From Ruditapes philippinarum (Eukaryota), in NCBI RefSeq assembly GCF_026571515.1, contig NW_026855260.1, positions 124,001-188,000 on the forward strand: a stretch of 64,000 nucleotides of DNA, written 5' to 3'. The first letter of the stretch is position 1, and the number at the start of each line of letters is the position of its first letter. Below, piece by piece: positions 1-64,000 of the stretch. The notes under the pieces are model-generated. The model did not search any database and was not told the DNA's origin. It saw only the letters and a list, made by a program, of their open reading frames with translations. Made by a program: the position numbers and the translations under genes.

Positions 1-1479
1 ATTATATCAACACATTCAGATGGGTCCAATTTTACTTTATTAAATTTATTGTCGTTATCTTTAGAGTAACAAATATCAAGACTTAGCAACAAAGAATCCA
101 TTAGTTTAATGATCCATGGTTAAAGGTTCAATAACAATTCTTAGATACATAGACGAAATTCTATACTCACAAGACAAACAGGAATAAATGATTTATGGAT
201 GGACAGCCTTTAACAATAACAAACATTTTAAGAACATTTTAAGAACGTGGCGTAAACCATAAATTCTAAATATTTATTAGATGAAAGGAAATAATCGTTT
301 ACAGACTGGGTGGTATCATTTAATCTTTTTTTTAGTCTAACATTCTTTTTGTCATACATTAATTTAAAGGTCATGCACTTTAGTATATCATAATAAACTG
401 AATCTTTAACAATCAATAATGATAGTTTTCTATGATAATTTCTGTTTTTCAATATCAATATTGCTTTTTTATACAAATGTGCATGCATTGATATATCCAA
501 AGAACTTTGTTTTGAACCTTGCAACATACAATGATTTCTTGAGTCGTGAAAAGTTTATAAAAATGTTATAATATATAGTTAACTATTTTTCTACAAAACT
601 ATGTTATTTATCAATGTTGTGCTTTGGCAACAAATGCTAACAGTATTCTTTTATTATTTACGCACACCTGCACGATGATATATATTATGCATGAATTCCA
701 CATTTTATTTAAAGAAATCATAACGAAATTGTCTGTTAATATATTATATGCATGTTAAAGTTAATTAAAACGTTACTTTAAAAGCACACACAAAGTAATT
801 ATGGAATATTTCCAAACATGATTACACGTTCATATCAATATAACCATATGTAACCTCGTATATATATATATATGTTGATATCTAAATGATCTTTATTTTA
901 TACTTTTACAAATATGGTTACATTTTAAATCAAAGATCTGTTCAGGTAGAAATGAACTTTCGAATAAAGAACAAAAACGTGATAAATCTTAAAAAGTAAT
1001 TGAATGAGCATCTATTTTTATACCATCATTTAAAGATATGAATCTTTACTCGTAAATAATTAAAATTAATTTAATTTGAACAAGTTTTATTTGTATTGAA
1101 TGATAAATCACGGAATCCCCCACGCAACAGAAATAAAATGCTTTCGACTGAAACTCATTTAAAACTCTTGCTATAAACTTAGAAAAATATCAAATATAAC
1201 CTCTAAAAAATGATTGATGTATGCAAGAATACAAGAACAAATAATATTGTGTGATTCTATTAAATAAAATGTAAACAGGACCATTTCAAAGTTAATATTT
1301 TACCATTTATGGGTGTTATAAAAGCCTTAGCTGACTAAAGTAAGTTATAATCTATGTCTTTTTTTAACAAAACTCACATGCTTAAATTGTTATAAGTATT
1401 TAAGCAAAGTTTTACTCTTTTTGTTATTAAAGACTTACAAGTAAACAGTTATCATCTGAACATTTTTTCCAGCAACTTG

Positions 1480-1640
1480 TATAAAATAGAGAAACAAAAA
1501 CGGAATCCTTTAAGAACGCTCAACACGACAAAATTGAAAATGTTGCAAACTCGGTTTGATTGAGCCGGTTTATGGACGTCAATGACAAGTGCACACCCCT
1601 TAGCGTCGACTTTAGCAGAATACAACATTTTAACATGGTG
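1480..1640 (+). repeat. Dispersed ~160-bp low-copy repeat, copy 1 (partial direct copy at ~2115-2180; other copies at ~31110-31270 and ~34690-34820)
   Basis: Shared core TGCA(A/C/G)ACTCGGT(T/G)TGATT followed by a CCCC(T/C)(T)AGC motif in the three full copies. The upstream GAAACAAA..CGGAAT..CGACAAAATTGAAAA part recurs at 2115-2180. Aligned by eye; boundaries approximate. Confidence 0.7.
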
Positions 1641-4019
1641 ATGGTAATATTTCATTTAGTAACATTCGCAGATAAAGATATCTTTGTACCGCGGTAAACA
1701 TTGAATCTTAAATGTGACACATTAGTGCCATTAAATGAAATGGTCCCAAAATGAATAAATGCTCGTACCTTTGAAGGAGAAAAATCAATGGGTGGAATTA
1801 AATAAATGAATTTATGAAAAGGGATCGGGTTATGAAGCATGCCCAATACGGAAAAGACGTCAACAAACAAATTAAAAAAGCAGGCAACATATCCTAAGGG
1901 TATTTATACAGTATTTATGTAGGAATACTGGAACCACCCGAGTTGAAAAAAGCCAAATAGAAGAAACTTAAAATACTACACAACATGGAAACACAACAAT
2001 TGTGTCGTGCTTAACGATTTTCAAGTAAAGTAAATAGCATTTTTGACTTAATGAATGGGGCGACTTTTTACGACCTCCACATATATATGTAACAAATAAT
2101 AATACTGATGTGGCAATAAAATATAGAAACAAACGGAATTTCTAAGAAACGCCTCTAACGACAAAATTGAAAAAGTTGTTAAGTCATACTTTTTAATGCT
2201 TAATTTGCGTTCGTGTATTCAATGACTGCTATCATCATAATATCTTCCTTCACAGTATTATATCAGTATTAGATATTGCAAACATATCAGTTTTAAATTT
2301 ATAAACATAAATAATACCTCATATAATTATAATAACATTGAATAATACAATGAAATATCAAGGAATGTGGTTTTAAATATTCATTGACTTTTAGATTTGT
2401 TTACAAAGAACAAAACTTGGTGGGAGGGGTTGAACGCTGACTTGACAGGCGAAAAGAGTTACACTGCTTTGCATTTTATTTATATTAGATTAAATGACAA
2501 AGTTACTTTAACAAATTGTATTTTTTTTAATAACACCAAAACAAAACTTACTTTTTTACCAAACGTTTTTGTTCCATTACTTTAACAGCCAAATGGTAAT
2601 GTGAATGAAGGCGATAAGTCATAAAACTAGATAAGAATCCGCATAGGGAAGTACAAAAATTCATACCTTAATGAGGAAAACATTAAAAACATTACGTTTA
2701 CGGAAATATCGGTGATGGCTTTGCTAAAGAATGTTATAACGTCAAATGTCAAGGGTAGTTAACAATGGATTTTGTAGTTCTTCTTATATACGCCCATAAC
2801 AAATTAATATACATGCTTAATACCATAATGGAATAAATTTGGCTCGACATAGGCTAGATTTTGTTTTAAGTAATCCTATATATTTATAGTAATGAAAGCA
2901 CCACTGTAAACGTATGTCATTTTTATCCGCTATTTCATTAAGCACATTTAAGTGACTGTATGGTCATATTTTCATAGTCAAGTTGAGCGGAATTGGCTTT
3001 ATATTTCACAAGATTGACTGTTATAATGGTGTTTGACCAACAGGTGATATTTGAAAATGTTTATAATAAAATTATGAATCTGCTTTATATATAAAAAGAC
3101 TGCCCCACTCTTTTTACAAACTGAACGGTACACATAAATTCTAATGAATATTTACAGAAAATTCCATAGCATCCGTGCGTTTTTTGTGCGAAGTCAATTA
3201 TTAAATCAAAAGGAATCATTGCAAAATGAAAATTTATTTATATATTTACATGTTCACTCACTATAAACCTTTTGATAGCCATAATGTCACTTTAATGTAC
3301 AATTTTCAAATTATTATTTCATTAAAAATGAAGAAAGATAAATGATAAGTATAAAAGATTTGGTATGCTATTTTTTCATAACTTATAAGATGCTACAACT
3401 GAAATGGAAACATTATTTTTAATACGCATATTCTTAGAACTTCTTTCTTACAAATTAAATACAAAAAAGTAAATCGAATAAAGGACACGGAATAAATATG
3501 ATTTCTTTAATACAAAATGTATCATATTTTAATCAATTTAACTGAGAGAAGAAAAATGGTGAAATAATTTAAATGAAATTAAAAATCATTATAATTATAT
3601 TATTTAACTCATGGTAAAAGAAGCATACACTGTACACAAAATATTAAAAAAAAAAACTACAAAGTTAATAATAAATCAATATAAGATAATGTGAAAGACA
3701 TGCACACGCCAACTGTATTGTAATAAAAGTTCCCTTAATATATTTTTTATAATGTTTTACTTTTCTAAACTTCCGATAACTTTCAGATAATATCACTTTA
3801 AATTAAACAAATATGTTTGTATAATTTGTAAATAATGAAGGCTCAAAATAAAAAAAACATAAACAGGTACATGATGTTATATTATATGCTTAACGCTTAT
3901 GGAATTATTTTAATCTTAGCAAATTGTGGCCATTGATATCAAAGTGTATGAAAAAAAAACTCTTATTCTCAGATGTCTTGTCATTGCTTACTTTTTTGTT
4001 ACTATTTCTCATTTTCGAA

Positions 4020-7000
4020 GCTAACCGCTGCCAAATGGTTGTCAAATTTCCTCCTTTGAATGCATGAAAGTATAAATGTGAAAGTAGCCCTTAAAAGAAT
4101 TATTGAAGGTGATAGCGGTATGATCTCGTGTCTTAAAATTATGTTGATTATGTCAACGGTAGATATATATACCTCGTTTTTGTTCGTTTTTGCATTTTGT
4201 CCATCAATATGAATAATCGTTGTCTTATTTCCACCCATCCACCCCTCCATTTTCTTACAAAGAAACGAACAAACGTTCAATTTACCAATCAAATACTGAT
4301 AGACATCAGAGTAAGTACTCATTAATGTTCTAAAGATTTTAATGAGAAAACATTTTTCGAAGAATACAACTACTAATATTGGTTTTTGGACAAATGTAAC
4401 GCATTAATATGTTTTGTATATGTTCCACAATTGTATAATTTGATTTAAAATGTTATTTAGTTTCAGGCCATGACTAACATTAAACATGCTTTATAAAATT
4501 TTCAATGATGTTTACACCACGCACTAGAGGCATGTAAGTCAGTATAAGATACTAATACAGTTAATATTTCCCGTTTGTAAATCAAACTTGTGACTTTTGC
4601 AAACAAAATGACGCCTGAAAATTTAATATAATATGGTATTTTATGCATACAATACAAATATTTATCTTAAAGTCATTGCAAATAAACTTACTGCAGACAT
4701 ATTGATTGAATTGATTGAATACATATTTGATGAGATGAAAAATAGCATTTGTAATTCCGTCACACAAACATATAACCTTTTACATGGTTATTAATCACTT
4801 ATTTGACTTACTTGATTTGCTTTTATACTTTCTTTAAAAAGACGTAAACTAGGATTATGATAAAAACGATTTCATTGTACCTAATTACAATAGATATCCT
4901 AGATTATCGCGTTACTCAATTAAAATGATTCCGTGAATACGACAGAATTGATTCAATCTGAAAAAAAAAATACCGAGATTAATTCCTCTTAACAAAATAC
5001 ATATAGAACGATGAAATTATATTTTATTCACGATAATTATTTTCTCCATAGCTGTCTGAAATGGGTTTGTTAAAATTCGCTGAATTTTACCTAGGGAATC
5101 GATTCCTTCGGGAATCGTGTCAGATTTTAATACGTTACTGTCATCATATTAGAATAATATGTTTTAATATGTTTTATGTCATATTTTTGTCAAAACATAG
5201 ATCATGACTTGCCAAAATCCTGTCTCATAATGTTAAATTATCTTGTCAAACCATAATGTTCACTGTTCTATACACTGTCTTATAATGGCAACCAGAAAAT
5301 TGGATTATATCTAAAGACAACCTTGTTACTTCCCATACGTTACAACATTAGTTTATTTTAATCGATACCATTTTTATATATTTCATGATGTTAGTAAACC
5401 TAACTCAATTGAGCAAACACATTTTATTTTTTCTTTAACGGGAATGATGTACAAGTGTTGACAATTAAAACAACCTGTTCAGACTGATATAAGCAACTAA
5501 AGCAGACAAATGACCTTGTAAATGTGTTATATATAATTAGTTTTGTTTTGTTGAATACCATCACGATTGTTTATTTTAATTTACATATTAGTACTGCATC
5601 AACATAAAAAATTATGAAAGAATCAAGATATAATGAAAAACATAACACAATGCATATTTTCTATCATTCGTAACTTTTTGTTAGTAATATTTATTTCTAA
5701 ATCAGCAATATTGATTTTTATCAAGTTTTAGCCGTCATTATTTAACTCAAATTGATTGCATTATAGCAAGAAGAAAGTGAAGAAACAAGCAAATCATCAG
5801 CAAATGCTAGTGCAGAAAATCTATGCTCATTATGGAAAAAATCAATTATAAAACCAATACTAAAATATCGTTAATGGTTTTGCTATTAGTTTTTTGTAGG
5901 ATAATGACCACAAATTGTGTCGCTGCTCTTATGAAAAAAGTAACAAATCAGAACCCAAGTGCCTTAATTATTGTCATAATGGAATCAAATGAAGCTTGAA
6001 ATTTAAAATAAGCTAAAATCTTTTATAATTTCCCCTTTTCACTTTATATAAGCAGTGCATACCGTAAAAGTATGACATTACTTATCGGTCATTTGCTTAA
6101 CGCCTGTTAACATGTTTCTTTTAATAACACAGACAAACAAAGTAATGTCCAAGTACTTTGGAGTATATTAATACAGTTGAACATAGTTCTGCACTTTTGT
6201 CACATATCGTCCATAAACAAACACAATTTGTTATGTAGTCTGTTCAACATACAGTTCTCACATTTGAAAGTGTTATATGAAGTAATGTAAATGAAATAGT
6301 ATTATACTAAGCTTTGAAAAGATAGAAATATTTTTTTGCAATATGCATTTTTATGTCATTAAGTCATAATAGCATTGTCCGTAAATTAATTCAATTTAAT
6401 GTTTGGGGGTGCTAGTATTTACATAAATGAACAGCAATAATGTTATATCTTTTGTATTTATATTTTGTAGTATAGATTTTTGGCTGATAAAAATAAGTAA
6501 GACACTTTATTATGTTTTAATTATTTATGCCGAGATGAGATAAGTTTCATAAAAATTCATAAAAATTCATCACAGTAATGTACTTTTCCCAACAAAAAAA
6601 ACAATGTTAGTATTATATCGATTTTTTCACAATTCTATGAACATATGTTGTCAATGCCATGTGTAAGGAAGTTTACCAGCGGGAGTTGGTAGATTGGCAT
6701 TATAATTCGTGATATAAATGAATATCGTTATTAAGGAAAATTATGTGATCTTGGCGAGACCTCAGTCAAATTTATACATGACCACATTTCATTGATTTAA
6801 TGGCTGCTTATACGATAAGATTAACAAATTAAAATAAGATATAATAAGTCAGTGCTACAATTTAAAATGATAATACCAATTGTTTCAAATTAAAACACTT
6901 ACAATTCCAATCAATCTCGTCGTAAATCACACCGACCACCTTTAAAATGCACGTTTTTTTTTCGAAATTATTTTCAAAATGTTACCATTCGTATTCAATT

Positions 7001-9330
7001 TTCCAACCAGAAATGCAATGGCGCATGCACCATTAATCTGACAATCTCCTATCTTAGCAAAACACGACTTTTGTGTCTGCAACCCGCATTGAATGTCACT
7101 TTAGATATTGCTGTGATTTTACAAATTGAAGTTTTGTGCCATTTTGGGAGATTAAAACAAAACATTTCTTTTATGCTATTCATAATGTATCAAATCTGAC
7201 TGGTTTTGATAGATAAGAAAAACAATTATCAAAATAACCAATCTGGCGTTCCATAGAAAAAACTACAACGATTGCTTTACAACTTTTTGGCCATGCAAAA
7301 CAAACATCATTAATTTTTAGTTTGTTTACATGCACTTCTTTTTATAACTGCATCATAAAGTCACATACTCTGTTCTTACCAATAACATTGCCATTAATTT
7401 TTCGGTCATCAACTTTGCTCTTCAAGTCGATTGCAATGCGGAAGTATCTTTAACATAACATGTTAAACGTTATTATCTGTGTTAATACATTTTCCAATTT
7501 CTATTAAGTGATTTATATAAATATACATTTCAATATCTCAAAGATCCTGAAACTTTATCGTTTTCATACGTCTTCATTTACTCGGATGACTGCATTACAT
7601 CATTTAGTTTTAAAACATTCCTTAAACACCCACAAAAAAATAAGATCATAAATGTATAAATATGAAATGTAATGCTAAATAAAAGCATATAAAAAAGCAT
7701 GCATATCTGGTTTCGATGACATTTTCATAAAGATGTTACTTCTCTTAAACATGATAAATTTATCAAATGGCAGATTTGGAATGGAATGAAATGTAAATAA
7801 AAGTTTATTTGCCAATTCTAGGAAGACGTTTTCTAATAATGCAATACCAATTTGATAAGTCTATCATAATTATTATTGGAGGAAAGGATACATTTAGTAT
7901 TTCGTTTATATTATCTGCATAAATACTAGATATTAATGAAGGATATCCATTCACAAATTATTTCACCCATTCAACATACAATTTTAAAGTCATACAATAT
8001 CAAACAGACCAATTGTCCTTATAGGTCTAGAGTAAACCCTTCTATAAACAAGTGTTATTCTAAGAGGTACGGATGTTTTACTTGTTAGATTGTCGTTTAC
8101 GGTTGGTATTTTCTCACACCCTCCCATTTTACCCGCTCCCCATTTCACCCTTATAGCCCTTATCCCTTTAATTACCATATTGGCCCGTTTCAGTTTATAT
8201 CATTCCATATATTACATGCTCCTCTCCTTTCGCCGGCCTTATGTCCACTCCAGGTTTTTGTTGGGTGTCTTCTTGGTGCCCTTCTTGGGTGTGTAAGGGG
8301 CTGCGTCCTTGGAACGTTGCCTTTACCTTGTTGATCTATATTCTTGTCTCTATTAGATAAAATATCCCTATACTTTACTTTTTATAGTGCTTATAAATCC
8401 TATTCTATTATATGGGGGCGTTAGGAGTTTTTTTCTGAGACATCAATATTTAAATAACACCACTAATTGACAATACATTTACACTAAACGTATTCTTACA
8501 TATTTTCACAAAAAAATGTAACATAATAATATATTTCATATGTTGCGGTTCAGATCGGAAAATCCTTCCCAAGAGAACGTCGCCCATTTGTGGGTTCAAG
8601 AGCTGCGGATATTCCGATCCAAAACGCAAACATATGTCAGATATTTGTTCTTTCATATTCTGCCATATAATTTCATATTTAAAAAGGTTTACCTCAATAA
8701 GATATTTGTTCATGGAAATTGATGCTGTTACATCCATAATTATTTTCTTACAATAGCGGATGAATTTACAACTTTAATAACAACGGCGAAATGACGTCAT
8801 CCTAAGCACAATGTTTTCTTCTAAAATGACTTCATTTTAACGCGGTTCATTCATAAAATGCGCTAAAATGACGCTGTTGTATGGCTTGCGAATCAACTTG
8901 TACCCCCATGTCAGATGCAATTTCTGGCAGACAGATCTTTGGTCATAAACTGTGTATTAATTTTGGTCATGTTGAATGACGTAATAAGAAATAATGTACT
9001 TCCCGACAAAACCAATTGAAAAAATTATTTTGTATGCAATTTTTTTTTATCTATTATAGCAAGTTTTGTCAATAAACTTTTAGGACAAAAGTATACCAAT
9101 GTTTATCTACGGATTTATTTAAACGCACCAATGATCCAATCCAATAAAGTATTTTTCTTGTTTTTTCCACATGAATTTAACTTATCAATCCGATTTAAAG
9201 GAACTTCCTCTCTCGAAGGCGGTTTGATTATTGTTACAATGCGACTATTGGGAACAGATCATATTCAAATTAGTCAACCGAGACAGTTATTTTCATCATT
9301 CAGACCATATAAATTAACATGAGTAAGTCT
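4020..9330 (+). repeat. Tandem segmental duplication, unit I
   Basis: 4031-4149 matches 9385-9503 (AATTTCCTCCTTTGAATGCATGAAAGTATAAA...TCTTAAAATTATGTTGATT). 4150-5190 matches 9996-10995, 5850-6330 matches 11002-11490, 6860-7950 matches 14740-15730, and 8990-9290 matches 13660-13980 and 16290-16610. Same orientation, diverged with indels. Confidence 0.9.
8537..8636. repeat. Imperfect palindrome, probably the terminal hairpin of a non-autonomous interspersed element
   Basis: Left arm CATATGTTGCGGTTCAGATCGGAAAATCC (8537-8565). Reverse complement of the right arm (8607-8636) is CATATGTTTGCGTTTTGGATCGGAATATCC. Confidence 0.7.
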
Positions 9331-9369
9331 GCAGTTCGGCAATTACAAATCAATTAATAAGGTTATTCT

Positions 9370-12300
9370 TAAAGCTGACAATTGCCAACGGGTGGTCGAA
9401 TTTCCTCCTTTGAATGCATGAAAGTATAAACGTGCAAGTAGTCCTTAAATGAATTATTGAATGTGGTAACGGTATCATCTCGAGTCTTAAAATTATGTTG
9501 ATTTTTGAAATTAGGTTGTTTTTTAACTTGTAAACTTTTATGTCTTGAAAATAAACAATGTGGATCGGAGGATCATTTAAAGTGCATACAGTTTGTTTGA
9601 CACATTGGAGTCATCAATATCATTATATCATTAAGCAGCAAGTTTCAGTGAAGATGTTGTATGTATATGTTCATTGCCTTTTACAAACAAAGAGAATTAA
9701 ATATTTTGCGAGATTTATCTTTAAACACTATAAGTGTATCAATACAAAAAAGATCCCGATAAATATCTTTTTGATGCATCGTGCATGAGAAATGGATAAC
9801 AATCTATAAAACGATTAACATTGTTATCGCCACATTTATTCTGGCATAAAGTCGAATAAAATTTCAATTTTCTGTCTAGTTTTCTTTCGTTAAATATAAC
9901 GGTTGTTCATTTCTTAAGGATTATCATTCCTTGTACATAATTCTGGTGAGAGTTAAGTGGAAATATGTCTTTATTTACTTATTGTCGTGTGATTTATGTC
10001 AATTGTAGATAAATTTACCTCATTATTGTTCGCTTTTGCTTTTTGGCCATCTATATAATTACTTGTTGTCTTATTTTCCATCCGTCTACCCATCCATCGT
10101 CGAACAAAGAATAGATCAAACGTTTAATTTACCAATCAAATACTGATCAGAGCATCAACTCATATATGTTCTAAAGATTTTAATGAGAAAAAAAAAACTA
10201 TTCATAGATACCAACTATATTGTTTTTTTGGACAAATTTAACGCATTAACATGTTTTGTATATGTTCCACAATTGCATGATTTGACTTAAAATGTTATCA
10301 AATTTCATGCCATGACTAACAATAGAATAGCATTATAGAATTTTCCATGATGTTTACGCTCTAGAGGCATGAAAGTCAGTATAAGATAATAATACGGTTA
10401 ATATTTACTGTTTGTAATTCAAACTTGTGACTTGTCGCAAACAAGATGAAGCCCATCAACTAATTAAAATCTAAAATTTCAATATACTATGGCTTTTTAG
10501 ACATACAATACATATATTTATCTTAAAGTCATTGCAAATAAACTTACTGCAATACATATTTGATGAGATGAAAAATAACATTTTTAATTCCGTCACACAA
10601 ACATATTACCTTTTACATGGTAATCAATCATCTATTTGACTTACTTGATTTGCTTTTATACTTTCTTTAAAAGGACGAAAATTACGATTATGATAAAAAC
10701 GATTTCATTGTGCCGTATTACAATAGATATCCTAGATTCTCGCGTTCCTCAATAAAAATGATATACGACAAAATTGATTATATTTGCAAAAGAAACAATT
10801 ACCGGGATTAAATCCTCGTAACAAAATACATATAGAACGATGAAATTAAATTTTATTCACAAGAATTACTTACTCAAAAGCTGTCTTTGTTGAATTTTTA
10901 CCAGGGAATCGATTCTTTAGGAAATCGAGTCATATTCTGCGTTCATGTCATCATATAAGAATAATATGTGTTTATACGTTTTACGTCATATGTTTAATAA
11001 TAAAACCATTATTAAAATATTAATTGTTTTGCTATTAGTTTCTTGTAATGTAAAATGTTTAGGATAATAACCACAAATTGTGTCGCTTCTTTCTTGAAAA
11101 AAGTAGCATATGTTACTCTAAGGTACTAATTTAATGTCATAATGTAATTAAATGAAGCTTGAAATTTGAAAAAGCCAAAATCTGTTACAATTTCCCCTTT
11201 TCACTTTATAAAGGCAATGCATACCGCAGACGGATGACATGAATTATAGGTCATATGCTTTACGCCTGTATACAAAAACGTTCAAACATTATTTCTTTTA
11301 ATAACGCAGACAAATAATGATATGTTCAAGTACTTTAAAGTATATTTATTGAGTTTAACATAGTTCTGCACTTTTGTCATATATCGTCCATAAACAAACA
11401 AAAAGGGCCATTTAGTCTCATTCAGTTTCAACATTTAAAAGTGTTATGTGAAGTAATGTAAAGGAAATAGTATTGTGCTGAGCTTTGTCGATGAAACTAA
11501 GGAAGACACTTGGAATATCTTCTTTAAAAGCTTTCCATTTTTAAATTATTACCTTACAAGTTAATGTTTGTAACTGACTAAAAGTTAATCGTCATTATGT
11601 TTTAATATAATATGCCAAGATGAGGTAGGTGTCATGGACATTCATAAAAAAATGTTACTTTTTAAATATGTTTTAGAAACAAAAGCCATTTTTAATGTTA
11701 TATCCATATTGCGTTTGAATCATATTTTCTTTTCTGTACACGTTAATATTTCTAAAGATAATCATTAATTAATATAAGGGAAAATGAGGTTAGCAAAACA
11801 ATCTTCAGTATTATTTTTTGTTAAATATGACAAACACTGCATCCATTGATGATTTCACATGGATTCAGCCTGCTTGGTAACGTTAGGAAACGTAATTTTT
11901 GACAACATTAGTATCAGGCTGAAATTTTTTGTTTGTATCTTTTGTTCATAGATCTACTAAAATATGTTTTAATGTCATATGTAAGAAAGTTTACCCGACG
12001 TAGGTTGACATTGTTACTCGTGATATACATGAATATTGTTATTTAGGATAATAATGCGAGCTAAGCATTTTCATGTCAAATTTATACAATACCATATTTG
12101 ATTTTATTTTCCAAATTTTTTTCAAAAGGTTAACATTGATTTCGTATTCATTTTCCAACCAGATATGCAATTGGACATACACCATTAATCTGCCAAACTC
12201 CTATCTTACCAAATGAAAACAAAATAGCAAGAAGCAAAATAATCACTCTAACGTTTAATAGAAAAACTACATTCATTGCTTCATGCTTCACAAGTTGTTT

Positions 12301-14380
12301 GGCCTTGCAAACATAGAATCTAATAAATGTTTAATGTGATTATATGAAATTTTTTCATTGCCATAAATGCCATAAATTTTTTATCAGCTTTTATTTTCAA
12401 GTCGATATAAATGCGAAAGTAGCTTTATCATTACATGTGTAAATTAATTATTTGTTTTCGATATAAAAAGATGAAAATACTTTTTATTTTCATTTTCATA
12501 ACATGTTTGATATAAATATACATTTTATATCTCCAATATACTGTAACTTTAGAGTTTATATACCTCTTCATTTAATCGGATGAGTGCATTATATTATTAA
12601 GTGTTAAACACTCCTTAAAAACCCATAAAACTAAGATCATAAATGTATTTATGTGAAATATAGAGCACAATTATAACAACTGCAAACGACCGGAGATGCA
12701 TACATACCTTGTATCAGGTTTACATTTTAATGGAAATGTAATGAAGGTTATTTGCATATTCTTTATAAAAAAAGTACATGTATATGGAATATATTTTCTA
12801 ATGAGCTTATCATAAGTATTATTGGCGGATAAATATTTCGTTTATAATGAGCACATTAATACTTGAAATGTATGAAGAAAATATTTCGACAAACTATTAG
12901 ATACTATACGTGTGTTTTACTTTTATAGTGTCTTAAAATCACATTACATTATACGGTGGGGGGGGGGCAAAAAATTTCCCAAATGAAGATCTTGGAATGA
13001 TCGTGGAAATGATTTTATATAAGTATTGGACTTGTTTTCAAATCCTCTCCTGATTTTAATTAAGTTATAAAATCATTAATATTGTTTTCCTCTAAATGTA
13101 TATCTTCAGTCATATGATTTTGTTAAATGATGTCATCTGGTTGTAATGTATATCCATGTATAACATAACATTTGGAAATGCATATTGTTAAAAGTTTAAT
13201 TATTAAATAGTGTATATAAACATTTGCTGTACATACGAGTATTTAACATATCCTCGAATTTGTGGTATTTTTTTATGATTTATTGTATAAATATATAAAA
13301 CTTCATTTAACCCTACATATTTAATTACAACATACAATATATTTAAACGTATTTAAAAAAACTAATAAAGAAACTAATAAAGAAAAACAACAACAACAAC
13401 AAATAATGTAAGCAATGTATTTCCAGTAGACAGTAGATAGATCTTAGTCATACATTTTGTTCTAGGTTTCTTAGTTTGGTCCTTTATTATTCTAATTTGT
13501 ATTGTTATTATCAATAAATATCATCCGAACAAAAATTTGTTTATTTTCAAATCTGTTCAGTTTGACATGTTGTAAATGTACAATTTGATTTAAGCTTAAT
13601 ATAATTATAAAAATTTTATAGAACAAAAAAAGTCAGACTAGGCATGTTAAATGGCAAAATAAGTAATACTTCCCATCAATCGCAAAACATTGATATGTCA
13701 AATTAGTTTACCTACTACAACAAATTTAGTTACAATTGAGGACATAGTTATAGAAATGGTATGATAACTTACCTACCGAAGGTTAATGAGGGATTTACTT
13801 AAATCGCAACCATGATACATTCCATAAAAGTATTTTTCTGGTTATTTGCTCATGAATTTTACTAATCTATTCGATTCAAACGAACCATCTCCTTCGAAGG
13901 CGGTGTTATCACTGTTTCAATGAAACTATTGGGAGCAGACCATCTTCAAATAAGTCAACTGGAAGAGCTTTTAGCACATTTAAATAAAATACACTTTGAA
14001 GGTCAAGGTGAGTTACAGTTATAAATTGTATTCGTAATGAACAATATGTCAATCGATTTACATCAAAAGTATTGTTTATAATGCAATAAGCTGAATCGTA
14101 TTATCAACCATACTATTTTTACAACTTTGAACGTATCTGGTTTGTTTATTTCAAGGAAAAATATTTGTAGAAGAAAAAAAGGCTATCAAAATGTTTTCCA
14201 GTGTAAAACAAAAATAAACGTGTTTTTTTTTTAATTTCTTTTATTTTTGTTTTATAATTTATTTTTAATCTTTAATGTTATTTTAAATTACAAAGACACC
14301 ATGACTATTATTTTATTCAACATTTACTTTTACGTTTGCCAATTAAATCATGCATATTACAGGCAAACATTTATTTTACT
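9370..14380 (+). repeat. Tandem segmental duplication, unit II
   Basis: Collinear with unit I. Carries an extra ~490 bp (9504-9995) bounded by TGATT microhomology, which is absent in unit I. 13980-14400 also matches 16610-16890, and 13020-13160 matches 17660-17810. Confidence 0.9.
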
Positions 14381-16890
14381 TTTGTAAAACATGAAAATAC
14401 TAGTCAGGCTGAAACTTTATGTCGGCATCTTTTGTTCATAATATGTTACCATCATGTGTAAGGATGTTTTTCCGGGTAATTTGGAAAGTTGACATTGTAA
14501 CTCGTGATATAAATGAATATTGTAATTAAGGACAATTATATGATCTAAGAGAGGCAAATTTATACAAGATCAAATTGCATTGATTTTGATGACACTGATT
14601 AAACGTTAAGATTTTAACCAGATCAGACATTTTTAAGGTAAGAAATAAAGCACAGGCCCTCAACCAATTAAGACACAATTGCTGGGAAATAAGATTCATT
14701 CCGAAACAAATTATAAATATATAAGATTAGACAATGAAACAATTTATAACCATGAGACAAATTGTCTAAAATTATAGCACTGACATTTCAAATCAATCTC
14801 GTCATAAACCGCACCGACCATCTTTACAATGAACGAACCGTTTTCAAAATATTAACATTCGTATTCAATTTTCCAACTAGAAATGCAATGGGACATGCAC
14901 CATTAATCTGACAATCTCCTATCTTAGCACAACACGTCTTATGTGCCGGCAACCTGCGTTGAATGACACTTTAAATATAACTATGGTTTTGCAAATTGAA
15001 CTTTTGTGCCATTTCGGGAGATTAAAACGAAATAACTTTCATGCTATTCATAATGTAGACAAATCTGAATGGCTTTGATAATTTATAATTACATCATATA
15101 TAAAAACCCACAGACGATTGAGTCACATACTCCTTTCATAACAATTACAATGCCATACAATTTTGATCAGCTTTTCTTTTTTTAGTCGATTGCAATGCGG
15201 AAGTAGCTTTACCATTACATGTTAAACGTTATTATTTGTGTTTGATATAGAAAGATTTTTATACATTTTTCCCATGTTAATTATGTATTTTATATAAATA
15301 AACATTTTATGTCTCTGTTACTGTAACTTTATCGTTTTTATACCTCTTCATGATATCGGATGAATGCATTATATCATTTCAAGCATTCCTTAAACACCCA
15401 CAACATTGAGATCATAAATGTATAAATGTGAAATGTAATACACAACAAAAACATTTACAAACGATGGAGATGCATGCATACCTGGTTTCGATAACATTTT
15501 TATTTAGATGTTTATTCTCTTAAACATGATAAATTTAACAAATGTCAGTTTGGAAAATGGAATGAAATGTAAAAAAGGTTATTTGCCTATTCTTTAAAAA
15601 ATGTAAAAGGAAGATATTTTCTAATTATGCAATACCAATTTGATAAGTCTATCATAAGTATTATTGAATGAGGAGATGCAATTAGTGTTTCGTTTATATC
15701 AACAGCATTAATACTAGGTATTTAGATAATATGTGTGTACCTCACTTTTATAGTGTTTATTTATCTTATTCCATTATTTTGGGGCGTTAAGCTTCATTTA
15801 AATAACAATAATAGTTTACAATTTACTCAAAGCATATTTTTACGAATTTTTAAAAACAATGTTAGCAAAGGTATCCCAGCAGACAGACCTTTCTCATTTT
15901 GGTCATTTTCTATTTAATGTGTGTAGTTATTAATACATTTCATTCAAAACAATGACTTTGTAAATCTGCCCTTTTGGCATTCCAGCAATATAATTTCAGC
16001 TTAATATGTTAAATCAGGTTTCATATAACAACAACAAATCAGACTAGGAACGCCATGATGAATGGCGTTATAAGTAATACATGTACATTCCATCAACACC
16101 AAAACATTTTAATTCTGTCTGTACATTTTGTTTTGTACTATTGAATGGCATCACAATATTTTAGTATATCTGTTTTTTTAATACTAGTACTGGTAAACTG
16201 CTTGACAGCCTGACCAGGAATGATGCATTGGTTGAAATGTGCTCTGGTAAATTCAATGTGGCTTACTGTCGTGATCCGGAGTGAAAGTACTCCCAATCAA
16301 TACAAAAACATTATTCTGTCTGCAAATTAGTCTACATATAATTGCAAGTTTTGTCCGTAAACTTTGTGGACATAAGTATGCCAATGACTAATGTTAATCT
16401 ACCAATTGTTCCCGATGGATTTACTTAAAGCGCACGCATAATCCATTCCATTTAAGTATTTTTCTTGTTATTTCAGCATGAATTTCACTAATTGATTCGA
16501 TTAAAACGAACTTCCTCTTTCAAGGGCGGTGTTATAATTGTTTCAATGAGACTTCTGGGAACAGACCATCTTCAAATTAGTCAATTGAAGTAGCTTTTAG
16601 CACGTTTTGAATAAAACAACACTTGGAAATTCAGAGTTAGTTGCAGTTATAGATTGCAGTCGTAACATAAATGATATGAAAACATTGCTTAATTGTAATT
16701 CAGCAAACTGAATGGTATTGTCAATTATACTATTTTATAATTAACAGCGATGGTTTGTAAATTCTAAGAATAATTTTTAGAAAAGAAATAGGCTATTATT
16801 TAAAAAAAAGTTTTCTGTGTACACAATGTCACAATGACTATTCATTTATGTTTCGTACATATTGAAGGCAAACACTTTTTTATATAATTA
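14381..16890 (+). repeat. Tandem segmental duplication, unit III (shorter)
   Basis: 14410-14590 matches 6640-6790 and 11950-12100. 14740-15790 matches 6860-7950 plus 8355-8420 (e.g. CATGCACCATTAATCTGACAATCTCCTATCTTAGCA is identical). 16290-16610 matches the recurrent core. Confidence 0.9.
16185..16235 (+). mobile_element. Short relic of a Meta-domain SINE
   Basis: TAGTACTGGTAAACTGCTTGACAGCCTGACCAGGAA resembles the GTACTGGT...CCAGGAA...TGGTT core of the intact SINE at 48839-49056 and of MetaSINEs as I recall them. Confidence 0.4.
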
Positions 16891-18455
16891 AACATGTTAC
16901 CAGTTAGTAGGAAATAATGAATTCCTAAATTAATATGTATTTTTTAACTACAAAACTAAGCTATCGCGAAAAAGTAAACACTGCTAAGATGGGGATATTT
17001 TTTCGTCCTGACGGAATTTTAAAATATTTCCGAGACTTTATTTCCATAAACTGTGCTTAGTGTGTACCAATAACTTATTTGATTGCTCGAACGAGATACA
17101 GTTCTTTCTTATTTAGTGAGTTTAAACATTTGAGATTAAGTATTTCACTTAAATTTGTTCAACATTTGTTATTATATAGGAAATATGTTGACAATGATAA
17201 CATTTACCATACAGTAGTACTGATCACTCAATTTGAAATACACTTTCGATTTAGTATGTTAGACCAATTAAAATACTTTTAATATGCACTATAAAACTTA
17301 ATTATTTCTCGCTATTACCAAATGTATTTCAAAAATCGATTTAATTAAAGCAACAATATTCCATTGAAGCGTATTTAAATTTTGTTTGAATGAGACAAAT
17401 AAGACCAATTTATCTAAGTAAAAGGTCATTTCACAAGTTTTTTAGAAACCTTTAAAAAAGTAACACTCAAACATTAAAGGTTTAGTTTGATAAATCTTAA
17501 CTGAAAACTATATGACGCCATTCTTCTTAAGACAAATAATCGAAATCTCCGCAAACACAATAATAGTTTCCACCGTTATACATATCGTATTTTATAATAA
17601 TTTCATGAATTAAATTGTTGTAAAAAAGGAATGTACAGTCTTTAAAAACAGAAATGAGGAAATTAAGTATTGACTTGTTTTCAAATTCTATTACAATTTA
17701 ATTTTGGGTCATGATGTTATAAGCATTGTTTACACATTTTTAGCAATACTTAATGTCACGCATAATTTATTTTATACGATATCTTCTGGTTGTAATGTAT
17801 ATCTTTGTAAAGTTGGAGATAAATACTGTTTTAACTAGGACAGAAATTTATCATACAAATTCAAAATCACAACTGGTAACTTTATGTGATGGTGAAAAGT
17901 AAAAAAAAAGGTTTCTAACATAAATTTCAACAAATTGAGAACATTTTAATTTGGTTTATTTTTATAGTAATTTTTGAAATAAATGATTGAAAATATTTTG
18001 TATATTGCTGGAAATATACCTTAATTGTTGCACAACTATTACCTCGGCCGTCAAATTTTCAAATGGTGTTTATTCACATAAAATTTGAAGTGAGTATAAA
18101 GCTCTGTTAATTATTTTAATTGTTCGCTAAAGATGATTTATAAGGGACAACATTGTCAGAAAGAAGCTCCTAAAAGTATAATAAAAAGTATAATATTATT
18201 GTTTTCTTCTTTCGCTTTGTAATACGACATGACTGTATAGTAAATTATACTTTAATTCATGTTTATATAATAGTATAATAATTATGTTTGATTATAGAAA
18301 ATAGCAAAATTAAAAGTAATTATTTATCTCGTACTGTGAAAATGTGTGATATTTAATATTACATATTAGATTCTCGCATACGTCTATTATAAATGGTACC
18401 TTTGAACCTATCTTAATTACAGCTAAATAAAACATTTATGTAACTAACCTATATA

Positions 18456-19781
18456 CGAGGGTTGTTCAAAAAGTAATAGGACTAATAGTCTTGAATCTTC
18501 ATATTCAATTCAATTTAGCATATTTTTATATGTATAGCGATCGAAAAATGTTTTCTTCAATTTAAGCATAAAAAATGAATAATTGTGCTTCACGCGTGTT
18601 CCCTGTGTTATTGAATAACCATGGAAACACGCACAGGCGCAGCACATAAAAAGTTATTGAAACTTAGTTGAACTTCTATTTTAATCATAATTTATTTTCT
18701 TTTTTCCCCATTTATTCCACAAGCACAATTCATTATATTTAAGTGACATTATGTCCAAATTTGATGTCATTCAGACATGGAATGGCTCAATCATCAAGTT
18801 TTGAACAGCAGTGGTCATAACGTTAAATGTAGAAATTTGACGTTCGTTAAAAATCTGAAAATGTGTGCGATCGTTAAACTTTGCCAACAAATTGGCGATA
18901 CTCCTTCAGATACATATGAAAACAAAAAATTAACATAGTACAATTAATCGGCTATCAGAATACTCGTTCTGAGCTTGCGCAAGCAATTCAAAAATTGCAA
19001 ATACGAAATCACTAACAGGAAAGGATGAGAATGATAGCGGGAAATTGACGGGACGTTAGTGATGTCAAATGAAAAAGCGCTACAAATTCTATTTCATTTA
19101 ACTAGATATATGTGTTATCAATAAATTAATGTAATAATGATTAACATTTATTATTATTATTTTCCCCGATTTTCTTTTAAAAATGATATGCTGTTCCTGG
19201 TAAGAAAATATACATTTTAAGTGATAACTATAGTTATTTAATTTACATAATCATATAGTTATAAGAACGTACGATGATATGTGTAAAATATTTGTATCAA
19301 TCGCATTTTCATTAACATCATAATTTAGTGCCTGTTAAATCTATATTAATTACTATCAGATACAAGAATGCGAGAAAAAGCGGAGAGTGGCCGGCATTCT
19401 GGTTTTTTTTCTCGGAGAGTGGAACAAGAATGTGGTCGTTTTCCCTCTTGCTTCATCTCCACATATGAGGCCTGGTCAAAGTTACATGATTTAGACACCT
19501 AGAACACTAGAGAGAATTATTTCAGAAGGAATTTCGCTTGATTCAATGTTTTCATTTTACGACGTCATAAACGTTATTTATTGTGCTGTTAGCGTGCGCC
19601 GGGTTGCATACCCCTTGTCATGTGAAATTTTCACAGACTCGTTATTTTTAAACATATTTTATTGATTTCTTTCACTTTATATAAAGGATATGTTCCGATA
19701 TTATTATCTTGTAAAATTAGCACGTAAATTAAATAAGTGAACAGTATAACTGCAGTCCTATTGCTTATTGTACAACCCTAG
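18456..19781 (+). mobile_element. Non-autonomous (decayed) mariner-type DNA transposon
   Basis: TA|CGAGGGTTGTTCAAAAAGTAATAGGACT ... AGTCCTATTGCTTATTGTACAACCCTAG|TA gives 28-bp TIRs with 4 mismatches and a TA TSD (18454-55, 19782-83). From 18861 it reads MCAIVKLCQQIGDTPSDTYE, resembling the N-terminal HTH of mariner transposases (R.VIKFC..LG.TP.ET). No DD34D domain is visible. Confidence 0.85.
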
Positions 19782-21949
19782 TATTTGACCATAAGGATGA
19801 TATAAGGGAGTATATATATAGAAGGGAGTAACATGATTATGTTTAAAATATCTTAATCAAATATTCTGACCTTGTACAAATACTGGCTGTCACTGAAAAG
19901 AAAAAAATATTGTTTTTTTTTATATAGATAATGAAAGCATAATATTTTTTAACAGTATTTTTTTATTCTGCGAATATCAGATAAAAAGGCTTGTTTGCCT
20001 GATATAACAAGCCAATTATGCATCAGATTTTGTTATGTTAATAAATTCCTCAAAAGGCTTTAAGGTTATTTTTGCTATGTGCTTATAGTACTTGACTAGT
20101 CATTTTTTGTTCTGTTTTTTTTTTGTTCTGTTTTTTTCTCTCTTTCCTATGCAATCAATTAAGTTATAGTGATTTAATATTGTGTATGGAATTGAAAATA
20201 CTCTTTGTTTACACTTTGCTACTTATATATGAAATAATGTCATATATAGCGCTACTTTGTTCGTGATATAAGAATCTCACATGCTCTTAAACATTTTGTA
20301 AACGTTTTTGTTTAAAACAAAAGCTTACGATACGCTTTTTAAAGAAGTAAATGTAGTATTAGTTTTTGGGACATTACAATATAAAATATCATTAAAAATA
20401 TAATTATAGAACCAATAAGTTACTTAAAAGTGTGTAATTAAATTTTTGAAACATTAAATAAATTAAATTAAATTCATGATATATGTTCAAAAGCTCGTGT
20501 GTTAAAGTTCACTAAACATGTATTCATAGAACATGTTGAACAAGTTTTACATATCTAAGTTGTATTGTCCCACACAATCCTTTTTGAGTTCTAGATTTAC
20601 ATGCAACGCAAACTGGTTCATGTTCGATCAGCACAAGATTATAATATAATGAGCACACCATCTCCTTCCAATTTGGTCATACATTAATATCAATGATATT
20701 TTATTATAGTAAAATTCTTGCTTGGGCGCGTATGTTTCTCGAATTTTATACACATTATTTATAAAATAATTATATTGTGTTTCTGAAAACAAAACACCTA
20801 TTTGGCATTCCAAAGGTATCAAAAAGAACATATAAATTCAGTAATTTAAACATCATAGAGAATTACAAACATTCAAGCAAACAAAACATAGTAAAACAAA
20901 TATTTGCTGCACACCATTCAATTTAAAACTAAATGTATCACTCTGTACAAAAGCGGTAAAGCGGTCAAAGATGTTATAAAAATAAGAAATAGATATGGAT
21001 CAAATAATAAATAATTCTTTGACAAGAGCACCTGTGATATAAAATAATAATTTGATAAGAAATAACAAGTTTGACTTTTTAAGTACACATACAAAAAGTA
21101 AATGAGCTTTTTTAACAAATAATAGTATGATATGAAATTACTTTGACTATATTGCTAACTCTGATGTCTCTTGAACAATTTAATGAGTACAATAAATTAG
21201 TGTAAAATTTATTTTACAATAATAAGCTAAATATATGCAGACATTTGATATGGACAATTGATAAAATGCGAACGACGTTAAAATCGTATTTGACGTTGTC
21301 CCTATGCTCCAGCATATTCTTAGGGGAAAAATACCCATACTCATGATCAAAAGAAATGTTATCAAATATGACCCCAAGATGGCACGTTACGTTCTCTTCA
21401 ATGAAAGAAAACATTCATTTACAATTGTGTCAGCACTATGTCAATGTCAATTTGATATGAAATCTCAAAGAAGTCCAAAAATCAAAAGGGTATTTCACTT
21501 TTAAACGGAAATTTTCGACTCCGTATTTTAGAGCCTTGTTCATTTTTAAAATTTCTGTAAATTAAAAAAAACACACTACACACATAGCCATGAATATTTA
21601 CATATGCAAACAAATGATGTCTCATTACAAGTTTTAGTATTAATTATCAATAACATTACTTGTGATAACAATACTTGTGTTCTATTTAACAGAAATTTAA
21701 TATTGTTTTTCATTCAATGCTCCAAAGTGCTAAAATGTATATGCCATATTAGTAAATTAAAACAAAACACCTGTAATCTTTTTAAAAAAAATAATACCAT
21801 TTTAAAATCTTACTGAAAATCTTACGATCAAAATACTAAATTATAAAAATCACTTACTCGGCAAATATTATACTTTAACAATTATACTTTTTTAACTAAG
21901 TATACAGTCTTTTCGCCTCGAGTTTCCGCAATCAAAAATGTTATGAGTT

Positions 21950-23650
21950 TGCATTCGTTAAATCTGCGTTTTTATATCCTCCTCATTGTTAAAGAGTCAT
22001 AATTATTTCTTTTCAAGACTATTTAAATGCGGAAGAGGATAAACCATTACATGTTTATTATCTTTATTTGAAATGGGTAAGTGAAATAAGTTCATGTTTT
22101 ATATGAACATACATTTTTTTATAATTCCATGATACTGTATCATGATCGTTTTTATATCTCCTCGTTTTATCAGACGATTACATTATATTATTTAGAATTA
22201 ATGTAATCATTAACCTCCTACAAAAAATGACATCATCCATGTTTAATGCGTCATGAAAATATATACAAGACAGAGAAAGGTTGGGCACTAGCTATAGGAT
22301 TTCGATGACATATTCGTTAAAATGTAAAAAACTTTTATTCAATACATAACAAATAGAAGATTCGTGAAATAAAGAAATATAATAAAGACTGTATTTGCAT
22401 ACTCTTTAAAAAGCATATCGGTTACAAAATCTTAACAATGATAAACCAATTTGATCAGCCTTTCAGAATTATAATTGGAAATTTAGTATTTCTTTTAATG
22501 GACAGTTCTATAAGTCGACAATAAGGAAGGAACAATTAATGACATAGGTAATCTACAACTGTTTAAAATACATCAGTATCCTCAAATGAACTTTGTCTAT
22601 AAGAAGTATATATCATATTAGATTATGTTGGTACTTCCAGAGTGTTTCAAGACGTACCTATGATTAAATGCCGTTGGAATCTGGATAATCATTTAAACCA
22701 CTGATATACGACTTACTCTAAACGGATGTTTCTTATTTTGACATTAACATTGAAAGAAAGCGTAGGGTAATGATTAAAGTGCTTTGTAAATTTCAATGAA
22801 TGTTTTTTCGGGACAGAAATTAATTATTACTGCTTTCAATGATTTTATATTAGTTTTGTGTAAAACATTCACAAAAGCTAGGTTTTTTAATGCAACATAA
22901 TATTTATAGTGGCAATTTTAATCATGTATTCGAATTCTGAAGATAAACATTCAACCGCAGACGAGCCTGCTAGTTAATAATATTTGAATATACTCTTAAT
23001 ATGTTACTACTTAAAATTCTAAAGCTATGACATTGAATTTTCATAAGAATACGACGTAAAAACTGTTTAAAAGATTTTTTTATCACGTGACATACTACAA
23101 GACTTAGTGTTATCTTTCGGGCCACAATGTAGTTATCAAAGACGTATACAATTATTGTTTGTCAACTGTTATTTTATATGCTTTAACTGGCATTTCAGAT
23201 GCATGATAAAATCAAACGTGTCGAGAAATTTAATTTTAAATTAATATTTGATCGTACGCATAAACACATTTATGATAACTGATTTTATCCACATTAATTT
23301 TAGTATTTCAAATCAATGAGCTGTCACATAATGTGTTATATATACGAAGGAAATCCTTGTACATACAATAAATACATTAAATACAGTAATATTCTCCAAT
23401 AGGCTTGGCCGTTACCTTGGTTATCAATCAAAAGCATAATTTGTTTAAAAAAAGCTTGGATTCATTCCAGAAAACACGAAACGTATTTCACAAATCTATC
23501 AAAGTAAAGCAAATTTTTTCCTTTAAAGGTGTGTATAATTAGTGTTTCAATGAGCCCCTTGAGAGCATATAACCTGATAATTATCAAAAAAAGCCAGTAA
23601 GCACCTTTTAGAACGAAACACTCAAAAGTTCACTCTTTAGTTTCAGCGAT
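21950..23650 (+). repeat. Tandem segmental duplication, unit IV (more diverged, fragmented)
   Basis: 22010-22500 matches 7420-7900 (AATGCGGAAG..CATTACATG; ACCAATTTGAT.AG.CT.TCA.AATTAT.ATTGG). 23480-23640 matches the recurrent core (TGTTTCAATGAG). Confidence 0.7.
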
Positions 23651-24886
23651 AAAGCTTAGCCGAATATCATAATATTATTATTATTCATATCTTAGTCTTA
23701 GTTTTAAGTATTCATTAAACTTCACAATATTTTCCACCATATTATTTTATTACGATTTCTTAAATGCATATGGGTTTTGAATTTAAAGGAATTTACAAAA
23801 TTTATAGAGCAGAGATTAATCACTTTTATTTCGTTCTTCATCTTTTGTCCATAAGTATATATTGGTAACATTTCGAACCTTTTAAAGATATTAAAAGTGA
23901 AGTTCACAAAAGGAAACGAAAATATGATAACAAATTATAAACAAGTTATTATTCTTTCTTTAAATCAAATGTAGTATGTACATTATATTGAATAAGATGT
24001 CCTTTTAAATTGTAAGTATTGTAAGAACACATTCCGACTCTAAAACATTTTTTTTTAAATTAATGAATTATAGGTATCATATTATAACCCAACAGTCAAC
24101 ATATTCAATTAGAATTATACTTGTTAGGATTAGTTTAAATTACAATTCAATTGTTAGCTTCAACATAAGATTGTTTTACATGTATAATAGGGATTGAAAC
24201 TTTGCTTTGGGCATGTATAAAAAAAACTCTACTGAGGTTGTTTGATGTGACGGGATATGGAATTTTTGTATAGAGTGACGCAGGTCTGGACAAATAACAT
24301 GTGTGTAATTTTTAGCTCTTTCCCTCAACCTAATTTATTTTCAGAATGAAAAATTATTTAAAAAAAACTTGCTAATTATGTCTAATTTGAAAAAAAAAAT
24401 GAGTACACACGCTATGTTCGGAAAGCTGCATTCCTTCTTCAATTCGTCCATGTCTTCAACAAAAGAAGAAGAAAATATCGGATTTACTTTGCCTACTTGT
24501 TTTCAGTCCGTGTTAGTCGATAGGAATTTTTAACTACCAGTACTTACAAATAATAACTTACTTTAGCATAATATGTCAATATGTTTTACGACTATTTAAG
24601 GCCTAAAATACCTTTTGTATTGTTGGTGTCCTGCAATAATTTTCTTTAAATTTTATATGCTCAAAGGCCAAATACTTGAAGCACCATTTGTCTCTGTCGC
24701 TTTTTTTGCACTCAGTATTAAAGTGGGATTGATTTTTTGTATTAAGTCAAAATACCACGTTGTTGTTCTACTTTTTGACATATAATTACATATTAATCGT
24801 ATTTTCTTCAGGTGAAAATCATAAAACACGCTCTAAAATCATTATTTTAAACGGTATAAATTATTCATAATTATACCATTTCTATA

Positions 24887-25088
24887 NNNNNNNNNNNNNN
24901 NNNNNNNNNNNNNNNNNNNNNNNNNNNNNNNNNNNNNNNNNNNNNNNNNNNNNNNNNNNNNNNNNNNNNNNNNNNNNNNNNNNNNNNNNNNNNNNNNNNN
25001 NNNNNNNNNNNNNNNNNNNNNNNNNNNNNNNNNNNNNNNNNNNNNNNNNNNNNNNNNNNNNNNNNNNNNNNNNNNNNNNNNNNNNNNN
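24887..25088. other. Assembly gap (202 N)
   Basis: Run of N. Confidence 1.
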
Positions 25089-25780
25089 TTATTTGCTTTT
25101 GAAATATTGATAACAAAATGCACTAACTTGCACATAGTAAACTATAAACATGTAATTGTATGTTCAAATATTATATCGTAAAGCATACGCCTAGTCATTG
25201 AAAGGAAAAAAATTGTCTTTGTAAAGAGCACAAAGCAATCCGTTTAAGTTTTTAGAAAAGTATTTATCTTCAATGTGGACATAGAGTTTAAACAGGGTGT
25301 GGTTTCAAACCCCACATAAGGCTTTTTTCATTTGTTTCTCTCTTAGACAAACAATAAAAGATTTATGCATACTATTTACTGTGATTGTGTGAAATTGGAT
25401 AGGGTAATTTATATGACAAAATCTTACAGGTTTTCTTACCCAAACCTTTCTTAATTTATGTAAAAAGACCTGTGTCAATAAACCCGCTATATCTGTTCAT
25501 ATTCATTTGTTTTGTCTTGGGTTTTATTTGTAGTTATTAAAAACTATGGTTCATTATTTAATGTTTTCAACTAAGAGCATTATCAAATAAGCAAAACTTT
25601 TCTTCAAATAATGTAAACATATTCTTGGTTGTTGTTTTATCAAACTGATACAAAATTTAAACTTCAATTGTCCATATTTTTCAAACAAGATGGTAAATAT
25701 TTGTTATATTTGTATATGTGTCGAGAATATAGTACTTTTTGTTAATATGTAGAGGATATTCAAGTTTTGTCTATAAATAC

Positions 25781-26131
25781 ATTATTTATTTCATTGAGTG
25801 GTATGAAAATAAATATTTCATGAGTGGCGGTAGCCACAAGTGAAATATGGTAATTTTCATGCCACAAGATGATAATAAATCATGTATTTAAGGAAAAAAC
25901 ATGAATTTTCTGTTTATTATAATATTATACATTTTTCTCTTTTTTGACATTCAAATTTGAAAGACTTTCCCTTAAATTTTGAAAGTAATTCGGCAAGACA
26001 CAAGTGAAAATACGGAAAATATGTTTCATTGCAGTGAAAAATAGATTTTTACAGTGAAAATATGGAAAATGAAAATACTCATTTTATTTCATCAATATTT
26101 CTCAATATTTCATTTGTAAGTATAAAATAAA
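25781..26131. mobile_element. Non-autonomous interspersed element with internal palindrome
   Basis: Hairpin ATATTTCA-TGAGTGGC-GGTA-GCCACAAG-TGAAATAT (25813-25848) nested in longer inverted arms, followed by repeated GTGAAAA motifs (26005-26070). I recall this architecture from common marine-invertebrate repeats. Outer boundaries approximate. Confidence 0.6.
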
Positions 26132-29100
26132 AAGTTTTATAAAGTGTTGAATATACATCTAATACCTTTAAATTAAATGATTCCAATTCCAATTTCAAAA
26201 ATGAAAAACATTTGAAAACGTAATGTAAAAACGAGTAAATATGATCTCATTATCAAATTCGAAGACTTGAATTAACATATAATTATATGATTTTACAAAA
26301 TACATAACTAAAACTTATAAAATTTTTGTAAATTTCAGTAAAGCATTAAAATTGTCGCAAAGTTATTACGCCGTTGGTAAATATTTTTGAATATCATTAA
26401 TGGGTTTGAAAGGAGTATCAAACACTTTAATTCTTTAATTCTTATTGTTCTTATTATAGTCGTTGGTTTATGGCTATTTTTAGGCACATTGTTGCCATCA
26501 ACTCGAAAGTATTGATTTACAATACTATTTGAATTTAATCAATTCACAGTTTGATTATGAATCACAACACTGTTATTTTGACTTATCATAAAAGTCAGAC
26601 TTTGAATTTGTAGCAAATGTGTATGCAATTCGATTTATGAAGTAACGTGCTATCTTAAGTTACCACCCAAACCATACGTCATCAATCATAAAGACGAAAG
26701 AAACAGAATGATTATTTAAATGATTATTATAATTTTGTCACACATACTGAGACCATTTGTCTCTAAAACACAATTCTTTACAGGATTCGTAAGAACAAAT
26801 GTCTATTCGTATTATACCAATATTTCCGATAGGCAAGTTTATGTTTACTTTCGTAAAAGTGTACGTATCATATCATACTGAAAACAAGTAAGACTTTAAT
26901 AAAATCCCGATGTAACTGAACAAATGTGTGTAATTTAATTTTCAAAGCATAAGGACAAATATTTAATTGTTTTGTTGTGTTTTTTTTGGAAAGAAATAGG
27001 TTTATAAAACTTAAGAGATTCAAGACAATTTTTTCCTACTTTTTTACCCTTATTTCTACCTACACTTATTTGTATAGTCAGTCATGAATTACTTCCTCAC
27101 ATCTGCTGGTGCATGTTTGCATAACCTGTGCTGTTTTCAGTCTCACACGACGCAAGCCTAAAATGTAGTTTTTGCTTAATCTGGAATTACAACTCCCTGA
27201 GTCATACCTATCCAGATGTGTAAAGTACCATACTAAAATATTCTTAAGATGTTTAATGATTTTGCCAATCATAGGTTTGAACGCGTTAAGTTATTAATGT
27301 GGCTTAAATTTTATTCTTATAAATAATTCAATGTATAAGTATATTTGACATATCTTTTAAAAGACAATAATTGAAATAATTATTAAGAAAATAAAGACTC
27401 ATATTGGCAGTTTCTTGTTTTAACATGATGAAGGACATAACTATTAAAAATAGTTTACATTTCTAAACAATTTCATTACACATAGAAATTATTAAAAGTT
27501 GCAGATCCGTTTAATAATACAAACCATTCAAGCTCTTTAATATAGACAGAAGAATTTGTCAGTAAATTCCGTAAATTTGCCTTTTTAATTGTTTATCATT
27601 GAATACACAGTGTATTGCCTTGTCTTTACCTTCTAAAAGAAATTGAAAAAAGTGATTATAAATATAATATTGAATTGAATTTTGAATACGAGTATGATAC
27701 ATTCAGTATTATTTCCAAAATCATATATAAAAGTTAGTGACACAATAATTTAAACGTATTATTGATTTTATTCCTTGAATTATAAATCATAATCTTTCGG
27801 TTTGCATTAGCAGTTTTATCACTTTTCATTGCTTGAAATGACAATTAATGTAATGTTCAGTTTACGAAATTTCCCAACTTAATTCACAGAATCATTTTCA
27901 CTAATTGATTCAAATGAAGCGATCATATTCATTAAAGCAATGAGGTGTATTATCATTTTTTTCATCGAATGAAGCTTTAGGCGATTTTTTTTCTGATAGA
28001 AATAAAAATGAAAGAATTCATCATCTCTCTTTCATATTTATTCATTTAATATAAACAAATGTTTGAAGTTTGGCAGTAGCTTGATGTCTGATGTTTCTTA
28101 TATATTTAAATGTAATGAATATTTGAGCTCTCTTAACTATAATAATGGCTTTACGGAGAGAGTTTTCAAAAAAGCTTTACAAGCTTCCTACTCAATCCGT
28201 AAATTTTATTTTATGTAATTTATTATGTAAATGTGTGGATTATTAATAAAATATTGTTTAAACTTATAATGGCTTACAATTTCAAACACAAATGTAATTT
28301 TACACAGTGTTTTATAAATAAATTGCAATTCATCATGGAAACCAAAACAAAAAAGAATTCAATTAAACATTTTAATCAGTAATGTGAGCATATATTCAGG
28401 AACTTTATAGAAAATTGTCGTTTTCATCTTATTTTAAAGACAAATTAAAATCGGGTACAAATCTGAGCTAGCTATAATAGCATAAGTGCATGGGATGTTG
28501 CACAATCAGTATATTATGATAGTAAATATTAATTGAAACATAATAAAATTTAACACTTCAACTCGGTTTGCATAAGACATTTATCAAATACATGTGCAAC
28601 CATTTAAACTTGATATCTGTCCTCATTTAAAGAAAATCATTATGTTGTATAAACAATGTACAATATCAGAAATAACACACAGTAATTCGCACTTCATGGC
28701 ATTATAGTGCCACCCAGTCTACCCAAAGATTGAACGGACCTCACCTTCCGTTTTCAGCTCGTTAAATGTTTACCGGCTGTCAAATCAGCAATATAATTAT
28801 ATCACTATTATTAAAAATGGTGGATGAAGTACAATCTCAATCATAAATGTAAGAGAATATGTGAAGACACATAATTATAATAAAATTATGTTTCATTTTG
28901 CCAATTTTATTCACAAAATGTAGAAATGTTCAACTATAAAACCTAACATATAATGCACTTTTACAAGCTTAGATTTAAAATATCTCCCAATTATCTATTA
29001 ATTTCCCATCAGTCTGCTACTTATTATCATTCTTACAATTTTGAGAAACACATTTCGTAAATAATGGTCTTCAACCATCATTTCAGCATTTCTCTTTGCC

Positions 29101-31109
29101 TGTTTTCTAAATTGAGATATTAAAATGTACCATGATTGAATATTGTAATAGAAGACAAAAAAAAAGAACACTTACAATAAAACAAACAAACACGACATAA
29201 ACATAAATTAAATATACATAGCTATATATTTATTGTCCAATTACTTTAAAAAGATTACATTCAACATGCCTTTACGACAGAGGATATGTGAAACAGCAAC
29301 ATAAAATTTTCCTTCTACAAATCTTATTATGTTCGTGCTTGTTTTAATCAATAATTGATCATTTTATGATAACCTATCGAAACTGAATTCAAACATTTCT
29401 GAAAAAGCAAAGCAACTTAAATATAAAAAAATATAATTTTCTCATTAGATATTGATTGAAACCTTGAAAGTGACCCATGTAATTTTTAAAGATTTTTAAA
29501 CACAATTTTTTATGATATTTATGACTGTATATTTAAAATGTATTCTTTATACTATTTTTTAAGTAAAACTTTGAAAGCATAGATCTTTGGAAACGTGTCT
29601 AGTCTACCTTCTATAATACGTAAATAGCATCATATAAAGTATAAGATATTCTTTCTGAAAGAATGACCGTGTAAGGGACATTTGTCTCTTTGAATATATA
29701 ACTGACCATAAAAGCCGATTATATCCGTACCGACCTATCCTATAGAGAAAATAAATTTAATATTTCCTTGCTATACGATATGCTACAATAGATAATTGGT
29801 CAGTAATGTAACGGATAATGTAATTCTCACAATACGCCCATTAGTAATATATTTGTTTAAAAGAAGCCTAATGCATCTTTTGATGATATTGATATTTTTG
29901 CTTCATCTTGGTTTCATCATAAAGGAAAAAAATGTTAATATTATTTTACAATTAAACAGGACGCAGCAAGTAAAATGAAAATAAAGTACTCTAATATCAT
30001 ACAAAGCATACAACTAATCTTGGGAAATCGTCAGCTGATCTGTTCAGTTGTATTGCAAAATTAAGTTCTCTGAAATGATTCCATGTATCCATGTACAATT
30101 AACCATTTTCAAATGTTTTCAATTTTCAATTCGAATAAAGAAATAAAAAAATGCTTCAGGGATCAAGCATCAATATATTTGAAGAAAGTCCAAATGGGAT
30201 TGCCATATGATTTCTTAACATTTAATCGAATCGGCATATACAATTTAAACTTAATGAATTTACTCTTTCAATTTCGATTTCCAATTTACGAAAATTATAT
30301 TTCAACATCATCAATTTAACTTTACGAATTCACGTTTGACATTTACATGTACTGGTTCTGGTTGCCGGTTTGAGTGACATAAAAGGTTTCAACGCTAAAA
30401 ATATTTACAATAAAAATATACAGTTTTTACTAAATGTCACTCAATCATATGTCAAATTATCTTTTGTCACTTTACTTTTGGGATAGGTTTTGTCTATTCA
30501 ATAAGTTTTTTCTTTATCATTGACTGAATGATAATGATAGGGCACAAGGGAATACGTTACCTGGAAATATTTAGAATTTGTCGCTAAAAGAAGAATTCTT
30601 GTATATTTCAAATAGTATTTTTAGAACAACAAAGGTAATCCAAATAAACATGAAATCGGCAAATCGTATGAAAGACAATATTCCTCCGTAGAGACACCTA
30701 CATCAATGTTTTGATGTAACTACATGTATTTGAATAGATGTTCAAATTTCTCCAAATGCATATAATGTCACAATATTTGCTTTCACAAGAATGATTATGT
30801 AGAAATGCTAATATGACGCAAGTTGGATAGATTTGGTTGCACTGGAACATTTAAGTTATATGTAAAATCCATCGGAACATTTTAGTATAAATGCGTAAAA
30901 TACTAAATACATGATATGGTCTTACTAATTAAATTGTATATCAATCAATGTCATTTTACGAACGATAGAAATATAATAGCCTCAAATAAAGTTTTCACAA
31001 ATAGTATGTTTGCTTTGTTGTTCTCTTTTGAGTACTCATCATGGCATTGTACTGGATAGCATTCACAGCTTTATCATATTGGCAGGAATATTTAACATAC
31101 TTCCTTCCA

Positions 31110-31270
31110 ATAGAATAGAGAAAAACAGAACCCCTTAAAAATCACGGTAAAATTTAAAATATTGCACACTCGGTGTGATTATGTTCATGGACGGACGAGA
31201 CATTTGCAAACTACCGTCTTCACTCCCTAGCACCGGTTTAATCAGAATTACACATTGTACATAGCAATCT
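31110..31270 (+). repeat. Dispersed ~160-bp repeat, copy 2 (about 2 kb upstream of gene 1 promoter)
   Basis: AATAGAGAAA..AAAATTTAAAATATTGCACACTCGGTGTGATT..ATGGACG..CCCCTAGCACCGG..CAGAAT aligns with 1480-1640 and 34690-34820. Confidence 0.7.
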
Positions 31271-33159
31271 AAATTTTGAAAAATCCGCAGCGATGTTTAT
31301 AAAAAACAACAACAAAAAACATAAAACAAACGCAATTATCACAAAAAAAATATCAAACCAAGAAGGTGTTTTATCAGAAGTTTAATAAAAATAACAAATG
31401 ATAATAACATGTTCCTGATAGGACGCTTCATCATGATTGATTTGAGTGTGTGTGTGTGTTTTCTTAACAAAACAAAAACAACAAAAATAAGATTATTTTT
31501 TTCATTTCATTTTACTTAATATGAAAATGATCAAATTCGATGTTGTATTTGATATTTTATTTAAAATTTGAATTCTATAAACACATTTCATAGACACTTA
31601 AATTTTTACAAATACATAAACAGGGAACTTGTGTTATGAAAAACAATACGTTTGACTCATAGAAAAAAACAGTGAGATGCACTACATAACTTCTCGATAT
31701 TCACAAAATGACATTTACTATTTATGTTTAACAAACAAACAAACAAACAAAGGAACTAGAAAAGGGAAAAACAAGAAGAAAACAAAAACAGGATAAAACG
31801 TTGTACGCAATACCATACCAAATGTTTAGTTACAATGCTAATTAAATTAACACATAATTTCAATTGGAAGTACATTATTAGCAGTCATGTATATTAAAGA
31901 TAAATGCGATAATAACAGTATCATCAGCAGCAGTATGAACATAATCAACAACAACAGAATTTAGCATCATAAAAACATCTGTTTAACATAATATGTGTTT
32001 TAAGTTTCTGTTGATGATTTTTTTATCTGTATCCTTAATTTAAAAGTGTAAGAGTACAACCTTCGATGTAGTGTTAAAATATTTCGGAAAATATTGCATG
32101 CTTTACACACACACACAAATAATGTAATAAGTTTATGTCAAACGTAATTACACATTTCTAAGGATACACACAATTATAAACACTAATACAAATACGGGAC
32201 ATGATGGAGAAAAGTTACATATTTAATCCAGTTTAAAATAATGTCAGACATTTTTATTTGAAGATTTATTCACAGTCTGAATCTTGAACACGGTTTTCCA
32301 TCTAACTGACAATTTGGCAACGATTCTAGATTGTGCTGTTATTGCCTTCTTTCCGTTTACTAGCCAGTCCAAACTGTTAACATGACTGTTAAACGACATT
32401 TCCACAAATAAAAGCAATTCGGGATAGCATGTCTTTTGAAAATCAATAGAAATGATTGACAAACTTAAGCCCAAATGTTTTTTCCAAACATAAGATTTTT
32501 TGTGTATGAATAAGACATGTTAGAGTTACTATAAATAGAAATAAGTCATTATCATTTACAATACTATTTTAACACGTACGACCTGTTAAGTTAAAGCAAA
32601 AGCATTCTGCTTCAAATGCAACCCAGATCCTATTATTGTAATTGATGACAATTCTAAGTGACTCACAACTAAACCGTCTGAGCGAGATATGTGTTTGTAA
32701 ATGTGCACTCAATGTTTTTTTGTTAGAAAGGTTTATGTTAATGTTTTATTATTGTTCTGTTTTTAATTGGGTGTTTTATATAATTGTCTATCATTATATT
32801 TATTTTGTATTTTATTACCTTATTTCAGTGAATTAAACATAAAACACATAGTACAATTATAGTACATATTTAAACAAAAAAAGCTTATTCGTTAGGAATC
32901 TTGATGACGCAAAATTTCTATTTTTCTCAATTTAGCATCATTTAAACCCATTGTTAGGAAAAACTGGGTAGTATAAGTACAGATAAATAAAATAGTTACA
33001 TGAATTTCAACATACAAATTATAATTATCCAATTATCTGTGTAAATATTTTCGTTCAATCATGGAGGTAAAAATCATTGCGAAATATTCTTTTTATTCCA
33101 TAGCAACATAACGTATTATGAACGTGACTATGGACTCACTCCTTAAATTTGGAGCAAGG

Positions 33160-33221
33160 TATAAATACAGATTATTTGATCGGAAACATCAGTTTAACGT
33201 ACATTTTTCCTAGTGGTAAGC
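33160..33221 (+). promoter_or_regulatory. Candidate core promoter and short non-coding exon 1 of neuropeptide gene 1
   Basis: TATAAATA at 33160-33167. Initiator TCAGTT at 33189-33194, with its A 31 nt after the first TATA T. Splice donor TG|GTAAGC with GT at 33216-17. Predicted exon 1 is 33191-33215 and the intron is 33216-36005. TGACGCAA at 32905 and TGACTCA at 32659 lie upstream. Confidence 0.6.
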
Positions 33222-34252
33222 GTTTATTGGAAAAGGTTTTACTTGAATGAGAAGACACTATGGCAGCCTAGTCTCACGGAAGCATATACATGAATTCATT
33301 TTTTAAGAGGGTACTGATATCTGATTTTGACCAACACTGACTGTGGACTTTTATCGTTTAATCAAAAGGTATTGTTACATTTATATTTCATGTCATAGAT
33401 TGTGATATAAAAATATTAATAACTACATATATTGAATAAATATATTAATACAAAATGTTTCTTTTAAAATTTATTTGCTTTTCGATATTTTTTAGCTAAG
33501 TATATTAATTCAAGTAAAACTAAAGGTTATATGATCAACAATTTTAAAGGTATCTCTGTTCTAAATAATTTAAATAAATATTTTATCAGAGTCCGTGATA
33601 TTTTAATAGAATTAATAATCTTTACAAAACTCAAAATTTATTTACACATTAATAAATGTTGTAATTTTAATATGAAAAACAAATTTCATTATGAAAGACA
33701 TATTTCCTTATGTAATGCATATTTCAGTATGTAAGGCGTATATAATTGAAAAACATTTCAGTCACCATTAATATTATCGTCCAAATTGTATTCTTGCAAA
33801 TTAAGACAAACTACATTAAAATTGTTTCAATCATCGTTTATTCTTCACATATATAACATGATTAGATTAACCGTCATAGTCTGATGTCTCTACAAAATAG
33901 TTAAGATTGAAATGGTTAGCGATACTGTACAAAATATATATAAAATAGTGATTTTATTGATAATGTTAGTTATAAAGACTGAGCTGAGATTGTTTATACA
34001 TTATATGGCTGGTCTGGCGGAAACGGCTGTTTGAAAATATAATCCGACCCGCTTATAAGCTTTCATGTAACATATCAGAAATGTTGAAAACAAATAGTAT
34101 TATAAAGTATTATATAAAAAAATAAATACAGCCACTTTATTTACGTACTGAATTGTTAACATGTCATTTTTTAAACAAAACATTATGTCTAAATAAGGAA
34201 GTATAGCTGCTTTTCGGAATTTCTATTAGCAGCACTTCCACTTACATGAGCT

Positions 34253-34260
34253 TGACGTCA
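34253..34260. promoter_or_regulatory. Perfect CRE palindrome (TGACGTCA) in the predicted intron of gene 1
   Basis: Exact motif match. CREs are common in neuropeptide genes, but an 8-mer can occur by chance (another is at ~8792). Confidence 0.25.
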
Positions 34261-34689
34261 GTATCATTCTCTTTAGCTAAAAATCTTCAATATAATGTAA
34301 GGTATTTTGAAATGCACCTTCGATTCACTAGAAGTTCATAAAGACAAAGCAAGAAATAAACTTTGCTGAATATTTTCTCTTTGCCATAAGATACTCCGTT
34401 ATGTGTCATTTAACACTACAAGTGATTCATGTTTGTTAAAACAAGACCCTTAGCTTCTGTGCGACATAATTTTTATTTTCGAATAAAGGAAAATTATGTT
34501 TTATTCTAATTACTAATTAATTAACGATACTTTCTGATATAGTGTTATCAATTATAACCATTATATAACATGACGTTACCAGCTTTTTGAGTCAGCAGTC
34601 AACAACATTTTATATGAGACATAAAAAAATACTTCAGCATGATTTACACTTACTTATCAAGAACTCTAAACTTAAAAATCTTGAAACAA

Positions 34690-34820
34690 AGTGATCCCTC
34701 GGAAGCATTAATCACAACAAAATTACATAAGAATTGCAGACTCGGTTTGATTGAGTCTGTACATGAGGGATAATGAATGAGTGCAACATCCCTCACGCCC
34801 CCCAGCACCGGCTTGAGGGG
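34690..34820 (+). repeat. Dispersed ~160-bp repeat, copy 3 (in the predicted intron of gene 1)
   Basis: TTGCAGACTCGGTTTGATTGAG..AGTGCA..CCCCCCAGCACCGG matches the copies at 1480 and 31110. Confidence 0.7.
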
Positions 34821-35216
34821 TACTTAAGTCAGATGTGTTGTCTCACTATTGAGAATAAATGTTAAACAAAGTAATAAGAGTCCAGAATAATAATCACTCA
34901 TAATCAATCAATAAAATTGAGGGGCTTAAATTTTAACACGCAGATAAAAAAGTATATTCATGCATGCGCTTATTTATTACGGTAAAATGGTAAAAACGTA
35001 TTTCATCTTAATGGCTTGAAGTTTGCAAAGCTTTTTATTTAAATAAAGTTTGGCTTGTTTACAATTTAATTCAATATATTAATAAATGAAAATCCAAGAT
35101 GTCAGTGGAAAAAAATATTTTTCTTAATGTATATCATCTATTCTGTTGCGGAAAGGACTTTTCAATATGTGATCGGATGTTCTGATTGTGAATGATAAAT
35201 TTCATTGAAAAAAAAA

Positions 35217-35220
<4 letters not shown>

Positions 35221-35264
<44 letters not shown>
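35221..35264. repeat. (CA)22 microsatellite
   Basis: Perfect dinucleotide run in the predicted intron of gene 1. Confidence 0.98.
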
Positions 35265-35268
<4 letters not shown>

Positions 35269-36010
35269 ACAAAACCATAACAAGAACAACGTTTTGTTGA
35301 AAAGCTTAGATTCAGATAAAAAATCTTGTGTGAAAAAGTTATCCAATAATGTTTAAGAATAAAAAGTCATTAAACACATGACGCTATTTGTCAAGTGCGT
35401 CTGTTTTTTGTTGTTGTGTTATAATATTTTTTTTAAGAAACTACAAAGACAATCTCTTTACATGAATATTAAATACCTCACATGATGAATGGAATAAATA
35501 TAAGTTCTACGCTTTTGTTTAAATGTTAAAATTGCTTCATTTCTCATTGAGATTAATATGTTTATCGCATACCCTTGCCGCTTTTGCGATTCCGTAAAAT
35601 CGGTATTACCAGGCCGTGTATACATTTTTATGTGACATCACACATAGCGTAAATGCGCGCTAAATGTTATCGTTTCTCTTTAGGTGTGCAGAGAAAAAGT
35701 AATTCTTTTCCCTTTAAACAGTCATTATTTTGGGTGTGCAAAAAACATAATATTATATTTGAATGTAGGTTCACTACTGAATTTATTGAATTGGTTGAAT
35801 TAAATAATATTATACTAGCCATAGGGTCGCATGCTTAAATTTTATTCAACTTTTTCAATGAATTTAGTATTGAACGAATATCTCTTTCATCTACATTGTT
35901 AATTAAGTAAATTTTGATGTGGGCATTAGTTCTCAGTGTCGCGGTTAAACACATAAATATATTTCCGGCATCAAAATTTATCAATATATATATTTTTATT
36001 TTCAGCAATT

Positions 36011-36382
36011 ATGGATTTTACATCGACATTCCTTCTCACCATCATACTTGCCTGCTCAGTTAAAGCAATCGACGAATCCGACGAAGAACATGCCTTTAGA
36101 CAAAAGCTCTTCGGGTCCTTATACAGGAATATAAGAAACAGAGAACTTTTTGAAAATCCCGAGTTGACACGCTTGCATTCATATGGAAATCTCGATTCAT
36201 CCTCGGACTTTGCTTTCCCTTCCGTGCATGAACATTTCTTTGAAGAAAACACGAAAAGGTCTCCTCTATACAGAATGAATAAGCCAATAAGCCTACGTCA
36301 GACAAGACTTGCTGCATTTGGAACAATGCTTGTTCCCAAGGTCGGGGAAAAATCCGCCCAAAAAGTCTGGCGATACGGATAA
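36011..36382 (+). CDS. Neuropeptide precursor 1 (123 aa); predicted 39-aa peptide SPLYRMNKPISLRQTRLAAFGTMLVPKVGEKSAQKVWRY-amide
   Basis: Polypyrimidine acceptor TTTTTATTTTCAG (AG at 36004-05) 5 nt before the ATG. Hydrophobic signal peptide ending VKA, acidic spacer, KR at aa 82-83, and terminal RYG-stop (Gly amide donor). Clear paralogue at 48002. AATAAA signals downstream. Confidence 0.93.
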   Translation: MDFTSTFLLTIILACSVKAIDESDEEHAFRQKLFGSLYRNIRNRELFENPELTRLHSYGNLDSSSDFAFPSVHEHFFEENTKRSPLYRMNKPISLRQTRLAAFGTMLVPKVGEKSAQKVWRYG

Positions 36383-36513
36383 AAAGATTACATGTTGACA
36401 GTTTTATTTATGGATTCATCATCTTCCATTTTCTTCACTTTTCTCAAACGCAATGCGTGACAAAGTTTAATAAATTGATACATTTTGGTAAATATGAATA
36501 TGCCCTTATGCTT

Positions 36514-36549
36514 AATAAAACAAACATCTGAGAAAACTGTCTTTGTTTT
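36514..36549 (+). terminator. Polyadenylation signal of gene 1
   Basis: AATAAA at 36514-19 with a downstream GT-rich tract TGTCTTTGTTTT (36538-49). Alternative AATAAA at 36469-74. Confidence 0.55.
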
Positions 36550-39500
36550 AGCGCTCAAAAATATTATATTTCCAGGATTAATTGCGAAGTAACATCACAT
36601 CGGCATTTTCTGTGTATTATTATAACATTTTGATCGATATATCGCTTGACTTATTGTTTATAACAATAATTACAATTTGGCATGTTTATAGGTTTCTTAT
36701 CTTTTTATTGTGAACATCAATTTTGTGAAAAAGAATTGTATGATTTATACAACCTTTGTAAAAGAACACAATTTTTGAAAGGCAAACAAATCAAATAAAT
36801 ATTTTAAACTTCATGTGGTAAATTTTATATTGTAACTGTTGTTTGTTTATTGTATAGAAAAACAAGAATCAAATTACTTACCTCTGGATGGGTTGTATTT
36901 TATACCAAAAGAGCGTTCAATGATAACGTAAGGTTCATATTTATGAAAGTATATAAACTCTTTGCAATCTTAAAGATATTTTTGTAATTGACTTCGCTCC
37001 GTGCATCACCAATTTATATAACAATATTGACTGAACAAATGCCTTAATAGTTTTAATTTTCAATTTTGAACCCATTGTTAGTAAGTGTTGCAAATAGTAT
37101 GTTTCCCGAAACATCAAGTCCTTGAATTGCCATAGCAAAACGTATTTAAAATATACACTAGATGTCAAAGTTTTTATTTCTTAAAATGACGTTTTTCTCG
37201 TAATACTTTACAAGTTTATATTTAGTTATGATTCGATGTTTTAAACATCTACGTGTGTCAAACTATTGAAAGTGAATTTTATAAACATACTCATCGTCTA
37301 CATATAAATAAGTTGAGAAAAAAAAACAATATAAGGTTAGATGTTCGACACTCATTATAATTCAGAGTAAGATGTTTAATACCTCTTATATTTTCGAAAT
37401 ATGTTTATAATATAAACATGCATAAAGGATATTTAAGAAAACCATTTATCATTCAGTATATTAAATGTAATATAGTACTTAAGTAGTTCGGTTGAAATGA
37501 TATTATTTTCAATTCATGTAGCGGTGATGTCGCAGTAAACTAGTGGGGGGGGGGGGTAGTACATCAACATATCTTGACTTTCCAACTAGACTGGTTGAGG
37601 ATTATCCCAAGTTCCGCTCTGTGCCTGTGCATGATTTCGAGCACAAACGGGTTTTCAGTGGGAAATGACACCAATGGTTTATACATACAAATAGTTTGAA
37701 ATATTGTCGATAAGAACATAAAAGGTTATTAAATTTTAAATTTTTTAAACATTTATCCATTTATTTTGGATAACTTTCGAATGTGACATAGATGAAGGGA
37801 GAAGACTATGATTATCGTCATTGAATTATATAAAGACAAAAGACATTTAAATAGAGAGTTATGAATTTCTCTCTTTAGCAAATTTCCCAACTTTTGTCGA
37901 ACTGAAATTAAGTATATTGATATAAATATATTTATGATCTTCATTTTTTTTATATTTTGTAATTACATCCAGTTTTTCGTTTGTTAAGTTGTTTGTTTTG
38001 CGCCGATTGCATAAATATTCGGTCAATTTTCGGCGACCGTTTCGCCTTACTGGCTATCAGGATAAATAACTATAACTTCTTCTCTGCAATTGACTGACTA
38101 CAATTTCAAAGTTATATCTGAGTCTGCGATGATTGACAAATGACAAATAGATGTCCGGGACTAATATTTCACGGACAGTAATCGTGTTGTAGTATGTAAC
38201 AGTATGCGAGACAAGGTACCAAACCGTTGTTTCAAAATATATCAAAAGAAAGTTTTCAGTATTAGAGACTTACTTGCACTCTTACTTGTTGACGTAAAGT
38301 GAGCTCAAATAATCAATAAAGACAACTAACGTCTTCTAATATTATTTTGTTAGGAATTGCATTTCATTTTCGCAAAAGAAAAATTGTCTGTATCCTTCAT
38401 ATTTTTGATTTATAAATTCATGAGATGATATTGAATTGATTGGTGATAAAACATTTTTGTGAAATATAGTATTATTGTGAAATTATTTTCTTTGTTGTTT
38501 TGTTATTTGTTTTATTTCTTTTTTTTATATGATTTAAAGGACCAACCTATTTTCCTCGCTTATGTATACAGGTTTCAGGCTTGCAATAAATCCACCAAAA
38601 ATCTAGGTACGCACGTGGATTATGATATTATTTTGGCAAAATGAATAGCAACGTAAGGCGATACATATTATTTAATATGACTAAACAAGGCTACTGTCTT
38701 GTTTAATACAAATTGTAAAATTGTATTAAAATAGTATATTATGAAAATAATGGACTGGCAATTTTCTACAATCAACTTTTAAAAAGTTTTGTTTTGTGTT
38801 TCGACAAATTCATGTTAGCTCCAATTCTATAATGACATCAAGATTTGCCAGGTGACACACATGCATACGCATACTTATTTTGAGCTTAAAATTAATTATA
38901 ACTTTCAGATACAATAATATTGTATAAAACCAATCAAGAACTTATATCATCATTTTTTATATAATATCGTCAATACTGAACTATTTGTTGTACCTGGCCA
39001 GATGAAAAGAACCGATGATAGATATAATCAACTGCCAAGTGTCATAATTAATAAAGGATTATCTGCAAAATGTTATCATATACATTTTCTTGAACAATTT
39101 TTAAATGACAAATTTTCTTTTGTAAGCCTTTTGCTTATTTAATTTACAGAAAAATGTATACGCATTTTTTCTCATTTAGGTCTCTGCCAGAACGCAATAG
39201 ATTATCAGATAAAATAAAACAACAACGCTGTATTCTCATAGCGATAGATCTGTTACGATTTTAAAAAATAACCATTCATTGTAACATCCCAGATAAATTC
39301 GTTATGTTGTTTCTGAGGGATTACGGGTATCAATACTGGTCCCCGACGCTTGATGACGTAGTTATAAAGTGGAAAATATTATAAAATTAATCTTAAATAG
39401 TGAAGCGTGGTCCCGTCGTCCAGTCTGGTGAAAATAATTAGTGTTTAAATTTTTTTGTCCAATAGGATTGCAGTATTTCAAATGAATGGTAACACATTTA

Positions 39501-39671
39501 CTTTGGTAAATCGGTCTAGAAAATCGACAGTTTGTAAAAATAATTTAAAACACTACGCCGTTTAATATTCATCAGTATGTATTTGGAGAATAAAATTGGT
39601 CGCACGGCTTGTAAATACGTAGTAATACACTTTTACCTTCACAGGGAGAAATCGGGCGAAAGGTGACGAAT

Positions 39672-40549
39672 GAAAATATCATAGGTTTATTTTTAAGCGC
39701 TTTTAAGATTTCTTAATTCAAAACATATATTCCTCAAAGAAGTTATTTAACTTTTATTTACCGTTTGATGACAAGGCATCAGGCTTGCGAAGTCGCCCAA
39801 AGCCCATGAATGCCACTCATTATTTTATATTTATATTACGAAATATTTACACAGAATAATTTTAGCCACAATGAAATAAAACAAAGCTGTTAATGTCCCG
39901 TTAAATGAAAAAAGAAAAGCTACGCTGGAGATAATTGAAAAAGCGTGTAGCTTCCATTCGTTATGTATTTGATTGAAATTATATTGCGTATATATTATTA
40001 CTTTTTTTTAAAAATAAAATATTGTTAAACGTAATAAGAAATTTCTCTACCATTTAAATGTTGGTTATTGCTATAAGAGAACCGTTTATCTTTTCTTGTT
40101 TTGGTGTACTTTATTTCAAATCACATCTGATATTATTGAGTATTAAGGCATCTGTTAATTATAAGTCGATAAAAATGGGTTTTATCCATATGATTCTTGA
40201 TTTGAATGAAACAAAACAAGCATGTAACTATGTACGATTAAGTTTGCCCAAATTCATTTATAAAAAAATAGAAATTTAAACAGAAACAATTCACTTATTA
40301 ATTGTAAATGTAATTCACAACTCACTGTTAACTTTTCTTTATTAAACTTGAAATTCTCACTTGCAAGAACATTAATCATTTAAATATAATAATAAAGAAA
40401 TACAGGACAAGGAAACTAAACTAAAGAAAATTCGTGCGAAATATGACAGATGAAAATACCAAAGGTTTATATTTTAGCGCTTTGAAGATTTCTTAATTCA
40501 GAAAATATATTCCTCGGAGATATCTTTTAACTTTTATTAACCGTTTGAC
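39672..40549 (+). repeat. Pair of ~100-bp direct repeats (39672-39771 and 40452-40549) between the two genes
   Basis: GAAAATA.CA.AGGTTTAT.TTT.AGCGCTTT.AAGATTTCTTAATTCA..ATATATTCCTC..TTTAACTTTTATT.ACCGTTTGA is shared. Confidence 0.85.
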
Positions 40550-41484
40550 GAATTTATCCATCAACATTATTAAGGTAATGATAAAAAAAAATATTCGTTC
40601 ACACAAACAAACTCATACGTAAAATTGTATTGATTCACATCGTTTGATCTTTATTTATTGATAAACACTCTCTCTGAGAATTTACCGTTTAATATGTGCA
40701 GGGTAAAATTAGAACAAACAAAAACGCACCTCTTCAACTTAATAAGCAGTAAAATAGTTCAATATATAAATGAATGATATGTAAAGCCATTTTAGAGAGC
40801 ATTAATTTTGAACATGTATCTAGAATTATTGACACGTTGATTCATCATTGTCCAAAGATGTTATATCTTAATTGCTTCTTTGCGTTTTTTTATCTTCTTA
40901 AAACGATAAAAACTAAACAATTAACATGTTTTACATTGTGGTTATGCAAAAACATCATTTAAAATAATCGTTTATATCACATCTATATACAACCAAGACT
41001 GCATAAAAAGTTATAGGAGGATTTAAATAATTAACGCCGTACTACAATATTTCTACGAGCCTGTTGTTTGTTATCTTTTTTGAAAATATTGTACATTCTA
41101 TTGAAGTCATCGTGCTGTTACGATTCAGTCGATTCGTTTCCTTCTACCTCTTTTTCAAGTGATGCGTTATTTGAGTAGGCGGTAGGAGGTATGGCTTGAC
41201 CTGCTAGTCTCCTTACCCAATACGCCTTTACGTTTGTAGACCTTCTAATTAATCATTTCTTTAATTCATTGTTGGTCTCTATTATTTCCAATTATATTTT
41301 ATTATAGTAATCACTCCGTCCTTGCGGTTGTTTAGTGCCATGTCCTGTTTTTTCTTTTTATAGATTGCAGCTACCACTACCTTATGTCATTAAACTAACT
41401 CAATCAGACCGAATGCTTAAGGCTTTCTTTTTTGACTGTTTGAGTTCTTACCATCTGAAATTAATCAATCAATGGAATATATTA

Positions 41485-41520
41485 GAATGAATGAATGAAT
41501 GAATGAATGAATGAATGAAT
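41485..41520. repeat. (GAAT)9 microsatellite
   Basis: Perfect tetranucleotide run inside a low-complexity ATTA/AATC tract. Confidence 0.97.
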
Positions 41521-43980
41521 GATTAATTAACAAGCAAACAAACAAATTACCAAATAAATATATCAATTAATAAATCAAGTTATTAATTAATGTATTAATT
41601 AATGTATATATTAATCAATTAAAACTAAAAGCAGGAATTAGTTGATAGAAATAAAATAAAACATAAACAAGATTTGATAATGAATTTATGTTTGATTGAA
41701 AAATTGAGAAAAACACATAAGCAGAGGTTACACCGATTGTAAAAGATCGGTTTAGTTTATAGATTGTCACGTATAAAACCGTTTGAAATTTTTATAAATG
41801 CTTTAATGAAGTGAAAAAAATAGTTTAAAGACATTCGTCGATTACTACAGTCGTTAAAATTCATTATAGAAATAAAAACACTTTGATTGTATGAAAAAAA
41901 AATGCTTAAGGGTTTATGACCAAATAGAATATTTGTCCATTGGGGTAACATTAATAGCATTCAATGTTTCAATGTCTCTTACAAGAAAGTAAAAATACTT
42001 AAGTTTCATCTTTGATTTGATTATCAAAAGCAAATATTAAACGAATTTCTCTCGAGATTAAACTATTCAAAAAGTAACAATTAAAATTCAGATTTATCTT
42101 TAAAGAAATGATTAAAAAAGGATTTGTTTTCCATCAGAGAATTTTTTTTAAAGGTTATATATGATATTGTAATATTCTACACAAAGTGACTTTCTCATTT
42201 ACTTATATATTTCAAGGTAGAATAGCTCTCATGATTCGTTTAGTACAATTGTCAATATCATTTTAACTTTGCCCTTTGTTAAGTAAACATTTCGATTTTT
42301 CTTAATAATAATAGACCAATTTTCGTAAAGTATTTTGTAAAGCATCGTTGGTGTCATTTGCACGACTATGCATAGTTTTCAAAACATTGAAATCATCACC
42401 ATTTGTCTTGTCCACTTTATGTGAACATCAATGTAGTAAATCTGCAAAGTCCAAACAACAAAACACATCTGATATTATGTAAGGGTAAACGTTTAAATTA
42501 ATTTTAAGTCCTATCTTTCATTTTTCGTTGAAACATTTTTACAGTTGTTAAACCGTTCGAAAGTTTAGTTTTTAAGCCTGGTTTCTGGCGAGAACTCAAT
42601 AGTATGACTGGCACACGTTTTTTTGTATTTTTTAAGTTTTTAATCAAATTGATTATCCGTAAAATTATGTGTGTGTGTCAATATAATTATACATTGTGTA
42701 TTTATTTGCTATATTGCCGTTTAAATGAATTGTCATTTCCACAAATATAAATATGACTGAACATTATTTCGAATAAAGAAAGTAGATATGAAATCCGTAT
42801 ATGTTGTGCTGATAGTCAGCTCTCAGTCACTATTGTTGTGAATTCGCACACAACAATAAAGAGCAGAAATATAAATATCTATATCACATTTAATACACAA
42901 CATTATATTGGTGCATCTGTTTATTGCATATATCTGGAAATTGTATTTTGCTTAATTCACATGGCCGTGCAAAATAATATAATACTATATAGTTGAAATT
43001 TCACAGTAAAGGTGCCATTCGGACATTTAACTCATAAAACCACGGACATGTCACCACCGAAATGATAAGGCGCAATATGCTGATGACACTGATAATGTTT
43101 CCAATTATTTTAAAACGGTCAACTCGAGGTTTTGGAGCATGTAAGATGACTATTACATGAAAAGGTAGCTTCATGTTAATGTAAACAGTTAAGTATTTTG
43201 ACTTCCATACAAAATACTATATCAATAGAACTTACTAATTACTGAAGAGCCACACAAGCAAACTATGGTTCAGGGAAAAAACACTTGGAAAATAAAATTA
43301 AAACATTTCTGGGCCTTTCATTAAATTGCAATTCTTTCATCAATTATCCTTTGCTCTCATTGGCCTGTGATACACAAAGTTCGATGCAAGGTAAATAAGC
43401 AGCTAGTATATTTTTTAATGTTTACACCATTTGCATATTAAGAAAAGCTCACGGTTTAGAAAGTTTCAAGTTTATCAGAACGGTAAAGTAATATATTTGC
43501 CCCCCCCCCCCAACAAAGATTTCAGCTATTGAATCAAATTCAACCAACTATTTTCAGAAAAGAAATGATGAGCCTCAGGGATAACGTGTGTGAATATTTA
43601 TAAAACTTAAAAGCAGGAGCGACTCCAAACACTTTGTTAAACATTTCCCCGCCAATTTACAGGCAATTTTATAAACAATAGGCTTAGCTCAATGTAAAAT
43701 TTATGTAAGAACACAGAAAATGAGCATACAACTGTATGCATTATCAAAGACTTCAAACACATTTTATTTATTTATATAATTATTGTGATATCTAGAACCT
43801 GGTGATTGACATACTTTCAAATTACACATATGGGGATCTACATGCCACGGGCACTGTGTCAAAATGTTGTTCATCTGCAAAAATAAGTGAATGCCTAGAA
43901 TACTTTTGTTGTTTGATGTAAAGACATCAATTTGTAAAAAAAAAATATTTCAGAAAGTTGATGTCAATATTGAAATTTAA

Positions 43981-44280
43981 CCCTTTCGCTGCCAGAGGGT
44001 TATTGTTTTATTGATCATCTATTTGCCAGAAGGTTTTCTAATATATTATTTATTAATATAATTATTATTATTTGTTATATATATGTTTCCAAATCTGTGA
44101 GTATAATAATCATTATTGTCGATGGTATAATTTTCTGTATATTGGTTATTATTTTTATTATTATCATTATTAATTTATTATTATTACTATTTTTATTATA
44201 GAAACGGTTAAAGCCGTCCATAAGGCAAAAACGCCGAAAATAAAAGGGACAGCATAAGCCGTCCTTATTGCAGTGAAAGG
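43981..44280. mobile_element. piggyBac-type MITE (300 bp)
   Basis: TTAA|CCCTTTCGCTGC ... GCAGTGAAAGG|TTAA: TTAA TSD (43977-80, 44281-84) and CCC-initial short TIRs, with an AT-rich non-coding interior. Confidence 0.8.
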
Positions 44281-44565
44281 TTAATATTCCATACTATTTG
44301 ACAACTATATTTGATACAATTAATGATAGCGCAATATTTACCCGTTATACACGATAGAACCACCATGTTATTGAATAGCAATTAAAGGTAATACAAGCAG
44401 TTCTCTGTCGCAGCCACGATAAAAAAGAGATGTGTCGCTAACCAAATGCTTCTGAGAATTAACCACAATACAGTCAAAATCTGATACACTTTAAAGGCAT
44501 ATTTTCTAAGGCGTAAACGAAACCATGATTAAATTTAATTGAAAATGCAAAAAAAGGTTTATGTG

Positions 44566-44778
44566 TATATAAAGGAGTATCAGGACAGAAACGTCGCAGT
44601 AAAATCTTCACCTGTTCCAACAAAGCATCATATATTGGAAAAAAGAACAGCATTTGAAAAGGAGAAATGTTTCCAGTATAAGCAATATATATGAATTGAT
44701 GAATGAGCACATTGCTTCTGGCTTTCTGTAGGAACTATCATAATAATTTATCAATTAGCTGCGGACTTACAGGTAACA
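44566..44778 (+). promoter_or_regulatory. Candidate core promoter and non-coding exon 1 of neuropeptide gene 2
   Basis: TATATAAAG at 44566. Inr-like GCAGT with A at 44598 (30-32 nt downstream). Donor CAG|GTAACA with GT at 44773-74. The predicted intron 44773-47994 (3.2 kb) is similar in size to that of gene 1 (2.8 kb). The exon would contain short upstream ATGs, so this call is less certain. Confidence 0.4.
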
Positions 44779-44809
44779 TTTAAGTTATTTATTAAAGGGC
44801 AATATAAAA

Positions 44810-45175
44810 GTATCATAAATTAATTGGAGTTTTGATTAATTAATTATTTTACTTGGATATATATTTTCATGAACTGCACTTGATCAATTGTATTCTAAAC
44901 TGTCATTTTTAGTAGTTACTTTGATAATGCGCTATTTTTAAAAGGCGATGAAAAAGGGCATGCTAAATTAACTGGATTTTTGTTCGATTATTTATTTAAG
45001 TTAAATTGTTATTATGTACTGTAAAAAGTTATTATGAACTGTACTTGTTTAATTGTATTCTGAATTGTCACTTTATGTTTTTCTTTGATACCGCGCTATT
45101 TTTAACGCGCAAAACGTATCATACATTAATTGGAGTTTTAATTTAACTATTTTACTTGAATATTTTTTAAATGAC
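44810..45175 (+). repeat. Local diverged direct duplication
   Basis: ATGAACTG.ACTTG...AATTGTATTCT.AA.TGTCA...CTTTGATA..GCGCTATTTTTAA occurs at ~44869 and ~45034. TATCATA.ATTAATTGGAGTTTT.ATT occurs at ~44811 and ~45117. Confidence 0.75.
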
Positions 45176-48001
45176 AGTGTCTTAATTCATGTCGGATAAT
45201 TTTGTTAGGTCTAAACTTTAATTTCAAAACAATGAATGAACAAGTCGTTCATAAATAAGCAAATTTAAATCATTTTAAGTGTTTATTTTTTATTATGATA
45301 AATAAATAATTATAGTAACTGGTTTAAATGAAAATGAACGAAACAGTTGTTTAAAATTCGAGGTTAAAGAGCTTATCTTGAAAAATAATGACTAACATAA
45401 TCTTTGCAAGTCTTGATTATATAAACTGAATAAAAAATTATAAAAAAAAACTTTATTTGTTTTATAAAAATTCTTTAATTCATCATTTTTCAAATTATTT
45501 TATAAATTAAGAAAGGGATTTCTTACATATTTTAGTAGGAACATAAATATTACAAGTGTTTATCCTATGATTTGTATGAATTTAATGAATGTTTTGGTAA
45601 AAATGTGTACATTGTCAATATACGCCATTTAAGACAAAACAGATAACATAATCATTTATGTATCAAGTCCCAATTGAAGTAAAGAAAGAAACATCAGCAA
45701 AGATAAACAATTTAAAGCTTAATTATCTACGTTGTAAGAAGATAATGTTTGTTTAAGATTCAACGATTAAGTTTGATTAAGATTTTATTCCTATTTTGCA
45801 ACACTTTTAAATTATTAAAGGATTCGAAAATGGATCTTTATAAATATTTAAACCAATAAAAAAGCTGCTTCTGCATTTCCCATTTCCCCATAAAAGCGTT
45901 AAACACTATAACAGCTCCAATTTTATGCGTTTAACACTTATTTCACTTTTTGTAATTTATCTTAGAGTTTTTGTGAAATGAATTTGTGTTCAAATAGATT
46001 CTAAAGAGATTGTTTATTCATCGTGTAATGAATTGTTTTATACATAAAACATTCCCTTTGTTACGGGATTCATTTATCACTGTGTAAATCCGCTACATTC
46101 ATTTAATATATTTATTAACTGTTATTTTCATCTTGCGGAGGTTTAACTTTAAACAATACTGTTTAAGCTATTCAGAAACATTTTCATGATATTATACAAC
46201 ATTTTCTAACGGAATAAATCACGTACACTTGTAACCGATTTGTTTCTAAGTAGTGGAACTTGAAATGCGTATATCGGTGTTTTGAAATGTATTATAATTG
46301 CTGTTATTATACTAGTAATTTTATACACTCAAATCTTTAAAATAAGTTAATGTTAATAAAATACCTTAGACTGGACTTTAAACATTTAACTAAAGAAAGT
46401 ACTATACTAAAAAACTTAGAAAAAAAAGAAGAAAAAATAAATTGTGGATCGTCAAAATTTTTGTTTGGACAGACACTGTCAATGTCAACAAAACCATTTT
46501 TAAAATTATGCAGCAAATAATTTGAAAATTATTTTAAAGTTTTGTATATACATAAATGACACTAATACCGTAAGCGATTTCATTATTGAATTTAGATTAA
46601 AGGCAAACTGAGTCATATACACAAATATAATTATAATCTTGTTTTTTTTCATATTTTTATTTTAATGTTCTGTTACAGTTAGAAAATTTTCACAATGTCT
46701 TTGTGTTTTTAGGATTTATGCATGTTTGTTTTTTGGCAATAAGAACGGGTTTAATAATGATAATAGAATTATTCTTCTCGAAATATACATATGTACTTTG
46801 CTACCATGTTGCTACCCTTACCAATTAGTTCACATTTAGCGATTTTTTATTGAGGCGATAAGCACGTCACATGTTCTAGTCAAATATTAAATTGCTATTA
46901 AACACACGTTTGCCCTTTCCACAGAAAGGAAAACAAAAACATTTCTGGGGTAATATATTCAGCTTTTCTTTGTTTATTTAATTTTGCACATGTTTATTGC
47001 TTTTGAAAACAATTTACTTTATCCCCATTGTATATATTCCATAGATCTCAATAGACAGACATTTAGTGAATTGGAAACCGGCGGAACTATTACTTTCATC
47101 TTGCAAATGTTCTTTCTTTGTATTCAATATCTATAAACCTATTTGATTTATCATCATACGAAATGATATATTGTTTTAATTTATCATGTCTCAGGGTATT
47201 AAATTATACATGAAATCAGTATATCGAACATAAAGATTAAACTTTTCAAATTGATAGACACTATTATAATGAACACCATGCTAGACAGTCATCAGATTTT
47301 AAATCACTGGAGACGAAACCTAATATGAAGCCTTTTTAGAATACCTTTCTTGATAGGAAAAAAATGAAATCTACTCAAAATATTACGAAAACAAAATATA
47401 AATATTTGAAATCCTTTAAATAAGACATTGAGTCAACAGAAAACAATTTTATTGTAATATTGCCAGCAAATATGTCACACTAACAGCACGCTTTATTACC
47501 ACAAGAAGATACTTATTTTTTAGTGTAATACGTCTCTTCTGATAAACGAACCAATAATTCCCAAGGTCTTTAATACGTTAAATATTGATGTTCAAACCAC
47601 GATCTAATAAAATAGGGTGTTGTTGTAAGCGTAAGATGCATGATATGACACGACATTATAACGTGTTACAATTTAAAGCAAAATATTTTATGTAATAATT
47701 TATTTATAATGAATTTCCATTCATAACCACTTAGTCAACCTCAATTTCTTCAATATTTTTTAAAGGATAACCAATCGTTAAATAAAACTATTTTATTGTT
47801 TGTACCAAACATTGTAATGCCTAATGGGAATGCGTCCATGTGCTAAAAAAACAATCTAATATTATATCAATATATTTTATTATATTATTTATTCAAGGAT
47901 TATTATGTGTTGTCATTTTCTTTCCATCTCTGTGTTAAGTTTAATCGTGTATTTGCATCACTTTATCATGATAAGTGCCTTTTTTATCTTACAGGACTGA
48001 T

Positions 48002-48370
48002 ATGTCTCATACAGTGTTACTTGTGCTAAGTATCTTTTTGACGAGTTCGGTCGTCGCATTTCAAGAAATTGAGGAAAATGATGCCTTTCGACACGAACTT
48101 TTGGAATCTATTCTAGACAAACTGCAAGATAAACATGATAATGACGACACCTACCCAAGCCCATTTTCATTCGAAAATCTGAATTCGTTTTTTAGCAATG
48201 TTTATCCATTACGCGAAGGATTTGGTGATGATAAGAATAAAAGGTCTCATCTATACAGAATATATAATCCAATCAGAAACCGCGAGACAAGACCTGCCCA
48301 ATTCGGCAGCACAATGAATCGTCCTAAACAAGAGGAAAAGATATTTTCAAAGTTGCTCAGATATGGATAA
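48002..48370 (+). CDS. Neuropeptide precursor 2 (122 aa); predicted 40-aa peptide SHLYRIYNPIRNRETRPAQFGSTMNRPKQEEKIFSKLLRY-amide
   Basis: Acceptor TTTTTTATCTTACAG (AG at 47993-94) 7 nt before ATG 48002. The GTG start at 47975 in the ORF track lies in the intron. Signal peptide ending VVA, acidic spacer, KR, terminal RYG-stop. About 37% identical to precursor 1 by hand alignment. Confidence 0.93.
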   Translation: MSHTVLLVLSIFLTSSVVAFQEIEENDAFRHELLESILDKLQDKHDNDDTYPSPFSFENLNSFFSNVYPLREGFGDDKNKRSHLYRIYNPIRNRETRPAQFGSTMNRPKQEEKIFSKLLRYG

Positions 48371-48505
48371 AAATGAACTGGAACGCAAACAATGTGTAAA
48401 TGTAAAGAAATGAAATATATGTGATAGTACTTTATTTTTAATAAAAAAAATTGTAATATTGGCTACAGTTCCATCTTTCAATTACATGCTGTCAAATATC
48501 TTACC

Positions 48506-48511
48506 AATAAA
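48506..48511 (+). terminator. Polyadenylation signal of gene 2
   Basis: AATAAA 136 nt after the stop (132 nt in gene 1). Alternative AATAAA at 48440-45. Confidence 0.5.
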
Positions 48512-48838
48512 TACATGTTTTCACAACAAAAAATAATGCAGTGAATAGCATTATGTCTTTTCTTGGCAATTCTCTGAATTAATGTTTTATATAAATTTAT
48601 GGCAAATTAGAATGAAAAAAATGGCATTTATCTGATAAGTTGTCTATGTGAAAAATATGTCTGTTTTCTTATCGATATATGCTTATATGTTTTGTTCTAT
48701 AAAATGTATAAAAGAAATGGCAACAGTCGTAAACTTCTTTTTATATAATTCCCAAAAACAAAATGAAAGTGTGTTCAATTGACAAGGTACTCAAATGTTT
48801 CTTTCAGCGACACTATGCCCATCCAAATGTTAATGGTA

Positions 48839-49056
48839 GACCGCCTCCGTGGTCGAGGGGTTAGAGTCGATGACTTCTAATCCAGTTACCTCTCTGACGT
48901 GGGTTCGATCCCCGGGAGATGCTTTGGTAGTTTAGCGCGGAGGAAGGTAGTCTTGTACTGGTATAACTCTCCAGGAACGATGGTTAGGAAACTACCCGCC
49001 TATATGACTGAAATACTGTTGAAAAAAGGCGTAAAATGAAACAAACAAACAAACAA
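48839..49056 (+). mobile_element. Full-length tRNA-derived SINE (Meta-domain type)
   Basis: Pol III A box TGGTCGAGGGG (48850-60) and B box GGTTCGATCCC (48902-12). Central GTACTGGT..CCAGGAA..TGGTTAGG. 3' part ATGACTGAAATACTGTTGAAAAAAGGCGTAAAA with an (AAAC)n tail. Perfect 14-bp TSD AAATGTTAATGGTA (48825-38, 49057-70). Confidence 0.93.
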
Positions 49057-49659
49057 AAATGTTAATGGTAAGTTTACATGCAAGTACTAGTAAAAATAAG
49101 TACACTGCCTTTTATATTGCCTCTAAGTTATCATTTTACATTAGTGTCTCTGTCAACATTCTCCAAATATGCGGTATATACATTTGTGGTTATTTTAAGC
49201 ACCTCTAATATCTTATCTTAATCATGTGTCATTATCTATTATTTGGTCGACCACCATCATAGCCCAGGCCTCAAATTCATAACCCATCATGTGTCCCATC
49301 ATAACCCCAATATCCTTATAATTGTAATAACCGATTGTCACTAAACAACTACTAATCTAATCTGTTTTCATGAGTCATCGAACCTTTGCTTTTATTATTT
49401 TCATTTTGCCTCATGTTTTTCCCCAAGACCTCTGATATTGAGAAGAAAACAATATTCAAATCGAGAAAAGCGGTACTCATTTATTTACTTCAGTTTACAA
49501 TTTAATGTATAGTCTCTAAGAATTTATATGCAACAATGATTTTTGAGTTCTGTAATGCATATTTTATAAAGTTGAAAACATACATTAATAAAAGTGTTCA
49601 ATTCAACACCAAACCAACTATACTTACGTTGTTTAATTTAATTTTAACATGAACTGCAC

Positions 49660-51990
49660 GATTTTATAGCTTACAAACGCAATTATGTTTCCATTTGTAT
49701 TCTTCAAAACTGATTAAAGAGATTCAAAATAACCAAATGACAATGTCTTTATACATGAAAATGAAATTGATTATATATTTATTTCTTGACAATCCCTCGG
49801 TTTCATTTTATTTCTTATCGAATCAATTCTATAAACGGAAAGCTAGATATCGGTTGCATAAAGAAAAGTGATGTAAATAAATAGTCAATGACATTATTTT
49901 AAACAATACGTTTACTTATTAAAGTTTTTTCTATGAGAGGAATAAAATAACAAAAAGTGACAATGTAAATGATGCCGTTACCAGTTTCCCCTTTAATTAT
50001 TATGTGTATCACGAAATAGTTCCTAAGTGATCAGTATGTATTAGAATAAATTGAAATGTATGTAATTTAAGACCAGTCTATATTGGTTAATTTATTAATT
50101 AATTAAATATATAAATAAATAATAAATAAACAAACAAATAAATATATAAAATATTGCCGAAGTACAATAAGTCAGGTTACGGCACATCCCGTTTACACAT
50201 AAATATTTAAGGTCAGATGCATCACTTGATTCTCCATGAAGATACAAAATATTAAAATATTGAGGCAATGAAAATTCAACTCTTTTCTCTAAAAAGCATT
50301 CTCTTGGCGATTTAATGTTAATAATCACGTTCAAATTTCTATAAAAATAGTTTGCAATGGCAATATGTCCCTTTGCCTACACCAGGTGGTCAGCAAATTG
50401 AAGGGGTGTTTAACCTATTATTTGTAGGTACTACTAGCATTTTTACAAAACAAAGTACTGCTTATGCCAAACAATAACAACACTATGTTACCAAAGGGAA
50501 AACAAACAATAACTCAGCCTTCTGAGAAGTGAATACAAGTTTTCACTATTTTAGTTTTTATTTCTGAATTTTCATTTTCAATTAATTGCGTGATTGTTTA
50601 AAAATCACCCTATGTATACATCTGCGGATGTTCCTTAATTCATATACACGTCTAACAAAACTATATTATTATCCAAATTTAGGAAAGTCAAATAAAAATT
50701 TAAAACGATTTAACAGCAAAGTTTAATAGATATTCATTCCCTATTAAAAGGGGATTGGTCTATAACGAATGCATTTTTAAGAAATGTTTTAAGTATATAT
50801 TGATTAACGGTGAAAATGTATCGTTTAGATATATTACTACAATTATTTGTCTTGGCAAAAGTGGTAATATAGTTCTTTGTATCCGTGTTGTAATATTGTT
50901 CTGCTTCGAAATCATTGATTCCAGCTCTCTAAATGTTAACAAATGAGTACTGCCTGTCGGTGTTAGGCCATGAGGAATAATGCATTAATTTTAATCCCTC
51001 ATGAACAGACTCATTTATACCGAGTTCATAGTTGTCATGTAATTTTGATATAATTATTGCTTTCGAGAGTTCACCCTTTTTCCATGTGTTTTTACTTTTA
51101 TACTTGTACTTTGTTATTGTTGTTTATTTTATATCATTTTCCCTGTAATTGCCGGAATTTTATTTAAGTGATACAGATGTATTAGTAGTCACGTGTAATA
51201 TAGTCGTATTCTCATAATTATATTATTTAATATACTATGAAACAGAAAAGTGTTTCGTAAGCTAAAAGTGAATTTAACAATTTAGTTTATTGACCTTGCT
51301 TTTCTCAAATTGCACTTTAAAACGCTGCTTTTATTTAAAGAAGTCATTTAATACAAATAAAAAAGGCACAGAATTTATAAGAATGTATCAGAAATCATAT
51401 ATAGACCCAAAGGCGGAATGAAAGTTGTTTTGTATTTTAGAATTTTGTAAAGGAGTCGTTACAGCGAAAAGAAAAAGATCATAACCCAAGACATGAAAAT
51501 GTCCCCTTGTTATCACAAGACTCAGAGACAAGCGCCCGGTGCAATTAAACCAAAATTTTATGCTTACTTTTAAAAGACATTCTTTGATTATGCTTATGCT
51601 TTAATTCTATCTACTTTTTAGTCATTCACCTACTACTTGAAATAAACGAACATTTGTAACCATAAAATAATAGGATATATTGTATAGATTATTTAAACTA
51701 CTGGGAATTAAATACACTAAAAGATAAGTACAGAGATAGTGAACTAAGCGATTAAAGATGTGTTTGACGCAGTAATTGAAATGAAAATCACTAGGGAAAA
51801 AAATACAGTAGATCTCCTTTTGAAGACAATAGGCATCAAAAACATTTCAAGCAATGTAAATTGTTATCAATGATGTACAATTTTGTTTTAAGAACAGAAA
51901 GGGCAAGTATATATGCATTTCTGAATAATATAATATCAACATAATTTTGTAATGTCAAGTTTGATCTAAGATTTGTACAATTTCTTTAAA
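49660..51990 (+). repeat. Downstream segmental duplication, copy A
   Basis: 49660-50560 matches 54440-55380 (TCAAAACTGATTAA; TCTTGACAATCCCTCGGTT; CCTTCTGAGAAG). 51600-51990 matches 56410-56800 (TGAAATAAACGAACATTTGT; TTTCAAGCAATGTAAATTGTTATC). Offset about 4.8 kb. Confidence 0.9.
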
Positions 51991-53038
51991 ACAAACTTTT
52001 ATTTATTTCAGTGACAATGAACATGAAGGTCAGATGAACATTTGTTCTGCAAGAATCAACAATTCTAACACATTTCCAAAAGTCACTAAAACAACAATTA
52101 TAAAACAAACAAAAAACATCCATTCACTATTAATAACACATATAAATAAAGTAAAGGTAGTATCTTAAAACTCATTCTTACAACAACAGTCAACTTAAGT
52201 TTTACGAATTGCATTAACGATCATGTAGCGTAGCTTGACTAATTATATTGTCCATCGTAACATTGTTTAAAAAGAATTCATAGTATTGCCTTCCAGCAAA
52301 CAACTCAATTCTGTGTGGACATTTCTTGTTTTTGTTTTAAATATTACAATGATCTTCTATATATTATATAATTGACCACAATAAATGATTTATAATTTTC
52401 TTTAAAAGATTCATGTGGTCATAAAATATTACAATTTAGATAGCATGCAATTCGGCAGTCATCTTTATCCAAAGAAACTTCACATTAATAACTTCTGTGA
52501 TACAACAATTGATCAGGAATGAAACAGCAGCTAATCATTATTATGTTAATGTTCTGACAAGTTAAAATCAGTTAAACAATAGATGTTAAATTGTTACATA
52601 CAAACAATTCTTACAAGTTAGATAAATATGTTTTGCAACATATGCAAACTGATACTTATTAATATGAGTTTTCGTAAATATATATAAATTAACACATTAG
52701 CTAATTTTCTAATTTTAGTTTGAAATCTACCTAGTTCGAGTCAACGTCAACATAAAATTTATAATGTATCAGTGTTTTTCTTAAAATTTATAAAGCTATT
52801 TAGTTTCTGCTTATTTTGTGATTAAAATTATATGAGAATATATAGAATAAAAACATGTCAGTATATGTTATTGTAAACAATGAGACATGTATGATAATAT
52901 TATAAACGCCAAATCTATTAAAATAGCAGCAATATATTTGGTTCCAGAACATTTTATTCTGTTAACGTACGAAATTCATGGTTTTGAAACCCCTTATGCA
53001 ACATAAACTTACTTATGTTTAGCGGGCGTTTTATGATA

Positions 53039-53947
53039 TTTAGCTCACTCACCTGAGCTAGCCCAGGTTAGCTTTTAGGATCATTTAATGTCCGTCGTCC
53101 GTTCTCATTTGTTCGTTAACACTCAAGCGGCCCTATGTTTGCCTCAATCATCATCAAAGTTTGTCAGAATGCTTAACTAGGTGATAGCTCAAATAAGTTG
53201 GAACATGGTTTATCTCTGATCACAGGATATAATAGAGCGACATTGTTTACATTCGAATGGTCTCATTATTGTCATCAAAGTTTGTCAGAAAGCTTATCTA
53301 TGCAATTGCTCGGATGAGTTCGAACATGGGTCATCTCGGATGTAAAACAAGGTCAAAGGAGCTAAAAGTAGAAAAAATCTTGTTAACACTATAGTTGCTA
53401 CTTTTTTAATTAAAATGTCCTGTAAATTGGTCTGAAAATTTGTTTTTTATAATTTCTACGACAAGTAAAAATATGGGTCATCTGGGGTCAAAAACTATGT
53501 CAGACTGCCCAAGTATCGAAAACCTTGTTAACATTCTAGTTGTCAATTTTTTGACTCAAGAATCACCAAACTTGATCATGATGCTTGTCTAGGTTATTGC
53601 TCGGATGAGTTCGAATATGGGTCATCTCGCATGAAAAAACTAGGTCACAGGAGCTAAAATTATACAAAAATTTGTTAACTCTCTAGTTACTAATGTTTTG
53701 ATCCAAGTATCCTGGAAACTGGTCTGAAAGTTTGTTCTTATGATTTCTTGGTCAAGTTCGAATATGGGTCACCTTGGGGAAAGACGAGATCACACTACTC
53801 AAATATGGATAATCCTTGTTAACGCTCTATAGGTCAAACTTTTGACACACCTGTTATGACACTTGGTCAGAATACTTGTCTAGGTAATTGTTTGGATGAG
53901 TTCGAGTAATCAAGTGAGCGATCTGGTGCCATCTTCGCCCTCTTGTT
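53039..53947 (+). mobile_element. Pearl-like / Helentron-associated (HINE-type) non-autonomous element with internal tandem repeats
   Basis: 5' TTTAGCTCAC..CTCACCTGAGC..GCCCAGGTTAGC (subTIR plus inverted copy), short GTCC/CGT microsatellite, about six ~146-bp internal repeats, 3' subTIR CAAGTGAGC, then a short GC-rich stem and TCTTGTT. T-rich junctions and no classical TSD. Confidence 0.85.
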
Positions 53948-54932
53948 ACTTTTCGCCCCTGGTCCACAAACGTTTAGTCTGTCTATCATAGCCAGTTGGA
54001 AAGTTGGAATCACTGTCATATTTGTCACTATTCATAGTAAAAACTAAATTAATTAACCTTTCGAAAAAAAAATAACGTCCCGAATTCAACATGGCAAACT
54101 TATATTTTTCATAGTAAATAATCGTTTTGTGTTTTATCGAACCTTTCTTTCTTAAATTATTGATGTTTTCAATATCTTGTTCATTGAATATTTTTAATTG
54201 GATCGGGGAAAGGAATACTTATTATTTTACTTAAGCTCAAAATTTACATAATCTCCAAGCATTCATATGCAGATGTGCTTTACTATAATGCATATCTACA
54301 CAGTTAAAAATGGGTATAATTTTTTTCAAATATTTTCAAAAAATCCAAAAATACCGTTCATGTAAACACCATTTCAGCATAATTGCAAATGCTGAGCGTT
54401 AACTTAAATTATTCAACTGAAATACAATATCTTTTTCCTGCGTTAATAGCGAACAAACACACTTAGGTTTCTATTTGCACTCCTCAAAACTGATTAAGAA
54501 GCTATAAAGTAAACAAATGACAAAGTCTTTATTAATGAAAATGAAAATAATTACATACCTATCTCTTGACAATCCCTCGGTTCCATTGCATTGTTTAATA
54601 AAACAATTTTATAAAAAGAAAGCTAAATAGTTGCAATAAATTCCATTTATTGGCTGCACAAAATTTGTAAAAAGGGCATGTAAAATAAGTGATGATATCA
54701 ACGATTTTTTTCTAAACAACACTTTAAATTGTTTGTTTCTGGTTATTCTATGAAATGTACATGTGACAATGAAATGTTCATAGTTTTTCAAACATTTTCA
54801 TTTTTTTCTGTGTACGTAGTCACAAATGTTTCATAAGTGATAAGTGTATGTAAATATATAATATAATATGCAGATTTGTTAATATTAGTTGATAAAGTTT
54901 TAGAACAGAACTTTGTGACATCAATACATAAT

Positions 54933-54984
54933 TAGATAGATAGATAGATAGATAGATAAATAAATCAATAAATAAATAAATAGA

Positions 54985-55015
<31 letters not shown>

Positions 55016-55016
55016 A
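54933..55016. repeat. Compound (TAGA)n/(TAAA)n microsatellite
   Basis: Direct reading. The paralogous position (~50110-50145) has only a short imperfect TAAA tract. Confidence 0.95.
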
Positions 55017-55973
55017 CAATATCGTCAAGGTACAATAAATCAAGTTATGAATATCCTGTCGATAACAGTATTTAAGGTTAAATACTCCACTTCAGACAGA
55101 GACAGGAAAATTCAACAACTTTCACGCAAAATATTCCTTCGTCTATTTAATTTTGAAAGCCGTCTAACAGAAAACATGATAACTATTTTGCAATGGTAAT
55201 ATGTCCTTTAACTACTGCAGCTGCTCAGGTAATTGAAAGCGTGTTAAACCCAGAATTCTGTTAGTTATTTTTGCAAAACAAATAACGACAAAAACTCGAA
55301 CAATAACATCATTATGTATAAAAAGGTTGTGAAAACGACTTGTTACCTTCTGAGAAGCGAATATGTCTTTTCGTTGTTTTCAAAGGAACATTTTAGTCCT
55401 TAAATTTCGAATATTTATTAGTTACGTACTCATGTTAACAGTTCTTCGTAAAAGACAGACGAACATATACATTATTTTACATTTCATGCAATTTCATGTA
55501 AGATATAGACATCATAAATTCTTTGAATGCATCAATGTTTGCATGGTTTCTAGAATGGAGCCAGCGATTGCATAAATATATATAAAAGTCTTGTAACTGT
55601 ACTCTCCGATATGGATATGCATAAAGACGTAATGTTATGTCAATGTTAAGAAAATATAATTAAAGATTCAGAAATACAAGCCTGTAAAAAATTTACTTTT
55701 AAGGAGTTACGGGGTTAAAAATTTGTGTATTTGAATTGTAGTATACGTATAAAGAGCATATTAAGTACAGTATTACAACAGTTAAAAAGACGGTAATTCT
55801 TTTTTATTCTCCTATAATTATAAAATCTATTGTGAGTGTTGCATTTGTAAAAATAGGTATAAATCACATAAAGACCATATTGTAACTTAAATATTTTTGC
55901 GACAAAAAAAGCAACAAAACTCAAAACATAGCATTGAATCAATAAAATGAATATTAAATTCATTGACATGTTA

Positions 55974-56335
55974 CAGTTAAACCGTAATTATATGCTATCT
56001 TCCAAAGCCAAGTAATAGAAAGAGCATTGAAACGCGAAGCTATCTGATTTGCAGGAGGGGGCGTAGATAATTAGTCAGATTGCCGAGCATTTTTATGTTC
56101 TTTCTCTTTGTATCATAGTCAAACATAAAAACACGTTCACTGTTGTCACAATGTGAATCCCAAGAAAAAGTAACCAATAAACGGGCATCTGAATATGATA
56201 TTTCTATCGCTTTCCCGTCACAATAGGTAACCCCAAGCAAAATGGGCCAATCAATGGGCATGCTATTGAGTGCGTTTAACTAAAACCTGCACCCCAGTTA
56301 ACGCACTGTGCTTGTATATCTTAACGGTTAAACTG
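55974..56335. mobile_element. Tc1/mariner-pogo-type MITE
   Basis: TA|CAGTTAAACCGTAATTATATGC ... GTATATCTTAACGGTTAAACTG|TG: imperfect ~22-bp TIRs with a TA TSD on the left and TG on the right. No counterpart in duplicate copy A around 51490. Confidence 0.65.
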
Positions 56336-57010
56336 TGACATATTTTCAACAGAAAGGTCCCCAAACTATCATACAATTTAATATTATCTCGCTTTAATTT
56401 TCACATTTTGTTCTATCTACTTTTATGTCATTCATCTTCAACATGAAATAAACGAACATTTGTTACCATACAATGATAGGATATATTGTATCGATTTTTT
56501 AAACTGAAGGGAATAAAATACGCTATACGATAAGTATAAAAATAGTGTTTTAAGCGTTTCAAGATGCGTTTGACATAGTAATTGAAATTAAAATCACTGG
56601 GGATATGAATACATTAGGTTTCCTTTTGAATACAATAGTCAATGAAAACATCGTTTTCAAGCAATGTAAATTGTTATCTATGATAGAAAATTTTGTTTTA
56701 CTAACAGAGAGTTCAAATAAATATGCATTTGTCAGCAATATTTTATCAACGGTATTTTAAAATATTAAACTTTCCTCAAAGATGAGTACAATTCACCTTA
56801 CATTTAAATAAATACATCAAGGCTATTCACAAACGACATTCTTAAATCAACTGAAAATACAAGGTGGTTGGTTAACACAGGGATACTGCAAATGATTAAA
56901 CTGTGAGCACGTAAAAACATTACTTTAACAAGAAAGGCATTGATGCAAAGCAAAGCATCAATGGGCGCCCAAGCAAGACATGAAGCAAGTGAAGATGAAC
57001 AAGTAGACAT

Positions 57011-57578
57011 CTGGACCCGGTTGTTCAAAACATTTGTTAGTGAAACGGATAAAAACATTATCCACTGTTTATAATTTGTCTGTTGGATAAATTCAGTTTC
57101 TCAAAAGTTATTTATTTCCGATAACAAAAAAAAAAATAATAAAAACATCTCTTTTTTCAAATTTTGAATTGATATTGCTTTCAATAAATAGGCAATATTC
57201 TAGCTACGAAAATGAGTACTGACACCTGTATGTTTTATTTTAAAATAAGAAAGTTATGACTGTTTGACAGAACAACAACAACAACAACTCCGAATTGAAT
57301 TGAAAAGTTGTTCCAGAAGCTCTTTTTAAAAAAAATGTTTAATTTAATTATATGCATAAGACATTTTCTAGTTAAGAACAAATAAAAATATATATCTGTA
57401 AGAAAAGTCTAGTATCAAACATGTGAAAATGAGTGGTTAAAGTTAACCACTGGACCATATTTCATCTTTAACTTAACTGTTCAGCAATATAAATTATCCA
57501 ACAGACAATTTTTAGCCAGTGGATAATGATTTTATTCATATTTCATCAATAACCAATGTTTTGAACAACAGGGCCCAG
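57011..57578. mobile_element. MITE with long imperfect TIRs (superfamily uncertain, possibly PIF/Harbinger-ISL2EU)
   Basis: CTGGACCCGGTTGTTCAAAACATT...CATTATCCACTG..TGTCTGTTGGATAA mirrors TTATCCAACAGACA..CAGTGGATAATG...AATGTTTTGAACAACAGGGCCCAG (~80-bp arms). Flanked by AT on both sides. Confidence 0.85.
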
Positions 57579-59426
57579 ATGAACAGGTATTCTTATAATT
57601 TTTTCAATGGTTAAATGGGTTTTACCAGATTTGTATATCATTTATGAATGGGCAAACACAAGACATAATTCATAGTGAATTTTAGTAGGCAGGCTAGAGT
57701 TTAGAATATTAAATGTGTTTTTACGCAGGAACTTTAATTTCTATAAATATTAACGATAATATCCTTAATATACAGGTCTATTATATTCAAAATATACCAC
57801 CTATATAGTATAAGTCTTTTTTGTTTTTGTTTTATATAGGGGGTATTTTTGAATATTAATATTAATACTGGGTATTTGGTAGAATTGCAAGTTCATATGA
57901 TATTCTCTTTGGAACATACAAAATACATTGTAGTAGTCAAAATGAGCAAAGTCTGTTAATTGATTTATTGGGAGGTCAAACTACTATTTTAATTAATTAC
58001 CTCAAAAACTTCGTCGGACCCACCAGAGTGTTTACATTCTTATCTATAAACCTATAAAAACTTATATTAAAATTGCAGACGAAAGTTTCTGTTGTAAAAA
58101 TGGCACAATATTTTGCAAATGAACATTCCACCCAAACTACCATAAAATCGTTTGCCTTTAAACAAAAGAAGAACAGTTAGTTATTAAAGAGACTTTAACT
58201 ATAAATAATAATTCTAGACCTGAGTAAACTGTCGCACATCTTCAAAACAAAAGCGACATTTAATTAAAAGTTATGAACAATATCTACACTTAGGGCAAAC
58301 ATTTTGTGCCCTATCTCAAGGTCTGTTTAAATATTCGCGGTAAAAATGTCATACATGTAAGTGCAATCGGGGCCGTATAATAGAAAACCGCAGAGACTTA
58401 CGGAAAAGACACTTTCAAATTATAACACTTCGTAAATATTAGTTATTTCTATAGATTTATAAAGAGTGCAATTTATTGTTTTAATATAGTTGCATTTCAT
58501 TTCCTGCAAAATTTTCCAGTCCAAAGCGCGACACGAATGACCGTTTCGTTACACTTAATCTACGTCTATTAATAAATTTTCGGATTTTATCAATATTAAG
58601 TTCACCATTCTATTTATAGGTACAGCAGTAGCATACATAACAACCCATATGATAAAGATCCGAAAATAGCGATTAATTGACGGATTAGATAATTTCATTC
58701 ATATATGTTTGCATTGCGAAAATCTCCAGTTCGCTATTCATTGTACAAATTGCACTATTTCATTTATAATCAAATACCCTCATACCAATCGGAATGATCG
58801 GCTATTATAGTAAACAATTGCGCTTTTACAAAATCTTTCATTCCATAAAGGGCGTGGTGCTTCGGTGCAGACGCCAACAAATAAAAAATATGTTCTCTAG
58901 TAGCAACTGTCCAATATTAAATATGAGAAACAACAATTTGAGCAACAACCTGTAAAATGACATGGCGATGAACTGTATTTATTATATGATCTAAATATAG
59001 CTGCAATCTCATTGGTCCAAACAGTAGTCAACAGAACTTTTTATAAAATCATATTTAATGGGTGTAGTATCATATTCACTGGCTGAATTGGATTTTCCCA
59101 GTCTAAAAATAGATTGAGACTCATATTCAATGATCATACACCGTAGACTGTTAATTACGCGTGTCGATTAAATAATAATTGTTGCTTTTTGTTCTTTATT
59201 GCATATTTCTCGATTTAAATATCAATACTTTACAATTATACTTAAAGGTAACACCGCAATGATGAGTATAGACTTGAATTATTTTTGTATGCGCAGCGTT
59301 CGCGTAGTCGTTGCACGCCTAACACGTGCGTCTTTTTTCCCGCGCTTCAACGAAGCAAAATGTGTACATGTATATAAAATTGTACTTTTGTGATTTTTTT
59401 TTATTTCTTAGCCTATTCATATAATA

Positions 59427-59573
59427 AAACAATTACTGACTAGTGAACCATAGAATATGATGTGATATTCACCGGCAGAAAGTCATATTGACCTCGGCTA
59501 TCGCCTCGGTCAATATGTCATCTGCCGGTGAATATCACATCATATTCAATGGTTCACTAGTCAGTAATTGTTT
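59427..59573. repeat. Near-perfect 147-bp palindrome, probably the end of a larger non-autonomous element (~58975-59580)
   Basis: AAACAATTACTGACTAGTGAACCAT.GAATATGATGTGATATTCACCGGCAGA...CATATTGACC [TCGGCTATCGCCTC] GGTCAATATG...TCTGCCGGTGAATATCACATCATATTC.ATGGTTCACTAGTCAGTAATTGTTT. Confidence 0.92.
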
Positions 59574-60460
59574 AATATTGTTTACTTACTGCAACGACAT
59601 GCTGGCACATTATATCGATTTTCTTTGTTCAGAAATGGTAACTTTGAGAAATTGTATTGTTTTTACTTTTTTATCATAGAATAATGTTAATCATTTCAAA
59701 GGCACATTTACTTGATATTGTGCAAGCTGTATACAGCTATGGTTTCGTTGGCCAGTCTAGACAAAAATGAATATTTTTTCTCCATCGATTTATTAATTAT
59801 TCCCTCGCAAAAAGTGTAATATGATAAATGCACTTGGATGTTTGTTTGTTGTTGTGTGTGTTTTGTTTTCCAGTTTTACACTGATTCTAACATTTTGGTC
59901 AAATCGCGGTGGTAGATCAAGCTATATCTAGCAAGCGCCGCTGGATAAATAACACATTAATTTCGTATTACAAATGAGCGACTACTAATTGTTTTACAAC
60001 AATGGTGGAGACAAATAACAATAGGTTTCAATGTTCGAAATCAACATTAATTAATTGTAACAACCAACCTAAATCGATCAAGTGACCCCTGGAATGTTTT
60101 CCGCTGCTCGTATTATTTAGCAAGCGATTGGACAATTAAATCGGATGCAATGCAATATGTATCAGTAAAATAGTTATGTACTACTGGTATATATAGGTCT
60201 ATTGCTGTTGTGTATTGTATATCTGTGTCTCATGTTTAACTTTTTTTAAGAGTTACGATAGCTATCATACACATGTTGATAAAAAACCAGAAAGGTTAAA
60301 AAAAAACAATTTCGTACCCTCAACGTGATAAACAAAGTCAAGTTGACATGTATAGGTAGTTACTAATTGTTTCATAAACGGATTATCGCTATTACATGAA
60401 TGATATAACGACCACCCCTCTTTGTGTGATGTTACACAGACTTGCCAGTAATTTCTTAGT

Positions 60461-62688
60461 CATTTTAAACATATTTTTTCTGGAGATAATAATTTCTGTA
60501 ATGAAAATGCTGAGAATGATTTGTCAAATGATAATAATATTAATAATGTAGAGCAACTTGACATTTTGTTTACTGTTGAAGAAGTTTTACAAGCTATTTC
60601 AGAGTTAAAACGAGGAAAAGGCGCAGGTATTGACTGCCTTATTCCAGAAATGTTTATTGATTGCAACGATATACTTGCACCGTTATTGTGTAAACTTTTT
60701 AACCATATGTATATTAATTGTATTTACCTAGACAGCTGGACTAAAGGTGTAGTTGTCCCAGTTCCTAAAAAAGGAGATCAAAATAATGTGAATAATTATA
60801 GAGGAATTACTCTTACTAGCATTTCTTCTAAGATATTTTTCTACACTTTTAAATACACGTCTTCGTAAATGGGCCGAATCAAATGAATTATTGTCCGATT
60901 TCCAATTTGCTTTTAAGGAGAACAAAAGCACGGTCGACTGTATGTTTGTTTTAACATCCAAAAAAGAAAGATTTATCTCCCATGAGAAGAACAAACTTTA
61001 TTGTGCTTTCGTAGATTTTCTTAAAGCGTTTGATAGGGTTTACAGGAATGGTATATGGTTGAAAATATTACAGTGTGGTGCTTCCTCTAGGTAAGTCAAG
61101 ATGTTACAAAAAATATATGAACAAGGAAATTGTTGTGTTCGTGTTAATCCTCAGTATACTGAAAATTTTGATGTATAAAGGTAGTTAAGCAAGGCGAACC
61201 TTTATCGCCCTTGCTATTGTTATTTTTTTTATTAATGATATGGAACATTGTATATAAAATAATACCATAGATTCTTTTTGTATTGATAAAATTAGAATGT
61301 ATTTATTGTTATTTGCAGATGACACTGTTTTAATGTCGTATTCTAGATATGGTCTTCAGAATATTTTAAATAACTTACATGCATATTGTACAGATTGGGG
61401 GATAAGTGTTAATATAGATAAACAGTTGTTATTGTTTTTAAAAAGGGCAACAGACCAGAAAATATAGATTTATTCTATGATAATTGTAAACTTAATATTG
61501 TCACAAAATTTACATATCTTGGAGTTACATTATCTTCCAATAGTTGTTTTTACAGGTTCAAAAATCTTTATCACAACAGGCATATTCTCTTGCTTCATTA
61601 TTTGATATTGTATCGCTGACTGTATCGGAAAAAATTAAGTTGTTTGATTCCATGATTGCTTCTATTATGAACTATGGGTGTGAAAAATGGGGGTTTCATA
61701 AGACCCCAGATATAGAACGGCTGCATATGGAATTCATGAAACAAATATTGCAAGTAAGACAGCAAAGACCCAATGCTACAATATTCGGAGAATTAGGTAG
61801 ATTCCCTATGATATCATACATAAGATAAGAATTATCCGATACTGGTATTCTCTGATATAAAATTACGAAAAATTCAGATTCAACTATGTACAAATTATTT
61901 AATATGCGTGATAGACATGGCAATCATATAAGTGTGTGGTCGAAAAATGTTAAATAAATATTAGATGATACTGGATTTACATATCATTGGAATAATGTCT
62001 CTTTGTCTAATGTGCAAATTCAAAATGTAATACAATGCATATAATTATGATCAATATTTACAACAATGGTTTTCTGATCTTAGAACTCAACCTAAACTTG
62101 AAACGTATTTATTACTGAAAACAGATTTTGAACCAGAGAAATAAATTTCTTGTGTTAAGAATGAAAATCATAGAATTAGTTTGACCAGATATAGATGCTC
62201 TGCACATAACTAACTTATAGAAGAAGGAAGACATAGAAATAGAGAAAGAAACCTTAGAACTTGTACCAAATGTAATATGAATGTCATTGAAAATGAATAT
62301 CACTTTCTCTTAGTTTGTCCGTTTTATAGAGAAGTACGTATCAAATGTATGCCAAATTCTTATTGTCATTGGCCTAATTTATTCAAGTTTAAAAATCTTC
62401 TTAACAGTTCTCAAAGCAGTACTATTATTAAGCTAGCTAAATATATATACCAACCATTTTCTTTAAGAGGATGATTATAAATAATTTATGTATTGTGTAA
62501 CCTGTGTTGTAATGTCATAAATAATTAATTTTATATGTTTTTATGTTCAAAGTATATAATTGTTATTATCATGCTTTTCTCATGTTCAAAATATGTATTG
62601 TTTTGTATTGTGCCGCCAGAATACTATATGTATTGGCGATAAACATTGTATATATGTTAAAGCCAAATAAACATTGAATTGAAAAAAA
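60461..62688 (+). mobile_element. 5'-truncated, decayed non-LTR retrotransposon (LINE; RTE-X-like) ORF2 reverse transcriptase relic
   Basis: Collinear RT motifs across frameshifts and stops: LKRGKGAGID, W..GVVVPVPKKGD..NYRGITL, QFAF, AFVDFLKAFDRV, QGEPLSP (~61190), LFADDT (61309-26), YLGV, YGCEKWG, GELGRFP, and C-terminal IEEGR..CTKC..ENEYHFLLVCPFY. 3' UTR ends AATAAA (62666) plus ATTGAATTGAA. No endonuclease domain. The clade call is from motif memory. Confidence 0.93.
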
Positions 62689-63457
62689 TGTAATTACCTT
62701 ATATGTCTAAATGTAATCATGTATAGGCGAAACACGCACACCTAGTAATAAGTTTCATTATATGAAATAGAATGTATATTGGAATTTGTTGATATTTTAA
62801 CTACCTGGTAGATACACTAAAGATAGCACTAAAGTGTGGATTGTAACCAAATATAGATACAGATGTTCACTGCATTTGAAACAAATAACAAATAAAGTAC
62901 CGTTTATGAAATAATGAGAAATGAAACTTTAACATAAAACAAAACTGGAAGAATTATTACAGCGAAATTCAATATAATTGACCACCAACAGGTGCTAGTA
63001 GTCTCGGTGGTTTGCATTTAGTTATTGTTGTTGCAAGACTAGCTCCAAAACATTGAAAAAGAATACTTGATTAAAATATGCTTTTCTATAACAGAGTTAT
63101 CATTTCATAGAATGATTGAGATTGTGTAGTATTGTAATCATTCACAATGAATACCTTACATCGTTAAACCTAAATATCAATATTAATGAAAAAAATATGT
63201 GAAATGTTAAGTGAGAAACACAATTTGTTCATGGACTTCTCAATATTCCTATCAAATCACACACATAAAACAACATCATTCATTGACTATGTAAGCAAAC
63301 ATAAATCTAGATAAAGTAAGTATGTATAAATATAGCTCTTACGACATCTGACAACTTCAGTAATATATGAACTGCATCTTATTATCAGCCGTCATTTAAA
63401 TGTATTAATTATATACTGTCAATCAAAAACCTATTTTCATTGTTTGAGAAACAATAA

Positions 63458-63540
63458 TACTGTAAATCCAGTATTTTTTGCGCTGTTTTAATTTTCGCTA
63501 TTATTCGCGAATCGGCCGCGTCACGAATTCATGATGCCGG
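63458..63540 (+). mobile_element. Possible left end of a TA-flanked DNA-transposon MITE
   Basis: TACTGTAAATCC..TTTTTGCG..TTTAATTTTCGC..TTCGCGA is a CpG-rich start I recall from invertebrate MITEs. No clear matching right TIR (TTTACGGTA at 63822 is only a weak candidate). Confidence 0.35.
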
Positions 63541-64000
63541 GTAAATGTTATAACATAACATACATTATAAAAATTATAAATCTGATGACAATTTAATTTC
63601 TTCCGAATTGTGATTAAGTTTTATAATCATGAATAAATTAACTGAATGCAAATAATTAATATGTGCAATGATAAATCCACATCATAATAAAGATACGAAG
63701 GTTAAAGATTTTTCCCATTCCTGTTTCCTCATGAATAAATGCATTCAAAACATAAAATGAGACAAATAAATTTTGAAATTTACAGACGAATGTGAACACG
63801 TATTGTTTACATGACAATATATTTACGGTAAAACAGTGATCAACGGACAATTTTCATAAGGTAGATTAAGTGTATAACACCTTCTTGTCTACAAACATTT
63901 AAGGTTTTTGCAAACAAAAACTAATTTGACAAATGATTAGATAAGTGAATTACATGTGTGTAGGTACATTTGTATATATTAAAATAATTAAAAAAAAACG

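Follow-up and report, generated by a model that had tools for sequence, protein, structure and literature searches.

Two genes in the window (the whole 64-kb stretch of DNA analysed here) are real, tandemly duplicated paralogous prohormone-type genes, and each precursor is predicted to yield one long peptide ending in Arg-Tyr-amide. We consider it highly probable, from sequence comparison, that the pair is part of neuropeptide KY (NKY), a known lophotrochozoan family, in which it would form a third molluscan lineage. What is new is the tandem pair as an overlooked third NKY lineage; the NKY family itself is already known, and the pair is no new kind of signalling system.

Two paralogous precursor genes with a common layout

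The preliminary description had reported two same-strand genes with a common architecture, and both ORFs were found where it had placed them, on the + strand (Table 1). For gene 2, the ORF list begins at a GTG at 47975, and the coding sequence is counted here from the ATG. Both precursors consist of a signal peptide, an acidic spacer of 60-62 aa (net charge -7 in gene 1 and -8 in gene 2), Lys-Arg, one basic peptide of 39 or 40 aa (net charge about +7 and +6, respectively), Gly and a stop; the N terminus of both is a hydrophobic 19-aa leader that ends V-x-A. Just 5' of each ATG lies a pyrimidine tract followed by AG (36004-36005 in gene 1; 47993-47994 in gene 2).

BLASTP aligned the two proteins with 38% identity over 128 columns (E 4e-19), in line with the ~37% previously claimed. 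The part comprising Lys-Arg, peptide and Gly is identical in 24/43 columns, and the part before Lys-Arg in 22/83. At the DNA level, blastn detected similarity between the gene 1 and gene 2 regions in 72 nt of peptide-coding sequence only (76%), and found no common promoter or exon 1. Because the DNA similarity survives only over these 72 nt, the duplication is judged to be old. A maximum-likelihood tree of 21 family members had a backbone without resolution, and therefore gives no date for it.

The window has a G+C content of 28% and contains three ORFs of at least 110 aa in six frames, two of which are gene 1 and gene 2; the third is unrelated to them, and Pfam gave no match for the 115-aa ORF at 60521. 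Since there are only three such ORFs in DNA of this composition and conserved orthologues exist, a chance origin of both ORFs is excluded. The 1.4-Gb genome has two copies of this gene type. Pfam returned nothing meaningful for either precursor, and nothing in Rfam matched positions 30000-50000.

Gene 1 is transcribed and spliced

Gene 1 is expressed: in a 919-nt transcript contig of run X1, a non-coding exon is followed directly by the coding exon, the GT..AG intron of 2637 nt between them having been spliced out. The contig aligns to 33213-33366 and to 36004-36700, with a GT..AG joint that is shiftable by 2, and the splice joint is 33368|36006. A splice acceptor had been proposed before each ATG: that of gene 1 is shown in use by the contig, while that of gene 2 is a prediction from sequence, the transcript contigs having been placed on the gene 1 locus only. 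In spliced gene 1, a local check on the joined exons found an in-frame TAA 15 nt upstream of the ATG. A TATAAATA box upstream of the contig is a candidate core promoter of gene 1, and the true 5' end of exon 1 may lie a little upstream of 33213. A dispersed repeat is present inside the intron, at about 34693-34824.

The X1 and X2 contigs cover 36004-36700, with a 3' reach of about 36767-36777. The X2 contig has an alternative 5' piece, which may be an exon from a repeat copy inserted upstream in that individual and joined by cis-splicing, or a leader added by trans-splicing. The AATAAA noted previously ~135 nt after each stop is present, at 132 nt in gene 1 (36514-36519) and at 136 nt in gene 2 (48506-48511), but both gene 1 contigs extend beyond it, to about 36770; the next AATAAA is at 36794-36799.

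Table 1. Features of the two genes and the other NKY genes of the same genome
Feature	Position	Strand	Basis or remark
Gene 1 TATAAATA box (candidate core promoter)	33160..33167	+	read in sequence; ~46 nt upstream of the contig's first base
Gene 1 exon 1, non-coding 5' leader	33213..33368	+	X1 contig
Gene 1 intron, 2637 nt, GT..AG	33369..36005	+	transcript joint and sequence
Gene 1 exon 2 (5 nt leader, whole CDS, 3' UTR)	36006..~36770	+	X1 and X2 contigs
Gene 1 coding sequence	36011..36382	+	123 aa and stop
Gene 1 signal peptide	36011-36067	+	predicted, sequence
Gene 1 acidic spacer	36068-36253	+	sequence
Gene 1 Lys-Arg	36254-36259	+	sequence
Gene 1 39-aa peptide (SPLYR...VWRY)	36260-36376	+	sequence
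Gene 1 Arg-Gln-Thr-Arg within the peptide	36299..36310	+	just before the L-A-A-F-G core
Gene 1 amide-donor Gly	36377-36379	+	sequence, predicted role
Gene 2 predicted splice acceptor (pyrimidine tract and AG)	47980..47994	+	sequence, inferred
Gene 2 coding sequence	48002..48370	+	122 aa and stop, from the ATG at 48002
Gene 2 signal peptide	48002-48058	+	predicted, sequence
Gene 2 acidic spacer	48059-48238	+	sequence
Gene 2 Lys-Arg	48239-48244	+	sequence
Gene 2 40-aa peptide (SHLYR...LLRY)	48245-48364	+	sequence
Gene 2 Gly	48365-48367	+	sequence
Canonical FWQPLGY-type NKY, same genome	G000:C5191, L004:1426-1842	minus	motif search
NKY-2 (WIWMPAQG type), same genome	G000:C9265, L003:1264-1602		motif search

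The peptide part is conserved among relatives

Three orthologues of gene 1 (P0001-P0003) are 81-100% identical to it in the peptide part and 40-93% in the rest. In the comparison with P0003, 34/42 positions are identical in the peptide part versus 33/83 elsewhere (Fisher p 1e-5); a peptide part so much better conserved than the rest fits a peptide precursor. For gene 2 there is one orthologue only, P0004 (94% identical).

Searching 1.84 billion proteins with a profile yielded 16 matches at E <=1e-3. All 13 matches that were read out, the seed orthologues set aside, have the same architecture and end R-Y-G; the named ones come from the bivalves Sinanodonta, Dreissena, Potamilus and Mactra and are annotated as hypothetical proteins. 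Moreover, R-Y-G, from which amidation is predicted, is invariant in 18/18 aligned family members, and several members contain the exact run T-R-L-A-S-F-G. As a soft lead, a protein language-model search of the ESM Atlas with gene 1 gave generic neuropeptide-precursor neighbours (DH31, PDH, CCK, NPFF and QRFP) at 0.87-0.92.

The pair is linked to NKY through intermediate sequences

The family profile matched the Platynereis dumerilii NKY-1 peptide with an hhalign probability of 95.3% (E 2.4e-8, 34 columns, 41% identity). In addition, BLASTP aligned the gene 1 peptide end to end with a peptide of Solemya velum (19/44 identical, 43%; E 5e-7); the alignment takes in S-P-x-L-Y-R at the N terminus and L-V-P in mid-peptide. 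The Solemya sequence comes from the NKY block of a published collection of precursors (PMC8557429, supplement 27), where sequences of Laevipilina, Gadila, Lottia, Capitella and nemerteans also show the layout ...TR[LIF]xSFG...RYG. The core shared by the pair and NKY is P-I/L-x-x-Q/E-T-R-L-A-x-F-G, followed by the C-terminal R-Y-Gly. Both genes have the NKY precursor layout of signal peptide, spacer, dibasic site and one ~35-45-aa C-terminal peptide, and in both the peptide ends in x-R-Y-Gly, from which an amidated C-terminal Tyr is predicted. Homology to accepted members across the peptide is detectable with the family profile (Platynereis NKY-1) and with gene 1 (Solemya).

The published subgroup consensus sequences are FW[RQ]P[LM]G[YG] for NKY-1 and G[YF]WIWMPAQG for NKY-2. 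Both motifs are missing from the gene 1 and gene 2 peptides, which read L-Y-R-M/I-x-x-P at that place; the preliminary description was right that the pair lacks the FWxPLG core typical of molluscan NKY. Because several published NKY-block sequences also lack the motifs, this excludes the pair from the two named NKY subgroups and not from the NKY family. Each motif occurs once elsewhere in the same genome, and since the genome has these two textbook NKY genes elsewhere, the pair would be a third lineage. In hhalign, the FWQPLGY-type NKY of this genome aligned over the last 9 residues only (7%) and its NKY-2 over the last 17 only (35%); with canonical NKYs of the same genome aligning only at their last 9-17 residues, the link to NKY rests on intermediate sequences.

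The K in the name KY is the Lys with which mature NKY peptides begin. The cleavage site reads K-R-S in gene 1 and gene 2 and K-K-S or K-K-A in most relatives, and ordinary cleavage would leave Ser instead of that Lys at the start of the pair's peptides; the sequences of Solemya, Lineus and phoronids in the published NKY block likewise have a K-K-x layout. In the supplements of the oyster and scallop surveys the pair's lineage is absent, the only NKY given there being of the FWQP type, and full-text literature searches gave nothing relevant on the core strings (RLAAFG and variants) or on the name 'NKY-3'.

Alternative identities of the pair

The preliminary description had proposed a candidate uncharacterised, perhaps orphan, peptide system. 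On this reading the family would have no relation to NKY and would have arrived at its long Arg-Tyr-amide peptide by convergence. In favour of the reading are the lack of a Pfam match and of both NKY subgroup motifs, the tail-only hhalign alignments to NKY-1 and NKY-2 of the same genome, and the annotation of the named bivalve relatives as hypothetical. We nevertheless regard it as decidedly unlikely, given that the profile matches Platynereis NKY-1 (95%) over 34 columns, with T-R-L-A-S-F-G exact in several members, that the Solemya NKY-block match spans the whole peptide, and that precursor position, length and single-exon coding layout are as in NKY. Nor was an 'LRYamide' family, suggested earlier as a home for the pair, found in two bivalve surveys (oyster, scallop). 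The claimed novelty falls by its own standard, a clear match to a family with a known receptor: the family is known and a Platynereis receptor has been reported, though disputed. That the product is a secreted cationic host-defence peptide rather than a neuropeptide is very improbable. In many antimicrobial peptide precursors an anionic propiece neutralises a basic C-terminal peptide, and the opposed net charges of spacer and peptide fit this pattern; however, the peptide is strongly conserved across bivalve orders and has features in common with annelid NKY, unlike fast-evolving defence peptides, its C-terminal R-Y-Gly is invariant, and the copy number is low. Membership of the NPY/NPF family proper is barely credible, even though a length of ~40 aa with a C-terminal Arg-Tyr-amide would suit it and NKY has been described as an NPY paralogue. 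The NPF/NPY peptides published for bivalves have RPRF- or RPRY-amide at the C terminus, whereas the pair has no Arg at -4 (K-V-W-R-Y-Gly in gene 1, K-L-L-R-Y-Gly in gene 2), no proline-rich N terminus but 3 scattered Pro in each peptide, a stop directly after Gly with no C-terminal extension, and no intron interrupting the peptide end. The earlier view that the peptides are neither NPY/NPF nor luqin agrees with these differences in C-terminal motif and length. Altogether, NPY/NPF, sNPF/LFRFamide and luqin/RYamide were rejected on C-terminal motif, copy number and length; precursors of the sNPF/LFRFamide family carry several short copies of 5-10 aa ending L-x-R-F/Y/W-amide, with basic sites around each copy, and those of the pair one dibasic site and one long peptide each.

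A further alternative concerns gene 2, which could be a silent or decaying duplicate with its frame still open by chance, gene 1 alone being functional. Its single orthologue, the length of its branch in the tree (1.27 changes per column), and the Pro that replaces Leu after the conserved Arg, together with an extra Ser, are consistent with decay. Against this, two species have the frame intact, with 94% identity between them and 42/43 identical positions in the peptide part, every family-invariant residue is kept (Lys, F-G, Pro and R-Y-G), and after an old duplication an unconstrained frame in DNA of 28% G+C would not have stayed open. We therefore think it unlikely that gene 2 is silent or decaying.

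Proposed processing, action and evolution

As members of the NKY family, the two genes, each with its whole CDS in the last exon (shown for gene 1), would encode prepropeptides that enter the secretory pathway via the 19-aa signal peptide. A prohormone convertase would cut after the single Lys-Arg, and the C-terminal Gly would be consumed by peptidylglycine alpha-amidating monooxygenase. Each precursor would thereby give one basic peptide, of 39 aa and ending ...VWRY-amide for gene 1 (predicted monoisotopic mass of the amidated form 4518.50 Da), and of 40 aa and ending ...LLRY-amide for gene 2 (4935.63 Da). The Arg-Gln-Thr-Arg of gene 1 is a possible additional convertase site. Both Arg columns of the site are at least 90% conserved in an 18-sequence alignment, and NKY fragments cleaved behind the corresponding Arg have been detected by mass spectrometry in the nemertean Lineus. 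A second cut at this conserved mid-peptide Arg-x-Thr-Arg may release from the gene 1 product a 23-aa amidated C-terminal peptide (predicted monoisotopic mass 2577.43 Da) and an N-terminal part of 1802.98 Da, while the Pro after that Arg in gene 2 should hinder cleavage.

The peptides presumably act on a rhodopsin-type G-protein-coupled receptor, for which the Platynereis NKY/sNPF-type receptor is the only candidate. This GPCR was reported to be activated by NKY with an EC50 of 120-420 nM, and is disputed as the physiological one. We propose that the pair kept an ancestral central core, P-I-x-x-Q-T-R-L-A-x-F-G...L-V-P, as in annelid and nemertean NKY-1, and lost the N-terminal FW[RQ]P motif, still present in a separate gene of this genome. 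A possible, though rather doubtful, extension is that conchiferan molluscs have three old NKY lineages: an ancestral NKY-1 with an FWRP start and an ETRLSSFG core would have duplicated, the FWQPLGY genes keeping the start and the pair's lineage, nearer to annelid NKY-1 and here duplicated once more into VWRY-amide and LLRY-amide ligands, keeping the core, with its own receptor distinct from the sNPF-type one and possibly with the R-x-T-R cut into two peptides.

For NKY, a lophotrochozoan family whose reported receptor is disputed, a third lineage in bivalves, closer in its core to annelid NKY-1, would offer better ligands for receptor deorphanisation. It also corrects genome annotation, and the tandem pair is a small natural experiment in ligand divergence.

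Comparison with known systems

With NPY/NPF the pair has in common the length class and a (predicted) amidated aromatic end preceded by Arg, but not the RxRF/Y motif, the polyproline segment or the C-terminal flanking peptide, which in NPY/NPF precursors follows a G-K/R-R. The FWQPLGY-type NKY of the same genome likewise has a one-piece CDS, a signal peptide, a long spacer, a dibasic site, a ~40-aa peptide and F/L-R-Y-Gly-stop; it differs in its FWQPLGY start and its Gly/Ser-rich middle without the T-R-L-A-x-F-G core. NKY-2 of this genome has the same precursor layout, L-R-Y-Gly-stop and an uninterrupted coding frame, but other N-terminal and central sequences; the oyster NKY-2-type peptide ends in LLRY-amide, like gene 2.

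Annelid and nemertean NKY-1 (Platynereis dumerilii, Capitella, Lineus) also consists of a single long C-terminal peptide behind a dibasic site, with the core P-L/I-x-x-E/Q-T-R-L-A/S-S/A-F-G-S/T, a variable stretch and x-R-Y-Gly. These peptides start K-x-F-W-x-P-M-G, where gene 1 and gene 2 read S-x-L-Y-R-x-N-K/R-P, and their precursors frequently finish with G-R-R or G-K, where those of the pair stop at the Gly itself. Moreover, the bivalve core has an Arg at P4 of the T-R site, unlike annelid and nemertean NKY-1. In chitons, aplacophorans, annelids and nemerteans, NKY-1 has both the FWRP start and the ETRLSSFG core.

Sequences of the same subtype as the pair are those of Solemya velum (35353), Laevipilina hyalina (80564), Gadila tolmiei (70139) and Lottia gigantea (Lotgi1173017) (PMC8557429). 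They read ...I-P-I-Q-T-R-L/I/F-A-S/A-F-G-S-K-L-V-P...L-R-Y-Gly, and that of Solemya also starts S-P-W-L-Y-R. All four are single transcripts of transcriptome surveys and were not discussed as a separate lineage (PMC8557429); the pair differs from them in being two diverged tandem copies, with the C-terminal tetrapeptides VWRY and LLRY.

Two genes with a shared precursor layout

The G+C content of the window is ~28%, making stop codons dense, and over six frames and 64 kb only three frames of at least 110 aa are present. Two of these are gene 1 and gene 2 (see table), the products of which are 38% identical (BLASTP, E 4e-19). Both precursors have a hydrophobic leader with a V-x-Ala end at residue 19, a spacer with a net charge of -7/-8, and one Lys-Arg, followed by a basic 39- or 40-residue peptide, Gly and a stop codon. 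The preliminary description had placed two such genes with a shared architecture at these sites on the same strand, and the ORF listing, the BLASTP match and the existence of orthologues confirm that they are real. At the DNA level, the two genes still match over no more than 72 nt of peptide-coding sequence (76%) and, thus, the duplication is old.

The third frame (60521-60868, plus strand, 115 aa) has a TTG start, is retroelement-like by eye and lacks a Pfam match. A run of 202 N at 24887-25088 is an assembly gap or a masked stretch.

Features of the two genes and of the other NKY-type loci (window positions unless a genome contig is given)
Feature	Position	Strand	Basis or remark
TATAAATA box	33160-33167	+	read in sequence
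Gene 1 exon 1	~33213-33368	+	X1 contig read against sequence
Gene 1 intron	33369-36005 (2637 nt)	+	X1 contig joint, GT..AG
Gene 1 exon 2	starts 36006	+	X1 contig joint
Gene 1 coding frame	36011-36382	+	123 aa
Gene 2 acceptor (predicted)	47993-47994	+	inferred
Gene 2 coding frame	48002-48370	+	122 aa, counted from ATG at 48002
NKY-2 precursor (WIWMPAQG type), 112 aa	G000:C9265:85072-85094 (L003:1264-1602)		uninterrupted frame; motif match
FWQPLGY-type NKY precursor, 138 aa	G000:C5191:307056-307076 (L004:1426-1842)	minus	uninterrupted frame; motif match

The peptide is the best conserved part

Gene 1 has three orthologues, P0001-P0003 (95, 72 and 54% identity), and gene 2 has one, P0004 (94%). 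Between gene 1 and P0003, 34 of the 42 positions from Lys-Arg through the peptide to Gly are identical compared with 33/83 elsewhere (Fisher p 1e-5); between gene 1 and gene 2, the corresponding values are 24/43 and 22/83. As judged from these alignments, the peptide part is far better kept than the remainder, a pattern typical of peptide precursors.

Directly after the signal peptide, the family alignment has in common an acidic stretch and then an F/L-R/K-x-x-L-L-x-x-L motif (36068-36130 and 48059-48120; columns about 63-90) without basic cleavage sites around it; this motif may be a propeptide sorting or folding element. Moreover, gene 1 residues 50-68, in the spacer (36158-36214), faintly resemble the peptide core, with P-E-L-T-R-L-H-S-Y-G-N-L versus P-I-Q-T-R-I-A-S-F-G-S-K (BLASTP E 0.049, single comparison); the resemblance may stem from a former second copy of the peptide or from chance.

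Gene 1 is expressed

We placed public read data on 30900-36700, the region of gene 1. A contig of 919 nt from data set X1 covers 33213-33366 and then 36004-36700, and gives a GT..AG joint after a shift of two. Thus, X1 contains RNA, while the same assumption for data set X2 is a guess, and the acceptor proposed for gene 1 is used. After splicing, the ATG is preceded at a distance of 15 nt by an in-frame TAA, fixing the gene 1 start at 36011. We conclude that at least one gene of the pair, gene 1, is expressed. The AATAAA proposed for gene 1 is present at 36514-36519; however, both gene 1 contigs (X1 and X2) extend beyond it to ~36770, and the next AATAAA downstream is at 36794-36799. Therefore, if the former serves as a polyadenylation signal, it is not the sole one.

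In the X2 contig with the gene 1 coding exon (36004-36700), the sequence joined to the exon exactly at the acceptor is, instead of exon 1, a 144-nt piece without a counterpart in the window. This piece matches at least five dispersed genome copies (G000:C14745 (L005:1501-1530), C15392, C1982 (L007), C2485 and C14805) and is followed by a canonical AG/GTAAC donor in both copies read out (L005 and L007). A repeat could have supplied it as an alternative first exon (from a polymorphic or unassembled upstream copy), or it could result from trans-splicing.

The gene 1 intron carries a short dispersed repeat (34586-34973, core about 34693-34824) whose depth is very high in each of the four data sets, with thousands of reads in X21 and no Rfam match. 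Most of its reads continue into unlike sequence, with many joints on opposite strands, and the repeat is probably an abundant SINE- or MITE-like element that is part of many transcripts. X21 RNA reads also link ~31135 (31094-31287) to 34734, with ~32 intervening nucleotides of other sequence and non-canonical ends; this joint probably reflects mapping between repeats and not a true intron.

The pair belongs to the NKY family

A Pfam search of both precursors gave no match. A search of 1.84 billion proteins with a family profile built from six sequences yielded 16 matches at E up to 1e-3. All 13 matches beyond the seed orthologues share the layout of leader, spacer, K-K or K-R, and peptide, the latter approximating S-x-L-Y-R/G-x-N-R-P-I/M-x-x-R-Q/H-T-R-L-A-x-F-G-S/T-M/I-L-x-P...R-Y-G-stop. 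The named members come from the bivalves Sinanodonta woodiana, Dreissena polymorpha, Potamilus streckersoni and Mactra antiquata, where they are annotated as hypothetical proteins. In the 1.41 Gb genome of the species itself, gene 1 and gene 2 are the only copies. A maximum-likelihood tree of 21 family members had an unresolved backbone.

The Platynereis neuropeptide KY (NKY) peptide contains P-L-P-V-E-T-R-L-A-S-F-G-S and has an M-R-Y-amide end (PMC6389622). Similarly, the NKY block of a precursor collection includes sequences from nemerteans and Capitella that share this core, as well as four mollusc sequences of exactly the gene 1/2 subtype, i.e. Solemya velum, Laevipilina hyalina, Gadila tolmiei and Lottia gigantea (Lotgi1173017), reading ...I-P-I-Q-T-R-L/I/F-A-S/A-F-G-x-K-L-V/M-P...L-R-Y-G (PMC8557429, supplement 27). 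We tested the Platynereis and Solemya peptides and compared the remaining supplement NKY sequences by eye only. The family profile aligned with Platynereis NKY-1 with a probability of 95.3% (hhalign, E 2.4e-8, 34 columns, 41% identity), and gene 1 and the Solemya peptide are identical at 19/44 positions from the dibasic site through Gly (E 5e-7). In total, these sequence comparisons show that gene 1 and gene 2 are homologous to NKY; the family was already known, and the earlier proposal of an uncharacterised peptide family fails.

Predicted processing and receptor

By established prohormone biochemistry, signal peptidase would cut after Ala19, a convertase would cut after Lys-Arg, and the terminal Gly would be converted to yield a Tyr-amide. 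Arg-x-Thr-Arg just before the L-A-x-F-G core is nearly invariant in the family alignment, and NKY fragments detected by mass spectrometry in Lineus end just before or start just after the equivalent Arg, making additional cleavage here a possibility by analogy. The residue after the second Arg is Leu in gene 1 and Pro in gene 2; Pro after Arg usually hinders cleavage. NKY activates a Platynereis receptor, an sNPF-receptor orthologue, with an EC50 of 120-420 nM, and two groups suspect cross-talk, not true pairing.

Proposed lineage history of NKY-type genes

Two NKY subgroups have been defined by the motifs FW[RQ]P[LM]G[YG] and G[YF]WIWMPAQG (PMC6425005), and the gene 1 and gene 2 peptides contain neither. 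The genome was searched with a degenerate DNA pattern for each motif, and each gave exactly one match (see table). The FWQPLGY-type precursor is, by eye, ~80% identical to a Ruditapes decussatus sequence (PMC8557429, supplement 27), and the genome therefore probably belongs to a venerid-like clam. Both genes have the same precursor layout and uninterrupted frame as gene 1 and gene 2, and only their last 9-17 residues align with the family profile (hhalign). With these two loci and the tandem pair, the species, as read from its genome sequence, has three NKY-type loci.

The gene 1/2 lineage is unannotated in bivalve genomes, where its relatives are hypothetical proteins, is absent from the neuropeptide lists of one oyster and one scallop survey, and is not set apart in the text that defines the two subgroups (PMC6425005). 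Moreover, the pair is a tandem duplicate with diverged C-terminal ends. These points are modestly new within a known family.

Lottia and Gadila each have two types, FW/FF-x-P-L-G and T-R-L/F-A-x-F-G. In chiton, aplacophoran, annelid and nemertean NKY, both motifs are present in one peptide (PMC8557429, supplement 27). This distribution suggests that NKY was duplicated and that the copies retained complementary motifs.
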